Source of the DNA: Octopus vulgaris
Lineage: Eukaryota
Length of the DNA stretch: 64,000 nucleotides
Assembly (NCBI GenBank): GCA_951406725.2
Contig: OX597815.1
Location: 127,162,001 to 127,226,000 of the forward strand
Direction: 5' to 3'
The translations under genes were made by a program, and so were the position numbers. Under the pieces are notes generated by a model. That model searched no databases. It saw only the letters and a list, made by a program, of their open reading frames with translations, and was not told the origin of the DNA. How positions within the stretch are numbered: the first letter of the stretch is position 1; every line of letters starts with the position of its first letter. Below, in pieces: positions 1-64,000 of this stretch.

Positions 1-560
1 CTAATGGAAAGAGAGTCTTATCTGTGTTCTTGCTAGCAACACCTTTGGTCTTAACTAGGTTAACTTTAAGGCTCCTTGATTCCAGGTTTTGCTTCTATAC
101 CAGGAATTTCTTCTCCAATTCTGCTACAGATTCTGCAATGAAGGTGAGGTCATCAGTGTACAGTAGTTCCCACAGGCATCCAGTTTTGAATTCCTCTGTT
201 ATGGCCTGGTGCACTATGATGAATAGGAGTGAACTAAGAACTGAGCCCTGGTGAACTCCTACCTGTACGCTAAATTCATCACTGTATTTATGCCCGACTC
301 TCACTTTACTGACAACATCTCCTTTACTCCTAACTTCCTCAGAAACCACCATTTAACAGAGCAGGGAACTCTGTTGAAAGCTTTCTCCAGGTCAGTGAAG
401 GCTAAGTACAATGGCTTACTTTTGGCCAAGTATTTTCCTGCAGCTGTCTCACTAGGAAGATGGCATCTGTGGTACTCTTCCCAGGTACAAAACCAAACTG
501 TGTCTCATCTAGGTTAATTCTATTCCTAATCAACTGAGCTATAATTCCCTCTGTAACTAA
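1..560 (-). mobile_element. RTE-clade LINE fragment (RT region), degraded
   Basis: Minus ORF 95..352 has VGVHQGSVLS...WELLYTDD, matching the RTE copies at 31296-33760 and 60888-62985. Confidence 0.85.
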
Positions 561-1042
561 TTCAGATTGCTGTGAATAGTCCCACTATTCTTGTTTCTAC
601 TTCAGCTGCCAATAGACCCTTCAATTTTATTGTAACTAAATTGATAACAAAATAAATACATGTCTCTTCTATTATGTTATACTCATGCAACAAACTACAA
701 CACAGCTGTTTATTATACAATTCTAATTCAAACCTAACTATTGTATGTATCAGGAGTGTAATATTTATCAATTGCATCTAAATATTCAATGCACAATTTT
801 TAAAAATATACCTGCTCAAGTTGTTTTCATACAAACAACCAAAAACCGAAAGCGACACTATTTTAAACTCAATATCCGCACAAAAACGAATTTTCACACT
901 CAATTTTCTTATTTGAGAGGGCTCAGCACAATGCTATTTTTAAAAAATGGAAGATTAAAACACTAAAATATTTATAAATAATACAAAAGATATGATAGGA
1001 AGAAGAAGAATAAAATATGTGAGAAATGCAAAAATTCAGTAC

Positions 1043-1231
1043 CGTATCCTCGTCTTTTACAGTTATAATCTCATTTATTGTTACTGGATTATCCTTTGTA
1101 GTATTTTCATTGACCTTTGCAGTAAAAGATTTTTTATTGAACAAGGGATCATTGTCATTCACATCTTCTACAAATATTGTGATGTTTTTCGTGACACTAT
1201 CACCTTTTTGGTTATTTTTTATTTCATAAGC
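1043..1231 (-). CDS. Cadherin-related gene, coding exon 6 of 6 seen (AYEIKNNQ...VEDVNDNDPLF...VKDEDT)
   Basis: AG acceptor at 1233-1232, GT donor at 1042-1041, 189 bp, phase 0/0; DxNDNxP and DxD calcium-binding motifs. Confidence 0.9.
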
Positions 1232-1432
1232 CTATAAAATACAAGAGAAAATATTGGTCAATGATTTTAAGCCTAAGTCTAAATAAAGATGAAATAACTT
1301 ATTTTTTAAATATTTTCATAATGCACTCAACAGCATTTTTTGTGAGTTTTTACTTTCGTTTTTCTTTGTTCTTTTTCTTTACAATGATATTATTGAAGAT
1401 TCCATACAATATTCCTTTGAATTTAGATATCT

Positions 1433-1549
1433 TTGGTCAGCTTGAGGCTCTAATAGAAGACACGTGCCCAAGGTGCCATGCAGTGGGACTGAACCCGGAG
1501 CCATGTGGTTGGTAAGCAAGCTACTTACCACACAGCCACTCCTGCACCT
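1433..1549 (-). mobile_element. tRNA-derived SINE, 5' part
   Basis: Reverse complement of the SINE head at 34279 (GGCTGTGTGGTAAG...GTTCAGTCCC box A/B). Confidence 0.75.
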
Positions 1550-2060
1550 ATCTGTTGGATTACATTGATTTCTTTTCGCATGATCGTAAGATTTTGCAGA
1601 GGATATAGATCATTAGATTGACCCCAGTACTTGACTGGTACCTATTTTTCTACTCTGAAAGAGTGAAATGCAAAGTTGTTGACTCTGGCAGAATTTGAAC
1701 TCAGAAACTGCAAAGTTGTAACCAAATAGAGCAGAGCATCTTGTCCAATGTTTGAATGATTCTCTCTATCTATTGACTATTTGTCCATTAATACTAATAT
1801 CTAGATGCTTCTGTTTTTATGTTCTGAGTTCAAATTCCACTTAAGTTGACTTTGTCTTTCATCTTTTCAGGGTCAATAAAATAAGTACCAGTTGAGTACT
1901 GGGGATGATGTAAATGCCTTAGCCCCTTTCCCTGAAATTGCTGGCTTTGTGCCAAAATTTGAAACCAATATTAATATCTAGGTAGCTAAAATCAACAAAG
2001 AGTTAATTTATTGCTTCATCCTGTAAAAAACAATGAAGAATAGTATATAAATGAAAATAC

Positions 2061-2182
2061 CTTTATTTCAACAGTACAGACGCCATTCAGTTTATCAATT
2101 ACAGGATCTTCTCGGTCAAGATTATCAGATTCAATTCTGATTTCACCACTGTTATTGGAAATAGAAAAGGCTGAACAAGAAT
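2061..2182 (-). CDS. Cadherin-related gene, coding exon 5 (DSCSAFSISNNSGEIRIESDNLDREDP...VEIK)
   Basis: AG acceptor at 2184-2183, GT donor at 2060-2059, 122 bp, phase 1/0, which matches the phase-1 end of exon 11375-11453; LDRE motif. Confidence 0.9.
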
Positions 2183-2420
2183 CTGAAAAATAAAACAAAA
2201 GTTTGAAAGAAGAGTTTTCTTTTCTTTTTTTATTAATGCTTCAGATAGGATTCAGTTAAAAATCATCTATAATTAAATTATGCCTGACAGCAGAGCCTAC
2301 CCTATACTTGTTCATGGTATTTTTTTAACAGGTGTGTAGATTGAGTCTAAGTTAAAAGTTTATTTTTTTCTGTTAAGGTGTAAAGCAATGCTGATGATAG
2401 GATATATGATCACTGGATAT

Positions 2421-2590
2421 ATATATATATAATATAAATTAGAGATAAAACCATTATTATGCAACTCAAACAGTGATAGACATAAAAAAAATTATTATAT
2501 ATATTACTTGTTATTTATGTATTGGTTTATGTCTATCACTGTTTGAGTTGCATAATAGTGATTCTATCACTGATTTATATTTTATATATT
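2421..2590. repeat. Short inverted repeat (core arms about 2456-2486 and 2526-2556)
   Basis: ATTATGCAACTCAAACAGTGATAGACATAAA and its reverse complement; related sequence at about 7598-7640. Confidence 0.7.
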
Positions 2591-2683
2591 TATATTGTGA
2601 AATTTGATTTAATACTAAATTGAATTTTACCCTGTAAGTTTGGAGTTATACTCCCTAATATTATTATTATTATTATTATTATT

Positions 2684-5271
2684 CAGTAGTTTTATTTTTA
2701 TAGCGTGCTTTCACTTCACTACCAAGCACAGTTCTGTGTGCCTTGGGTATGTGTTGTGATTTGTTGTGATGCTCTGATGGTTATTGTATGGAAAGTGTTC
2801 TGTGTAAGATGTGTGCAGTACCTAGTAGTGCAATTTTCTGTATGTTATATGTGTTTGTAAGTCCTGGTGTTTTTGTTATGTATTTGTCTAAATATTTTTT
2901 TATCATGCCTAATGCACCTACTATGATAGGAATTGTTTCTGTTTTCAGATTCCACATTCTAGTTACCTCTATTTCCAGGTGTTTGTATTTTGAGAGTTTC
3001 TCCATTTCTTTTAGAGACACGTTGTCATCTGCCGGTATTAATACATCAATTAGAAAGCATTTTTTTCTTCATGATCTCTGACAACTATATCTGGTCTGTT
3101 GGCCTTAATTTCTCTATCTGTGTGTATCGGCATATCCCAGAGTATGGTTGCTTTCTCATTTTCTGTGACCTTTTCTGGTGTGTGCCTATACCATCTTTTT
3201 TCTGTTGTTATTCCATAATGTTGGCATAGCTTCCAATGTATGTAGGTTCCAACTCTGTCATGTCTGTGAATATATTCCTTCTTAGCCAGGACTGGGCAGC
3301 TAGAGATAATATGATTTATTGTTTCTTGTCCATCTCCACATATTCTGCAGTTACTTGTAATATTTCTTTTCATTACATGTTTTTGGTAATTTCTGGTGGG
3401 GAGGCTTTGGTCTTGTGCTGCAATTAAAAATCCTTCTGTTTCTGCTTTGAGTCCTGAGCTTCTTAACCATTGCTGGGATTTTTCTTTGTCTATTTCTTTT
3501 GCGTTTAGTTTAGTCCAGTATTTACCATGAAGGGGCTTTTCTTGCCATCGTTTTAACATGGTACGTTGCTGTTCTATTTTTAGTTTGGATTTCATTTGTT
3601 TCATAGCTTTTGTTGCTTCTTCAGCTTCTTCTTCTTCTTCTTCTTCTTCATGTTTATTAGGTGGTATGATTTCTTGTTTGCATTTGTCAGCTTCCTTAAA
3701 TACTGAGAACAGTTTTTTGTTTTGCTCGTGTTTTGCCGCTATTTGTATCAGTTTTCCTTCCTTCTGAAGTAGATATTTTTGCAGTCCTATGGTGGTTATT
3801 TTATAGTAGTTTTCCAGCTGTATAAGGCCTCTACCACCTTCTATACGTTGTATATATATTCTTTCTATGTCAGATTTTGGGTGATGCATTCTAGATCCTG
3901 TCATTATTTTTCTTGTTTTCCTATCTATTTTGGTCAGTTCATTTCGTGTCCAGTTAAGGATATTGTAGCTGTAACTTATAACTGGGACAGCTAAAGTGTT
4001 GATACCTATTATCTTGTTTTTAGTATTGAGCACTGTTTTTAGTATTGATCTAACTCGTCTATAATATTCTTTTTTTATTTTCTCTTTCATTTGTGTGTGT
4101 TGTGTCTTATCTAGTTCATGGATTCCTAAGTATTTGTAAGTTTGGCTTTGGTCTAATTCTTTTATTTCATTGGTTTTATCTAGTGTGATGTTGCTACTCT
4201 TAACTAGTTTTCCTCTTTTCATGGTTACTTTGGCGCATTTTTTAATCCAAATTTCATATCTATTTCTTTGGTAAATCCATGAACTGTCTTTAATAGTGTT
4301 TCCAGCTGTTTGTCATTTGCAGCGTATAGTTTTAGGTCATCCATATATAAAAGGTGGCTGATCATTTTGCCATAACATTTGTATCCGCATCCAGTTCTAT
4401 TTAGCATATCAGATAGAGGTGACAGTGCCAAGCAGAAAAGGAGTGGAGAGAGCGTGTGTCCCTGGAATATTCCTCTTCTAATGGGGATGTCTTTGGTTTT
4501 CATGAGTCCCTCTTTTGTTTGGAGGTGTAGGACTGTTTGCCATTTATTCATAGAGTGCTCTATGAATTTTATGATTGTTGGTGCTACTTTGTTAATAGCT
4601 AGTGTTTCGAGGATCCATGTGTGGGGGATGCTATCAAACGCCTTTTTGTAGTCAATCCAGGCCATACTGAGGCCTTTCTTCTTTCTGTGGCTGTCTTCAG
4701 TTATGGCTTTATTAATCATTAGTTGATCTTTACAGCCATATGAGCCTTTGCGGCATCCTTTCTGCTCTTCTGGGAACAGTTTGTTTTCGTCCAGGTGCTT
4801 GTTCAACCTTTGCGATATCACTGCAGTAAATGCTTTGAACATAGTAGGGAGTCAGGTTATTGGTCTGTAGTTTTCTGGTGTTGCTGTCTCATTTGATTTG
4901 GGAATTAAGATGGTTTTCCCCTTCGTGAGCCATTCAGGCATTGTCTCTGGCTCTGCTAGTATGCTGTTAAAGTTTTCAGCCAGCTTTTTGTGCATTCCTC
5001 TTAGATATTTCAACCAGAAGTTGGGGATCTTGTCATGCCCAGGTGCCTTCCAGTTGCTTAGTCTTTGCAGTGCCTGGGTGACCTCTTCAGTTGTTATGGG
5101 GGTCCAAAGTTGTTCAGATGCAGAGTTTGTTATTTTGATACTCCTTTTATTTGGTTGTTCGTTCGCCGACCATGTTTCTCTCCAGAATTCTTCCAATTCT
5201 TCTGCCGTTGGTGCTGCAGTGACTTCTATTTTATTTTTGCCAAGTTCTTGGTAGAACTTTTTGGGGTTGGA
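2684..5271 (-). mobile_element. R4/Dong-clade LINE (RT plus restriction-like endonuclease), 5'-truncated, frameshifted
   Basis: ORFs 4852..5346, 4225..4842 (YMDD), 3050..4222 (CRIC..H..C zinc motif, RHD, RPDIV) and 2781..3020; (TTA)n on both sides, the known Dong-type microsatellite target. Confidence 0.92.
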
Positions 5272-5342
<71 letters not shown>

Positions 5343-5359
5343 TCATATATATATTGTAT

Positions 5360-5945
5360 ATTAGGAATTAGTTGCAGTGTACAAGAGAGAAGACTGCACT
5401 GGTTTGGTCATCTGATGTGGATGGATGCCATCAGTTCCATAAAGAAGTGTCAATCTCTCAAAGTAGACAGAACACGTGGAAGTGGGAGACCCAGGAAGAC
5501 ATGGAACAAAGTACTGAAGAACGACCTCAGGATGCTGAAACTTTCATGTAAGATGACAAAAGACCGAGATGCCTGGCACCTTGCTGTGCTTAAGAATACC
5601 CATGCCCTGCTGCAGAAGTGTTAAGACCAGCACCCCTGGTGGTGAGGATCGACCTGCAAGAGTTCTGTACTAGTGCCACATAAAAAGCTGTCATGACAGT
5701 ACTACATAAATGTGCCCTTGTGGCACCAGATAATAGTGTCTGTGTGACACCATGTAAAATCGCCCATGTGGTGCCATGTAAAAGCACCCGGTACACTCTG
5801 CAAAGTGGTTGACAATAGGAAAGGCATCCAGCTATAGAAACCATACCAAATTAAACTGGAGTATGGTTCAGCTCCCCAGCTTGCCAGTTCAAACCGTCCA
5901 AACTATGCCAGCATAGATAATGGATATTAAATGATGATGACAATG
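5360..5945 (+). mobile_element. RTE LINE 3' end
   Basis: RGSGRPRKTW C-terminus, RTE 3' UTR and (GAT)n tail. Confidence 0.75.
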
Positions 5946-5967
5946 GTAATATATGTATATGTATATG

Positions 5968-6031
<64 letters not shown>

Positions 6032-6034
<3 letters not shown>

Positions 6035-7026
6035 GCTTAAGGTGACCCACTCTATGCGGGGGTAAGAGTGTGGTTCTTACTTTCTGCTGCTTCCTTTTTG
6101 TTTTTTATCACCTCATTCTCCCTCTTTGTTTCTCTCTCACTTTCTCACTCTCTTACTCTTCCTTTCTCTTGGACACTCCCTCGCTTTCTCTTACTCTCTA
6201 TCTTTCTCTGTCTCTCTCTCTCCCATTTATAAACAACAAAAGATCTTGAGTAAGTTGAGAAAGAAAATATTTTGAAAGATCAATCGTAAATATCAGGCAG
6301 TGACAATAGAAAGATCTGCTTCAAGGCAAACAGCAAAACACTAACATTTAAAAAGGACAGACAAACTTGCGAGCTGAATAAAAGTAAAAAAAATATTGTA
6401 AACCAAAATTTGAAGGGATAGAATCTGAGGATAGTAGAGTCACCATGGCTGGCATTTCTTAATGACGACAGCAATGTAGTGGCAGTTTAATGGCTGGCAT
6501 AAAATTTTGAACTTGATGTAAAAGAAAATTCCTAAACACCAAGTTTTGAACTGATTCTTTCTCACGACAGTAGACTCACCGTGGCAAGCATTCAAAACTT
6601 CTTCATCATGGATGGCAACACATTGACGATTAAAAGGCTGGCGCAAATTTTTTAGCTTGATGTAACAGAGAATTCCTAAGCACCTGCTCATGTAAATTTT
6701 AATCCCCTTCCAGCCCCATTTAGACCCCTTTTCACATTTTGGTTAATATAACCCAATTTCATTCGGGTCTACTTGGGCCACATTTTATAAGATGAGGAAT
6801 TTTGTCCTAGAGGTCACACCTTTTATTTGAGGAAAAAAATAGTTGCCATGCAAACTTGCCAGCACTTTTAATATAGGTGAGCATATTTTCACGTCAACCA
6901 ACCACATAATGCACACATTATATATATATATATATATATACGCATTAAATTTATATATGTATATATATACGCATTATATATATGTGTGTGTGTGTGTACG
7001 CTATATATATACAAATGTATACAAAT

Positions 7027-7058
<32 letters not shown>

Positions 7059-7600
7059 TATATATAAATATAGATATATACACTTTGTATATATACATTA
7101 TATATACATATTTATATATAGAATACACACACATATATAAATTAACCCAATAAATATCTGATTCATAATATTTGTTTTCATGATTGTGTAGTGGTGGTGG
7201 TGATAATAATTCTCTCTATGAAAGCAGACAGACCTAGAGTGAGAGAGAGAGAGAGAGGATGTGGGAGAAAGAGTGAAGGCGGCGGGGGAAAGATAGTAGA
7301 TGCTGTCAAACGACGTTATAGAGAGAAAGTGAAAGGAATGGAGGAAAGAGAGAGAGACAGAGGAAGACAGGCAGATCAGAGAATGAGAGATGACTTGTGA
7401 AAGTGTGCATTTTTTTTTTGCCCTAGTAACCACACCTTTAAGATAGGGATTTTTAACCTAGCCCACTCACATCCTCACCTCATTTTACATGTCCCTGTAA
7501 ATTTTGGAGTCAATCCGACGAAATCTAGTGCCCTTTAACCCGTTCCAATGCCAAAACCAGACAAACAAACTTTTCGCATTTCAGAATTATAATATAGAGA
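6032..7600 (-). mobile_element. Non-autonomous Helitron-like element
   Basis: On the minus strand it begins A|TCTCTATATTATAA (7601-7600) and ends with an imperfect hairpin plus CTAG|T (6035-6031) beside (AT)n; internal direct repeat at about 6440-6690. Confidence 0.6.
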
Positions 7601-8378
7601 TAAAACCACTATTAAGTAAATCAAACAGTGAAAAACATAAACTAAAACATAATAAAAATAATTAATATAATATACAAAATATATAAAATATAAAATTTAA
7701 AAATTTAAATTATTTAAATTTAAATTTAAAATTAAAATTATTAATTTATATTTATAATTTTTTTTTCTAAATATATATAACAATCAAAAAGTATTAAAAA
7801 GTTTAATATAAGTATATATAAATTTTGACTAATGGGTATGTGTTGATTAGTGTGGTAATTTGTTGAGTAGTGCACTGGCACAGTTTCCTAACCAGACAGG
7901 CATATTACAACATGACAGCCAAAACATGGGATCTTTAGTGAGACACATCTTTATGTGTAGATGTATCTGATGAGACCCAGACAGCAAAACTGATGCAATG
8001 CAACATGTTGAAAGGAGTCCCACCCATAAAGGACAGTAGCAGAATGGGTCAAAATAACCATTGTACAAAATAAAGATTAATACCAAATTCATCTTCTCGT
8101 TACTAAAGCAATTATTATTATCATATATATATCGATGCTATTATGCAAAAGTGTTGTAAGTCCAAAATGTTGCTTTTCCAGAAAACCAATAATAGGTTCA
8201 CCATTCCATAGCAAAACTGTTGGACTATACTTTTACAATTTTTGATATCTTGGCATTTGAAGCAGCTGGAGATACAATTGTTTGACCAAAAGACCTGGCT
8301 ATAGCAAACAAAAATAAATATTGAATAAAACATATTTAGCCAAATTTGGACACATGACAGTTTAACATAATAGCAACA

Positions 8379-9277
8379 TTGGGTCATTCCATAAATAATG
8401 CAGTTTTTCAATTGCATGAGCTAAAAGTCACAGAGGGACAAGATAAACTACCTGCATCAACTTGTTATAAAAGCTGGTAGTAATTTTACCTTGTCCTTAT
8501 TCTTAGTGCAAGTTTTGAAGAGTGAATTTCGATTTTAACAGTTATCTTTTCAAAGCGATAATGGAAGTGACAAAGGAGCATATTTGGCATAGTTTGCTTT
8601 ATGAGTTCAATAAAGGCACAGTGCAACAGAAAATATGAGGAATATTAATGCATATATAGGGATCGGACAATATTCATAAGCCAGTGTCAACGGTGATGCC
8701 AGAAATTCTGGGCTAGGAACTACAGCCTAGAAGACGTGCTTCATTCTGGAAGATCTGTAGAGCTCAATGAGGACATCTGGGAAACCCTGGGGGAACTAAA
8801 TCCTATCGTAACAGTTGAGGAACGAACAGAAGAGCTTGGATTTAGTCATTCAACTAGTCGTTTAAGTCAGCACCAGAAGACAAGTGACCATCATTTGTTT
8901 CAAGACAAAAGGTGTTCTCCCATCAGGATAATGCTCAGATGACATTCCAAACGCTAGAGTAGTTTGAATGGGAAAAGATGTCCCACCCACCATATTCACC
9001 AGACACTGCATCATCTGATTATCATTTATTCAGCAGTCTTCAAAATCATTTGGACAGAAATAATATGAATTCTGTAGACAAGGTCAAAACAGTACTAGAG
9101 GAGTATTTTTCATCACAGACAAGTGAATTTTAGTAAAGGAGCATTGCAAATCTACTATATAGTTGGAAGAACATTATAGAAAATCAAGGAGAGTATATTT
9201 TAGATTAAAAAAGAACTTATCTTAATTTTGAAAATAAAAGAAGTATAAACAAACTATATTATCTATGGGATGAACCA

Positions 9278-9278
<1 letters not shown>
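8379..9278 (+). mobile_element. mariner DNA transposon, internally deleted and degraded
   Basis: TIR-like ends TTGGGTCATTCCATAAATAAT and ATTATCTATGGGATGAACCAA; HPPYSPD..SDYHLF transposase motif near 8985-9030. Confidence 0.85.
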
Positions 9279-9342
<64 letters not shown>

Positions 9343-9399
9343 AACATATAAAATATCTGAAGTGTACAATATTATATAACCACCATAGCCAATCTTGCC

Positions 9400-11270
9400 A
9401 ATCAGCTAAAGGTACAATTGAATGTTAGGTAACAATCCAATTATAAAACCCTATGCTCATCAGAGGTAGCCACTATAGGATGAAATATGGTGAATGCTCT
9501 CTATTGTTGGAGGTGAAAGGACACATTTGGTTGCTGTGAAAAGACTATGAAACAAACCAAGTAGGGGATTTAGTTAAAAGTATAGTCCATTGGTACTGAG
9601 ACATCATCACATGGCTGGTTATGCTGTAAGTCAGAAAGAGCCATAATGAAGTGTCTGTGGAAATTGTGTTCGTCTTTCAGGTTGGTGTTCTTGTGGGAGT
9701 GGGATATGTGTAGTGGTATAGTATGTATAACTTTTGTAGGGGGTCTAGGCATCCATTACTGTGTTTGCCAGTGCATTTTCTTTCTGTACTGGTTAAGGTC
9801 GTGGGGGCTTATGTGTGCATGCAGTGTATGTAGGGGTACAATTGATGGTGAGGCTTATATTGGAGTTGGTGGGAAATGGTCTGTTTGTTAGGTGTCTGCC
9901 ATGTTGGAGTGTGTGTGTTTGTATGTGGGTGAATTTGTGAATGTTCTGGTCAAATTCTTAGTTAGAGTATTGGTGGAAAGTCGAGGCTGGGGGACTGGTG
10001 ACAGTAGGCATAATGGGACAGACAGATATGATAGGATGTACTTCCTTTCATGTGGGCAAGGATTAGACACTTCGTTTCTGTTATTCAGGGAAAAGCCTGG
10101 GTGTTGGGTGCTCTTTAAAATCCCTCTTTTCTCAGCCAGACATAAACTGCACTTCTTGCTGCTATTAAAGTATGGTTTACATTTCTCTTAGATCTATACT
10201 ATATTTGGAGGCATTTTCTTTCAAACACCAAATGTGCTTGGCCAGGGTTGGGATGGTATGTCTCCGGGATGTTGAAAGAGGACTTATGATTGCAAAAGAG
10301 GGTTCTGAAGGGGCCTTTGGTTGCTCCTACATATTTTCAAATGTCTGGTTGCTCATTAGGTCCTTTGACTGTTACTTCTGCCTCATATATGACAGTCTCC
10401 GTGTTGCAGCAGCCATGCAGTGGCCATGTTGTGTTATACCTCTATGAGCATCCTGCCTGTCTTGGGTGTGGGCCTATTTTATAAAATCGTTTTTACACTA
10501 GGTGCACAGCTAGAGAAAATTCTTAGGGTATGCCTATTGAATATTTTGCTGAATCTACTTGTATGGGGGAAGTCTTTATCAACTAAGCCAAGAAAAATCT
10601 TACCTACTCAGGTTTTAACCTTTAAAGAGAAGGATTATTTGAGCCACAACACTTTCCACTGGCGCTTTCTCTTGGTGGGACTAAGTTCTGGCATGTAACT
10701 AATCCTATCCTTGAAACCACTGGCAGCCAGAACTTCACTGTAGTATCGGGTGGCAGCATAAAAAATCTCTTTCTTTGAAGATAGACTAGATATTCTTCTG
10801 CTGATGTCCTTTACCAGTTTCTTGAAAATGATGGCTGGATGACAAGAACCTGTGTTAATGTCTGATAGCTTCTTGTAAATTCCTAGAAGTCTCCCAGATG
10901 TATGTTGTATTCCAGTTCTTACAATCCCCCTCCATGCACTTTATGATGCAAACCACATTCTTTGGTCTTACAGTTAATACTGGGGCTAAAGATAAATACC
11001 ACGCAGGTCATGCTGCAGCAAGTGGTCTTGTCAAAGGACCTGATTTCTCAACAAGCTCAATATTAAGTTTGGTGTTCCTCAGAGCCTTCCTAAACCTCCT
11101 GACTAACTCCCTACATAGTATAGTCTCTACAAACATCATCCCTTGAAATGTATCTGTCTTGCACCACGTCTTCGTTCTGTTTCCTTTATCATAAATTCTC
11201 CATATTCTGTTACATTGTTTGTCCTGGTATCTAAGGCAGGTTTCACTGGCATCCTTACTTATATGATACA
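9400..11270 (-). mobile_element. Penelope-like element remnant (RT C-terminus plus GIY-YIG endonuclease)
   Basis: Minus translation near 10050-10400 gives TVIYEAEV...YVGAT..PF...NHKSSF, KCSLCLAEK and LNNRNE..PCPH; many stops; boundaries approximate. Confidence 0.65.
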
Positions 11271-11374
11271 TTTAGTATATATGTACATATATACTAAATT
11301 CTTTGAATGAATCAAGCACAATATTGCATTTTGTTTTATTTCAAGATTTAGAGAATAAATCATGGAAATTATAC

Positions 11375-11453
11375 CATTAATAATTTCATAACCAATATCA
11401 TTCGGTATGTCTCTGTCTCGGCTTTCAGCTGTCACTTTAGTGATGAGAGTTCC
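11375..11453 (-). CDS. Cadherin-related gene, coding exon 4 (GTLITKVTAESRDRDIPNDIGYEIIN)
   Basis: AG acceptor at 11455-11454 with polypyrimidine tract, GT donor at 11374-11373, 79 bp, phase 0/1; not in the ORF track. Confidence 0.85.
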
Positions 11454-12329
11454 CTGTGAAATAAAAATAACTGAAGTGATTGAATAGCAAAAATAATTCC
11501 AAAATGTATTAAAAGGTTATAATAATGGTTTCCTTTGAGTTTTTGTGAAGGTGCAAAATGTTACTAAGCAAAAAATCAAAATTTCTTAAATTGATACTTT
11601 TCCCATTATCCAAGCCATAAGCAAACAAAAAAGATGACAAATTCAACCTTATCATTTGGCCTGAAAGAAATAACAACCTAATAACCTTCAAATTTCACTC
11701 TAACATCTTACAAAAAATGGAAAGAGACATTAGATAAACTAGTCCAAGGGCACGGTTATTACCAACTCAAATATACTTGGAGCACATTTGAACCAATAAG
11801 AAAGCTATTCATTCTGTTTTGTCATTGAGAAAATTTCTTGCTGTAGGCACTGCAAGATGAATTTGGTGTCTTTACGCTATTTGTCTACAGTGAGAAATTT
11901 TCTCCATCACAAAGTAGAGTGAAAGGCTTTTTTATGGGTTCGAATGTGTACCAAGTATATTTGAACTAGTAATAACTTTGTATTTATACATATCATTACC
12001 TAGTGCTACCACCCTGTAAACCAGTCCAAGATACACTACTTCTGAAGTTAAGATAGAATGGTCATGGCTTTGCTCATAGGTCTGTTGAACTGGGGATGAC
12101 TGGAGGCTAAACCAAAAAAGCATCATTAGCAATATATATGGGTTTCTTTTCAATAGAAATAAAGATCCTAGGCATTAAAAAGAGGGAAGAAAAGGATATT
12201 TTCATTGATGTAAGTTTCATTCAAATCAATGGTAATGTGCTTGTGTTTTCCTCCGCAAGTGCATAGAGAGAGAACATTTTGAAATATACCTGTACTTTGG
12301 GAAAATAAGTGATTAACCACTACGCCATA

Positions 12330-12410
12330 TGCCCGTGGGCATATTGCATAGTGGTTAAGAGCATGGGCCTTTAACCCCAAGATTCTGAGTTCGATTTCAG
12401 ACAGTGACTT
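12330..12410 (+). mobile_element. tRNA-like SINE head followed by a (GAA)n tract
   Basis: TAGTGGTTAAGAGC...GAGTTCGATTTC box A/B-like motifs. Confidence 0.5.
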
Positions 12411-12504
12411 GAAGAAGAAGAAGAAGAAGAAGAAGAAGAAGGAGGAGGGAGGCGGGGGAGAAGAAGAAGAAGAAGAAGAAGAAGAAGAAGATTAAAAAAT
12501 ACTT

Positions 12505-13285
12505 TAGGAATGAGAACAAGATGATGACAAATATCCATCAAATGTAAATATGTTATGTTTACATTTGACAGAAGTTTTGATGGGAATATTCCACAAGTAT
12601 TTCTTGAGTTGGTGTTTATGAATGTATTTCTTAGCAGAGGTATTTTCTAAGCTTATTTCAGGACAGTCTTTCTTGCTAATGGCATTGTAAATTGTTTTTG
12701 CAACATCATGTTGCATAGGGAGGTAGTTCTGTGATGACATTTTAAGACAGCTGCTAATCACATGCGAGATGTCTTCCACAGAAACATAACATAGCCTACA
12801 CATGCAGTTGCACCTGGGGATTACAAGAGCATCACTGTCTCTCTTGTTCATCAGGTAGTTTGTGGCAATCTCCTGTTCCTGGATTGCAAATGCATAGCCT
12901 TCAAAGTGATGTGATGTAGTGGTCTTGTGTCCAAGAGTGGCTGCACTTCATGTCAATTCTACTGTCTTCTTCATACCCATGCATGGTCTTTTTTTTCTAT
13001 ACTGAGTGCTTTCAACCCAGGTCTTCTCTGAGGTAAGAGAGCCCAGCTGTTTTGGGGCTGTATACGAGATCATCAGGGAGAGAGTGCTTCTTGAGCAGCT
13101 CACTGCCAATTCATACAATTTTGCTCACTTCACCTTTCAGCACCTCATTTATACATTTATTTTTGCTGCTGTTGTTCAACAGGTGGTACCTGAGTGAAAC
13201 CACACAGCATTCGAAGGCTGTCTGAACAGATCTCAGGCCTCTACCTTTATTTCTTCTTCCACTCTTTCTGTGGAAGTTCCTAGTT
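12505..13285 (-). mobile_element. R4/Dong-like LINE C-terminal remnant
   Basis: CRLC..EDISHVISSC zinc motif, GRGLRSV and AIQEQ-like motifs. Confidence 0.7.
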
Positions 13286-13899
13286 GTTTGTATGTATGTA
13301 TGTATGTATGTATGTATATGTATGTATGTATGTATGTACGTATGTATGTCAGATTGCTCTTGGGCATTACTGGTAACATGTAACACAGTACAACCTATTG
13401 CATGATTGGGTCATCAGCAACTAAATTGGCAAACCCATCAAGCTTGCTTGGTGAGGGAGGCAATTGTTGGACACCCTGCAGGAGAAAAAAGAAATGTGTA
13501 TGTATGCATGTATGTATATGTGGGAACAGGGAAATACCTGGGTTGGTGTCCAGGTACATGGTTGGCCCACTGGGAGGCCCCTCTGTTGTAACAGCATCTC
13601 TCTGGGAGAGGGAAACTCAGAGAAAACCTGTGACACTGATAATATTCTATGATGTAGACTAGTTCTTATTTTCGAGTTTATGTTGTCCATATTCAGAGAA
13701 TGGGATTGGATTTCTGAAAATCCTTTCCCCATTATAAAAATTATCCTGGACAGACATCACTTCAAAAAGTAAAACCTATCACAAAAATGACTGGTTGAAA
13801 CCTTAAAAGACAATTATTCAAATGCCAAGTAGAAATTGTACTGATGTAAATGGCAATAAGGGCTCTGGAACATGTGATGGGGTCTGCTCTGGCAGATGT

Positions 13900-14225
13900 C
13901 CCATGGCACCACGGTGTGTGCCTGGTCATCATCATGCTACAGCAAGGAGAAGAGGGAGGAGGTTTAAACCACTAAACATTGGTTGTTGGAACATCCGCAC
14001 ATTGTTAGATGTTGAGTCAGCAGAAACACTTCCTCGAAAATGATCTGCAGTTATAGCCAAGTAGCTGGATAGATATAGCATAGATATTGTTGCCTTATCT
14101 GAAACACAACTGCTCAGTGAAGGTCAATATTCTGAACTCACAGGTGGTTAAACCTTTTGCTGGAGTGGAAGATCTGAGGGCTGCAAGGAAGAACCAGGCA
14201 TTGCTTTTGCTGTTAGAACATCATG
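13900..14225 (+). mobile_element. RTE-type APE endonuclease N-terminal remnant
   Basis: LNIGCWNIRTLLD and DIVALSET motifs with stops. Confidence 0.7.
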
Positions 14226-14227
14226 TA

Positions 14228-14818
14228 TACTAAAATCGTGAAGCATGTTATGTAATAACAGGCTAATCAGATATGAGATAATAACAATTCAAATTAAATA
14301 ACTCTGAAAAACGTTTTTGTGCATTCACAATAATATTACCCTCAGCAGTGCTAGTGTTGGTATATTCGTGAATAAGTCACTAACTGAAATAAGTAAATCT
14401 GTTGTTTAGGAAAATACTAATTACTTGTTTAAGAGTTGTACTGGATAAATTGCGAAAATAACACAAATAGTTCAAATACTAAGAAATAAGCATACTCAAT
14501 TTCATTTATACGAAAAAATCTACAAACATGAATGGGTTATTTCCCTTGGTTATATATAAGGCTACGTTTCAGGAGCAAATGGGTCATTTTCCCTAGATGT
14601 TTAAAAATAATATATTAGTTATATGTAGTAGATATAAGAAACCCTTCCAGGGGCCCTATTGTCGATATTTTTCAACAATCTAAGTATGTAACTAATTTTC
14701 CAGACTTGAGTTCCACTTACGTTTCAAGTTTCGTCAAAATCAATAAAATGATGTAGGAGGCGTTAGATAACAACGCCACAAACGAACACACCCACAGATT
14801 TCCACATATATAGTAGAT
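14228..14818 (-). mobile_element. Possible non-autonomous Helitron-like repeat
   Basis: Minus-strand 5' end ATCTACTATATAT next to (AT)n; 3' end not clearly identified. Confidence 0.35.
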
Positions 14819-14822
14819 ATAT

Positions 14823-14894
<72 letters not shown>

Positions 14895-15427
14895 TCATAT
14901 ATACATATATCATATATATATCATATATATATATATATATATATATACATACATACATACATACACGCCAAGATATACATACTCACTCAAACATGTACCA
15001 ACATATATGCACAATAACCACTTTCACATATATTGAATGGTAAACATAGATATATACACATGCGCAGATATATACAGCACATATAGACATACATATGCAT
15101 AAAGACATAAACACACACAGAAAATACCCAGGTATATATATATAAACATATATACATAGATATATGTAGACATGCACACACACCCACACCCACATAAACT
15201 TATCTGTGTGTGTGTATGCACAGACATGGCTGTGTATGTGCATGTATGTATAGATATATAGGCACAAACATGGTGATGTGGCTAAGATGCATGCTTCCCA
15301 ATCATGTGGTTTTGGGTCGAGTTCTATGTTGTGGCATCTAAGGCAAGTGTCTTCTACAGTTGTCAAAGGCTAACCAAAGCCTTGTGAGTGGATTTGGTAG
15401 ATGGGAACTGAAAGAAGACCATTATAT

Positions 15428-15459
<32 letters not shown>

Positions 15460-15829
15460 GACGTTTCTTCATGTGTGTGTATGTGTGTACCCTTGTCCTG
15501 ACATCACATGAAGATTGTAAATGATCAACACCATCATACAAGCCATGTAGTTGTTTCCAGTCTTCGACAGAAATACATGTCTGGCCACAGGGAATATCAC
15601 CTCACTTGGAAACAAGGTGAAGGTTGGTATCAGGAAGAGTATCTGGCTGTAAAAAAAATCTACCTCCATAAATTTCATCCAACTAATGCAAGCATGGAAA
15701 TGTGAAGATCAAATGATGATGTGGGCATGTATGCATAATATACAAACACGCAGAGATACATACAGAACAATTAAACATGAATTTATACATAAACATAGAT
15801 AAACATGGACTGTGACTACTGAGGACATG

Positions 15830-16400
15830 CATGGGCTTGAAAGAAATGAAGCTAGTATGCTTCCTCGGACGTATAATGTCAGTGTCCATCTACAACAAAG
15901 TGTTGATGTCTTGTAAGTCATAAAAGTCATCAGATGTGATGTGCAAGAGAGACAACTGCACGGGTATGGTCATGTGATGTGCATGGACAAGTACAGCTGT
16001 GTAAAGAAGTGCTGATCTCTAACTGTAGATGGAATCTGTGGTAGAGGTAGGCCAAAGAAGACATGGGACAAGGTAGTGAAGCACGAACTTCAAATGTTGG
16101 ATCTCACAGAGGTAATGACTAGTGACTGAGATTCCTAGCAATATGCTATGTTTGAGAAGAGCCATCAGACCAAGTGGAATCATAGTCGTGGAATATACTG
16201 GTGTCACACAACTGGTACCTGTGCCAGCGACATATAAAAGCACTCACTAAACTCTCAGAGGTGTCAGTGTTAGGAAGGGCATCCAGCCGTAGAAACCATG
16301 CCAAATCAGACAGGATTCCGATGCAACACCTTAGATTATCAGCCCTGGTCAAACCATCCAACACATGCCAGCATGGACAACAGGCATTAAATGATAATCA
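15830..16400 (+). mobile_element. RTE LINE 3' fragment
   Basis: Homologous to 32900-33760 (RNEASM, GRGRP regions) with RTE 3' UTR. Confidence 0.75.
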
Positions 16401-16467
16401 GTTTTTGTAATTATTTCTCTCCAAAACAATAAACAATAAAAACTGAACTGGAAATGTAATGTATTAC

Positions 16468-16584
16468 CTTGTTTGAATTTTCCTTGATTTTCTCAACAGA
16501 ACAGGAATGTATAAATGCTGGTGGCTTGTCTTGAACATCCTCAACTTGGATCCATACAGAAGCATTTGATGTAAACTTTCCATC
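16468..16584 (-). CDS. Cadherin-related gene, coding exon 3 (DGKFTSNASVWIQVEDVQDKPPAF...ENSNK)
   Basis: AG acceptor at 16586-16585, GT donor at 16467-16466, 117 bp, phase 0/0; DVQDxPP linker variant seen in Cad87A/CDH23-like proteins. Confidence 0.9.
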
Positions 16585-16796
16585 CTGAAATTAAGTTTAA
16601 AATTATTTCATTTTATCTTCAATTCATTGTAAAATATAATTCATGTACACAGTATTACATTTCTATTTTTCCCAGGTGAAGAATGAAAGGAAACTGATAC
16701 AAATAGTGGTATGATAAACTGTACAACAGACCAGTATGAAAATATTAGGGTTATTAAAACAGTAATGTGTATGGATGTATTTATATATATATATAC

Positions 16797-16827
<31 letters not shown>

Positions 16828-16893
16828 CGTTTAAATATTTGTTGTGCAAGATTTTTTATGTGAAGTCGTGTGTTGAAACAGATATTGTTATAT

Positions 16894-17280
16894 TTCGGAA
16901 TGGTCATATTGCCAGTTTAGCCAATAAAAACACACGCACTATATATTTGGTGTTATTTTGCTTCAGTGATATTTATTTTTTACATTAATCTTAATCTTAT
17001 TTCGGCCAAAGTTCTTTCGTCACACTCCTGTGACCGCATCAGTGGTCCTTTGTTTTCTTCTCACTTACTTGTGTCTCTCCTTACTAACCGTCGTAAGGAG
17101 AGACGCAAGTAAGTGAGAAGAAAACAAAGGACCACTGATCGGTCACAGGAGTGTGACGAAAGAACTTTGGCGAAATAAGATTAAGATTAATGTAAAAAAT
17201 AAATACACTGAAGCAAAATAACACCAAATATATAGTGCGTGTGTTTTTATTGGCTAAACTGGCAATATGACCATTCCGAA
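16894..17280. repeat. Long palindrome (arms 16894-17084 and 17093-17280, 8-nt loop), probably Penelope-type inverted terminus
   Basis: Arms of about 190 bp are reverse complements with about 4 differences; flanked by (AT)n. Confidence 0.9.
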
Positions 17281-17289
17281 TAAATATAT

Positions 17290-17369
<80 letters not shown>

Positions 17370-17852
17370 CATATATTTTTATACCTATACATATACACAC
17401 TGTAAAGTTGCTGGTGTTAAGAAGGGTATCCAGCCATAGAAACCATAGTCCTATGGCTTGTCAGATCCTGTCAAACTATTCAACAAATGCTGGCATAAAA
17501 ACTGGATGTTAAATGATGATAATTATATCCACATACATCATCAAAGCAGTCTATCAAAGGGGAAGTGTTATGGAAGAAACCTGAAAAGACCCACATGACA
17601 GAAGGTGAACTAATCTATAACAATAATTAAGAACTAATTGAAATGTCAGGTAGTATTTGACAAGTGTTAGTTTGATCGTGTTGGTTTAACAGTTGGTAGT
17701 TTAACAGTGACTAGCAAGTATCACACCTACGCTCAAGTTTTACAGAGTGCATTCTGTGTTAACGAATATTTCTGCGATAGTTTAAGATAACCACAACTAA
17801 CTATTTATTTGTATATTATCATTTCACACCAGATGTGTATAACCACATCATA

Positions 17853-17944
<92 letters not shown>

Positions 17945-18573
17945 TTATATATAAAAAACTGACAATGTGTGTCTGTCTGTCTGTGTGTTTCCCTAAAACT
18001 TGAGAACTACACAACCAATTTCATTCAAATTTTACACATGCCTTACTTAGGGTCCGGGGAGTGTCATCAGCAAAAACATTTTGAACTTTTTGCCTAGGGC
18101 GAGCCTACAGCAATATCATATCTTCTCCACTACGATTCCCTAAAACTTGAGAACTACACAACCAATTCCATTCAAATTTTACACATGCCTTACTTAGGGT
18201 CCATGTAGTTTCATGGGCAAAAAAATGTTCAACTTCTTGACTAGAGCGAGCCCATAGCAATATCATATCTTCTCCACTATATCAGTATTACATGTTAAAA
18301 GTGAAACAAAATGTTTCTCTATTTTATGTCAGACACTTTCACTTTAACAATGAAAATAATAATACCAATTGAATTATATGTAGTAAGTAATAATTAAAAT
18401 CAAACTGAAGTATAATATAATCGTAACATAACAAAAGTAAAAATAGCAATTGGTATAAAATTGCATCAATGATTTGAACTTGAATAAGTGGTTTCACATG
18501 AATGGTAATAAATTAAAAATAAAATTAGCGTGCAGAAATGGAATAGTCCAGATGGATAATAAAAAATTAAATT

Positions 18574-18627
18574 AAAGGAAAGACTATTGTCTAGAAAGTA
18601 TACAATGTAGAGAAAAAAGATTTTCAC
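18574..18627 (+). pseudogene. Left half of the split Tx1-like ORF1 (target of the array)
   Basis: Translates KGKTIV*KVYNVEKKDFH and joins in frame to NMAESTFEKCL at 30159. Confidence 0.7.
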
Positions 18628-18851
18628 ACCTGGCTCCAAGCTAATTGCGTTTATTAGTAAGTTTATATATTTTTGCTCTCATAGTATTATCTCTGTTTTC
18701 TATATTGTCTGTCTACCTGTTTTGTTTATTGTTGTTTAACTGAAGAAGTCAGCCTTCGCGCGAGGACTTCGCGTTGGTGTTCCCCCCTCCGTGGGGGAAA
18801 ACTACAATTAATTTGGAAATTCCAAAGGCTTGTTAAAGCCATTTGTTCAAG

Positions 18852-20230
18852 ATGGAGTCCCCCATCTCTTATTCGCCTGTGACGAGCGAGGACGAATACC
18901 CGGCGTTGTCGCCAGGAAAAAAAGAGGCGTTGTCGCCAAGGAAAAAAGAGGCGTTGACGCCTGAAGAAAAAAGAGGCGGCGTCGCCCAAGAAAATAGAAA
19001 AACCAATACCAGCATCAACTCCAGCGAAAAAATTCGCTGAAGTAGCTGGGAAAAAGATTAAAACAATAAATATTGAAAATCTGGAAAAATTTGCAGACAG
19101 TGTAAAGAAAGAGGGCACAGAGGTGACTGTGGTCACAAACATACAGAAACAAGACGATATAGAGAAGAAAAGAATTATATATAAAACCTACAACACAGCA
19201 ACAAGAATGATACAGAAAATCGAGGAAAAAAAATAGAGTTTTGTCTGAAACCGATAATGGACAAAATAACCTACATAAACAGAGGAAAAAGATACGGCAC
19301 AGTGGAGGTGCGTTTTACCACTGAAGAGATGGCGAAAAAACTATCGATGGAGACGATCAAAGCAGAAAACATTGTTTTATTACCATTATATAGAGGAAAG
19401 CGGACGTCAAAAATCACAATGAACAACATACCGCCAGAAGCAGATGCAGAATGTCTGGTGGCAGCAGTGATGGTAGGCCTGGAGGAAAAAATAAACATCC
19501 TCCAGGCCACAGTGGAAGAAGAGGAGTTCTGGAAAGGACAAAAAATAGTGATAGCCATTCAGGCGGAGGCACAAACACTGGAAGAAATTCCAGAAACGGT
19601 AAAAATCAGCGAAGATGAAAAAATAACAGTTTTCGTGGAGGGCAGGAAGCCGAGGTGCTTCGGCTGCGGCAAGAAGGGTCATGTAAGGGCGGAATGCCAA
19701 CCCCAACCCAAACCGCTGGAAGCACCGAAGCCAAGAGAAAAAGAAGAACATGTGTCACCAGAAGCAGCGTCGGACGGCCCAGAAGGGAAGACCGAAGGTG
19801 TGGAGGTGACGGTGACAACAGAACCAGCGGCGGAGGAGAATAAGAGCGAGGATAAGATAAATGAGGAGGGGTGGAAAAAAATTACCGAAAAAAAAGAAGA
19901 AAAACGGAAACCACCCCTCCCAGAATAATTTTAAAAAAGAAAAGAGAGACAATGGACTCATATATGGCCGTAAAGGCAGCAAATAGCAGACTAGGAAACG
20001 TGTTGGCTGCTATGGCCAAAGTGGAGAAAGTGGAAAAGAAAAATGACTTTGTAATCTACAGAATAGGCCGGAAGGATTACGGGCGGATAAAATCCGAATT
20101 CTTCCACGACGTAGGCCCACTTAGATTGGAGGTGACATCTCCACATATATTCGAGGGCCTACGTCAGACTCCCCCACGAGGCCCAGAAAAAGAGTTAGAA
20201 GAACAAGAGAAAACCGAACCACTGATATAA
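18852..20230 (+). pseudogene. Unit 1 ORF1 (gag-like, CFGCGKKGHVRAEC), frameshifted
   Basis: ORFs 18843..19040, 19257..19928 and 19871..20230 are consecutive pieces; the shifts fall in A-runs and may be sequencing errors. Confidence 0.85.
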
Positions 20231-20239
20231 AGGTAAGTA

Positions 20240-23200
20240 ATGGATTGCATTTATGTTGGTTGTTTGAATGTGCGCGGCCTGGGAGCAGGCTGGAAGCAAG
20301 ATCGCTTCCTGCATGATATCAGGTCGCGTAATTTAGATGTTATTGTTGCTACAGAAACCCGGTTAGAGGGGCCAAGAGGTCTGCTCCCGCTGTTTGACGG
20401 CTACGAGAGTTTTTTCTCTCCTGGCAGACCTACTGGCGGAAGTGGGGTGTTGGTCCTAATAAAAAGAAACCGGGTTTCTGAGAAAAAGTTAATTTTTGCA
20501 GATCCAGAAGGCAGGCTGGTCGTCATGGATTTGACGTTCAGTAATGGTAAAGTTATCAGACTGGTTGCAATTTACGCACCCAACCATACAGGGCAAAGTG
20601 ATTATTTTCGTGAACTAGAAAACTTTCTTGGTACTTCGCATTCATTAGTTGTGCTAGGAGACTTTAACACAATTTGCAAAGCAAATGTAGATTGTGTTGG
20701 CTCGCGTCCAGATAGAAAAGGTAACAGTGGCTTCATGGAACTGGTAAGCCGCTTTGAGCTAGCAGATCCTTATAGGCTGGAATTTCCGAACGCTCCATTG
20801 TGGACATGGTCGAACAGCGACGGATCTTCCAGGTCATATTTAGATAGAATACTAATTAGAAAAGTAGACAGTAAAATAGCTAAGTGTCCACAGTTTTACC
20901 CGATCAGCTACAGTGATCATAAAATGGTCACTTGTAAGCTTGACATAGATAAGGTTAAAAATAGAGGATCCGGTTACTGGAAACTTAATACGTCCCTTTT
21001 GGCGATTAAGGAGTACAAAGACCGGATTAGGGACATAATTCTGAGGGCACTGTCTGGTACCATCATTAATAACAAATGGTGGTACGCCCTCAAACGAGCC
21101 ATCAAGTTCGAGTCAATTAGATATAGCATAGGAGTAGTGGCTAGAGAGGCTAGAAGGGAAACTACTCTAGTTAAGGAATTAGAGGAAGCCTTGAAAACTG
21201 GCTCTGCGGCTCAGGTGGCGTCCAAGAGAATGGTGTTAAACCAGCACCTCGAGGCCAAACACATGGGCTGCATTGTCAGGGCTAGAATCCGCCATATGGG
21301 ATGTGAAGGAATCAACGCCGCGAGATGGGCCCGAGTGGTGGAAGCACAGCATGGTAACGATGCCACGATTCGATCTTTGACGAACCAACAAGGTGAGTCG
21401 ATGAACGAACCCGAGGAGATGTGTGAGGCCTTTCAGGAGCACTTCGCTCAGCTTTTCGGTGAGTGCGGCGGACTGGATAGGAGGGGGGCCTTTACGGACC
21501 TACTCGACGGGCTGCCGCGCTTATCGGGGCAAGATGCGGAGGGCTGTGAAGGGCCAATCACGCCTGAGGAGGTGGTTGAGGCAATGGCGGACTGCGGCGC
21601 GGGCAAGGTGCCGGGTTTGGATGGTCTACCCTATGAGTTATATAAGAGTATGCCAGACTTGTTCAGGCACCTACAGGCGGAGGTTTATGCGAACTGGCAG
21701 CAGAACGGGCTTATACCCAGATCTGTACGCCGGGGAGTAGTGACACTCGTCAGAAGGGACCCGAGCAAGGGGGAGTGCATTGATAATTTCAGGCCCATCA
21801 CTCTGCTAAACACAGAGTTGAAGATTTTGGCCAAAGTGTTATCGAAAAGATTGGCGCGTGTCGCGGATGGTCTGATCAGGGAGGCACAGACATGTGCCGT
21901 TCCTGGCAGAACCATTCAGGATAATCTCCATCTTATGCGGTACACTATAGATGGGTTTAATAGTGATTCTGGCCAGGGTGGGGCACTGGTCCATTTAGAC
22001 CAATCTAAAGCTTTTGATAGGGTCGACCATCGTTACCTGGTATCTGCCCTGGCACAGTTCGGGCTGAGCCTTGGCTTCCTCAGGTGGAATATACAAATTT
22101 ACGATAACATCGACTCGGTAGATCGGGTGAACGGCTTCTTGTCGAAGCCGTTCAAAATCAAGCGCTCGGTTCGTCAAGGGTGTCCGCTCTCTCCGCTTTT
22201 GTTTGTGATGGCTCTTGAGCCATTACTGCGAAAACTGAGCGGCATCCCGAGACAGCCAGGTAGTGGAAAATCGGTGTCAGCGTACGCGGATGACATCACC
22301 ATCATTGTAACCGAAATGGACCACCTATGTAAAGTAGGCAAGGCCATAGAGGTTTACGAGACGGTGACAGGAGCAAAAGTTAATCGCGAAAAGTCAGTCG
22401 GCTTGCAACTCGGCACCTGGAGAGGCAAGTCGATGCCTCCTGACAGCGTCGTGGGACGTTGGACGGAGGGTCCGATTAAATTGCTAGGGGTCTGGTTCGG
22501 TCCAGACCTCCAAATAGAGAAGAATTGGGGCGAGGTATCGAGCAGGGTGGCTGCAGAAACCAAGACCTGGTCTTGGCGGTGGCTATCCCTGAAAGGGAGG
22601 GCGGAGGTGGCCAATGTGTTTATCGCATCGGTTATCACCTACCGCCTTTCCGTCGTTCCTTGCCCTGATTCGTGGTTGATCAAGTTGGAAAGACAGCTCT
22701 TCTACTTCTTGTGGAAGGGCGGGAAACCACTTGTGAAACGCTCTACTTGCTGTCAACAACCGTTAAAGGGTGGGCTAGGGATGCCTTGGCTGATGATGCG
22801 CAGACATGCGCTGAGGTTAAGACATCTGTAGCTCTACCTGGATGGGGAACGGGTGAGGTCTCCGCTAGCAAAACTGATGTTTCCCAAGTTCACTAGTTTC
22901 GGTGGATGGGAAACCTGGCTGAATCGTAGATCGAAACTTGGTACTTGGTACACGGAGTGTCGCAAGGCTCTCCTGCTATTCCGTCGCTCGGGCAACGCCT
23001 GCGGTGGGGGTTCCACCACATTCTTCTATAGAGGGTTGGTAGAGGCGGAATGTGAAGATACCTTGGGGGAAACCCTAGGTCTCGACGATAATCAGCTGGC
23101 CAGTCTATTCCGACGTACGTTCAAGCCGAGGACACTGGACAACTTCCAGAAGTCTCTGGCATGGCAATGCTACAGAGGAGCTCTACCTGTTCGGGATAAA

Positions 23201-23635
23201 CTCGCAAGGCATGGTGGCCAAGACAGTCCGATATGTCCAAGATGCGGGCGGGATAGGGAAACGGTCCTGCACGCTATTGTTCATTGTCCGGACGTGTCTG
23301 AGGTGTGGGTTTATGCCGAATAGCTGTTGTCAGGTACACGAAGAGTACAGCTGTCGACTGAGTCGATTACAAAAATTGACCCACCGGATTTCCTCGTGAA
23401 TGAAGGTAAGTTTCGTTTTCTCGTTGTAGTAGCAATTGCGAAAGAGGTGATATGGAAGACGAGAATGAAAGGTCTACAGTCAGGCAAGTTCATCTCCGGC
23501 CCTGGTTTGAGGAATTATTTCATCTTTCACCTGAAAAGGAAGATAGGGCTGGAGAGAATATGCCTGACTAGGAGAGTGTATGAAGAACGATGGGAAGATG
23601 TAGCACGAAAGTTGCGAGTGAATGATACAACATAA
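20240..23635 (+). pseudogene. Unit 1 ORF2 (APE endonuclease, reverse transcriptase, C-terminal zinc finger) with two in-frame TAG stops
   Basis: LNVRGL, ATET, GDFN, YLDRI, SDH; QGCPLSP, YADD; CPRC..ETVLHAIVHC; stops at 22829-22831 and 23321-23323. Confidence 0.92.
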
Positions 23636-23893
23636 ATGTAAGACCAAGCGTAACCAAAAGTAACAGTGGGGAGGCCGGGCTCGTGGGGTCCGAGCTAAAC
23701 CCGCACCCACTCCACCCGTAATGTCTTCCGGTCTGTTACATCATTCGATTTCTGTCCATTTATTGTAATTTCATGAAAATTTTAAAATTCGTTTTATTGT
23801 AAAAACCCATTCGTGTGTCTGACCCCATCATCAGATTGTATTGTCCCATCTATGTTCGCCCCTTGTGGGTAATAATAAAACAACCTGGCGGAA

Positions 23894-25809
23894 CGCAATC
23901 CACGTGTGTATTGAGTTACTTTGTATGTGAAAATTTGGAAAAAACTGTTAAAAAATTGGCAAAAATTGAATCGCGCGAGGCGTTTGCCGCTGCGTGTTTG
24001 AACCTTTTATAGAAGGTGTGTCAACCCGCAAGTCATGGAGAATTACGCGGGGGTCGCCACAACAAAAAGTGACGAGTCTCTTAGAATAAGAGAAGTGTTC
24101 TTTAGAAAAGAACAATTGAAGGAATACGAGAAGTTCGTCAAAAGGGAGGGTGACAGCGTGAAGCTGGTCCCGCCTGTTGAAACAATAGAGGAGAAAAATA
24201 ACAAGACGATAACGTATAGAACGCAAGATAGAAACACGAGAAAACTGGTGAGAGTGACGATTGAAGAAATAGAGAAATGTCTGGGGGACATCATGAAAAA
24301 AGCGACTTTTGTAGACAGAGGAAAGAAATATGGTACGGTGGAGGTGAGATGCGCAACAAAGGAAGTGGCGGCCTCATTGGCTTCCACTGTCCTGAAAGCC
24401 GAAAATTTCACTATGTGGCCGACGTATAAAGGAAGACGAGGGGTACGGGTAAGAGTCCCAAAGGTGCCCCCAGATATTAAAACAGAAATGCTGGTAACAG
24501 CCATTATTGGGGCAGCAAAGGAGGAAGTTGAAATAGGGTCAATCATGGAGACGAACGTTGTAAATTGGAAGGGATTCGGAGTAGAGCTGTGGCTGATGGC
24601 CACAATGGAAGACATCGAAAGGTTTCCCTTCCAAATAGAAATAGAAAACGAGAAAACAATTAGTGTAATAGTGGAAGGCAGAAAACCGAATTGCTACCTG
24701 TGCGGATCAAGAGGGCACATAAAAAAGGAATGTCCGCTGTATGAATTCACAGCGGAGCAAAAAGAGACACAAAGTGGAGAGAAGGAAAACGAACACGAAG
24801 GAAAGAACAGCGAAAACAAGGAAAAGGAAATAACGGAGAAACAACAAGAGAAGGGAAGTAACAGCGCACTGAAGGAAAATGAAAACAAAGGGAAGAAGAG
24901 AGTAGAAAAGGAGCAAAATTCACAGGGTGCAGAAGTAGTGGAGAAGGAGCCAAGGCAGAAGCAAGAGAAAGAAAAGGAAAGTACATTAAAGGAAAGAGAA
25001 AAAGCAGGAAAAGAACAAGAGAAGGAACAGAACCAAGAGAAAGGAAAATATGGTATGCAAAAAGGAAAAGAAACAACAGGAAAGGAACATAAGGCACAGG
25101 GTAGAGAGACGGCAGACAAAGAGCCAAAAAGACAAGAGAAGGAAAAAGAAAGAAGAGAAAGCAAAAAGAGAGAAAGAGAGAAACCGAGGGAGGAGAAAAA
25201 AGAGGAAGTAAGTCCTAAGAGAAAAACTAGAGAAAACGTAGGTACGAATAGAAAATTCAAATACTATGGAACGTTGATCCATCACAGGCACTGTGAGGAG
25301 ATGGAAGATTTAATAAACGTAACAAATGGATATACGTGTGTCAGGATGGGCACCGAATGGAAAGAAACAGGTGCACTCGTCCACGAGAACGACGCTGAGG
25401 CGTTCATCGAGGCAGCTGGCAAGAACGTGACAAAACATATGAAATGCCGACTTACAAGGTGGCCACGAACGATGGAAATTTACCAAGATTTGGTAGAGAT
25501 AATGGAGTATATATAAAAGAAAAGGTATTGTGAAAACTTTAATTTGGAAATGATAAGAAGAACTTAAAATTCTGAAAAAAAAAAAATGTTGAACTTTGTA
25601 AAATTTTTGAAATGTATGTTGAAAATGTGTAAAATGTTTTTATTTGGAAGATATTGTTGACGAATAAAAAACAAATGACGAAATGTAACCGCTCGATTTC
25701 GGGGATCGAGTGGGCATTACACCACATTGTACAAACTTCATAATTCATTATTCATTTTTCCCGATTGTATTGTCCCCTCTATGTTGGCCCCTTGTGGGTA
25801 ATAATAAAA
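23894..25809 (+). mobile_element. ORF1-only non-autonomous Tx1-related element, unit 2
   Basis: 5' end resembles unit 3; single ORF; last 47 bp match units 1 and 3 at 45/47; no RT. Confidence 0.88.
24035..25516 (+). CDS. Intact 493-aa Tx1-type ORF1 protein (conserved N-terminal block, CCHC knuckle, long K/E-rich region)
   Basis: RGKKYGTVEVR and VEGRKPNCYLCGSRGHIKKEC align with unit 1/3 ORF1; uninterrupted frame. Confidence 0.85.
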   Translation: MENYAGVATTKSDESLRIREVFFRKEQLKEYEKFVKREGDSVKLVPPVETIEEKNNKTITYRTQDRNTRKLVRVTIEEIEKCLGDIMKKATFVDRGKKYGTVEVRCATKEVAASLASTVLKAENFTMWPTYKGRRGVRVRVPKVPPDIKTEMLVTAIIGAAKEEVEIGSIMETNVVNWKGFGVELWLMATMEDIERFPFQIEIENEKTISVIVEGRKPNCYLCGSRGHIKKECPLYEFTAEQKETQSGEKENEHEGKNSENKEKEITEKQQEKGSNSALKENENKGKKRVEKEQNSQGAEVVEKEPRQKQEKEKESTLKEREKAGKEQEKEQNQEKGKYGMQKGKETTGKEHKAQGRETADKEPKRQEKEKERRESKKREREKPREEKKEEVSPKRKTRENVGTNRKFKYYGTLIHHRHCEEMEDLINVTNGYTCVRMGTEWKETGALVHENDAEAFIEAAGKNVTKHMKCRLTRWPRTMEIYQDLVEIMEYI

Positions 25810-26036
25810 CAACATGGCGGAACGCAAATCGCGTGTGTAGTGAGTTTTTACAATTTTCCTTAGTGTATATTTTCTACGTTATATTATACTGTGTGTCTAT
25901 TTGTCTTTGTTTATTGCTGTACATCTGTTGAAGTCAGCCTTCGTGCGAGGACTTCGTGGTGGTGTTCCCCCCTCCGTGGGGGAAAAATATCAGTTATCTT
26001 GGATTTACCAAGGGCTTGTTAAGCCAGTTGTTCGAG

Positions 26037-27351
26037 ATGGAATCCCCAATCTCATATTCTCCCGTGACTAGTGAAGAAGAATCTCCGGCGGTGTCGCCAA
26101 AGAAAAAAGAGGCGGTGTCGCCAAAGAAAAAGAGGCGGTGGCGCCAAAGAAAAAAACCCCTGCACCAGCACCAGCACCAGCGAAAAAATTCTCAGAAGTA
26201 GCTGCTAAGAAAATTTAAAAAATAAACGTCGAAGACTTAAAGAAATATGCGGACTGTGTTACAAAAGAGGGCACGGAAGTGACAGTGGTCACAAACGCCC
26301 AAAAACATGAAGAAATCGAAAAAAGAAGAATAATCTATAAGACCTTTAATACGACAACCAAAATGATACAAAAAATTGAGGAAAAAAAATCGAGAATTGT
26401 TTAAAACCATTAATGGACAAGATCACATACATCAACAGAGGAAAGAGATACGGCACAGTAGAGGTGCGTTTCACAACAGAGGAGATACCTAAAAAACTGT
26501 CTATGGAGCCAAAAAATGCAGAGAACATTGTTCTCCTCCCCTCGTATAGAGGAAAAAGAACATCAAAAATCACGATGAATAACATTCCGCCAGAGGTAGA
26601 TGCCGAATGTCTGGTGGCAGCAGTCATGGTAGGCCTGGAGGAAAAAATAAACATCCTCCAGGCCACAGTAGAGGAGGAGGAATTCTGGAAAGGGCAGCGG
26701 ATAGTAATAGACATTCAGGCAGAAATTCAAACACTGGAGGAGATTCCAGAAACTCTAAAAATAAGTGAAGAAGATAGAGTAACAGTTTTCGTAGAGGGCA
26801 GAAACCCGAGGTGCTTCGGCTGCGGCAAGAAGGGTCATGTAAGGGCGGAATGCCAACCCCAACCCAAACCGCAGGAAGCACCTCAGCCAGGTGGAAAAGA
26901 AGATGAAGTGTCACCAGAAGCAGCGCCGGGCGGCCCAGAAGGGACGACTGAAAGTGTGGAAGTGACAGAGGCAGCAGAACCAGCGGCAGAGGAAAAAAAG
27001 AGCAATGAGGAGGGGTGGTCAAAAATCACCAGGAAAAAAAGAAAAACGGAAACCACCCCTCCAAGAGTGATCCAAAAGAAGAAAAGAGAGTCGATGAACT
27101 CATATATGGCCGTTAAGGCATCAAACAACAGACTCGGGAACGTGTTGGCAGCTATGGACAAAGTGGAAAAAATAGGAAAAATGAATGACTATATAGTTTA
27201 CAGAATAGGCCGGAAGGATTACGGGCGGATAAAGTCCGAATTCTTTCATGACGTAGGCCCGCTCAGAATGGATTTAACATCTCCATATATATTCGAGGGC
27301 CTACGTCAGACTCCCCCACGAGTCCCAGAAAAAGAGATAAACAAAGAATAA
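26037..27351 (+). pseudogene. Unit 3 ORF1
   Basis: MESPISYSPVTSE start; ORF 26413..27351 with CCHC knuckle; frameshifts and stop upstream. Confidence 0.85.
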
Positions 27352-27387
27352 AAAGAAAAAACCGAACCACTGATATAAAGGTAAGTA

Positions 27388-29917
27388 ATGGATTACATTT
27401 ATGTTGGTTGTTTGAATGTGCGCGGCCTAGGAGCAAGCTGGAAGCAAAGTCGCTTCCTGCATGATATCAGGTCGCGTAATTTAGATGTAATTGTTGCTAC
27501 AGAAACCCGGTTAGAGGGACCAAGAGGTCTACTCCCGCTGTTTGACGGCTACGAGAGTTTTTTGTCTCCTGGCAGTCCTACTGGCGGGAGTGGGGTGTTG
27601 GTCCTAATAAAAAGAAACCGGGCCCGAGTGGTGGAAGCTCAGCATGGTAACGATGCCACGATTCGATCTATGACGAACCAACAAGGTGAGTTGATAAACG
27701 AGCCCGAGGAGATGTGTGAGGCCTTTCAGGAGCACTTCGCTCAGCTTTTCGGTGAGTGCGGCGGACTGGATAGGAGGAGGGCCTTTAGGGACCTACTCGA
27801 CGGGCTGCCGCGCTTATCGCGGCGAGATGCGGAGGGCTGTGAAGGGCCAATCACGCCTGAGAAGGTGGTTGAGGCAATGGCGGACTGCGGCGCGGGCAAG
27901 GCGCCGGGTTTGGATGGTCTACCCTATGAGTTATCTAAGAGTATGCCAGACTTGTTCGGGCACCTACTGGCGGAGGTCTATGCGAACTGGCAGCAGAACG
28001 GGCTTATACCCTGATCTGTGCGCCGGGGAGTAGTGACACTCGTCAGAAGGGACCCGAGCAAGGGGGAGTGCATTGATAATTTCAGGCCCATCACTCTGCT
28101 AAACACAGAGTTGAAGATTTTGTCCAAAGTGTTATCGAAAAGATTGGCGCGTGTCGCGGATGGTCTGATCGGGGAGGCACAGACATGTGCTGTTCCTGGC
28201 AGAACCATTCAGGATAATCTCCTTCTTATGCGGTACACTATAGAGGGGTTTAATAGTGATTCTGGCCAGGGTGGGGCACTGGTCCATTTAGACCAATCTA
28301 AAGCTTTTGATAGGGTCGACCATCGTTACCTGGTATCTGCCCTGGCACAGTTCGGGCTGAGCCTTGGCTTCCTCAGGTGGAATATACAAATTTACGATAA
28401 CATCGACTCGGTAGATCGGGTGAACGGCTTCTTGTCGAAGCCGTTCAAAATCAAGCGCTCGGTTCGTCAAGGGTGTCCGCTCTCTCCGCTTTTGTTTGTG
28501 ATGGCTCTTGAGCCATTACTGCGAAAACTGAGCGGCATCCCGAGACATCCAGGTAGTGGAAAATCGGTGTCAGCGTACGCGGATGACATCACCATCATTG
28601 TAACCGAAATGGACCACCTATGTAAAGTAGGCAAGGCCATAGAGGTTTACGAGACGGTGACAGGAGCAAAAGTTAATCGCGAAAAGTCAGTCGGCTTGCA
28701 ACTCGGCACCTGGAGAGGCAAGTCGATGCCTCCTGACAGCGTCGTGGGACGTTGGACGGAGGGTCCGATTAAATTGCTAGGGGTCTGGTTCGGTCCAGAC
28801 CTCCAAATAGAGAAGAATTGGGGCGAGGTATCGAGCAGGGTGGCTGCAGAAACCAAGACCTAGTCTTGGCGGTGGCTATCCCTGAAAGGGAGGGCGGAGG
28901 TGGCCAATGTGTTTATCGCATCGGTTATCACCTACCGCCTTTCCGTCGTTCCTTGCCCTGATTCGTGGTTGATCAAGTTGGAAAGACAGCTCTTCTACTT
29001 CTTGTGGAAGGGCGGGAAACCACTTGTGAAACGCTCTACTTGCTGTCAACAACCGTTAAAGGGTGGGCTAGGGATGCCTTGGCTGATGATGCGCAGACAT
29101 GCGCTGAGGTTAAGACATCTGTAGCTCTACCTGGATGGGGAACGGGTGAGGTCTCCGCTAGCAAAACTGATGTTTCCCAAGTTCACTAGTTTCGGTGGAT
29201 GGGAAACCTGGCTGAATCGTAGATCGAAACTTGGTACTTGGTACACGGAGTGTCGCAAGGCTCTCCTGCTATTCCGTCGCTCGGGCAACGCCTGCGGTGG
29301 GGGTTCCACCACATTCTTCTATAGAGGGTTGGTAGAGGCGGAATGTGAAGATACCTTGGGGGAAACCCTAGGTCTCGACGATAATCAGCTGGCCAGTCTG
29401 TTCCGACGTACGTTCAAGCCGAAGACACTGGACAACTTCCAGAAGTCTCTGGCATGGCAATGCTCTACCTGTTCGGGATAAACTCGCAAGGCACAGTGGC
29501 CAAGACAGCCCGATATGTCCAAGATGCGGGCGGGATAGGGAAACCGTCCCGCACGCTATTGTTCATTGTCCGGACGTGTCTGAGGTGTGGGTTTATGCCG
29601 AACAGCTGTTGTCAAGTACACGAAGAGTACAGCTGTCGACTGAGTCGATTACAAAAATTGACCCACCGGATTTCCTCGTGAATGAAGGTAAGTTTCGTTT
29701 TCTCGTTGTAGTAGCAATTGCGAAAGAGGTGATATGGAAGACGAGAATGAAAGGTTTACAGTCAGGCAAGTTCATCTCCGGCCCTGGTTTGAGGAATTAT
29801 TTCATCTTTCACCTGAAAAGGAAGATAGGGCTGGAGAGAATATGCCTGACTAGGAGAGTGTATGAAGAACGATGGAAAAATGTAGCACGAAAGTTGCGAA
29901 TGGATGTTACCACATAA
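27388..29917 (+). pseudogene. Unit 3 ORF2, endonuclease-deleted, multiple stops
   Basis: Stops at 28012, 28861 and 29122; 11-bp deletion near 29463; YADD retained. Confidence 0.9.
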
Positions 29918-30157
29918 ATGTAAAACCAGACGAAACCAAAGTATCAGTGGGGAGGCGGGGCTCGTGGGGTCCGAGCTAAACCCACTCCCACTCCATCCGT
30001 AATGTCTTCCGGTCTGTTCTCCATTCGATTTTTTATATTTTGTAATTTTTTGTAAATTTTTTAAATTCGCTTTGTTGTAAAACCCATTCGTGTATCTGAC
30101 CCCATCATCAGATTGTATTGTCCCATCTATGTTCGCCCCTTGTGGGTAATAATAAAA

Positions 30158-30475
30158 CAACATGGCGGAAAGCACCTTCGAAAAGTGTCTTGGTGCGACC
30201 ATGAAAGGTATCTATTCAGAGGCGGTAAATTCGCCACAATAGAAGCAAGGTTTGAGTCAACGGAGTGTGCAAGGGAGTACTCGACTCAAACTTGCAAAGT
30301 GGGAATATTTTATTTTTACCTTTATATCTGAGACATAGGACATCCCGGAAAAAAATTTTTAATGCCACCCCCCCCGCCCGAAGTAGAGGTAGGCTGGATT
30401 GTAGCCACACTTCTATACAAGAGGGAGGACAAGATACAATTGATCGAAATTACAAGAGACGGGCTAACAAATCCA
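30158..30475 (+). pseudogene. Right half of the split Tx1-like ORF1
   Basis: NMAESTFEKCLGATMK / RGGKFATIEARF / NILFLPLYLRHRTS / PEVEVGWIVATLL align with ORF1 of units 1-3. Confidence 0.8.
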
Positions 30476-30748
30476 GTCTGTTATATATTTTGAGTATTGT
30501 TATCACTAGCGATATCAGGATATAACTTTGTATTTTGTATTTTATGTGTAGATGTATATATATAGATGTACATGTAATATGTACACATATATATACACAT
30601 ATATACATGCACTAGCACTATGACCCGGCAACGACGGGTCTTTAATGCTAGTATATATATATAAAGGTATTTTTTTACTTCTATAACAATTGACTATGAC
30701 ACCTTCCTATACAATCTGATTAACCATACTTATAATATCTTATGCAGT

Positions 30749-31130
30749 TTTTAAGCATTTCAGCAGTAATTCCTAGAAAAAGTAATCTTTGTATATGGAA
30801 GATGCACTGGGAACACAAATGCTAAGGGCACACAGGAAACAGATTTTTTCAAATGCCAAGGAGGTTCTCTAGAGACATAGATAATTTCTGCTATCTTGGT
30901 GGCTAAACTAGCAGTGAAGCAAGATATTTTGAATGTTTAATTATTAGAATAAGAATAGGACAGAGAATATTCAGAGGACTATTAACTCCCAGAGTGAAAG
31001 TCAGATTGTATGATGCTTGGGCATGAAATGCAATGCTATTTGGTATGAGATGTGGGCACTGAACACAGAAGACATGTGAAGACTGGAGAAGAATGGAGGG
31101 AATATGCTCCCTTGGATCTACATCAATGTA
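30749..31130 (+). mobile_element. Old RTE fragment
   Basis: Degenerate homology to the RTE segment 32700-32960. Confidence 0.6.
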
Positions 31131-31295
31131 GATATCTTTTTTCAACCCGACTCATATCTGTTATTGATGACAGCCCCAACTCCATAATCACTTCTGTCTT
31201 CCCACTCACTTTAGCCTCTAACCTCCATCTCTACGACTGTCACTTGCCTTCCATCCCCATCCAATTTCAAAATTTGCACAGCATCTTATTACTTC

Positions 31296-33760
31296 TGATT
31301 TGTCCAGTGTGTGAGAGAGAATCGTGATGTGGTAGGGGAGAAATGTGTTCGCATGGATGATGGTTCACTTGCACTGAATGAGGATGCAAAGAGAGAGGTA
31401 TGGAGACACCATTATGAGAAGCTGCTAAATAAGGAAAATAAATGGGATAAAGAGAGTCTGCCAAATGTCGACCCAACAGAGGGACCAGCTATCCGAGTTG
31501 ACAGTTCCTTAGTAGTTAAGGCAATTAGAAGCATGAAGACAGGGAAAGCCCCAGGCCCATCAGGTATTTCTGCAGAGATGCTTAAAATATCTGGTAGTGT
31601 CGGCTATAGCCTAGTCACCCGTATAGTTAACCAGTTTACAAAGGTAAAGGTGACGCCTTAGATACAAATAATTACAGAGGTATCAAGCTTTTGGATCAGG
31701 TAATGAAGGTTACAGAGAGAGTCATAGCCCAACTGATTAGAAAGAGAGTCAGCTTGGATGAGATGCAGTTTGGTTTCGTGCCAGGGAAAAGCACCACTGA
31801 TGCCATATTTCTAGTGAGACAGCTGCAGGAGAAATACCTAGCCAAAGATAAGCCCCTGTACATGGCTTTCGTTGACATGGAGAAAGCCTTTGACAGGGTC
31901 CCCCAATACCTTATCTGGTAGTCAATGAGGAAACTAGGGATAGATGAATGGTTAGTGAGAGCTGTGCAAGCCATGTACAGAGACGCTGTAAGTAAGGTGA
32001 GGGTTGGCAACGAGTACACTAAAGAATTCAGGGTAGAGGTAGGGGTCCACAAAGGTTCAGTCCTCAGCCCCCTCCAATTTATCATAGTCCTCCAGGTAAT
32101 AATGGAGGAATTCAAGACAGGATGCCCCTGGGAGCTCCTATATGCTGATGACCTTGCTCTAATTGCTGAGTCACTATCAGAACTAGAGGCAAAGTTTCAA
32201 GTGTGGAGACAAGGATTAGAATCAAAGGGCCTTAAAATCAACCTAGCTAAAACCAAAGTCCTAATATGTAGGAAGACAGGCAAATCACAATATCTTGCTT
32301 CACTGCTAGTTTAGCCACCAAGATAGCAGACATTATCTATGTCTCTAGAGAACCTCCTTGGCATTTGAGAAAATCTGTTTCCTGTGTGCCCTTAGCATTT
32401 GTGTTCCCAGTGCATCTTCCATATACAAAGATTACTTTTTCTAAGAATTACTGCTGAAATGCTTAAAATGCTTCAGGTAGATGGCCCTACTCGATCTGTA
32501 GAAAAGGCATAGGTAGAAACTCTATAAGATGCACCAAATGTAAGCTATGGACACATAAGAGGTGCAGCAATGTCAAAGGAAGGCTAACTAGGAAGATAGT
32601 CTTTGTATGTGGTAGATGCTCAGGAGCAATAAACACTGAAAATGCTCTGAGACCAACTTCTATCACGTTTCAGGGAGAAAAACTAGAAATAGTTGATAGC
32701 TTCCATTACCTAGGTGACTAGGTCAGTAGCGGGGGTGGGTGTGCTGAAAGTGTAACTGCTAGAGTAAGAATAGCCTGGGCAAAGTTCAGAGAGCTCTTAC
32801 CTCTGCTGGTGACAAAAGGCCTCTCGCTCAGAATAAAAGGCAGACTGTATGACACATGTGTATGAACAGCCATGCTACATGGCAGTGAAACTTGGGCTGT
32901 AACTGCTGAGGACATGTGTAAGCTCGCAAGAAATGAAGCCAGTATGCTCCGATGGATGTGTAATGTCAGTGTTCATACTCGACAGAGTATAAATACCTTG
33001 AGAGAAAAGTTGGACCTAAGAAGCATCAGTTGTGGTGTGTAAGAGAGACGTTTGCGCTGGTATGGTCATGTAGCGAGAATGGATGAAGATAGTTGTGTGA
33101 AAAAGTGCCACACCCTAGCGGTTGAGGGAACCTGTGGAAGAGGTAGACCCAAGAAAACCTGGGACGAGGTGGTGAAGCCGACCTTCGAACATTAGGTCTC
33201 ACCGAAGAAATGACCAGAGACCGAGACCTTTGGAAGTATGCTGTGTGGGGGAAGACCTGGCAGGACAAGTGAGACCATAACCCATGGCTACCTGGGACGT
33301 AGCCAACCCACTTATGTATACCTTTCCTTCTTGTGACACAATCCCTACTTGTGAAGACCTGTAGAGGCAAGTGAAAAGGAAAATCAAAATCAAAATCAAA
33401 ATCAATCAACATCAATGGAAATTGCAGCTGTGATATAGTGCCGATGGCATGTAAGAGAACCATCCGAACGTGGCCGTTGCCAGCACTGCCCCGACTGGCC
33501 TCCGTGCAGGTGGCACATAAAATGCACCATCTGATCATGGCCGTTTGCCAGCCTCGTCTGGCACCTGTGCAGGTGGCACGTAAAAAGCACCTACTACACT
33601 CACAGAGTGGTTGGCGTTAAGAAGAGCATCCAGCCGTAGAAATACTGCCAGATCAGACTGGGCCTGGCGCAGCCTTCTGGCTTCCCAGACCCCATTTGAT
33701 CCATCCAACCCATGCTAGCATGGAAAACGGACGTTAAACGATGATGATGATGATGATGAT
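31296..33760 (+). mobile_element. RTE-clade LINE, 5'-truncated, containing a 180-bp inverted insertion
   Basis: KAPGPSG, QFGFVPG, DMEKAFDRV, YADD motifs; (GAT)n tail. Confidence 0.92.
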
Positions 33761-34278
33761 ACTCTCCACACCTCCTATGCTGCTGCTTATCACTCTTCCT
33801 TTCTGAGCCACTTCTATTTCTCTCACTCTCCCACTTCAATACTGATATTTACTATCAGCTACACCTCCACCCTTGTTCATCACTCACTACAGCTAATTCC
33901 AGCTCCATCTCTACCTATCAATATTCTCTCATACTCTTATGAAATTACCCTTCTGGTCCTCTTCCCTCCTGATCTACTACCTATTTTCTCCTTCATATTT
34001 ACCTTCTTATATTTTGAGAGTACACTCTGGTACTCATCCCCACCATCCTTATCTCCCACCTACTATCACTCACCCTCATGTGATATAGGGTAGCCATGTA
34101 TCTCCTCTATAGCAAAATACCTCTGCTTGTCACTCTATCATACTTCTGCCTCCAATACCAGCCATAAAGTCACCTCATTTCTCAAATACATGTCCACTCA
34201 GTCGAGGAGACATTTTCTTTGTTTTCTTTTTTGTCTTGCAAGTAACTTGGCAACTTCACCATTGGTTGTGCCATAAAA

Positions 34279-34680
34279 GGCTGTGTGGTAAGTAGCTTGC
34301 TAACCAACCACATGGTTCCGTGTTCAGTCCCACTGCGTGGCATCTTGGGCAAGTGTCTTCTGCTATAGCCCCGGGCCGACCAATGCCTTGTGAGTGGATT
34401 TGGTAGACAGAAACTGAAAGAAGCCTGTCGTATATATATATATACACATATATATGTATGTGTGTGTGTAGTTTTGTGTCTAAGTTTGTCCCCCTAGCAT
34501 TGCTTGACAACCGATGCTGGTGTGTTTACGTCCCCGTCACTTAGCGGTTTGGCAAAAGACCGATAGAATAAGTACTGGGCTTACAAAGAATAAGTCCCGG
34601 GGTCGATTTGCTCGACTAAAGGCGGTGCTCCAGCATGGCCGCAGTCAAATGACTGAAACAAGTAAAAGAGTAAAAGAGTA
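34279..34680 (+). mobile_element. tRNA-derived SINE(s) with internal microsatellite and LINE-like 3' tail
   Basis: Box A/B head; 3' stem-loop CAGTC-AAAT-GACTG and (GAGTAAAA)n tail; related partial copies at 15265-15425 and 38318-38470. Confidence 0.8.
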
Positions 34681-35363
34681 ATACACACTGTAAAGTGACT
34701 GACACTAGGAAGGGTACCCAGCCATAGAAATTATGCCAAAGTTGACATTGGAACTTACTGTCAAACTGTCCAGCCTATACCAGCAAATAAAATGAACATT
34801 AAATGATGATGATGTATAAGTATGTGTTTGTGTGAATGTATGGAAGTGAGTTCATATTTCCCTTTTTCTTGATATCTTTGCTGCCATTAGCAAAGCATGT
34901 CCAAACTATTTGTTGCTAAAGAAACTGCAAAATTATTTTCTTTGAAAATATGTGAGAGTTGAGCACCTCATTGAAATTCATATACTTTTGGTGCAAGCAG
35001 AAAGAATAAAGAGAAAGGAACTGATTTGTTTGACCAGACAGACATTGTTCAATGTCCTCTTACCATGCTGGCATGGGTTGGACGGTTTGACTGGAGCTGG
35101 TGAATCTGGAGCCTGTGCTATGCTTCTGTGTGCTGTTTTGGCATGGTTTTTTATGGTTGGATGCTCTTCTTAAAATCAATATTCCGTTGAGTGGGCTGGT
35201 CTACAAAATTTCAACTTAAAACCATAAAATAAATATAGAAAACTTAAGAACTTACTACAGATTTGACATGTGTGTATGAATGTGTATATATATTATACTG
35301 TTACCATTTCATTTCAATAAGAATGGAAACCCACGAAAAGATAATTTAAGTTTAAATACTTAC

Positions 35364-35483
35364 AAATACTAGTACTGTATATTCAAAAAAGTTTCTTGTT
35401 TCATAGTCCAGTGCTTTTACTACTGTGATGAAACCTTTAACTTCATTTTCAATTTTCATGTAGTCTTCAATTCCTTTTGAATT
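35364..35483 (-). CDS. Cadherin-related gene, coding exon 2 (NSKGIEDYMKI...GFITVVKALDYETRNFFEYTVLVF)
   Basis: AG acceptor at 35485-35484, GTAAGT donor at 35363-35358, 120 bp, phase 0/0; LDYE motif; not in the ORF track. Confidence 0.9.
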
Positions 35484-35747
35484 CTACAAGTAAAAGAAAA
35501 TGAAATGTTTAAGTTTCATTATTTGTTTTTTTATTTGTTAATAATGTGTGTATTTACTTGTTAATCATTATTAATATTTCAGTAGTCTTTTTTAATTTGC
35601 TTTCAAGGCACAATCAACCACAGTCTTAGTTGCTTTAAAGTACATGCAATGATTTGTTTAATATTTGTCTTACATTGCATTAAGTGTTCCATATAATATG
35701 TATGCGGTACATAGTAGTGAGATTTCTGTATATAGCATGAGCATGTA

Positions 35748-35782
<35 letters not shown>

Positions 35783-38649
35783 ATTCTGGTGTTTTGGTTA
35801 TGTATTCATCATGCATCTATTCTTTGTATTATCTCAAGGTTGCTGATATTATGGGGGATTGTTTGTTTTCAATCACATTATACTTATAGACATCGCTTCT
35901 TGTATGTCTTCATACTTGGAAAGTGACCTTATTTCTTTCTGTTAGGATGCCTTTTTTTTTTTGTTTTTTCTTCTTTCTTGGGGTTATTTAACTTAATATC
36001 ACTGCTTGTGTAAATCTATATGTACAGTCACTTTCACCTTCTGTAGAATCCTTTTGTAGTGTAGATTTGCACCACCTCTTTCCTTCAATGATTTCACAAT
36101 AATGGCATAATGTCAAATGTATGAAACCTCCAACTCTGTCAGGTATGCATATATTCCCTTTTGTCATAGACTGAACTAATTATTTCTTTACAACCTCCAC
36201 ATATTTTACATTTCCAACTTCGTTACAAGTTTTTGCAGTTTCTGGTGTGTTGCTTTGTTCTTGTGCCACAAATCAAAAATAATTTAGTCTCAGCTGTAAG
36301 TTCTAAGCTTTTCAGCCAGTCCTGAGTTTTCCCTATTATTTATTGCCCTCTTTCTTCTTTTCAGCCTTTTCATCTATTGGCCATGTAGTGTCTTTCCTTT
36401 GCATCATTTTATCATGCTAGTTCTCTACCTCCATTTTGAACTTTTTGTTTCCACAATATCTCTTGTTATTTTTCTATCATCCTCACAGATGAAGGTTATT
36501 TCAACCTCAATTTTGTAGTTAATGGTCTGATAAGAAATAAAAAGCAGTTTTGCTTTTATTCTTGTTCATCTTTTGTCACCCTTTGTATTAGTCTCCTTTT
36601 ATTCTTAAATACTTTTGTAGTCCCACATTTGATATCTTATAATAGTTTTCTACATGCATAATACCCCTACATCCCAGTATTCATGGTGAATATAATATTC
36701 GTATGTCAGATTTTGAGTGGCATATTCTAAATAAATATTCATTATTTCCAGTCTGGTCTAACCAAATCATTTAGCATCCAGTTGAGAATATTAAGCTATA
36801 ACTAATTACCAATTCAGCAAAAGTATTGATGTGCATGAACTTTTTTAAGAATTAATCTAATAAATTTGTAATATTCTACCCTAACATTTTCTTTCATTTA
36901 TACATTAGTTATCTGCTAATCATAAATCTGTCTCAATTTAATATTCATTTAGGTATAATATGGTATGTCTATATTTTATATATTTCCCTCACTTTTTAGG
37001 TGGCTTTGGTACATTGTTTTAAAAGGTATTTTGTACTAATCTCCATATTAAAGCTGTACACCATGTCTCACATGCAAGGTTTCTTGCTTTTCATGTGCAG
37101 AATACAACTTGAGTACATTAACTTTTAACATTGTATTGAAAATTTTCAAAGTTAAAATCTCAGTGCTGCAATAACTGAGCAGAAAATATCTGCAAATGGG
37201 TTTGTTTATTCAAATGTTTATAAGTCTTTCATTATGGCCAGATTATTGTCAAAATAGACAGTATTGTAGAAAAGACTTAGTCTTATTTGTTTTGAATTTT
37301 ATGTATACAAATGAGATTGTTAATTAATGTCATAATATTAACTGAAAACAGATACAATATTAAAAAAAATGATGAAAAGAAAGATATTGGTAATAAATAT
37401 GGGCATACAAACATCACAAACAAAATACGTGCATTTTCAAGCAGATTTTTAAGTTCATTATTGTTAACTCAATGATAAATATACCCAAGTCTGCCCAAAT
37501 TTCAAAGCATTGGAAGAAAGTGATAGATCCTTATAGCTTCTTAGTTGTACTGTTGAAATTACAAGAAGAAAAAATTGAGAAAAGATATTCAACAAAACAA
37601 AAAGGCTCACTGTCTAAACATTCTTCAGACAATATTTTGTTCAAGTTACTCAATGAAAAATTAGACAGATCAAAGTCAGATATTGAGTGTGCATGAAAGA
37701 GATATATTCCTCTAGTTATCCCCTTCAAAGACTTATCTGCCATAACAATTTTTAAAAATAAGTTTCTATAAAACAGAGTCTAGGAAAAAATCACAAAAAT
37801 TCAGCAACACATTGTGTTGATGCTAATAACAAACATTGCAAAACATAAATGATTTTCTTCGATTAGAGAGTTCATAACCTTCTTTACAACAAACGTAAAC
37901 GAAGATGGTTTGGTCCTATTTGTTGTATAGAATGTTAAGAGTTAATATATAACAGAAAGTTGTTATCGAAATGCTTATACCCATAGTCAGTCTGGCTTAG
38001 CATTTATTCCAGAGGAACAATACCATGCAGAAAAGGTATGAGGACAGAGAGTCTACGTGGAATATTCTTCTTCTAACAGCAATGTAGTTCATTTTTATGT
38101 TTACCTCTTCTGTTTGAATCTCCAAATTTATTTCTCATTCATTTCACATGGTTGGTGTATCCACTTGTGATTGGCTAATGTTTCAAGAATCCATGAGTGG
38201 AGAACACTATAAAAGCCTTCTGGATACCAATCAACCTATGCCAAGACCTGACACTTTTTTCTCATCCTAGAGTTTTCAGTTATGATTTAACTGATTATTA
38301 AGTGATCTTTGTATGCATAGGTGCAGGAATGGCTATGAAGTTAAATAGTTCATTTAACAACAAAATAGTTTTGGTTTTAGTCCTACTGAGCAGCACTTTA
38401 GTCTTCTACTATAATATTCAGACTGTCCAATGTCTCGTGAGTAAATTTGGTAGATGAAAATAGAAGGCTGTTGTAATATATATGTTTGTCTTTACGTTCA
38501 GAGTTCAAATTCTGCCGAGATTAACCTTGTTTTTTAGCCTTTCTGGGACGATAAATTAGGCACCAGTTGCATACTTGGATCAATCTAATCGACTGCCCCA
38601 CTTCCTTAACAATTTTGGGCCTTGTGCCTAGAGTAGAAAAGAATATATG

Positions 38650-39480
38650 TGAGGGTACCCAAAAGAAGCCAGGATTTTGCAATATTATTTTATTCACACA
38701 GTTCTATATGTTTACACTTTGATCACTTTTCTCCATTTCAAGCAATGCATCATTCCAGATGCATTTTCCACTGTTCAAAGCAGTGCTGGAACTCTTGCAA
38801 AATGATGTATTTTAACATCTCTGTTGTTTTTCACTTCACCTCTTCCACATCTGCAAATTCCCTAGCACCAACTTTCCTCACCAGTGATGACCTTCAACAA
38901 AAAAAAAAGGTCTGGATCAATTTCCAAATATTCTTTCAGTTCATGACATGGATTCAGTTGTGATTGGTTTTGATCTTCCGAGAGTGAGTGAGGCACAAAT
39001 TTTGCTGCAACTCTTTTCATTCGCAATTCCTTGCTCAAAATTTGTTGGCAGGAGCTCCAAGACACACCAATCATATCAACAAGTTTGTCAACTGTCAGTG
39101 ATGGTATTCCAAGATCGGTTCATGAATTTTCATGATGGTTTTAATCATTCAGGAGGTCAATGGATATCCTGAATGAAGTTGGTTTTCAAGTGACAAATGA
39201 CCATTCCTAAAAAGTGGAAATCACTCATAAACTTGTGTTTTGCTCATGGCAGTGTCTTTGTAAGTTACTTGAAGCATAACAACTGTTTTGGCAGCCATTT
39301 TCCCCAGTAGAAAACAGAAATTCATGGACACATACTGTTTCTTCGTTACAGCCATCACAAAGATTAATGCACAGGGAAGAAGCACTGAAAAACAAAGACA
39401 CACCACATGGCAGTAGGACTACACTCAACGATGCTGCCCAGCATACTCGTGCTTGAGGGTTACATCAAGTGGCTTCTAGT
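38650..39480 (-). mobile_element. Tc1/mariner transposon remnant
   Basis: NFCFLLGK..KTQVYE HTH region; VAAKFVPHSL and VITGEESW motifs. Confidence 0.8.
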
Positions 39481-39559
39481 GGCAGAAGTCTGAACTACAG
39501 TGGGTTTGTCCCACAGAAAAGTGTTTCTTTCAAGATTGATCGCAAACTTTTCTTCCTTC

Positions 39560-42050
39560 CATATTCTGAAACTGTTTTCAACATCCAGTAATCTGAAGTT
39601 TTAAGGTATTGTTTGAGCCCAACATTTGATATTTTGCACAGCAGCTCAAGCGCGATCATTCCTCTAACTCTACTTCATCCAGAGAAATAAAGGTGATCCA
39701 CATCTGATTTTGAGTGATCTAATTTATTATAGGTCAAAATTTTTCCAACTTTTTAGTCCATTTTCATTATTGTTCCATTTTATGATATTGCAATCATAGG
39801 TGATAACTGGGATTGTAAGGGTATTCATAGCAGATATACATTTCATTCTTTGAGTTGAGCTCTGTTTTTAAGACAGCGCATACTCTCCTGTAGCGTTCCT
39901 TTTGATTGTTTCTTTCATGCTAGCATAATGAATACTTTAGCCTTCATTGACGTCTTTTAGGTTTGATCTTGTTCCATAATTACTACACCCACATCTTTAT
40001 CCATTAGATATGTGCTTGTCATTCTGCCTTTCACACATTTTTCCAGCCCAAACTCCACTCCTGCTTCATCACTGAACACCTTAACTCTCTTTAACAGTCT
40101 TACCAACATGTCATTTTCGGCATGCATTTTCAAATCATCCACAAAAGACAGATGGTTTGTAGGTTTTGCCATCTATTTTGTAGCCATTTTTTGTTGAGAT
40201 CTAGTATTAGTGGTCTGAGTGCAATTCAAAATATGAAAAGAGACAAAGAATTTCCTTGAAAAATACCACAGTTAATGCTTAGGCTGCAGGAATTTATATT
40301 AACATTTGTAGTGTATGACAAGGTTAGATGTGTATTCTATACATACATGTATTTCAGGAGTTTGATATTACTGGGAAAATCCTCAGAACATCCAAAGTTT
40401 TCAAAATTCATGAATGGGGGACACAATCAAATGCACTTTTTGATAATAAATCCAAGTAGTTCTCAAACTTATGTTCTTGTTATGATAGTTTAATTAGAAG
40501 TTGGTCTTCATAGCTATAAGACCCACAGTGGCAACCTTTCTGCTCAGCAGGGAAATGAATTTTGTTCATAAATTTATACATCGTCTCAGTCAAAATTGAG
40601 GTGAGCATTTTGTATGAAGTGGAGAAGCAGGCGATGGTATGATCATTTCTGAGAATATTTGTTTCTGTTGATTTTGGCAATACATATGTTACAACTTGTA
40701 CAATCCAATCAGGAGTTTATTCAGAGTTGTGGAAAATTTCATTATAAAATTTTAGCAGTATATAATGGGTAGTAGTTAGAAAAGATAACCAGAAGTTTGG
40801 CACTTTCTAATGACAAGAGATTTCTATTTGTTGGCTTTTTATAGTGCTAAGACAAGCTCTTCTATAGTTATGTCTTTCCAAGTCCTCCTCTCTAAATTAT
40901 GGACCATTTCTACTATGTTCTTTATCCATTCTCCATTCTCATCATGGGAATTTTCTGTACTCCATATTGTGTTCCAAAATTTATCAATCTCATGAATTGA
41001 AGGAGGTTCCTTTATTTAAATTGCCTGTGTCTCAATTTCCAGGTAAAAACGTCTTTTGCATCTAACATAAACAACTTTTGCCTTTAAAATTTATTTCATG
41101 TATCAAATCTGATTATTTGAGCTTTCAGCAGTACTTATTGTTTCAGGGTTTCTTTGGTTGGTAGAGAATCATATTTTGAAGTTACTTTGTATTTCTTAAT
41201 CACATTCCATCCTTATCTTGACTCGACAGATGTCCCAACATATATTTAATTCAAGGTCAATATTTCTTCACTCATCATTTCAAATTTTTCTCAACTTTTA
41301 TCTTCCAGGGTGGGAGTTTTTGTGAGTGCTGTGTTCTTTTTGCCTTTTCATTGACACACATTTCCTTTATATTACCATTACTGTGGCATATATAACTTCA
41401 TTCAGTTCTGATACATCAGGCTCCATCTCTTCAATTATTGCTTTAACAGCCTGATTTCCAATTCTTATATGTCCTGGGATTGTTGGGATTGCTTGTCAGT
41501 TTTTGCAATGACTTTCTTTCATTCATACTAATGTTTTTTACTTTTCCAAGTTCATTGAGAAATTTCTTGTTAGGGTTAGGATTAAGTTTAGGGTTAGGGC
41601 TTGGATTAGGGTTAGGGTTAGGGTTCTCGCCAATCTTAAAGCTCATGGCTAAAAATATCTTCATCCATATTGTTAATATATCTTTCAACTTAAACTTGCT
41701 CTGTGGTATTTCTGATATTTTCATTTTTTTTTTTTGTGCAATTTCTTCTGGTGACAACTTGGTCATGAAGTTTTAAGGTTTCTCTACTGTCATGTATTCA
41801 TTTTCATCCTTCCTTCGTGTTTATATTTTCAAATCTTTCCAACTTTCCTCTTGATTTCATTTAATTCTGCATCTGTTAGTCATTTGTTTCTAAGAATGTC
41901 TCTTATATTTGTAAGTTTGTTTTCATCTATGTTTGGTCTAATGTCTAGATTTCTTTCTCTCCATACCTTAAAAGAATTTACCATGTATTTGGATTCAGAT
42001 GATTTGCCCAATGAGCAATAGAATGTATATATCACTTACTTGTAAGTTTC
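39560..42050 (-). mobile_element. Old R4/Dong-like LINE, heavily degraded
   Basis: HLSFVDDLKM, FGLEKC and EQKGC motifs; homology to 50833-54000. Confidence 0.75.
41570..41625 (+). repeat. Interstitial telomeric-type repeat, about 9 TTAGGG units (6 perfect)
   Basis: Read directly from the sequence. Confidence 0.85.
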
Positions 42051-43184
42051 TCAGGTTCATTTGTAACATTTAGATCTTTGTCTTCTTAGTGCATCTGAAC
42101 TTAAAAGGACTGGATTGAGATTAATCTTATTCAAGTCCATATTTGGAGAAGAGCTTGTTTCAAATGCAAACTTTTCAACCCTAGGCTGATTCCTCCTTGA
42201 GGGATGCAGCCCTTGTTGATTCAAGTGACAACTGATCTGGTATGTGTTTTCGTCTATAGACATTGCGAATTTTTTGTATTTTTTTGTTTAGTTATACATT
42301 TTATCTGTTCCTATCAAAGGATGATTTTGTTGAAGATAATACATCTAGGACAATTATCAAACAAGACTAGTAAGCATATCCTGCCCATGAGACACAGTTA
42401 ATGTGGAAATTAGGGATAGACAAGTGGTTGATGAGAGCTATACAAGCCATGTACAGGGAGTAAGGTGTCAGTAAGGTAAGGATTGGCAATGAGCATAGAG
42501 AAGAATTCAGGGTACAAGTAAGGGTTCACCAAGTAGGGGTTTACCTCAGTTCCTTCTTGTTCATCATAGTCCGCCAGGCGATAACAGAGGAATTCAAGAC
42601 AGGTTGCCCCTATGAGTTCCTCTATGCTGATGACTTTGCTCTTATAGCTGAATCACTACCAGAACTAGAGAAAAAGTTTCAGGTGTGGAAGCAAGGTCTA
42701 GAATCAAAGAACCTTAGAGTTAAATTAGCAAAAACCAAAGTCTTAGTAAGTAGGAAGGTGGACAAATCACAAATCCCTTAAGGTAGATGGCCACAATACC
42801 TGGTGTAAGTTATGGACACATCAGAGATGCAACAATATCAGCGGAAAGTTAACAGGGCAGATAGTTTTTGTGTGTTGAAGGTGCACAGGTACAACAAACA
42901 TCAGAAACGTACAGAAAATAGATTCCATCAAATTCCAGGGGAGAAAACTAGAAGTAGTCGATAGCTTTTTTTACCTAAGTGACCAAATCAATAGCTTTGA
43001 AAGCATACCTGCTAGAATAAGAATAGGACAAAATTCAGAGAGCTCCTACCTCTCCTGGTAACAAAGTAACTCGCACTCAGAGTGAAAGGCAGACTGTATG
43101 ATACTTGTGTGTGAACAACCTTACTACACAGCAGTGAAACATGGGTTGAGACTGCTGAGGACATGCATACGCTTGAAAGAAATG

Positions 43185-43358
43185 TGTTGGCTCCTCGGCT
43201 CACAAAACCGGGGGTGCTCCCGTTTTGCTGCGAGTTGCAGTACACCGCTGCCAAGACGTCTCCAAACAAGTCTGGCATACAACTGTAAAGCTCATAGGAT
43301 AGACCATCCAAACCTGGCAATTTGTCCCTCAAGCATTCTGCCATCGCATCCCTCACTT
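43185..43358 (-). mobile_element. Internal Tx1 ORF2 fragment
   Basis: DKLPGLDGLSYELYSCMPDLFG, close to 48410-48580. Confidence 0.85.
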
Positions 43359-43378
43359 TAATAATAATAATAATAATG

Positions 43379-43424
<46 letters not shown>

Positions 43425-43425
<1 letters not shown>

Positions 43426-46400
43426 CACTGAAACAGTAAAACACGAAGACAAACGTAACATTCCCAACAAACATGATGTAAACAAAAAACAACAAACCCA
43501 GATCGTAAGGATGCATAATAATACACGACAAACAGCAAGCCAAAACATGACAAACAAACATATAAATAAGAAACAAAGCGACACAAATCTAAAACCTGGA
43601 AACAATGCAGGGGAGCCTAATGATTATGATAATATAAAAAGTAAAATAATCAAAGAACTGAAAACCACAGAGCTCAAAATGGACCACCAACCATACCTCC
43701 CAAAAATCAAAATAGACAAAACAACAACACCAATTATAAACAGCAAAAACCTAGCTGTCATGGAACTGATAGCCACTGAAACAAAAAGCGATATCACTGA
43801 GCTAAATGACTTAGTATACGCAGCAGCCACTGCAGCCACAAAAGAACCTGGATACTCACTCAAACCCATCCAAATAGGAGCACCACCACCCAAACAAACC
43901 CTGTGGATAAATAACATCCAAAACAAAATACAAAAAATGAGAAAAGATCTGTCGATTCTTAATGAAATCAGTAGACAATCAACGCTACTGAGCAACAAAA
44001 AGAAAACAAAAATACTCCACAAATATAACATCACAGAAAACGATTTACCTGAGATAAAAAGAAAGCTGAAGCAAGATATCCTTGCCAAAGCACACAGGAT
44101 CCACCGGTATGAGAAACGCCAGCGCTTCTTTGAACAAAACAAAAATTTCAACTCCAACCCCAAAAAGTTCTACCAAGAACTTGGCAAAAATAAAATAGAT
44201 ATCACTGCAGCACCAATGGCAGAAGAAATGGAAGGATTCTGGAGAGAAATATAGTTGGCAAACGAACAACCAAAAAAAAAAGGAGTATTAAAACAACAAA
44301 ATCAGCATCTGAGCAACTTTTGACCCCCATAACAACTGAAGAGGTCACCCAGGCACTGCAAAGACTAAGCAACTGGAAGGCACCTGGGCATGACAAGATC
44401 CCCAACTTCTGGTTGAAATATCAAACAGGAATGCACAAAAAGCTGACTGAAAACTTTAACAACATACTAGCAGAGCCAGAGACAATGCCTGAATGGCTCA
44501 CGAAGGGGAAAACCATCTTAATTCCCAAATCAAATGAGACAGCAAAACCAGAAAACTACAGATCAATAACCTGTCTCCCTACAATGTACAAGGCATTTAC
44601 TGCAGTGATATCGCAAAGGTTGAACAAGCACCTGGACGAAAACAACCTGTTTCCAGAAGAGCAGAAAGGATGCCGCAAAGGCTCATATGGCTGTAAAGAT
44701 CAACTAATGATTAATAAAGCCATAACTGAAGACAGCCACAGAAAGAAAAAAGGCCTCAGTATGGCCTGGATCGACTACAAAAAGGCGTTTGATAGCATCC
44801 CCCACACATGGATCCTCGAAACACTACCCATTAACAAAGTAGCACCAACAATTATAAAATTCATAGGGCACTCTATGAATAAATTGCAAACAGTGCTACA
44901 GCTCCAAACAAAAGAGGAACTCATGAAAACCAAAGCCATCCCCATTAGAAGAGAAATATTCCAGGGAGACACACTCTCTCCACTCCTTTTCTGCTTGGCA
45001 CTGTCATCTCTATCTGATATGCTAAATAGAACTGGATGCGGATATAAATGTTACGGCAAAATAATCAGCCACCTTTTATATATGGATGACCTAAAACTAT
45101 ACGCTGCAAATGACAAAAAGCTGGAAACACTATTAAAGACAGTTCGTGGATTTACCAAAAAATAGATATGAAATTTGGATTAGAAAAATGCGCCAAAGTA
45201 ACCCTGAAAAAAGGAAAACTAGTAAAGAGTAGCAACATCGCACTAGATAAAACCAATGAAATAAAAGAATTAGACCAAAGCCAAACTTACAAATACTTAG
45301 GAATCCATGAACTAGATAAGACACAACACACACAAATGAAAGAGAAAATAAAAAAAGAATATTATAGACGAGTTAGATCAATACTAAAAACAGAGCTCAA
45401 TACTAAAAACAAGATAATAGGTATTAACACTTTAGCTGTCCCAGTTATAAGTTACAGCTACAATATCCTTAACTGGACACTAAATGAACTGACCAAAATA
45501 GATAGGAAAACAAGAAAAATAATGACAGGATCTAGGATGCATCACCCAAAATCTGACATAGAAAGACTATATATACAACGTATAGAAAGTGGTAGAGGCC
45601 TTATACAGCTGGAAAACTACTATTAAATAACCACCATAGGACTGCAAAAATATCTACTTCAGAAGGAAGGAAAACTGATACAAATAGCAGCAAAACACGA
45701 GCAAAACAAAAAACTGTTCTCAGTATTTAAGGAAGCTGACAAATACAAACAAGAAATCATACCACCTAATAAATATGAAGAAGAAGAAGAAGAAGAAGAA
45801 ACAACAAAAGCTATAAAACAAATGAAATCCAAACTAAAAATAGAACAGCAAAGAACCATGATAAAACGATGGCAAGAAAAGCCCCTTCATGGTAAATACT
45901 GCACTAAACTAAATGCAAATAAATAGACAAAGAAAAATCCCAGCAATGGTTGGGAAGCTCAGGACTCAAAGCAGAGACAGAGGGATTTTTAATTGCAGCA
46001 CAAGACCAAAGCTTCCCCACCAGAAATTACCAAAAACATGTAATGAAAAGAAATATAACAAGTAACTGCAGAATATGTGGAGATGGACAAGAAACAATAA
46101 ATCATATTATCTCTGGCTGCCCAGTCCTGGCTAAGAAGGAATATATTCACAGACATGACAGAGTTGGAACCTACATACACTGGAAGCTATGCCAACATTA
46201 TGGAATAACAACAGAAAAAAGATGGTATAGGCACACACCAGAAAAGGTCACAGAAAACGAGAAAGCAACCATACTCTGGGATATGCCGAAACACACAGAT
46301 AGAGAAATTAAGGCCAACAGACCAGATATAGTTGTCAGAGATCATTAAAAAAAAATGCTTTCTAATTGATGTATCAATACCGGCAGATGACAATGTATCT

Positions 46401-46732
46401 CTAAAAGAAATGGAGAAACTTTCAAAATACAAAGACCTGGAAATAGAGGTAACCAGAATGTGGAATAAAAAAAACAGAAACAATTCCTATCATAGTAGGT
46501 GCATGAGGCATGATAAAAAAATATTCCGATAAATACATAACAAAAACACCAGGACTTACAAACACATATAACATACAGAAAATTGCACTACTAGGCACTG
46601 CACACATCCTACGCAGAACACTTTCCATACAATAACCATCAGAGCATCACAACAAATCACAGCACATACCCAAGGCACACAGAGCTGCGCTCGGTAGTGA
46701 AGTGAAAGCATGCAATAAAAATAAAACTACTG
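43425..46732 (+). mobile_element. R4/Dong-clade LINE in (TAA)n, same family as 2684-5271
   Basis: RT QGDTLSP/YMDD, CCHC and RPD endonuclease motifs; (TAA)n on both sides. Confidence 0.93.
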
Positions 46733-46733
46733 A

Positions 46734-46792
<59 letters not shown>

Positions 46793-48109
46793 CAACAACA
46801 ACAACAACAAATAATAATAACAACATTGAAAGAAATGAAGCTAGTATGCTCCATTGGATGTGTAATGTCAGTGTGTGTGCATAACAGAGTGCAAGCGCTC
46901 CTGAGATAACAGTTGGACATAAGAAGCATCAGATGTGGTGTGCAAGACAGATGACTGCACTGATATGGTCATGTGATGTGTATGGATGAGGACAGCTGTG
47001 TGAAGAAATGTTGCACTCTAATGATGGAGGGAACCTGTGGAAGTGATAGACCCAGGAAGACGTAGGATGAGGTAGTGAAGCATAATCTTCAAATGCTGGG
47101 CCTCACAGAAACAATGACAAATGACCAAGACTTTGACGATATGCCATGCTTGAGAAGACCCAAGTGAGACCATAGTCATGGCTGATGCCAATGTCGTTTA
47201 AGTGGCCCATTAAAAGCACCCTTCAATCACTGGGCAATATGCTGTGTTTGTGAAAACCTGTTGAACTGAATGAAATCATAGTCGTGACCAATACCAATGC
47301 CATCTGACTGGCATCCATGCCGGTGGCATATAAAAAGCAACATTCATGCATTGGACCCCATGGAGGCAGTGTCAGGTGACCAAGACCCTTGGCAATATAC
47401 AGTGCTTATGTTTACCTGTCAAGCTAATTAAGATCATAATCGTGAATGATACTGGTGTCAGGTCAATGGCACCCATCCAGTAGCACGTAAAAAGCACCCA
47501 CTACTCTCTCAGAGTGGTTGGCATTAGGAAAGGCATCCAGTAGTAGAAACCCTGCAAAATCAGACTGGAACCTAGTGCAGCCCTGCAGCTCACCAGTTTT
47601 CAGTCAAATCGTCCAACCCATACCAGCATGGAAAGCAGACGTTAAGTGATGATGATGATGAACAGTATATGCCAAAGTGATGCTGGGGTACAAATATGGA
47701 AAAAGCAATATACTCATCATGACAACGCACCTGATAAGGGTACACCAATTATATGCATCACAACCAATTGTGTGGAACATGGTGACCTCATTTCACAATA
47801 GACAGTACATGGTCTTGCAGATGGAACCAAGTTAGAATTTTTTTCAGATCAATTAGTCCTTCCTGCTCAAAAGTTCCTATATAAGGGTGGTCTAAGGATG
47901 ACAAATAAAAATACCTTTGTTTCCAGGGGTGAATTATTCAAGCCCCTAAAGAATCCATCTCAAAACATGCTTATGATGCTCCCCCATTACTCCGCTTGTG
48001 ATCAGAGATGCACATATCGTCAGCCACTATGGACATGCTCACCTGATTTAGGTCAAACAACTAACAAGCAAATTTGTGGTTTTGAGCAGAATATCTGGTG
48101 TTGGTGTTG

Positions 48110-48141
<32 letters not shown>

Positions 48142-48153
48142 GTCATTATTATT

Positions 48154-50787
48154 TGGAACCACATAAGAGGCCCAGGTGGCAGAGGTGCAACAAGGCAACA
48201 AAGCCACAATTCGGTCTCTGGTAGGTGAACAGGGGCATGAATTACTCAAGCCAAGTAAAATGTGTGAGGCTTTTCAACAGAATTTTGCCCAACAGTTCGG
48301 GACGAGTGGCAGGAGAGAACGCAGGGTGGACTTCAGTACCTACATACATAGCCTGCCATGACCCTTGACAAGAGAGGCAGGGCACTGCGAAGGTGCCATC
48401 ATGGCGGCGGAAGTGCGGGACACGATGGCAGATTGCTCGAGGGACAAATCGCCAGGTTTGGATGGTCTATCCTATGAGCTTTACAGTTGTATGCCAGACT
48501 TGTTTGGAGATTTCTTGGCAGTGGTTTACTGCAACGCGCAGCAAAACGGGAGCATCCCTGGTTTTGTGAGCCGAGGAGCCATAACACTGCTGAAGAAAGA
48601 TCTAAACAAAGGGGACGTAATAGATAACTTTAGGCCCATCACTCTACTTAATGCAGACTTGAAAATTTTGGTCAAGGTGTTAGCCAAGAGGTTGGCCTTG
48701 TCATCGAGAAACTCGACAACAAGGCACAAAAGTGCGCCGTGCCAGGACGCATCATCCATGACAACTGATGTGCTACATCATATACAAGGTAGTTAAGGAA
48801 CCTGGCACGGGTAGGGCCCAGATCAATTTGGAACAATTGAAAGCTTTCAAAAGGGTAGACCATCAATATTTGGAGGCTGTCCTCAAAGAGGCTGGTTTTG
48901 GACCCGTCTTCTGCAGCTGGATAGCTGCTTTGTACAGAGGCATTCATTCAGTAATTTGCATAAATGGACATCTATCGAAACCTTTTGACATTGCACATTC
49001 GGTCCGTCAGGGATGCCCCCCCTCTCATCGCTTCTATACGTATTGACTCTGGTGACTCTGAGGGGCATCCTGCGAGAATTGGGATGCGGGACGAGCATGT
49101 CTGCATACGTGGACGATGTCACCATCATAGTGTCTAGCCACAAGCACATCGAGCTGGTCGGTGAGACACTGAAAGACTACAAAGTGGTAAAGGAGCAATA
49201 ATCATCCGAGAAAAGTTAGTGAGCTTGCAGCTCGGTACATGGAGAACCAAGCCCATGCCGTCCACCAGCGCCTCCATCATAGGACACTGGATTGACGGTC
49301 CGGTCGAGTTGCTCGAGGTCTGGTTTGTTCCGGACCTCCAAATGGAGAAGAACTGGAACAAGATAATGAGTAGGGTGGTCACTCTCACCTGATAATGGGC
49401 CGAGAGGAAACTGTCTCTAAAAGGTTGTGCAGAGGTGGCAAACACATACATCGCACCCATCATCTACTACTGCCTGACCGTCATGCCTTGTCCCGACCCT
49501 ACCATCACCAAACTAGAACGCATTCTCTTCTGCTTCTTGTGGAAAAGATGCATCCCGATGGTCAGGCAATCCATTTGTTGTCAACACCCATTAAAAGGAG
49601 GGCTGGGCATGCCGTGGTTGATAATGCACAGACACGCGCTGAGACTGCGACACCCCCGGCTCTACATAGACGATGGTGAACAGGTGTGGTCACCGTTTGT
49701 GAGGCACGCTTTCCCGCAGCTCATCTCCATGTCCAAACTGCAGTCGTGGATCAAAAAGAGGCCGAGGAAGGGCGAATGGCACCACAAGTATCGCATTGCT
49801 CTCAAGCAACTATGCCATCCCGGGTCGATCTTGAGCGACTTCAATACAACCAAAGCATTCTATTAGTGAAGGGGAGGTACGACGATGATCTCAGGGCAAA
49901 CCTGGGCGTCAACAAGGAATACCTGACCTGCCTGTTCAAGACGACTTTTGGGCTAGGACCTATGGACAACTTCCAGAGATCCCTGGCCTGTCAGTGCTAC
50001 TGAAAAGCACTACCCGTTCGGGACAAGCTCTACAGACATGGCTCGAGAAACACGGGGCCAACCTGCCCGAGATGCGGTCAGAGCGATGAAACCATTCTGC
50101 ACGCACTCGTGCAGTGTCCAACCATTTCCGACCTGTGAACTTATGTCGAATGACTGCTGTCACGTGTGGGATGAGTCAGTTTATCAGCCAAGTCTATCAT
50201 CAATATCATCACGCCTCCTTCCTTCAAATGGGAAGGAAGAGCTATTTTCATCATACTTGTGACTATAGCGAAACAATGTATCTGGTGGATGTGTCTGAAA
50301 GGATTAGAGACAAGCACTTTCCTCTCTGGTCAATCTCTCATCAACTTCTTCAAGTATCACTTGAAAAGGAAAGTGAGAGTAGAGAGGCAAGTTTTGTCTA
50401 GTGAATGTTTCAAAAAAAGATGGGTGAATGTAGCAAGGATGACACGTATGAATGATGAAGCCACCTTGAGCATAATCCTATGAACCCAGGAAAATTTAAA
50501 ACAGAGATTTACTTACTTGCAAATAAATGTGTTAATATGTGACATTATTGACCAAGGTTAACATGGTCTTTTCCATAGGCTTTTCTTTCCATGGATAAAC
50601 CTTATCTGTTTCTCCCTTTACACTTTACATCATGATATTTCTGTGATACATGATACTTATTGATCGTTTTTTTTATGATCCCTTTTGGTCAAAAACCTAC
50701 CCCCATTTTTTTTCTCCCCAAAAAGAAAAGCTCTACTTTGTATTTTGTCCCCTCTGTGTTCAGCCCTGTGTGGCTAATAAAGAAACA
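48154..50787 (+). mobile_element. Older Tx1-clade element, 5'-truncated, inserted in (TTA)n
   Basis: FRPITLLN, YVDD, GGLGMPWL motifs; 3' tail similar to array units; (TTA)n on both sides. Confidence 0.88.
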
Positions 50788-50832
50788 TATTATTATTATT
50801 ATTATTATTATTATTGTTATTATTATTATTAT

Positions 50833-53800
50833 GTTTTTTCCTCCTTTCTTCAAATTTTCTTCCGTTTCTTGCCGAGTGTTTTCCATACACCTAGGGCAGA
50901 GTAGCTCATTGTATGCATTCCCAGATTACACATGCAAATTCACAGATAAAATATGTATTTAAAAATTTATAAATAAATAAGTTCGTGGATGGATGTTGTT
51001 TTCACAGCGATAATGCCCTTCTCAGTACATGAGCCGTTCCAGTTAATACGAATTTTTGCACGTCCTGTAGGGATGGTAAACCTGGAATCATTTTCAAATA
51101 GGTTTCAGTACCTTTTTTATCATTCCTAGAGATGCCACATTTTGTCAATTTCTATTAGCAGGTCTTTATATTTACAAATCTTGTCAAATTCTTTCGCTGC
51201 TATATTGTGATTGCAAGGGATGCTCATGTTAATTAATAAACATCTTTTTTGTCTAATCTTTTATAATAATATCCGGTTTATTAGCTTTTATAGTCTTGTC
51301 GGTCTGTATGGGGAAGTCCCATAGAATCGACACATTTTCTCCCTCAGTCACAGCTCCAGGATGGTGGTTATACCATTTGTCAGCAGTTTTTATTTTATAA
51401 TACTGACATATTGTCCAATGTAAATACTGGCCGACTCTGTCATGTCTTGCTTTAAATTCTGCAGGTGCTAAGACTCTACACCCTGAGATTAGGTGGTCTA
51501 TTGTTTCAATCTCATCGTTACAGAATCTGCATTTTGGGTCGGCTCCATTTTTTATCACATTGGCTTGGTAGTTCCGGGTTAATAAGCTTTGGACTTGAGC
51601 AACTAATATGAAACCTTCACTCTCTGCTTTTAGCCCTGAGCTTTGTAACCATTGGTGCGTGTGTTTCTAGTCAACATCAGCTTGTTTGCTATGGGCCACA
51701 TACTTGCCATGGAGAGGTTTCTGTTCCCATCTCCTAGCTAAATTTTCATGCGCTTTTGTCTTTGCAATTAATTTTCTTTTCTTTGCAGCTGCAGTTGGCG
51801 CATCTCCTTCAGCCTAATCAATCTGGTGGGTATCTAAGAGATCAGCAGCGAATGTTTTGCTCTCTTTGAGAATAGAGTAAAGTCTTTTCAGTCTTTCATG
51901 TTTTTCAACAAATTTTAGCATCCAATCGTTGGTTGCTTCAAGGTATTTGGCCAGTCCGATTGCGGTGGTTTTGTATGTAAGTTCAAGCTGGATCAAACCA
52001 CAACCTCCCTGAGCTCTGGGAAGGTAAAGGCAATCCACGTCTGCCTTTGGATGGTGCATCTTATTACAAGTCAGTAGCTTGCGGATCTTTCCGTCAATTT
52101 TCATTATTTCACTGGTATTCCAGTTAAGCACATTGAAGCTATAAAGAACAACTGGTACTGCTAAGGAATTTATGGCTAACACCTTATTATATGCATTCAG
52201 TTCAGACTTCAGGACTGCTCAAACTCTTCTATAACATTCCTTCCTAACCTTCTCTTTCATGCTGGATACCAGAGCCTTCATTTATTCCTAGGTATTTGTA
52301 GGTTTCTTCCTGCTCAAGTTCCTTTATTACTGTTTGACATCTAATTCGATTGAACTAGATTTTACCAAGTTCCCTTTCTTAAGAGTGGCTTTGGCACACT
52401 TTTCAAGGCCAAACTCCATCCCGATATCATCACTGAATCCTTTCATGGTATGTAATAATCCTTCAAGCTCTTCATCATTTTTGCCATATAGCTTTAAATC
52501 ATCCATATAAAATAGATGGCTTATTATCCTGTTGTCAATTTTGTAGCCATATCCTGTTCTATTCAGTTCACTTGAGAGTGGTATTAGTGCCATGCAGAAA
52601 ATTAGTGGTGAAAGTGAGTCACCTTGGAAAATTCCACAGTTTCTGCTAATGTTGTTTGAGCGCAATACTCCATTAGAATGATATAATTGGAGCTTCGTGT
52701 TCCATAGTGACATATTATACTTTAAAAAATCTGAAATCACAGGAGAAATTTTGAAAATGCCCAGCAATTTCAGAATCCACAAATGCGGTGCTGTCAAAGG
52801 CCTTTTTATAATCAATCCATGAAGAGCTGAGATTTCTGTGCTTGTTATGGCAGTTCTCAAGGATCATGCGATTAATTAGGAGCTGATCTTTGCATCCGTA
52901 TGAGCCTCGTCTGCATCTTTTTTGTTCAGTGGGAAAGAGGTTATTCTCTTCCATAGACGTATATGTTTTCTCTACTAGAATAGATGTCAAAATTTTATAG
53001 GTAGTAGATAAACATGTTATAGGCCAGTAGTTTTTTGGTTCTTTCGTTTTGTTATTTTGGGGGAGGAGGTAAGTAATACCATTTGCCATCCAATGTGGTG
53101 TTTTTTTCGGGTCTTTCATAATACTATTAAATAGTATTACTAACATTTTGTGTGCGGATGAGAGTGATGAGAGCCAGAAATTTGGTACTCTATGAATACC
53201 AGGGGATTTCCACTTATGAGCCTTCGTTAGTGCTCTCCTTAGGTCGGCGATTGAGATGTCTTCCCATACCTGTTCATGTAGATTTTTGTAGTCAACTTGG
53301 GTGCATTTGATCCACTCTGCATTTTCATTGTATGGTTTCTCATCACTTCAGAACCCCTTCCAAAAGTTTTCAACTTCTTCCATTAGGGGTGGATTTTCAA
53401 TGGTTATTTTTTCTTTCCCTATTCCCCTGTAAAATGATTTGGCATTGGATTTGAACATCTTATTTTGTTTGTAGAATTTGATTCTTTTCTCAAATTTGCG
53501 TATTCTCTGAGATTTTGCTTGAACTTTTTATTTAAGTGTATCTTTCGCTGACATTAGTTCTCTTGTTGAGTGTCCATATTTTCTCACAATCTTCCTGCTT
53601 TTTCTTCATCTTACATCATTTCCAGAGATTAGCTCAGTTAATATTGTTATCTCCCTTCACAATGATTCAATTTCATTTTCAATTCTACTCCTCTAGTTTG
53701 ATTTTCTTTTCGAATTTGGTATTGTTGCCTTTTTGGGTGTTAAACAGCATCTTTGGATTACCTTAGCGACAGAGTAAATAATTTCATTTAATTTATTAAG

Positions 53801-54000
53801 ATCGGGTTTTAGTTGGTGTATGATTTCTTGTGTAATGCAGTTGCCAATTTTTATTTGTGTTTTATGTTGGTGTACATTTGAGAGTTTATAGAGTGGTTCC
53901 CTATCATTCATAGTTGTATGCCCTACAACTGCAAGCTCATTAAGAACTTCTTGCTTCATTTCAATGACAGATTTTCTGTGTTGTTCAACAAACACGTGGT
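50833..54000 (-). mobile_element. R4/Dong-clade LINE, second family, degraded
   Basis: QGDSLSP, YMDD, CRFC..HLISGC, RHD and KPD motifs; flanked by (TTA)n. Confidence 0.9.
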
Positions 54001-54031
54001 CTTCAAATTCTTCTTCTTCTTCTTCTTCTTC

Positions 54032-54068
<37 letters not shown>

Positions 54069-54145
54069 CATTATTATTATCATTATTATCATTATTATTA
54101 TTATTATTATTATTATCATTATTATCATTATTATTATTGTTATTA

Positions 54146-54197
<52 letters not shown>

Positions 54198-54329
54198 GAT
54201 TGGGACTCTGCTCATGGATTTCAAAGAGGGGGGACATGTGTTTGTGAACTGTAAGTTTTTGTGCAATTTTTGCAGATATTGTTGTATCTGAAAATTTTTT
54301 ACAACATTTTTGTGGCCAGGCCAACATTT

Positions 54330-56170
54330 CTGAGCAGAGCGGTTAGGTGGGACTTTTCCACTTTTAGGGTGAATTTTCAGTTTAAAATCTCTAATTTTTC
54401 ATTTTTCGATTTTTAAAATTTGTAAAAATAGCCTTGGAGAAGAGTGTCTGCTCTTCCTTTCTTTTTGACTTCCTCCCTCTGTTGTTGGAAGACAGACAAA
54501 AGATGTAAATATTAACTGACTCTGCCCACTCCATGCCTAAAAAGGCAGAGAGAGGGAAGACCAAAGTTTTGCTAGCATGTGCAACATTGAGCATCAGAAG
54601 GAAAAAGAAGAAAAGAAATGAGAAAAAAAGGGGAAAAGAGCAAGGAAATTCAGGTAATGGATGCTACTAGAGTCGCAACATCTGTGAATCCAAGCGCTCC
54701 CACTACCACCACTAACTCTAAGACATTGAACACCCAACAACAACAACAGTAACCCAATGCATTAAACAGCCAAGGTTTCCCAGTTCAATAGTAAAACCAA
54801 GCAATGAATTTATAAATATTTCAGTAGAACCTCTCACAGAAACATTTAAAAAAGAAAAAGCAAAAGAAGCATTTTGATAAACACACCATCAGAGAAAATG
54901 AACAAACATGCCATAGTGTACAAAACTATATCATTAAAAAATAGATGTATAGAAACTGCCAGAAAGCAAACAGTTGAAAAATGCTTGCAACCCATTTGAA
55001 AAGACGTAACTTATCTGGTGAGAAGTAAGAAATATGACACGACTGAAGTCAGATTTGCTACAGAAGGCATAGCAAAACAGCATTCAACAGCCCGACTGAG
55101 AAACAGTGAACTTATCCTAGTTCCAACATACTTGGGACAGAGTGTCACCAAGATAAAAATACTGGAGATACTATCAGAAATGAATGTTTGCTGAATTGTC
55201 ATGGCTGTCCTTCTTGACTAGGAGGATAAAATCAGAATTATCCAAGTCAAGAAATAATGAAAAAGCAACAGGACTGGTCAGAAATTTCAAATAATGATCT
55301 AAATAAACCAAGACATTTTGAAACAAATTGCTGATCAACTCAGCCTTGTAGATGGCACTATGCTGAACGTCACTGTTGAGGACAGAAGGCCAAGATGCTA
55401 TCAATGTGGACAAAATAACCACCTGAAAGCCTTTTGCCCATGACTAAAACAGAAGGAGTACACTACCCCCTTGATACAAGCACCACTCACACCACAAACA
55501 ACTGAAGCAACCCCAACTACAGAGGCAACCCCAAGAAAAGAAAGCAGAGAGGTCTCCAGCAAAAACACCAACAGCAAATACTACATGAGAGACAACAACG
55601 CCAACAAAAGCAGAGGTGTTGACCACAATCACTACAACAGTAGCTACAAAACACCAACAACACAGGTCTTGCCAGAGGAACAAAAATCACCAGCAAATTT
55701 CAACTTCAACAAATTTTATATTTCCCCAAAGAGTTGATTTCAAGTAGATTCTAAGAGCATATTTGATACCATTATGGATACCATCATGGAAGACATTAGA
55801 ATAAATATCAAATCAAAGTTAAACTCACCTGGCCAGCAGGCTGAAATTGAAACAAATAAACATTTATAAGAATAGTGAATAACAGGAATAATACAAAAGA
55901 CATTTTTTAAGATGAGAAGATATTTTAAGACAATGAAACTCAGAGGTGTGCATTAAAAGAGTTGGTTTTCAGGCAGTTATGAATATTATTTGCTACAACA
56001 ACTTATTTAATAAGACAAAACTAAATCTGTTTTTAACTTATAAGGCCTAAATAAAATTGAAAAAAACTTTGAGAAACCTTCATGACAGCTTTTGTAACAT
56101 GTTATTACCAGACATTTGACAAGTAACCCAAAAGATCTAGTTATCAATTAAAAAATTATACTAATAATAA
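54330..56170 (+). mobile_element. Degraded Tx1-type ORF1 element without a following ORF2
   Basis: AIVYKT..VEKCLQPI*KDVTYLVRSKKYDTTEVRF (54910-55060) and RPRCYQCGQNNHLKAFC (55387-55437); boundaries approximate. Confidence 0.65.
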
Positions 56171-57345
56171 TTTCTTATATTGGCAAAATATAAGTGTTGG
56201 ATGTAATAGCATGGGATAGTGGAGATGTGTGGATGGTTGGTGTACATGAGTAATTATATTGTGAGCAAGTAAAATATAGAAGCGAGGAGGTAGCAGTGAG
56301 TGCAAGTGTGAGGGTGGAAAGAAGGTAGGAGGAATGTAAATAGTGTGTATAAGGGTATTGGTGTGAAATGGTGTTAATACAGAAGTGAGAGATGAAATGA
56401 GGAAAAAAATGGAAAAAGAAAAAGTAACAACTGTACAAGGAAGGAAATTATTTTTCTGCTTTAGTAAGAGAAGAAAATTAGTGAGGTATATGGAATGGCA
56501 AGAAAAAGTGATAGAAGTGTGTGCATGTGTCTAAATGTCCAGCTTAAAACAATATTTGATCAATCATTCCAATATAAAGAGTGGATTCATGATTTTTAAG
56601 TTAATCTGATATATGACATGCACTAAACTCGTCATCCTTCAGTCCCTCTTGTGACTTTACAGACAATTATATGTGTGTGTAGACACACACATACATATAT
56701 GAATCATATACATAGATATCATCATCATCATCATTATTCAAAGTCTGTTTTCCATGCTGGGAGAAATAGTATTGACTGGGTGCAGTTTTGTGCCATTTGA
56801 GTGATTAAAAGTATAGAGGGACAGAGATAGGTGTATCAAAATTTGGCTGAGCAAATTATTCATCTTCATTTTTGTAGTTCAAGACTCCACAGAGCAAATG
56901 TTCCATTGTTGTTTCTATAACATTATGTAGGTAAAAGCTAAATCTCTTTTAGGATTAAGTTCCACTGTATTTAAAATTGCCTGCTAACCAGAGGAAATTA
57001 ACTCAGAACTGCAGACAACAAACAAAATCATCAGTTTACATCAGTAAACAATGCAACCCATGTCCCCATGTCCATGGTAACTATCTACTGTTAAGTAGAC
57101 TTAAACCATTGAGACCAACTTAGACTAAACACAAGCATGAAGCAATTCTTATGATTACATATCAGTTATGAAGGCTGTGTATCAAAGCAGTAACCTATGA
57201 ATTTGGTCTCAGTAAATTGCATTAAGAATCATCTTGGGAAAGTGAAACTGCCTAAAGTACAGGTTGACTTAATTTAGTTACTTTCATGTTAAAATACATT
57301 GAATGAATTGTGAGTATAAAGCAAAAAATAAACCAGTATCCTTAC

Positions 57346-57432
57346 TATCAAAGAATATTCTAGAGTGAGAAATTCATCAGCATCAGTAGCTGTTATCTGC
57401 AAATTTGGTATTGTATTGTTTACTGGAAAATC
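57346..57432 (-). CDS. Cadherin-related gene, first coding exon seen in the window (DFPVNNTIPNLQITATDADEFLTLEYSLI)
   Basis: AG acceptor at 57434-57433 after a T-tract, GTAAG donor at 57345-57341, 87 bp, phase 0/0; ATDAD motif. Confidence 0.88.
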
Positions 57433-57928
57433 CTGCAAAAAAAAGCAAAATATTAAGAAAATATAATTCAGCAAATATTTTTTTCATTAGTTTTCATATC
57501 AATTCATTCTATGATAAAGATGACGTATTTCAGAAAACAATTCCCCCCTACTACTGCTACTACTACTACTACAACCAACGGTCTCTGCTACTACTGCTAT
57601 TATGAACAACGGTCACTTTCACGATTACAGCCAACAGTAATACGATTGTAGTCAACGCACAAGACAGCCATTATGCTCCCGCCCACCCACAAAACACCAT
57701 CACGTGGACTCTGTTGAGACTAGTAAGAAACACTTATGAACTTTTTTATTACACTTAACTTTTTAACATATTTTTGATAAGGTTTGTGTTTTCAAGAAGA
57801 ACTGAAACATGTAAAATCTATAAGAAAATTAAAATTTATCTTATATAGTGGCATTTTCAAACTTTTATAAATATAAACCCACTTGTATGCCACCTACACT
57901 TTTTATAAATATATATATTTATATATAT

Positions 57929-60466
57929 CCCTGCTCCATCTCACAAATGCCTCTTTCATGGAGCAAATAGTTCTGCAACCAACAAGGGCAGAAAATATAC
58001 TGGATCTCTGCTTCACAAACAATATGGATATTATCCATAATGTTAATGTGATGCCGACAATGATCTCGGATCACAACATAATAGAGCTGTCTATGTATGG
58101 AACAAAAGCCCCCGCAGACACACAGCCTATACGAAGCACCCACCATCTCTCCAACTTAAACTTTCATAAAGCCAACTGGAAGTTGATTGAGAAAGAGATC
58201 CTCAAACAGGATTGGCCTGAATGTCTCTCCACACCGGACATAAACATGAAACACAAACACTTCATGTCCATAATACAAGCCATATGTGACAAATATGTCC
58301 CAGTGTGCAGGGCCAGCACACACAAGAACAAAAACAGGATCCCTAGAGAAAGGAGGATTCTTATAAGACGACGGACAAGGATTGCAAACCGCCTCAGCAA
58401 GCACACCAAAAGTGGTGAGAAGTCTCGGCTCGAAAGAATGCTAATGGAAACTGAGAAAAGTCTACATCAGTCCCATGGAAAGGAGAGAGCAGATAAAGAA
58501 GCTTGGGTAACAGAAAATATAAAATCAAACCCTAAAGCTTTCTTTAAGTTTGCCAAAGAGACAGCCACAGTGCACCAGAGAATAGGACCTCTCTTCCAAA
58601 AAGATGGCTCTCTCACAGGAAATCCCACGGGGATAAGTGAAATACTGAACGAACAGTTCCAAAGTGTGTTCACTACACCTCTAGGACACAGGCAAGTAAA
58701 CAACCCAGAAGAATTCTTTGCCACTTTACCTGCGGCCAAAGAGACAAAAATTGAGTACATCAACATCGAAGATGATGATATCACACTAGCCATTGATGAG
58801 ATTGACACAAACTCAGCTGCTGGACCTGATGGATTCCCAGCGATCCTTCTCAAATCGTGCAAACAAGCCCTTGCAAAACCGCTACAGCTTCTTTTTCAGA
58901 GCTTTCTTGCAAGTGGTAAGCTCCCAGTCAAACTGAAAGAGGGGGTAATATGCCCTATCCATAAGGGAGGTAGCAGAGCAGATGCTAAAAATTATAGGCC
59001 TATCTCTCTGACCTCACACATCAGCAAAGTCATGGAACGAATAGTCCGTAAGAAACTAATCATGTTCCTTGAAGAAAATGACTTGCTGTCTGACACCCAG
59101 CATGGATTTCGACCAGGTAGAGGCTGCCTAACACAGCTCCTGCAACACTATGACTGGGTGTTGAAACAGCTACTAAATGGCTCAAATGTGGATGTAATAT
59201 ATCTCGAATTTGCAAAAGCCTTTGATAAAGTCGACCATGGTATGATCTCTCACAAACTGCGTGGTCTCGGCATAGGCGGGAAACTTGGAGAGTGGCTGCA
59301 CAACTTCCTAAAAGACAGAAAACAGGCAGTTGTGAGCAATGGAGCCACCTCCAAGGAAATGCAAATAACAAGCGGTGTCCCACAGGGCACTGTCTTGGGG
59401 CCACTGATGTTCATAGTGGCCCTTTCAGACATGCCTTCAGTTGCTACGATGACCACCCTTGCTAGCTATGCAGATGACACAAAAGCCTCCCATGCAATAC
59501 AAAACCCTGAAAATATTGCGCATCTGCAACATGAGCTGGACACAATATACAGGTGGGCTGAGGACAACAACATGCAGTTTAATGCAGGTAAGTTCCAGGC
59601 CCTGCGCTACTGGCACACAAAGGTAAATGACGTGAAGACTGGATACACTGGCCCAGGAAGAATTGCAATCCCTGAGTCAAAATCAGTGCGTGACCTGGGC
59701 ATTGACATGAGCAATGATGCATCTTTCCAAATGCATATTGCTAATCTGGTGATAAAATGCAGACGGCTAGCTGGATGGATTTTCCGAACTTTCAGAACAA
59801 GAGAGAAGGAGACACTGATGGTCCTATGGAAAACATTCGTCCTCAGCCGCTTGGACTACTGCTCCCAACTTTGGTCACCACACAATATAAAACAAACAGC
59901 AGAACTCGAAGCAATTCAGAGAAGCTACACAAAGAAAATCGTCTCAATGCAAAATGTCAGCTACTGGGAAAGACTGAAGGTATTAAACCTCTTCTCCCTG
60001 GAGTGGAGGCAGGAGAGATATGCAGTGATATACATCTGGAAAATCCTGGAGGGTCTTGTCCCAAACTTTGGCATTCAAAGTTACTCCAACCGCAGAACGG
60101 GGCGCCGCTGCGTGCTGCCAAGGATTCCAACATCACCATCAAAATACAGGTCCAGATACTGCAACAGCTTGGGTTTCAGAGGACCACAGCTCTTTAACAT
60201 CCTCCCTAAATGCCTGAGAGACTTACATGGTGTGGATGTGGATTTCTTTAAAACTAAACTGGATCTCTTCTTGTTGGGAGTCCCAGATGAACCTACCTCA
60301 CGACAGGAGACGCAGATGCAGGTAGCAACATCGAACTCCCTTGTTGATCAAGTGCCACGTATCAGAGGTGGATTCACAAACTAGTGTAGCTCATTCAGCG
60401 GTGGTGCCCCAGCATGGCCGCAGCCTTCGGGCTAAAACATTTTTAAGGATTTAAGGATTTAAGGAT
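57929..60466 (+). mobile_element. CR1-group LINE (CR1/L2/Crack-like), 5'-truncated, with an uninterrupted ORF2 remainder
   Basis: ORF to 60384 with LDLCFT, SDHN, YRPISL, QHGFR, GVPQGTVLGP and YADD; (GATTTAAG)n tail; (TA)n flanks. Confidence 0.9.
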
Positions 60467-60520
60467 ATATATATATTCAGTATATATACATACATGTGTG
60501 TGTATGCGTGCGCATGTTTG

Positions 60521-60615
60521 TTTGTGTCTGTGTTGTAACATTAAGTTTTCGCACAGCTTTATTGATTCATTGGAGTAGAGTGTATGAAAACTTAATGTTA
60601 CAACACAGACACAAA
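60521..60615. repeat. Perfect 30-bp inverted repeat with 35-nt spacer
   Basis: 60521-60550 is the reverse complement of 60586-60615. Confidence 0.85.
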
Positions 60616-60887
60616 GTCACACGTACATAGATTTATATATATGTATATCTATGTATTGTGTCCTTTAAATAAATAACAAATATATATATACACACAAACA
60701 CTCACAGCTAAGATAGAGCCTTCACAGAGAGCAAAGGCTTTCTTCAGGCTGCTCAAGATCAAAGCTTATTGACCAGTAACTACCAATCCAATATAATGAA
60801 AAATGGGAGTAGACCCAATGTGCCCATACTACAATGACGAGATTGAAACAGTGATGCACCTTATCTCTGGATGTAAGATTTTAACAC

Positions 60888-62985
60888 CATCATCCTCATT
60901 GTTTAACATCTGCTTTCCATGCTGGCATGGGTTGGACAGATTGACTGGAGTCTGGGAAGCCAGGAGGCTGCACCAGGCTCCAATCTAATCTGGCAGTGTT
61001 TCTACAGCTTGATGCCCTTCCTAATGCCAACCACTCCGAGAGAGTAGTGGGTGCTTTTTATGTGCCACTGGCACAGGAGCCAGAGGGGCTGACATCGACG
61101 AAAATCGGATGGTGCTTTTTACGTGCTACCAGCACAGGGCTCACATCTACAATTTCCATTTGATATGATTGTGATATTGCTGTTGATGTTGATGTACTTG
61201 ACTCAACAGGTCTCAACTCAATAGGTCTATTCAAGTGCGGCACGTTGCCCTTCGATCCAAGGTACTTTTGAGTGGGCTGGTTATGCGATACTGGTGTAGG
61301 TTACAGCTGTGGACTCACTTTATTTGCCAGGTCTTCTCAGTCACAGCATGCCTCTAGAGGTCTTGGTCTGTTGTCATTGCCTTTGTGAGGCCTAGTTCAA
61401 AGGTCATGCTTCACCACCTCATCATATGTCTTCCTGGGTCCACCTCTACCCCGGATTCCTTCAACCGTTTGGGAGTGGGACTTCTTCACACATCTCTCCT
61501 CATCCATCCGTAGTACATGACCATACCAACTCAAACATCTCTCCTGCATGCCACATCTGATGCTTCTTGTGTCTAACATTTCTCTCAGGGTGCTTACAAT
61601 CTGTCGTGTGTGCACACTGACATTACACATCCAGTGGATCATGCTAGCTTCATTTCTTTTGAGCCTACGCATATCTTCAGCAGTCACAGCCCATGTTTCA
61701 CTGCCGTGAAGCATGGCTGTTCGTACACATGCATCATACAATCTACCTTTCACTCTGACCGAGAGGCCCTTTGTCACCAGTAGGGGTAGAAGCTTTCTGA
61801 ACTTTGCCCAGGCTATTCTTATTCTAGTGATAACACTCTCCGAGCATCCACTCCTACTACACATTTGGTCACCTGGGTAATGGAAGCTATCAGCTACTTC
61901 TAGTTTCTCCCTCTAGCATGTGAAACACTATTTTCTGATCATCTGTGGTGTTACCATTGACTCTAAGGCCATTTGATTCTAAACCTTGCTTCCACACTTG
62001 AAATTTCTTCTCTAGTTCTGGTAGTGATTCTGCTATGAGGACCAGGTCATCAGCACAGAGGAGTTCACAGGGGCAACCTGTCTTGAATTCCTCTGTTATT
62101 GCCTGGAAGTCTATGATGAATAAGATGGGGCCGAGGTCTGATACTTGGTGAACCCCTACTTCTACCCGGAATTCTTCACTATACTCATTTCCAATCTTAA
62201 CCCTACTAACGGCATCTCCGTATAGGGCCTGTACAGCCCTTATTAACCATTCGTCAATCCCCAGTTTCTGCATCACCCACCAGATAAGAAATTGGGGGAC
62301 CCTATCAAAAGCTTTCTCCAAGTCCACGAAAGCCAAATATAGGGGTTTATCTTTGGCTAGGTATTTCTCCTGCAGTTGATATACCAGGAATATAGCATCA
62401 GTGGTGCTTCTACCTGGCACAAAACCAAACTGCATCTTATCTAGGCAGACTCTCTCCCTAATTAGTTGGGCTATGACCCTCTCCATGACCTTCATCACTT
62501 GATCCAGCAGTTTGATACCCCTGTAGTTATTTCTATCTGAAGCATCACCTTTACCTTTGTAGCAGTTGACTATGGTGCTGCTACCATCACGAACTACCTG
62601 GTTTATGATATGAGTGACTAGGCCATAGCCCACACCTACAAATGTTTTAAGCTTCTCAGCAGTGATTTCTGATGGGCCGGGGGGCTTTTCCTGGCTTCAT
62701 ATCCTTAATTGTTTTATCTACCGGGATGGTGTCTATTCAGATAGCTGGTTCCTCTACTGGGTCAACATTTGGCAGGCTCTCCTCCTCCCATTCATTCTCC
62801 ACATTCAGCAGTCTTTCATAATGGCTCCTCCAAGCCTCTTTCTTTTCTGAATCATTAAAAGCAAGTACACCATCATCCATGCGGACACATTTCTCTCGTG
62901 TGACATCACAATTTTCTCTCACACACTGTCTTGCAATCCAGAATACTTCAGTTCTTTGGTCCTCACGTCACTGGACATTGGTTAC
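60888..62985 (-). mobile_element. RTE-clade LINE, 5'-truncated, with internal deletion
   Basis: ORFs 62737..62922, 61890..62633 and 61397..61864 are homologous to 31296-33760. Confidence 0.9.
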
Positions 62986-63299
62986 GAGTCCTTGTCTATG
63001 AGTCCTATATAACTGGACTGTGCAGATCATCACAAACTAGTGGGCTGTGTAGCTGACCAATTTGTATTGTGGCAACCCTACACTATCCCTATCCTCTGAC
63101 CTAACAAATACTCTATCTAGATATTATCAGGATGAAACATTTTGGTTACATACATTCACACACTCCACTCTGAAAACGACTATATTTAGCAGAGAAGCAA
63201 AATAGAAGAAGGTCAATTACCTTGAATTTTGAGACGGTCAGCTGATTCAGCTGCCTTGTCAGAAAAATCATCATTAATGAAAGACCTTCACAAATTCCT

Positions 63300-63890
63300 T
63301 TTGTCTGGCTTTAACCTAAAGAGCTCAATGTCATTTGGATATATTATTTTTTTTAGTTCCAAATAAGCATTTGTGTCAGTTCTTATAAACTGTCTGTCAT
63401 GGGGAGTTTTCGACAAGTTTGTTGAACCCTACTCCTTTTGTATACCATGTTCATACCATGTGTTTCCAGCTTCAAATCATTTCAGGCAAAGCTTCCACTG
63501 CAAAAATTCACCATGCCTCCATTTCTTGTATGCTTCCTGTGCTAACTGGGGACATTCTTCAACAATGCATGCCACTGTCTTGTCACAGATTCTACAATTT
63601 TCTGATACATTCTTCCCATGTACATTTTACCTCAAATTCTTTGCTTCTATCACCTACAATTACGTTTTCTGTTTCTTTTTTTATTGCACTATGTTTTTTT
63701 AGCCAAGCCTAGGATTTTGTTCCTCATATATCTTCAGTGGCTCTCTTACAAAGGTTTTCTTCAATCTTTGAATTTCATTCTTGTCCTTTTCTCCTATTCC
63801 ACACTTGACTATCTGTTTCTTATTCTTTCTCTTTAGTAGTTTCTCTGCATTGTTCTGCAACATTTTTGTTTCTTTTAGCCAAGCCCAGGA
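63300..63890 (-). mobile_element. R4/Dong-like C-terminal remnant
   Basis: Minus translation ENCRICDK..VEECPQLAQEAYKKWRH..QWKLC. Confidence 0.55.
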
Positions 63891-64000
63891 TCATCATTAT
63901 AATTATTGAGTGAGAGAGTGAGAGTGACACTGAGGCAAAATATACAAAGCCCAATATACCTATAATGACTACCCACCTGATACAAGTGCACCAGGCGTGT

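Follow-up and report, generated by a model that had tools for sequence, protein, structure and literature searches.

The stretch of Octopus vulgaris DNA analysed here (the window, 64,000 nucleotides) contains, at 17942-30651, a non-autonomous Helitron with a copy number of at least 2,110, which hosts an array of three head-to-tail units (18628-30159, as read from the sequence of the window). The features are, in order:

17942..18549, + strand: Helitron 5' arm, with a TC start directly after an A, a TCTG microsatellite and a 144-bp internal duplication
18550..18623, + strand: left part of a captured Tx1-like piece; the upstream sequence, ending in AAAAGA, precedes the insertion hot spot
18624..18644, + strand: 5' leader carried by the element, in which the target sequence surrounding the nick is repeated in degenerate form (the nick corresponds to the junction of 18627 and 18628)
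18628..23882, + strand: unit 1, a Tx1-like LINE with a frameshifted ORF1 and an ORF2 (ORF2 stop 22829-22831)
within 18628..23882, + strand: ORF2 domains of unit 1, namely APE endonuclease, RT (YADD) and zf-RVT
23883..25811, + strand: unit 2, a non-autonomous ORF1-only unit (493 aa, CCHC knuckle), with a 16-nt TSD/leader at its start
25812..30159, + strand: unit 3, a Tx1-like LINE with an internal deletion, with a 16-nt TSD/leader at its start; last base 30159
30160..30464, + strand: right part of the captured ORF1 piece, with the right TSD at 30160-30175 and a frameshifting 7-nt deletion
30465..30651, + strand: Helitron 3' arm, with a hairpin at 30622-30640 and CTAG at 30648-30651, followed by T

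The array units

The ORF2 contains the Pfam domains PF03372, PF00078 and PF13966, and its best PDB match is human L1 ORF2p (E 2e-61; R2, 1e-23). An ORF1 with a CCHC zinc knuckle is a feature of the Tx1 clade; PF00098 is above the cut-off in unit 2, and the pattern CxxCxxxxHxxxxC is legible in units 1 and 3 (Pfam gave no match for the unit 1 piece). Since no named Tx1 reference occurs among the 120 RT matches listed, we call these elements "Tx1-like". Unit 2 has in common with the LINE units a 3' tail of ~50 bp, and target copies of TSD length (16 nt) stand at the unit-unit junctions. Intact ORF2 copies (1,117-1,132 aa) were found in 5 of 31 array loci, with frames of 1,132 aa at L268, L278 and L282, and at two loci (L268, L271) a sister tail type, which differs from that of the window's family, lies to the left of existing units, with the upstream target kept. 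Four runs merely guessed to be RNA gave no contig bridging an element-Helitron junction, which we do not count as evidence.

The Helitron and its captured LINE fragment

Among the Helitron copies whose ends were located, TC directly follows an A at the 5' end in 17/20 and 9/9 (in the V1 and V4 sets, the pattern used gave no match to a 5' end), and TAG is directly followed by T at the 3' end in 24/24, 14/15, 5/5 and 5/5 (48/49). No TSD is visible around the Helitron at L014, L019 and L021, and most flanks are TA microsatellites. In the variant found in the window, an internal deletion of ~570 bp has removed most of the 5' region of the captured piece; another variant (51 matches) has no ORF1 piece at all and joins exactly at the end of the ORF1 homology, which, relative to free-standing relatives, stops at ...RDGP. 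A tree of the Helitron arms (67 rows; L136 and L148 had no match, and rows with short arm matches were left out) is a star, where V4 is not placed before V1 and the sole resolved grouping is the nested V3.

The sequence-only reading had the array interrupting the ORF1 of a different Tx1-like family, and as to the origin of the interrupted sequence this holds: a natural undeleted copy scores 118-145 against the array ORF1s (shuffle maxima 51-61, 300 shuffles) and, because its identity to 13 free-standing relatives (50-80%) is higher than that to the array ORF1s (33-41%), it comes from another family. It is not, however, part of a live LINE. All of the 30 best matches to the 5' part of the captured piece lie inside the Helitron, and the frame is open over ~185 codons in 0/51 scored copies; the captured ORF1 piece is a dead LINE 5' fragment, a passenger of the Helitron, and the insertion disrupts nothing functional. 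Additionally, a protein search gave 20 loci, including 18 free-standing ORF1 relatives in the same orientation, and none of these 18 has an element tail at the equivalent site, although a protein query favours uninterrupted copies. These two zero counts speak against the suggested parasitism of one element on the live ORF1 of another.

An intact donor of the ORF1 piece was sought at three levels: no match was obtained among longer proteins (weak evidence), the best relatives in the library reach 57% and 56%, and from the genome merely Helitron-borne copies and decayed relatives were recovered. A low-copy intact donor may exist.

Position of the cut

When the 30 best matches to 30159-30475 are compared, 21 have no interruption and the left flank stands directly upstream, which identifies the flanks as two halves of the same repeat; in the other nine, the window among them, an element tail precedes the match. 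Empty copies of the site, as presupposed when the array was first read as an insertion, do exist (892 exact matches in the genome). Dispersed TSD-resolved insertions agree with those of the hot spot in the element 3' end, which reads AAAA plus two nucleotides (CA, TC or CC) and is followed by the target; hence base 30159 derives from the element and the target restarts at 30160. Unoccupied, the site reads GATTTGAAC^AC(A/C)TGGAGGAAAGC, which corresponds to FE-H-(M/L)EES, with the cut between bases one and two of the His codon. The earlier joining of 18627 to 30159 "in exact codon register" is therefore an artefact, since the base joined on is the last of the element and the cut divides a codon. 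The "(H)NMAE" motif seen at that junction is equally misleading: its "A" is an allele present in only one of the 30 best copies, namely the window. The stretch 18624-18644 is not clean target either, the left TSD being overwritten by an inherited version whose TCAC change recurs at L070. The claim that the reading continues past the junction also fails, as RGGKF is reached from the window reading only via a frameshift; a stop is present in 21/21 empty copies of the type seen in the window (the pattern scored the 7-nt deletion in 20 and left one unscored), and only 3/21 are in frame across the A-run.

In the ORF1 alignment, the array units and the remnant at 54.9 kb do lack the motif at the equivalent position, as had been noted. 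This is plain divergence, common to the free-standing relatives, and no "immunity" of the element's own ORF1. A role of the junction motif as a YY1-like promoter signal at the element 5' ends was also weighed and dropped, given its free variation and its match to the target.

Target preference

Exact 17-mer element tails number 422 (280 + 142), and the 155 listed on C1 to C7:100.1 Mb were tallied by hand, with classes judged by eye from 18 bases and with exact patterns only: 63 are array-internal, 43 lie at site A (the hot spot of the window), 5 at site B, 5 at site C, ~28 are dispersed (10 dispersed tails of up to 30 nt being indistinguishable from SINE tails), 7 are SINE and 4 chance. Considering terminal junctions, ~48 of the 81 tallied (~60%) lie inside the Helitron and about one third are dispersed. 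In the excerpted text of PMC4494074, a LINE counts as target-specific when one sequence type makes up more than 20% of its flanks, a share that the ~48/81 junctions exceed. Targeting of the Helitron by Tx1-like LINEs is real; what stands of the originally proposed targeted retrotransposon is a fixed base in ORF1-derived sequence of another element, while the disruption of a functional ORF1 does not. The site-A insertions followed up all run on into the Helitron (24/24 and 20/20, with some loci overlapping).

Site C is a third recurrent target, at three loci in another repeat, and has in common with site A only an A5 tract and TTT. The 20 TSD-resolved dispersed sites exhibit a weak C^R cut preference, with a TSD of 16-19 bp at most of them. 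Many dispersed copies are 84-89% identical to the window units, and the full LINEs at site A 92-96%.

Upstream versus downstream sequence

The deletion variant V3 of the Helitron, in which all sequence from the cut onward is replaced, allows the two sides of the cut to be separated. V3 still receives insertions, 7 nt past the same upstream sequence as in site A, so that this distance is fixed in two variants with unlike downstream sequence. Empty V3 has 206 matches, versus 2,110 for the same downstream sequence (B) in its normal context. Nevertheless, the left flank of the 10 exact tail+B junctions is V3 in six, V4 in one, a V3-like remnant in two (probably one duplicated locus) and unresolved in one; normal-context B is filled in 0/7 resolved cases and V3 in 6/7 (binomial P about 3e-6). 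Similarly, among 27 B-type left junctions, seven are in V3 and none in the normal context. The V3 cut, ACA^ATT, is one base away from a usable C^R. Because V3 receives insertions without the coding motif, the motif is dispensable; based on these sequence comparisons, DNA upstream of the cut, and not the motif initially put forward, is likely what fixes the hot spot. One insertion counts against the upstream model: L188, at the B sequence in V4, a variant without the A-rich upstream stretch. Site C, with so little in common with site A, and the dispersed third of the terminal junctions also weigh against it.

Discussion

We consider it probable, as far as comparison of junctions can tell, that Tx1-like LINEs and their ORF1-only partners prefer one position of a Helitron, within a dead fragment from the 5' end of a related LINE, and that this position is measured from upstream. 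In the mechanism that we propose, a Helitron of ~0.8 kb would have picked up 951 bp from the 5' end of a Tx1-like element before it amplified. ORF2p would read the A-rich stretch, which lies about 8-40 nt upstream, and nick 7 nt beyond its end. Transcription would begin just upstream of the element, giving an RNA with a 20-25-nt copy of the former target, which might anneal at the new site and complete the 5' junction, as proposed for the target-derived 5' sequence of R1 and R2 (PMC2718515 and PMC3774820, in excerpt). Since the left junction would remain a target, arrays would extend leftward. Target-derived leaders do occur at unrelated sites (L199, L232, L261), where they extend only 3-9 nt upstream of the nick.

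It is unlikely that the choice of site is instead guided by RNA, with the read-through 3' TSD and the inherited 5' leader pairing with the target, each lineage keeping the site type of its parent and the endonuclease providing weak C^R nicks only. The weak cut consensus of the 20 dispersed sites, the match of leader types A, B and C to site types within arrays and the L188 case (where a B-type element has inserted at B although the upstream stretch is missing) would agree with such guidance, and 3' pairing with the target has been reported for SART1 and R1 (PMC7265360, in excerpt). However, 3' pairing alone cannot separate V3 from the ten times commoner normal-context B, which has the same downstream sequence, and the leaders at unrelated sites reach only those few nucleotides upstream of the nick.

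Even less probable is a history in which this family became adapted to cutting, and so inactivating, the ORF1 of a live competing LINE, the Helitron inheriting the site later, as a decoy. The hot spot and its upstream determinant do lie within ORF1-coding sequence of a different family, and all that survives of the target family is decayed, with no copy above 84% identity to the captured piece, which fits the family's being driven out. Yet native ORF1 follows in none of the 44 site-A insertions checked (24 + 20, some loci overlapping), no free-standing relative is filled, the protein, library and genome searches gave no intact donor, and the cut falls within a codon whose surrounding motif is dispensable; the often greater divergence of dispersed copies would fit a preference that arose after the spread of the Helitron. 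The absence of any targeting, with one or a few filled Helitrons copied along with their cargo, is very hard to maintain: Helitrons carry passengers and there are duplicates (three near-identical C11 loci and two C29 loci), but array content and order vary among loci, arrays occur in both site alleles and in V1-V4 and bear at least three tail types, and 5'-truncated units have their own TSD (L267).

Returning to the Helitron position measured from upstream, the benefit to the LINE is likely a harmless, self-multiplying landing site, rather than harm to a competitor. More tentatively, capture of the LINE fragment may have turned the Helitron, over no more than a few percent of divergence, into a landing pad made in large numbers, to which several LINE lineages, promiscuous until then, switched by reading DNA that lies upstream, beyond the endonuclease's usual footprint, and where full-length copies now mainly survive. 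If true, this would catch the de novo origin of a target specificity, in a three-way loop from LINE to Helitron to LINE.

These observations bear on the question of how target preference arises and shifts among APE-type LINEs. To our knowledge, most known targets of such LINEs are old and fixed; the octopus target is young, with four natural variants in which upstream and downstream sequence are dissociated, and the determinant is directly testable, given that intact ORF2 copies exist. For annotation, more than 2,000 "Tx1 ORF1" matches in the octopus genome are Helitron passengers and not LINE copies.

Comparison with known systems

HAL1 ("half-L1") elements are ORF1-only and non-autonomous, with a LINE tail. 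The octopus ORF1-only units are likewise derivatives of this kind; unlike HAL1, their ORF1 is of Tx1 type with a CCHC knuckle, and they are site-preferring and interleaved in arrays.

At listing level, we found nothing relevant in the literature on a Helitron as LINE target (Repbase, subscription journals and supplements may hold these families and their targets), and the excerpted main text of PMC13282606 lists octopus L1-Tx1 and Helitron families without nesting or targets. The literature already has Tx1 elements that target other transposons, and arrays with TSDs between the units: Tx1L inserts in Tx1D in Xenopus, Tx1-Mar and SINEU in Mariner-N4_AMi in crocodilians, Tx1-9_AMi in Harbinger, and Tx1-8_Crp and Tx1-4_AMi in LTR elements (PMC4494074 and PMC1950540, in excerpt). 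As in those families, to the extent that these excerpts describe them, an APE-type LINE prefers one position in another, often non-autonomous, transposon, with a TSD between tandem copies and non-autonomous partners at the same site. The octopus system differs in its host, a Helitron, in the location of the site within a captured fragment of a related LINE, in the several tail types that use a zone of ~40 bp at differing offsets, in a determinant that appears to lie upstream of the cut and in partners that are ORF1-only units.

Units separated by TSDs are also found in the R1 arrays of Drosophila (PMC2718515, in excerpt), and R1 and R2 similarly have target sequence on their transcripts, seen at off-target insertions and proposed as second-strand primer (PMC2718515 and PMC3774820, same excerpts). 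Unlike for R1/R2, the octopus target is a young transposon in place of rDNA, divergence has produced many alleles of the leaders and the specificity is partial (about 60% of terminal junctions). Finally, the Helitron resembles lepidopteran Hel-2, as excerpted in PMC4344730, in its 5' TC, its 3' hairpin and CTRR, its insertion between A and T, its passenger DNA and the (CTGT)n near the 5' end, and differs in that its passenger is a LINE 5' end turned insertion hot spot.

Structure of the array and its interruption site

Three head-to-tail units were resolved between 18628 and 30159 by self-comparison of the window (G000:C2:127162001-127226000), which also holds other RT-bearing elements.

Features of the window
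Within 18628-30159, first unit: LINE with ORF1 and ORF2
Within 18628-30159, second unit: ORF1-only, with a ~50-bp tail as in the LINE unit
Ending at 30159, third unit: LINE, internally deleted
2656-5271 and 44153-46761: RT-bearing inverted pair, 95% identical
47800-50200: Tx1-like remnant, 64% identical to the array units' ORF2
57877-60384: 835-aa RT frame

The ORF2 carries APE endonuclease, RT and zf-RVT domains, with L1 ORF2p as its nearest match among solved structures; based on these features and on the CCHC-bearing ORF1, the array LINE is classified as Tx1-like. Among the protein matches, the single one that carries a species name comes from Argonauta, which makes an octopus the probable host.

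The flanks of the array form one sequence, as had been claimed from the sequence alone: 21 of the 30 best right-flank matches are uninterrupted (the other nine lie directly after an element tail), and the exact empty-site 26-mer occurs 892 times in the genome (assembly size 2.8 Gb). This sequence is indeed ORF1-like and of another family: it shares 33-41% identity with the ORF1s of the array, and 50-80% with 13 relatives that are free-standing. The join in exact codon register had to be abandoned: AAAA and two further bases close each element, which places 30159 in unit 3, and the cut lies inside a His codon. Nor is the left flank up to 18627 clean target, since bases 18624-18644 are an element-borne leader (a 5' copy of the target), and the supposed junction motif (H)NMAE gives way to FEH(M/L)EES in the real empty site, the "A" being found in one of 30 copies, that of the window.

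The Helitron host

The repeat containing the site starts with A|TC at 17942, and its other end is a hairpin followed by CTAG|T (30622-30652); a 5' A|TC and a 3' hairpin with a CTAG|T-type end are marks of non-autonomous Helitrons in PMC4344730, and by these marks the repeat is assigned to that class. A 620-bp palindromic (inverted-repeat) element (16776-17397) lies a short way upstream of it, and this palindromic repeat is also present upstream of another locus, L120. Four Helitron variants were found.

Variants of the Helitron
V1: ~1.7 kb, including a Tx1-like 5' stretch of 951 bp and about 185 codons of ORF1
V2: the window's type, about 570 bp of the Tx1-like piece gone
V3: ~310 bp more deleted, the loss beginning 7 nt upstream of the hot spot; 206 matches
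V4: without the Tx1-like piece; 51 matches; joined at the exact end of homology to free-standing relatives

Because V4 joins exactly where that homology stops, it is likely the pre-capture form, an order not proven by a tree of the Helitron arms. All of the best 30 matches to the Tx1-like 5' region of V1 lie within the Helitron, and searches of proteins and genome found no intact donor of the captured piece. As not one of the 51 copies scored has an open frame along the whole ORF1 piece, and all 21 empty V2 copies have a stop just past the site, the Helitron-borne piece is judged dead from its reading frames. Upstream of ORF1, the free-standing relatives L291, L292, L297 and L299 have a region in common that contains CCAAT-like and TATA-like boxes. 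The Helitron-borne piece lacks this region, which may be the relatives' own promoter or reflect a different target.

Insertion preference

The 17-mer element tail occurs 422 times in the genome (two counts summed, tail matches ending in C being counted separately). Among 155 tails listed on C1 to C7:100.1 Mb and tallied by hand, 63 are array-internal, 43 are at site A (the hot spot in the Helitron-borne ORF1 piece), five at site B (the sequence that follows the cut in V3), five at site C (in a second repeat), about 28 dispersed, seven tails of SINEs and four chance matches. In this tally about 59% of terminal junctions fall within this Helitron, which exceeds the 20% criterion for a target-specific LINE given in PMC4494074. 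Site A occupancy is roughly 5-11%: about 105 copies are filled, a figure scaled up from 74 among 100 listed, and this compares with 892 exact empties or with 2,110 copies. The fillings are independent insertions, since array content varies between loci. Taking site-A loci as they are listed, 18 of the first 20 arrays close with a full-length unit and the other two with a truncated one. Dispersed insertions with resolved TSDs (mostly 16-19 bp) are shorter than 600 nt in 14 of 20 cases, ten of these being too short for a LINE-versus-SINE call, and their preference for C^R is weak only.

Other repeats were seen alongside. A SINE-like repeat of ~170-235 bp (L228, L236, L238, L245, L248), with a tRNA-like head by eye, the 3' tail of the LINE units and 13-19-bp TSDs, is dispersed rather than site-specific and was likely mobilised by the array LINE group. 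Site C is filled at three loci (L194-L197, L080; G000:C3:38.18 Mb, C3:136.22 Mb, C4:135.93 Mb) by differing arrays with their own leader type. At G000:C7:100088874-100146817, at least 11 consecutive tails lie about 1.78 kb apart, with site-A ends 40-60 kb on, apparently a very long array of ORF1-only units. A further ~1.7-kb ORF1-only family (L268, L271, L274, L277, L279), different in tail and head, enters this zone of the Helitron too, at various offsets upstream.

Position of the cut

Starting 7 nt upstream of the cut, the whole V3 sequence is different, yet 16 V3 loci bear arrays (six chosen by left flank, hence not an unbiased set), with both junctions seen at 12. Relative to the shared AAAAGAAGA, the cut is again 7 nt downstream, although a C^R was available a single base away. 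Two counts are free of that selection. Ten exact junctions of tail and site B comprise six in V3, one in V4, two in a V3-like remnant and one with its left flank unassigned; none is in the normal context (the same downstream sequence in an ordinary Helitron), which is ten times commoner (2,110; P about 3e-6). Among B-type left junctions, V3 accounts for 7/27 and the normal context for 0/27. The coding motif is therefore dispensable, and the determinant likely lies upstream of the cut. Against this count L188, an insertion in V4 lacking the upstream stretch, and site C, which has only an A5 tract and TTT in common with site A. A sister tail type in the same zone uses the same cut and also positions lying roughly 10, 25 and 35-40 nt further upstream.

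Leaders and array growth

Full-length units start with 20-25 nt of degenerate target. This leader stands behind a fresh TSD at unrelated sites (L199, L232, L261) and therefore travels with the RNA. At L199, L100, L102 and L106 (C11), an ORF1-only unit of full length sits at an unrelated site, where an 18-19-bp TSD comes first and the site-A leader next; the C11 copies are three near-identical loci, probably from segmental duplication. According to PMC2718515 and PMC3774820, R1/R2 transcripts likewise carry target sequence, for which annealing at the 5' junction has been proposed, while arrays of R1 arise via insertion into the 5' TSD. By analogy, the octopus leader would anneal at the 5' junction of a new site, and arrays would grow leftward.

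Parasitism, immunity and known systems

The sequence-only reading proposed an element parasitising a relative while its own ORF1 is immune. Insertion into another family's ORF1 sequence stands; parasitism of a live relative does not, as the Helitron, and never native ORF1, follows the site-A insertions checked (24/24 and 20/20, with some loci in both sets), and the 18 free-standing relatives examined are all empty (with a query favouring uninterrupted copies). The array's own ORF1 does lack the motif, the upstream stretch being missing as well, but special immunity is needless, since no insertions were seen in the relatives either. At G000:C25:23.51 Mb (L032/L033/L260), two 5'-truncated copies with a 166-bp duplication lie in the ORF1 3' end of another related LINE. 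This is a single case of insertion into a relative's ORF1, and its position is not that of site A.

The simplest reading is a safe-haven strategy within another mobile element, like that described for Tx1L in Tx1D in PMC1950540. Sabotage of a family that has since died out seems to us a very improbable origin of the targeting. PMC4494074 describes Tx1 families targeting piggyBac, Mariner, Harbinger and LTR elements, and tandems whose members have a TSD between them; at the level of the literature listings covered, we found neither a Helitron nor a captured LINE fragment as target. The new points are the Helitron as a host class, a site derived from a captured relative, and a natural deletion test of that site.

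Follow-up and report, generated by a model that had tools for sequence, protein, structure and literature searches.

A multicopy ORF1-only non-LTR element of Octopus vulgaris shares its termini with L1/Tx1-type neighbours and likely borrows their reverse transcriptase

A unit with an open ORF1 and no ORF2 lies between two damaged two-ORF elements in a 64,000-nucleotide stretch of the Octopus vulgaris genome (contig OX597815.1, positions 127,162,001 to 127,226,000, hereafter the window). The locus raises the question of whether this unit is a single-copy deletion or a member of an ORF1-only lineage that is mobilized by its neighbours. The original prediction, made from the sequence, favoured a long-lived lineage resembling mammalian HAL1. 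The features of the array, in window coordinates, are as follows.

18628..23882, + strand: unit 1, a full-length two-ORF element of L1/Tx1 type
18852-20230, + strand: ORF1 of unit 1, frameshifted
20240-23635, + strand: ORF2 of unit 1, with stops at 22829 and 23321
23883..25811, + strand: unit 2, an ORF1-only non-LTR element (family A) of 1929 bp
23883..23917, + strand: 5' head of unit 2, common to the neighbours (30/36 against the head of unit 3)
24035..25516, + strand: ORF1 of unit 2, open from ATG to stop, 493 aa
25689..25713, + strand: 11-bp hairpin in the 3' UTR (295 nt) of unit 2
25763..25811, + strand: 3' tail of unit 2, 49 bp, common to the neighbours (47/49 against unit 1, 95.9% against unit 3)
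25812..30159, + strand: unit 3, a two-ORF element with a frameshifted ORF1 and stops in ORF2

Unit 2 had been placed at 23894..25809, and these bounds were replaced by 23883-25811, as the 11-13 bases they left between units are head sequence. The new bounds are better because unit 1, which has no tail before it, opens with a homologous head at 18628, and natural because the tail of a distant relative, described below, stops at the same letters. The first 11-15 bases of the head constitute the putative target motif. The unbroken 493-aa ORF1 was confirmed at 24035-25516, with no internal stop, and the reported lack of any ORF2 remnant held in tblastn with 9 ORF2 queries (best E 0.22). The predicted tail match of 45/47 was recovered against both unit 1 and unit 3, and the resemblance to the head of unit 3, which is 20/25 at the earlier coordinates, is 30/36 from the true start. 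The likeness of unit 2 to its neighbours ends sharply at both head and tail: the 47 bases directly 5' of the tail match at just 13/47, and beyond the head the match to unit 3 falls to 11/40. The 3' end has no poly(A). Neither the tail and junctions (seven stretches, z -1.44 to 1.91) nor the wider region round the hairpin (z 0.17) folds better than shuffles. The hairpin segment of the 3' UTR is common to another repeat, with loose ends at 25679 and 25722 in sequencing run X16, and one X16 contig has the hairpin with different sequence on both sides.

No intact ORF2 donor was seen in the array, both two-ORF neighbours of unit 2 being dead. ORF2 of unit 1 begins 10 bases past the ORF1 stop, and ORF2 of unit 3 has lost about 850 bp internally, at 27622. 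The ORF2 of these partners has APE endonuclease (PF03372), reverse transcriptase (PF00078) and zinc-binding C-terminal (PF13966) domains, a set that also occurs in other L1-group elements and alone is not diagnostic of Tx1; among solved structures, human L1 ORF2p was the closest (E 1e-61). Judged by architecture and general features of the clade, units 1 and 3 are probably of Tx1 type.

Units 1 and 3 are 82% identical in their 5' part and 96.8% identical over the 3' 2.57 kb, with one ORF2 stop in common, which suggests conversion or a common dead template and could be read as a trace of copying at the DNA level. It is nevertheless very improbable that the array arose by tandem duplication or unequal exchange, that unit 2 was passively copied, or that the arrangement is an assembly artefact. 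The 5' parts of units 1 and 3 are just 82% identical, unit 2 is unrelated to its neighbours between its ends, the junctions fall at the same base three times, and independent runs have unit 2 as separate contigs.

To see whether the family is ORF1-only, contigs of 4 of the 24 listed runs (X1, X3, X16 and X17, under three organism labels) were compared with 22800-26400. This evidence comprised 32 of 1770 contig pieces, 24 of 373 loose ends and 15 of 20 joints, and contigs drop rare variants. Family A contigs were present in all four runs, and in three of them contigs span the ORF1 stop (25516) into the 3' UTR of unit 2 by at least 58 bases. The X1 contig (25397-25812) runs from ORF1 to tail in one piece, the X3 contig (25126-25752) spans the stop, and the X16 contig (23939-25574, 1638 bases) carries the whole ORF; the X17 contig reaches only 30 bases beyond the stop and was not counted as bridging. 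At least 58 bases of matching UTR mean that no ORF2 follows 10 bases past the stop in the commonest form of family A, which is thus without ORF2 where unit 1 has one. The bridging contigs and the ORF body are of similar depth (19 vs 29, 71 vs 64 and 23 vs 23), although depth cannot be read as the number of copies. Among the contig pieces listed, from which rare forms drop out, no family A ORF1 was seen linked to ORF2; a low-copy parent with ORF2 may exist. Half or more of the words of unit 2 were present in 18 of the 24 listed runs, and the 20 holders represent 11 studies. None of the listed holders is on record as RNA; our guess is that run X3 is RNA.

Two O. vulgaris gene models on different contigs, P0006 and P0007, are near-identical to the ORF1 of unit 2 (98-100% identity in the N-terminal match; not identical overall). 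Together with the bridging contigs in three of four runs, they speak against the single-copy deletion that would have overturned the original prediction. That unit 2 belongs to a multicopy, ORF1-only family is well supported.

Unit 2 is the sole undamaged ORF of the array, as the original prediction had stressed, yet this is a weak point. All four ORF1 frame switches inspected in units 1 and 3 coincide with or adjoin A-runs, and one falls at a run that the two units have in common. In the unit 2 ORF every A-run is shorter than 7; slippage or assembly or sequencing error may therefore explain part of the contrast between unit 2 and its neighbours. The ORF2 stops and the deletion in unit 3 are not damage of the A-run type. 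Unit 2 differs from the longest run contigs by 1.2-1.9%, so the copies of family A are young. Among 11 listed coding differences between unit 2 and the run contigs, 8 were non-synonymous and 3 synonymous, and these changes look neutral. In simulation the ORF stayed open in 60%, 50%, 28% and 15% of trials at 8, 11, 20 and 30 substitutions; because 50-60% stay open by chance after 8-11 substitutions, an intact ORF is no proof of selection.

An open ORF is also what a domesticated single-copy gene, comparable to ZCCHC3 or L1TD1, would present if it lay between two elements, and a language-model search returned a ZCCHC3-domain cluster (score 0.89, a lead only). Such an origin is extremely improbable, as the unit has intact element ends and no introns, several near-identical copies lie on different contigs, and the private changes look neutral.

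The protein encoded by the family A ORF1 was divided into four regions.

24173..24682, + strand: two predicted RRM-fold domains, aa 47-134 and 135-216 (AlphaFold2, Foldseek, VIA-align)
24689..24736, + strand: CCHC zinc knuckle, aa 219-234 (Pfam PF00098, 24.7 bits, above cut-off)
24743..25246, + strand: K/E-rich low-complexity linker, aa 237-404, mostly of low confidence in the model
25247..25513, + strand: small C-terminal domain, aa 405-493 (the last 89 residues), pLDDT 45.8

The AlphaFold2 model, built on a 59-row alignment, had a pLDDT of 85-97 across aa 21-240, and its top Foldseek matches were tandem-RRM proteins (E 2e-5). VIA-align placed an RRM at aa 47-134 (Z 9.5, rmsd 2.4, 82 residues aligned to the La RRM) and a second RRM-like fold at aa 133-217 (Z up to 8.0). 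Structure prediction of the N- and C-terminal domains, proposed with the original prediction, thus yielded a predicted RRM-RRM-CCHC arrangement for the N-terminal part and a C-domain with a pLDDT of 45.8. The predicted folds, taken with general knowledge of LINE ORF1 proteins, point to an RNA-binding, chaperone-like role. The K/E-rich sequence, put at about 170 aa, is a linker of 168 aa with 48% K+E. The C-terminus had been called distinct; it is so with respect to the autonomous-type ORF1, homology to whose C-domain was unsupported by hhalign (probability <1%), but it is shared with a sister family, B (hhalign 97%, 38% identity). No usable Atlas match was found for the C-domain, and its structural matches (best Z 3.9, mostly ferredoxin-like folds) were not meaningful.

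The ORF1 of unit 2 is, as predicted, only distantly similar to those of units 1 and 3, with 38.7% and 35.4% identity over the N-terminal 155-175 aa only; at the DNA level there are just patches of 35-49 bp at about 80%. All its named relatives are octopus gene models. Family B is 62% identical overall to family A and includes many open models; its 26 members fall into four clusters and include chimeric models and models of an adjacent ORF. The O. bimaculoides protein P0040 is 46% identical to the unit 2 ORF1 over 300 residues. A profile search returned 905 clusters at E 0.001 or better, some of the top matches being unrelated zinc-knuckle repeats. Scans of metagenome and viral data gave 0 matches in one case and two chance 17-mers without blastn support in another. 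One 25-aa match at E 3e-4 was noted in these scans.

In a midpoint-rooted tree of 43 rows with long N-domain coverage, from which most of the 150 listed HMMER matches were left out as fragments, family A, family B, P0040 and four unnamed rows formed a 100/100 branch, with five autonomous-type rows outside it. Because the tree separates these branches, the unit 2 ORF1 belongs to an old, separate lineage that is not derived from the ORF1 of its neighbours. How closely A and B agree depends on the domain (RRM1 35/48, RRM2 58/82, knuckle 19/20, C-domain 32/87), a pattern that fits constraint on the ORF1 lineage and does not date the loss of ORF2. Consecutive accessions were considered as a sign that family B lacks ORF2 and rejected, as autonomous-type ORF1 models are consecutive too. 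No O. vulgaris ORF2 model was present among 20 ORF2 matches.

An old ORF1 lineage could still have lost its ORF2 recently. Family A would then have arisen lately by internal deletion from an unseen parent that carried ORF2 between the same termini, and have amplified since; the age would be that of the ORF1 lineage rather than of the ORF2 loss. The copies are indeed young, 1.2-1.9% apart, and another repeat has part of the 3' UTR of unit 2. In each of the four runs, depth over the 3' region of ORF2 far exceeds that over both ORF1 types, as would fit similar ORF2s serving several ORF1 types, or 5' truncation. Repeated independent loss of ORF2 is described for Drosophila telomeric elements in the available part of one report (PMC13534243). 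Nevertheless, there are no ORF2 letters and no UTR like that of units 1 and 3 between the unit 2 stop and the tail, and no loose end or joint lies at the ORF1 stop among those listed (24 of 373 and 15 of 20). Some slight further weight comes from the 20 ORF2 matches (474-1511 aa), none of which is a named octopus ORF1-ORF2 fusion. We consider a young derivative unlikely.

The 3' tail extends beyond this array. Elsewhere in the window, at 48165-50787, a further Tx1-type copy with 64% identity in ORF2 lies between (TTA)n tracts and ends with a homologous tail at about 50737-50787. Since the tail is kept in a 64%-identical copy within (TTA)n, it is the element's own, and what comes after it is target. 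The tail is thus an old, group-wide signal, putatively the one recognized by the reverse transcriptase, and the target that follows it differs between families. The same tail is also found on a far more abundant, putatively SINE-like repeat, about a thousand times deeper in the sequencing runs.

The site into which the array was inserted is preserved on both sides.

18571..18627, + strand: left flank, the 5' half of an older, interrupted ORF1 (57 bases before unit 1)
30160..30472, + strand: right flank, the 3' continuation of the older ORF1 (HMM E 8e-16)

The left flank alone gave a weak HMM match (E 0.061); among 127,900 six-frame windows it ranked fifth, after the four known ORF1 copies (18.4 vs 13.9 for the next). 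The right flank is a decayed ORF1 of another family and opens with a 15-mer that matches the head of unit 3 at 14/15. It was considered as a fourth, 5'-truncated unit, and this was dropped with the left flank as its upstream half. Across the array, 36+20 = 56 bases separate the anchors, against 57 in 8 of the 10 relatives printed, and the insertion of the three units cost the host no more than one base net. Units 1-3, an 11.5-kb block, therefore sit inside an older decayed ORF1. The array is not at a chromosome end: halves of the older ORF1 lie on both sides, with more than 18 kb and 33 kb beyond.

At this one locus the motif recurs behind each of the three tails, and behind the third it is host sequence. 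A 14/15 match has a chance of 1.7e-8 per site, and about 96 such sites are expected in a 2.8-Gb genome. In run X3 the first 31 bases of the family A contig are the end of an upstream tail; copies of the family other than unit 2 thus lie behind a tail as well. By a 31-base rule, tail-to-head bridging was found for unit 2 in one of four runs and for unit 3 in none (19 and 25 bases). One X17 joint and one X16 loose end have the tail followed by sequence without the motif, and targeting is therefore not absolute. On the evidence of one pre-insertion site, the likely insertion target is the elements' own 5' motif. A search for an RNA-gene target gave 30 weak Rfam matches, none at gathering score, and 0 ARAGORN genes.

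The motif could instead have an outside origin, as a conserved target in host sequence or another transposon that is duplicated at each insertion and was captured by the heads, as with crocodilian SINEU-3. In the part available of one study, tandem insertions of SINEU-3 and Tx1-Mar sandwich a target duplication (PMC4494074); here, units 1 and 2 begin with the same 7 bases, a possible duplication, and the site lies inside another Tx1-type ORF1. Against this, the likeness of the heads covers 35 bases, well beyond the 15 shared with the host site, and the head of unit 1, before which there is no tail, aligns position by position with that of unit 3. ORF1 families differ in the residues encoded at the host site, which is therefore probably a chance mimic. 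Neither an Rfam family nor a tRNA is present at the junction. An outside target is rather unlikely in our judgement. It is compatible with the ORF1-only reading and alters the origin of the target only.

The HAL1-like lineage of the original prediction is accordingly upheld as to a multicopy ORF1-only family whose ORF1 does not come from units 1 and 3 and whose ends and insertion site are shared with them; it is not upheld as to selection on this copy or a long ORF2-less history. Family A, which shares the 49-base tail and 35-base head with its L1/Tx1-type neighbours, likely borrows their endonuclease and reverse transcriptase, with cutting before the motif of its own head. In this scheme, RNA would be made from a promoter in or at the head, and the ORF1-only RNA would be packaged by its own ORF1, with two RRMs and a zinc knuckle. 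The ORF2 of the unit 1/3 family would bind the tail in trans and carry out target-primed reverse transcription immediately before the motif. Every full-length copy would bring a new head and hence a new target, so that mixed head-to-tail chains could grow from a chance seed site, away from telomeres. ORF1 would be kept since packaging is likely needed in cis. Mammalian L1 has a YY1 site at its 5' end, which the head motif resembles; because of this resemblance the motif may double as a promoter element and so be hard to lose.

In a wider and more tentative form, which we regard as possible but not probable, one L1/Tx1-type reverse transcriptase that targets its group's own 5' end would serve ancient ORF1-only lineages and the abundant SINE-like repeat, as an interstitial counterpart of HeT-A/TART. 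If so, families A, B and relatives, older than the split of O. vulgaris and O. bimaculoides, would have been ORF1-only for tens of millions of years; the lineages would have kept their ends matched to the current enzyme while ORF1 diverged, each insertion seeding the next. If the elements do target their own 5' end, head-to-tail arrays away from telomeres can be understood as a self-renewing safe haven, and the motif is a defined candidate endonuclease target of 11-15 bases that can be assayed. With a partner ORF1 only about 35% alike, it becomes testable why ORF1 is needed in cis and whether a foreign ORF1 can work with a borrowed ORF2. The annotation of octopus genomes is affected too: ORF1s of this kind account for dozens of gene models labelled "uncharacterised".

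Our literature search returned no ORF1-only Tx1 element and no octopus case; Repbase lay outside the search and may include family A. A 2026 repeat annotation of O. vulgaris lists 80 L1-Tx1 families, 13 of them recently active (PMC13282606). In the available portions of its text and supplement neither ORF1 nor HAL1 is mentioned, and its library, outside our coverage, may include family A.

Family A can be compared with several known systems. Zepp of Chlorella is a LINE in nested clusters that inserts into earlier Zepp copies, much as the octopus elements sit inside an earlier element; unlike the octopus array, Zepp is telomeric, algal and autonomous, and we know of no ORF1-only partner for it. 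Many Tx1 families prefer a target, including other transposons and microsatellites, and tandem insertions occur, as described in the accessible part of PMC4494074. The octopus partner has the APE endonuclease, reverse transcriptase and zf-RVT of Tx1 elements (Tx1L, Keno, Kibi, Koshi, and Tx1-Mar with SINEU), and its distant relative in the window lies in (TTA)n, as fits such families. However, the named Tx1 targets are outside sequences, whereas the octopus target matches the elements' own 5' end.

HAL1 encodes ORF1p only, is non-autonomous and has several origins, according to the excerpt available of PMC5753468. Guinea pig HAL1 retained coding capacity for about 29-44 Myr, which was read as ORF1p acting in cis and ORF2p in trans (PMC3627910, citing Bao and Jurka 2010, in the part available). 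HAL1 derives from mammalian L1, whereas the unit 2 ORF1 is a predicted RRM-RRM-CCHC protein with no L1 ORF1 Pfam match. Unit 2 differs from HAL1 further in an ORF1 just 35-38% like that of its partner, in having no poly(A), and in its specific site and mixed tandem arrays.

HeT-A and other telomeric elements are ORF1-only and form same-direction head-to-tail arrays with autonomous partners (PMC5537684, part available), and ORF1-only Drosophila lineages can yield new ORF1-only families (PMC13534243, likewise in part). Unit 2 resembles HeT-A in lying in a head-to-tail array mixed with two-ORF partners, but the octopus array is interstitial, bounded left and right by the two parts of an older element. 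HeT-A belongs to the Jockey clade; among solved structures, the octopus partner ORF2 is closest to L1; the 3' UTR of unit 2 is short (295 nt), in contrast to the HeT-A group; and HeT-A arrays grow by end addition, the octopus arrays likely by a sequence target. Family A works like HAL1 and HeT-A and belongs to neither. The list of ORF1-bearing non-autonomous LINEs given by Kojima in 2018 includes HeT-A (Jockey), HAL1 (L1) and Ag-Sponge (CR1), and no Tx1 form in the part of the source available (PMC5786205). An ORF1-only case beside Tx1-type elements would add a fourth setting to Jockey, L1 and CR1.

The two-ORF L1/Tx1-type elements that flank the ORF1-only unit 2 head-to-tail, unit 1 (18628-23882) and unit 3 (25812-30159), were compared along their lengths. 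Identity was approximately 82% in the 5' UTR and ORF1 and 95-97% from the start of ORF2 onward, and one ORF2 stop was common to both units (22829/29122). Units 1 and 3 are thus mosaics, a pattern suggestive of ORF1 swapping or gene conversion inside arrays. The ORF2 of unit 3 has also lost approximately 850 bp internally at 27622, where the deletion joint shows 3 bases of microhomology.

The array lies within an older, decayed ORF1, and the remnant of this ORF1 is truncated by 30473-30500, a sequence that was also found after a tail in one contig of sequencing run X16. It could represent a further target, or else the 5' head of a different family. A multicopy 89-aa O. vulgaris gene model was recurrently spliced to ORF1 of family B, a sister family of the unit 2 ORF1, or of family C (P0022-P0032, P0005), and may represent the C-terminus of a further ORF1 family located just upstream in arrays.

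Five further features were identified in the window:
17038-17139, long near-perfect inverted repeat with many sub-threshold Rfam miRNA matches
41569-41625, interstitial tract of 9.5 degenerate TTAGGG-like copies (78% matches)
48165-50787, decayed, 5'-truncated Tx1-type ORF2 copy, 64% identical to units 1 and 3
54877-55485, decayed old ORF1 belonging to the superfamily of the array ORF1s (HMM E 5e-62)
57877-60384, open frame of 835 codons, weakly similar (23%) to the unit 1 RT

The copy at 48165-50787 carries a tail homologous to the array tail and has (TTA)n tracts on both sides; it appears to belong to a sister family with the (TTA)n microsatellite as its target. Neither an ORF2 match nor a tail was found in the 2.3 kb following the ORF1 at 54877-55485. 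The largely open 57877-60384 frame is a separate, unrelated retroelement, and the inverted repeat is probably a small transposon or palindrome.

Segments of unit 2 were also detected in other repeats. Its 3' UTR segment 25679-25722, which contains an 11-bp hairpin, occurred in another repeat of run X16 (depth 15) that diverges from unit 2 on either side. The tail core (25765-25804) was matched by a second repeat with a summed contig depth, which is not a copy number, of approximately 13,000-104,000 across four sequencing runs, whereas the depth of the unit 2 ORF in the same runs was tens to hundreds. No copies of this deep repeat were found within the 64-kb window. Its flanking letters on both sides of the core are unlike those of unit 2, and we take it to be, probably, an abundant SINE with the same tail as unit 2.
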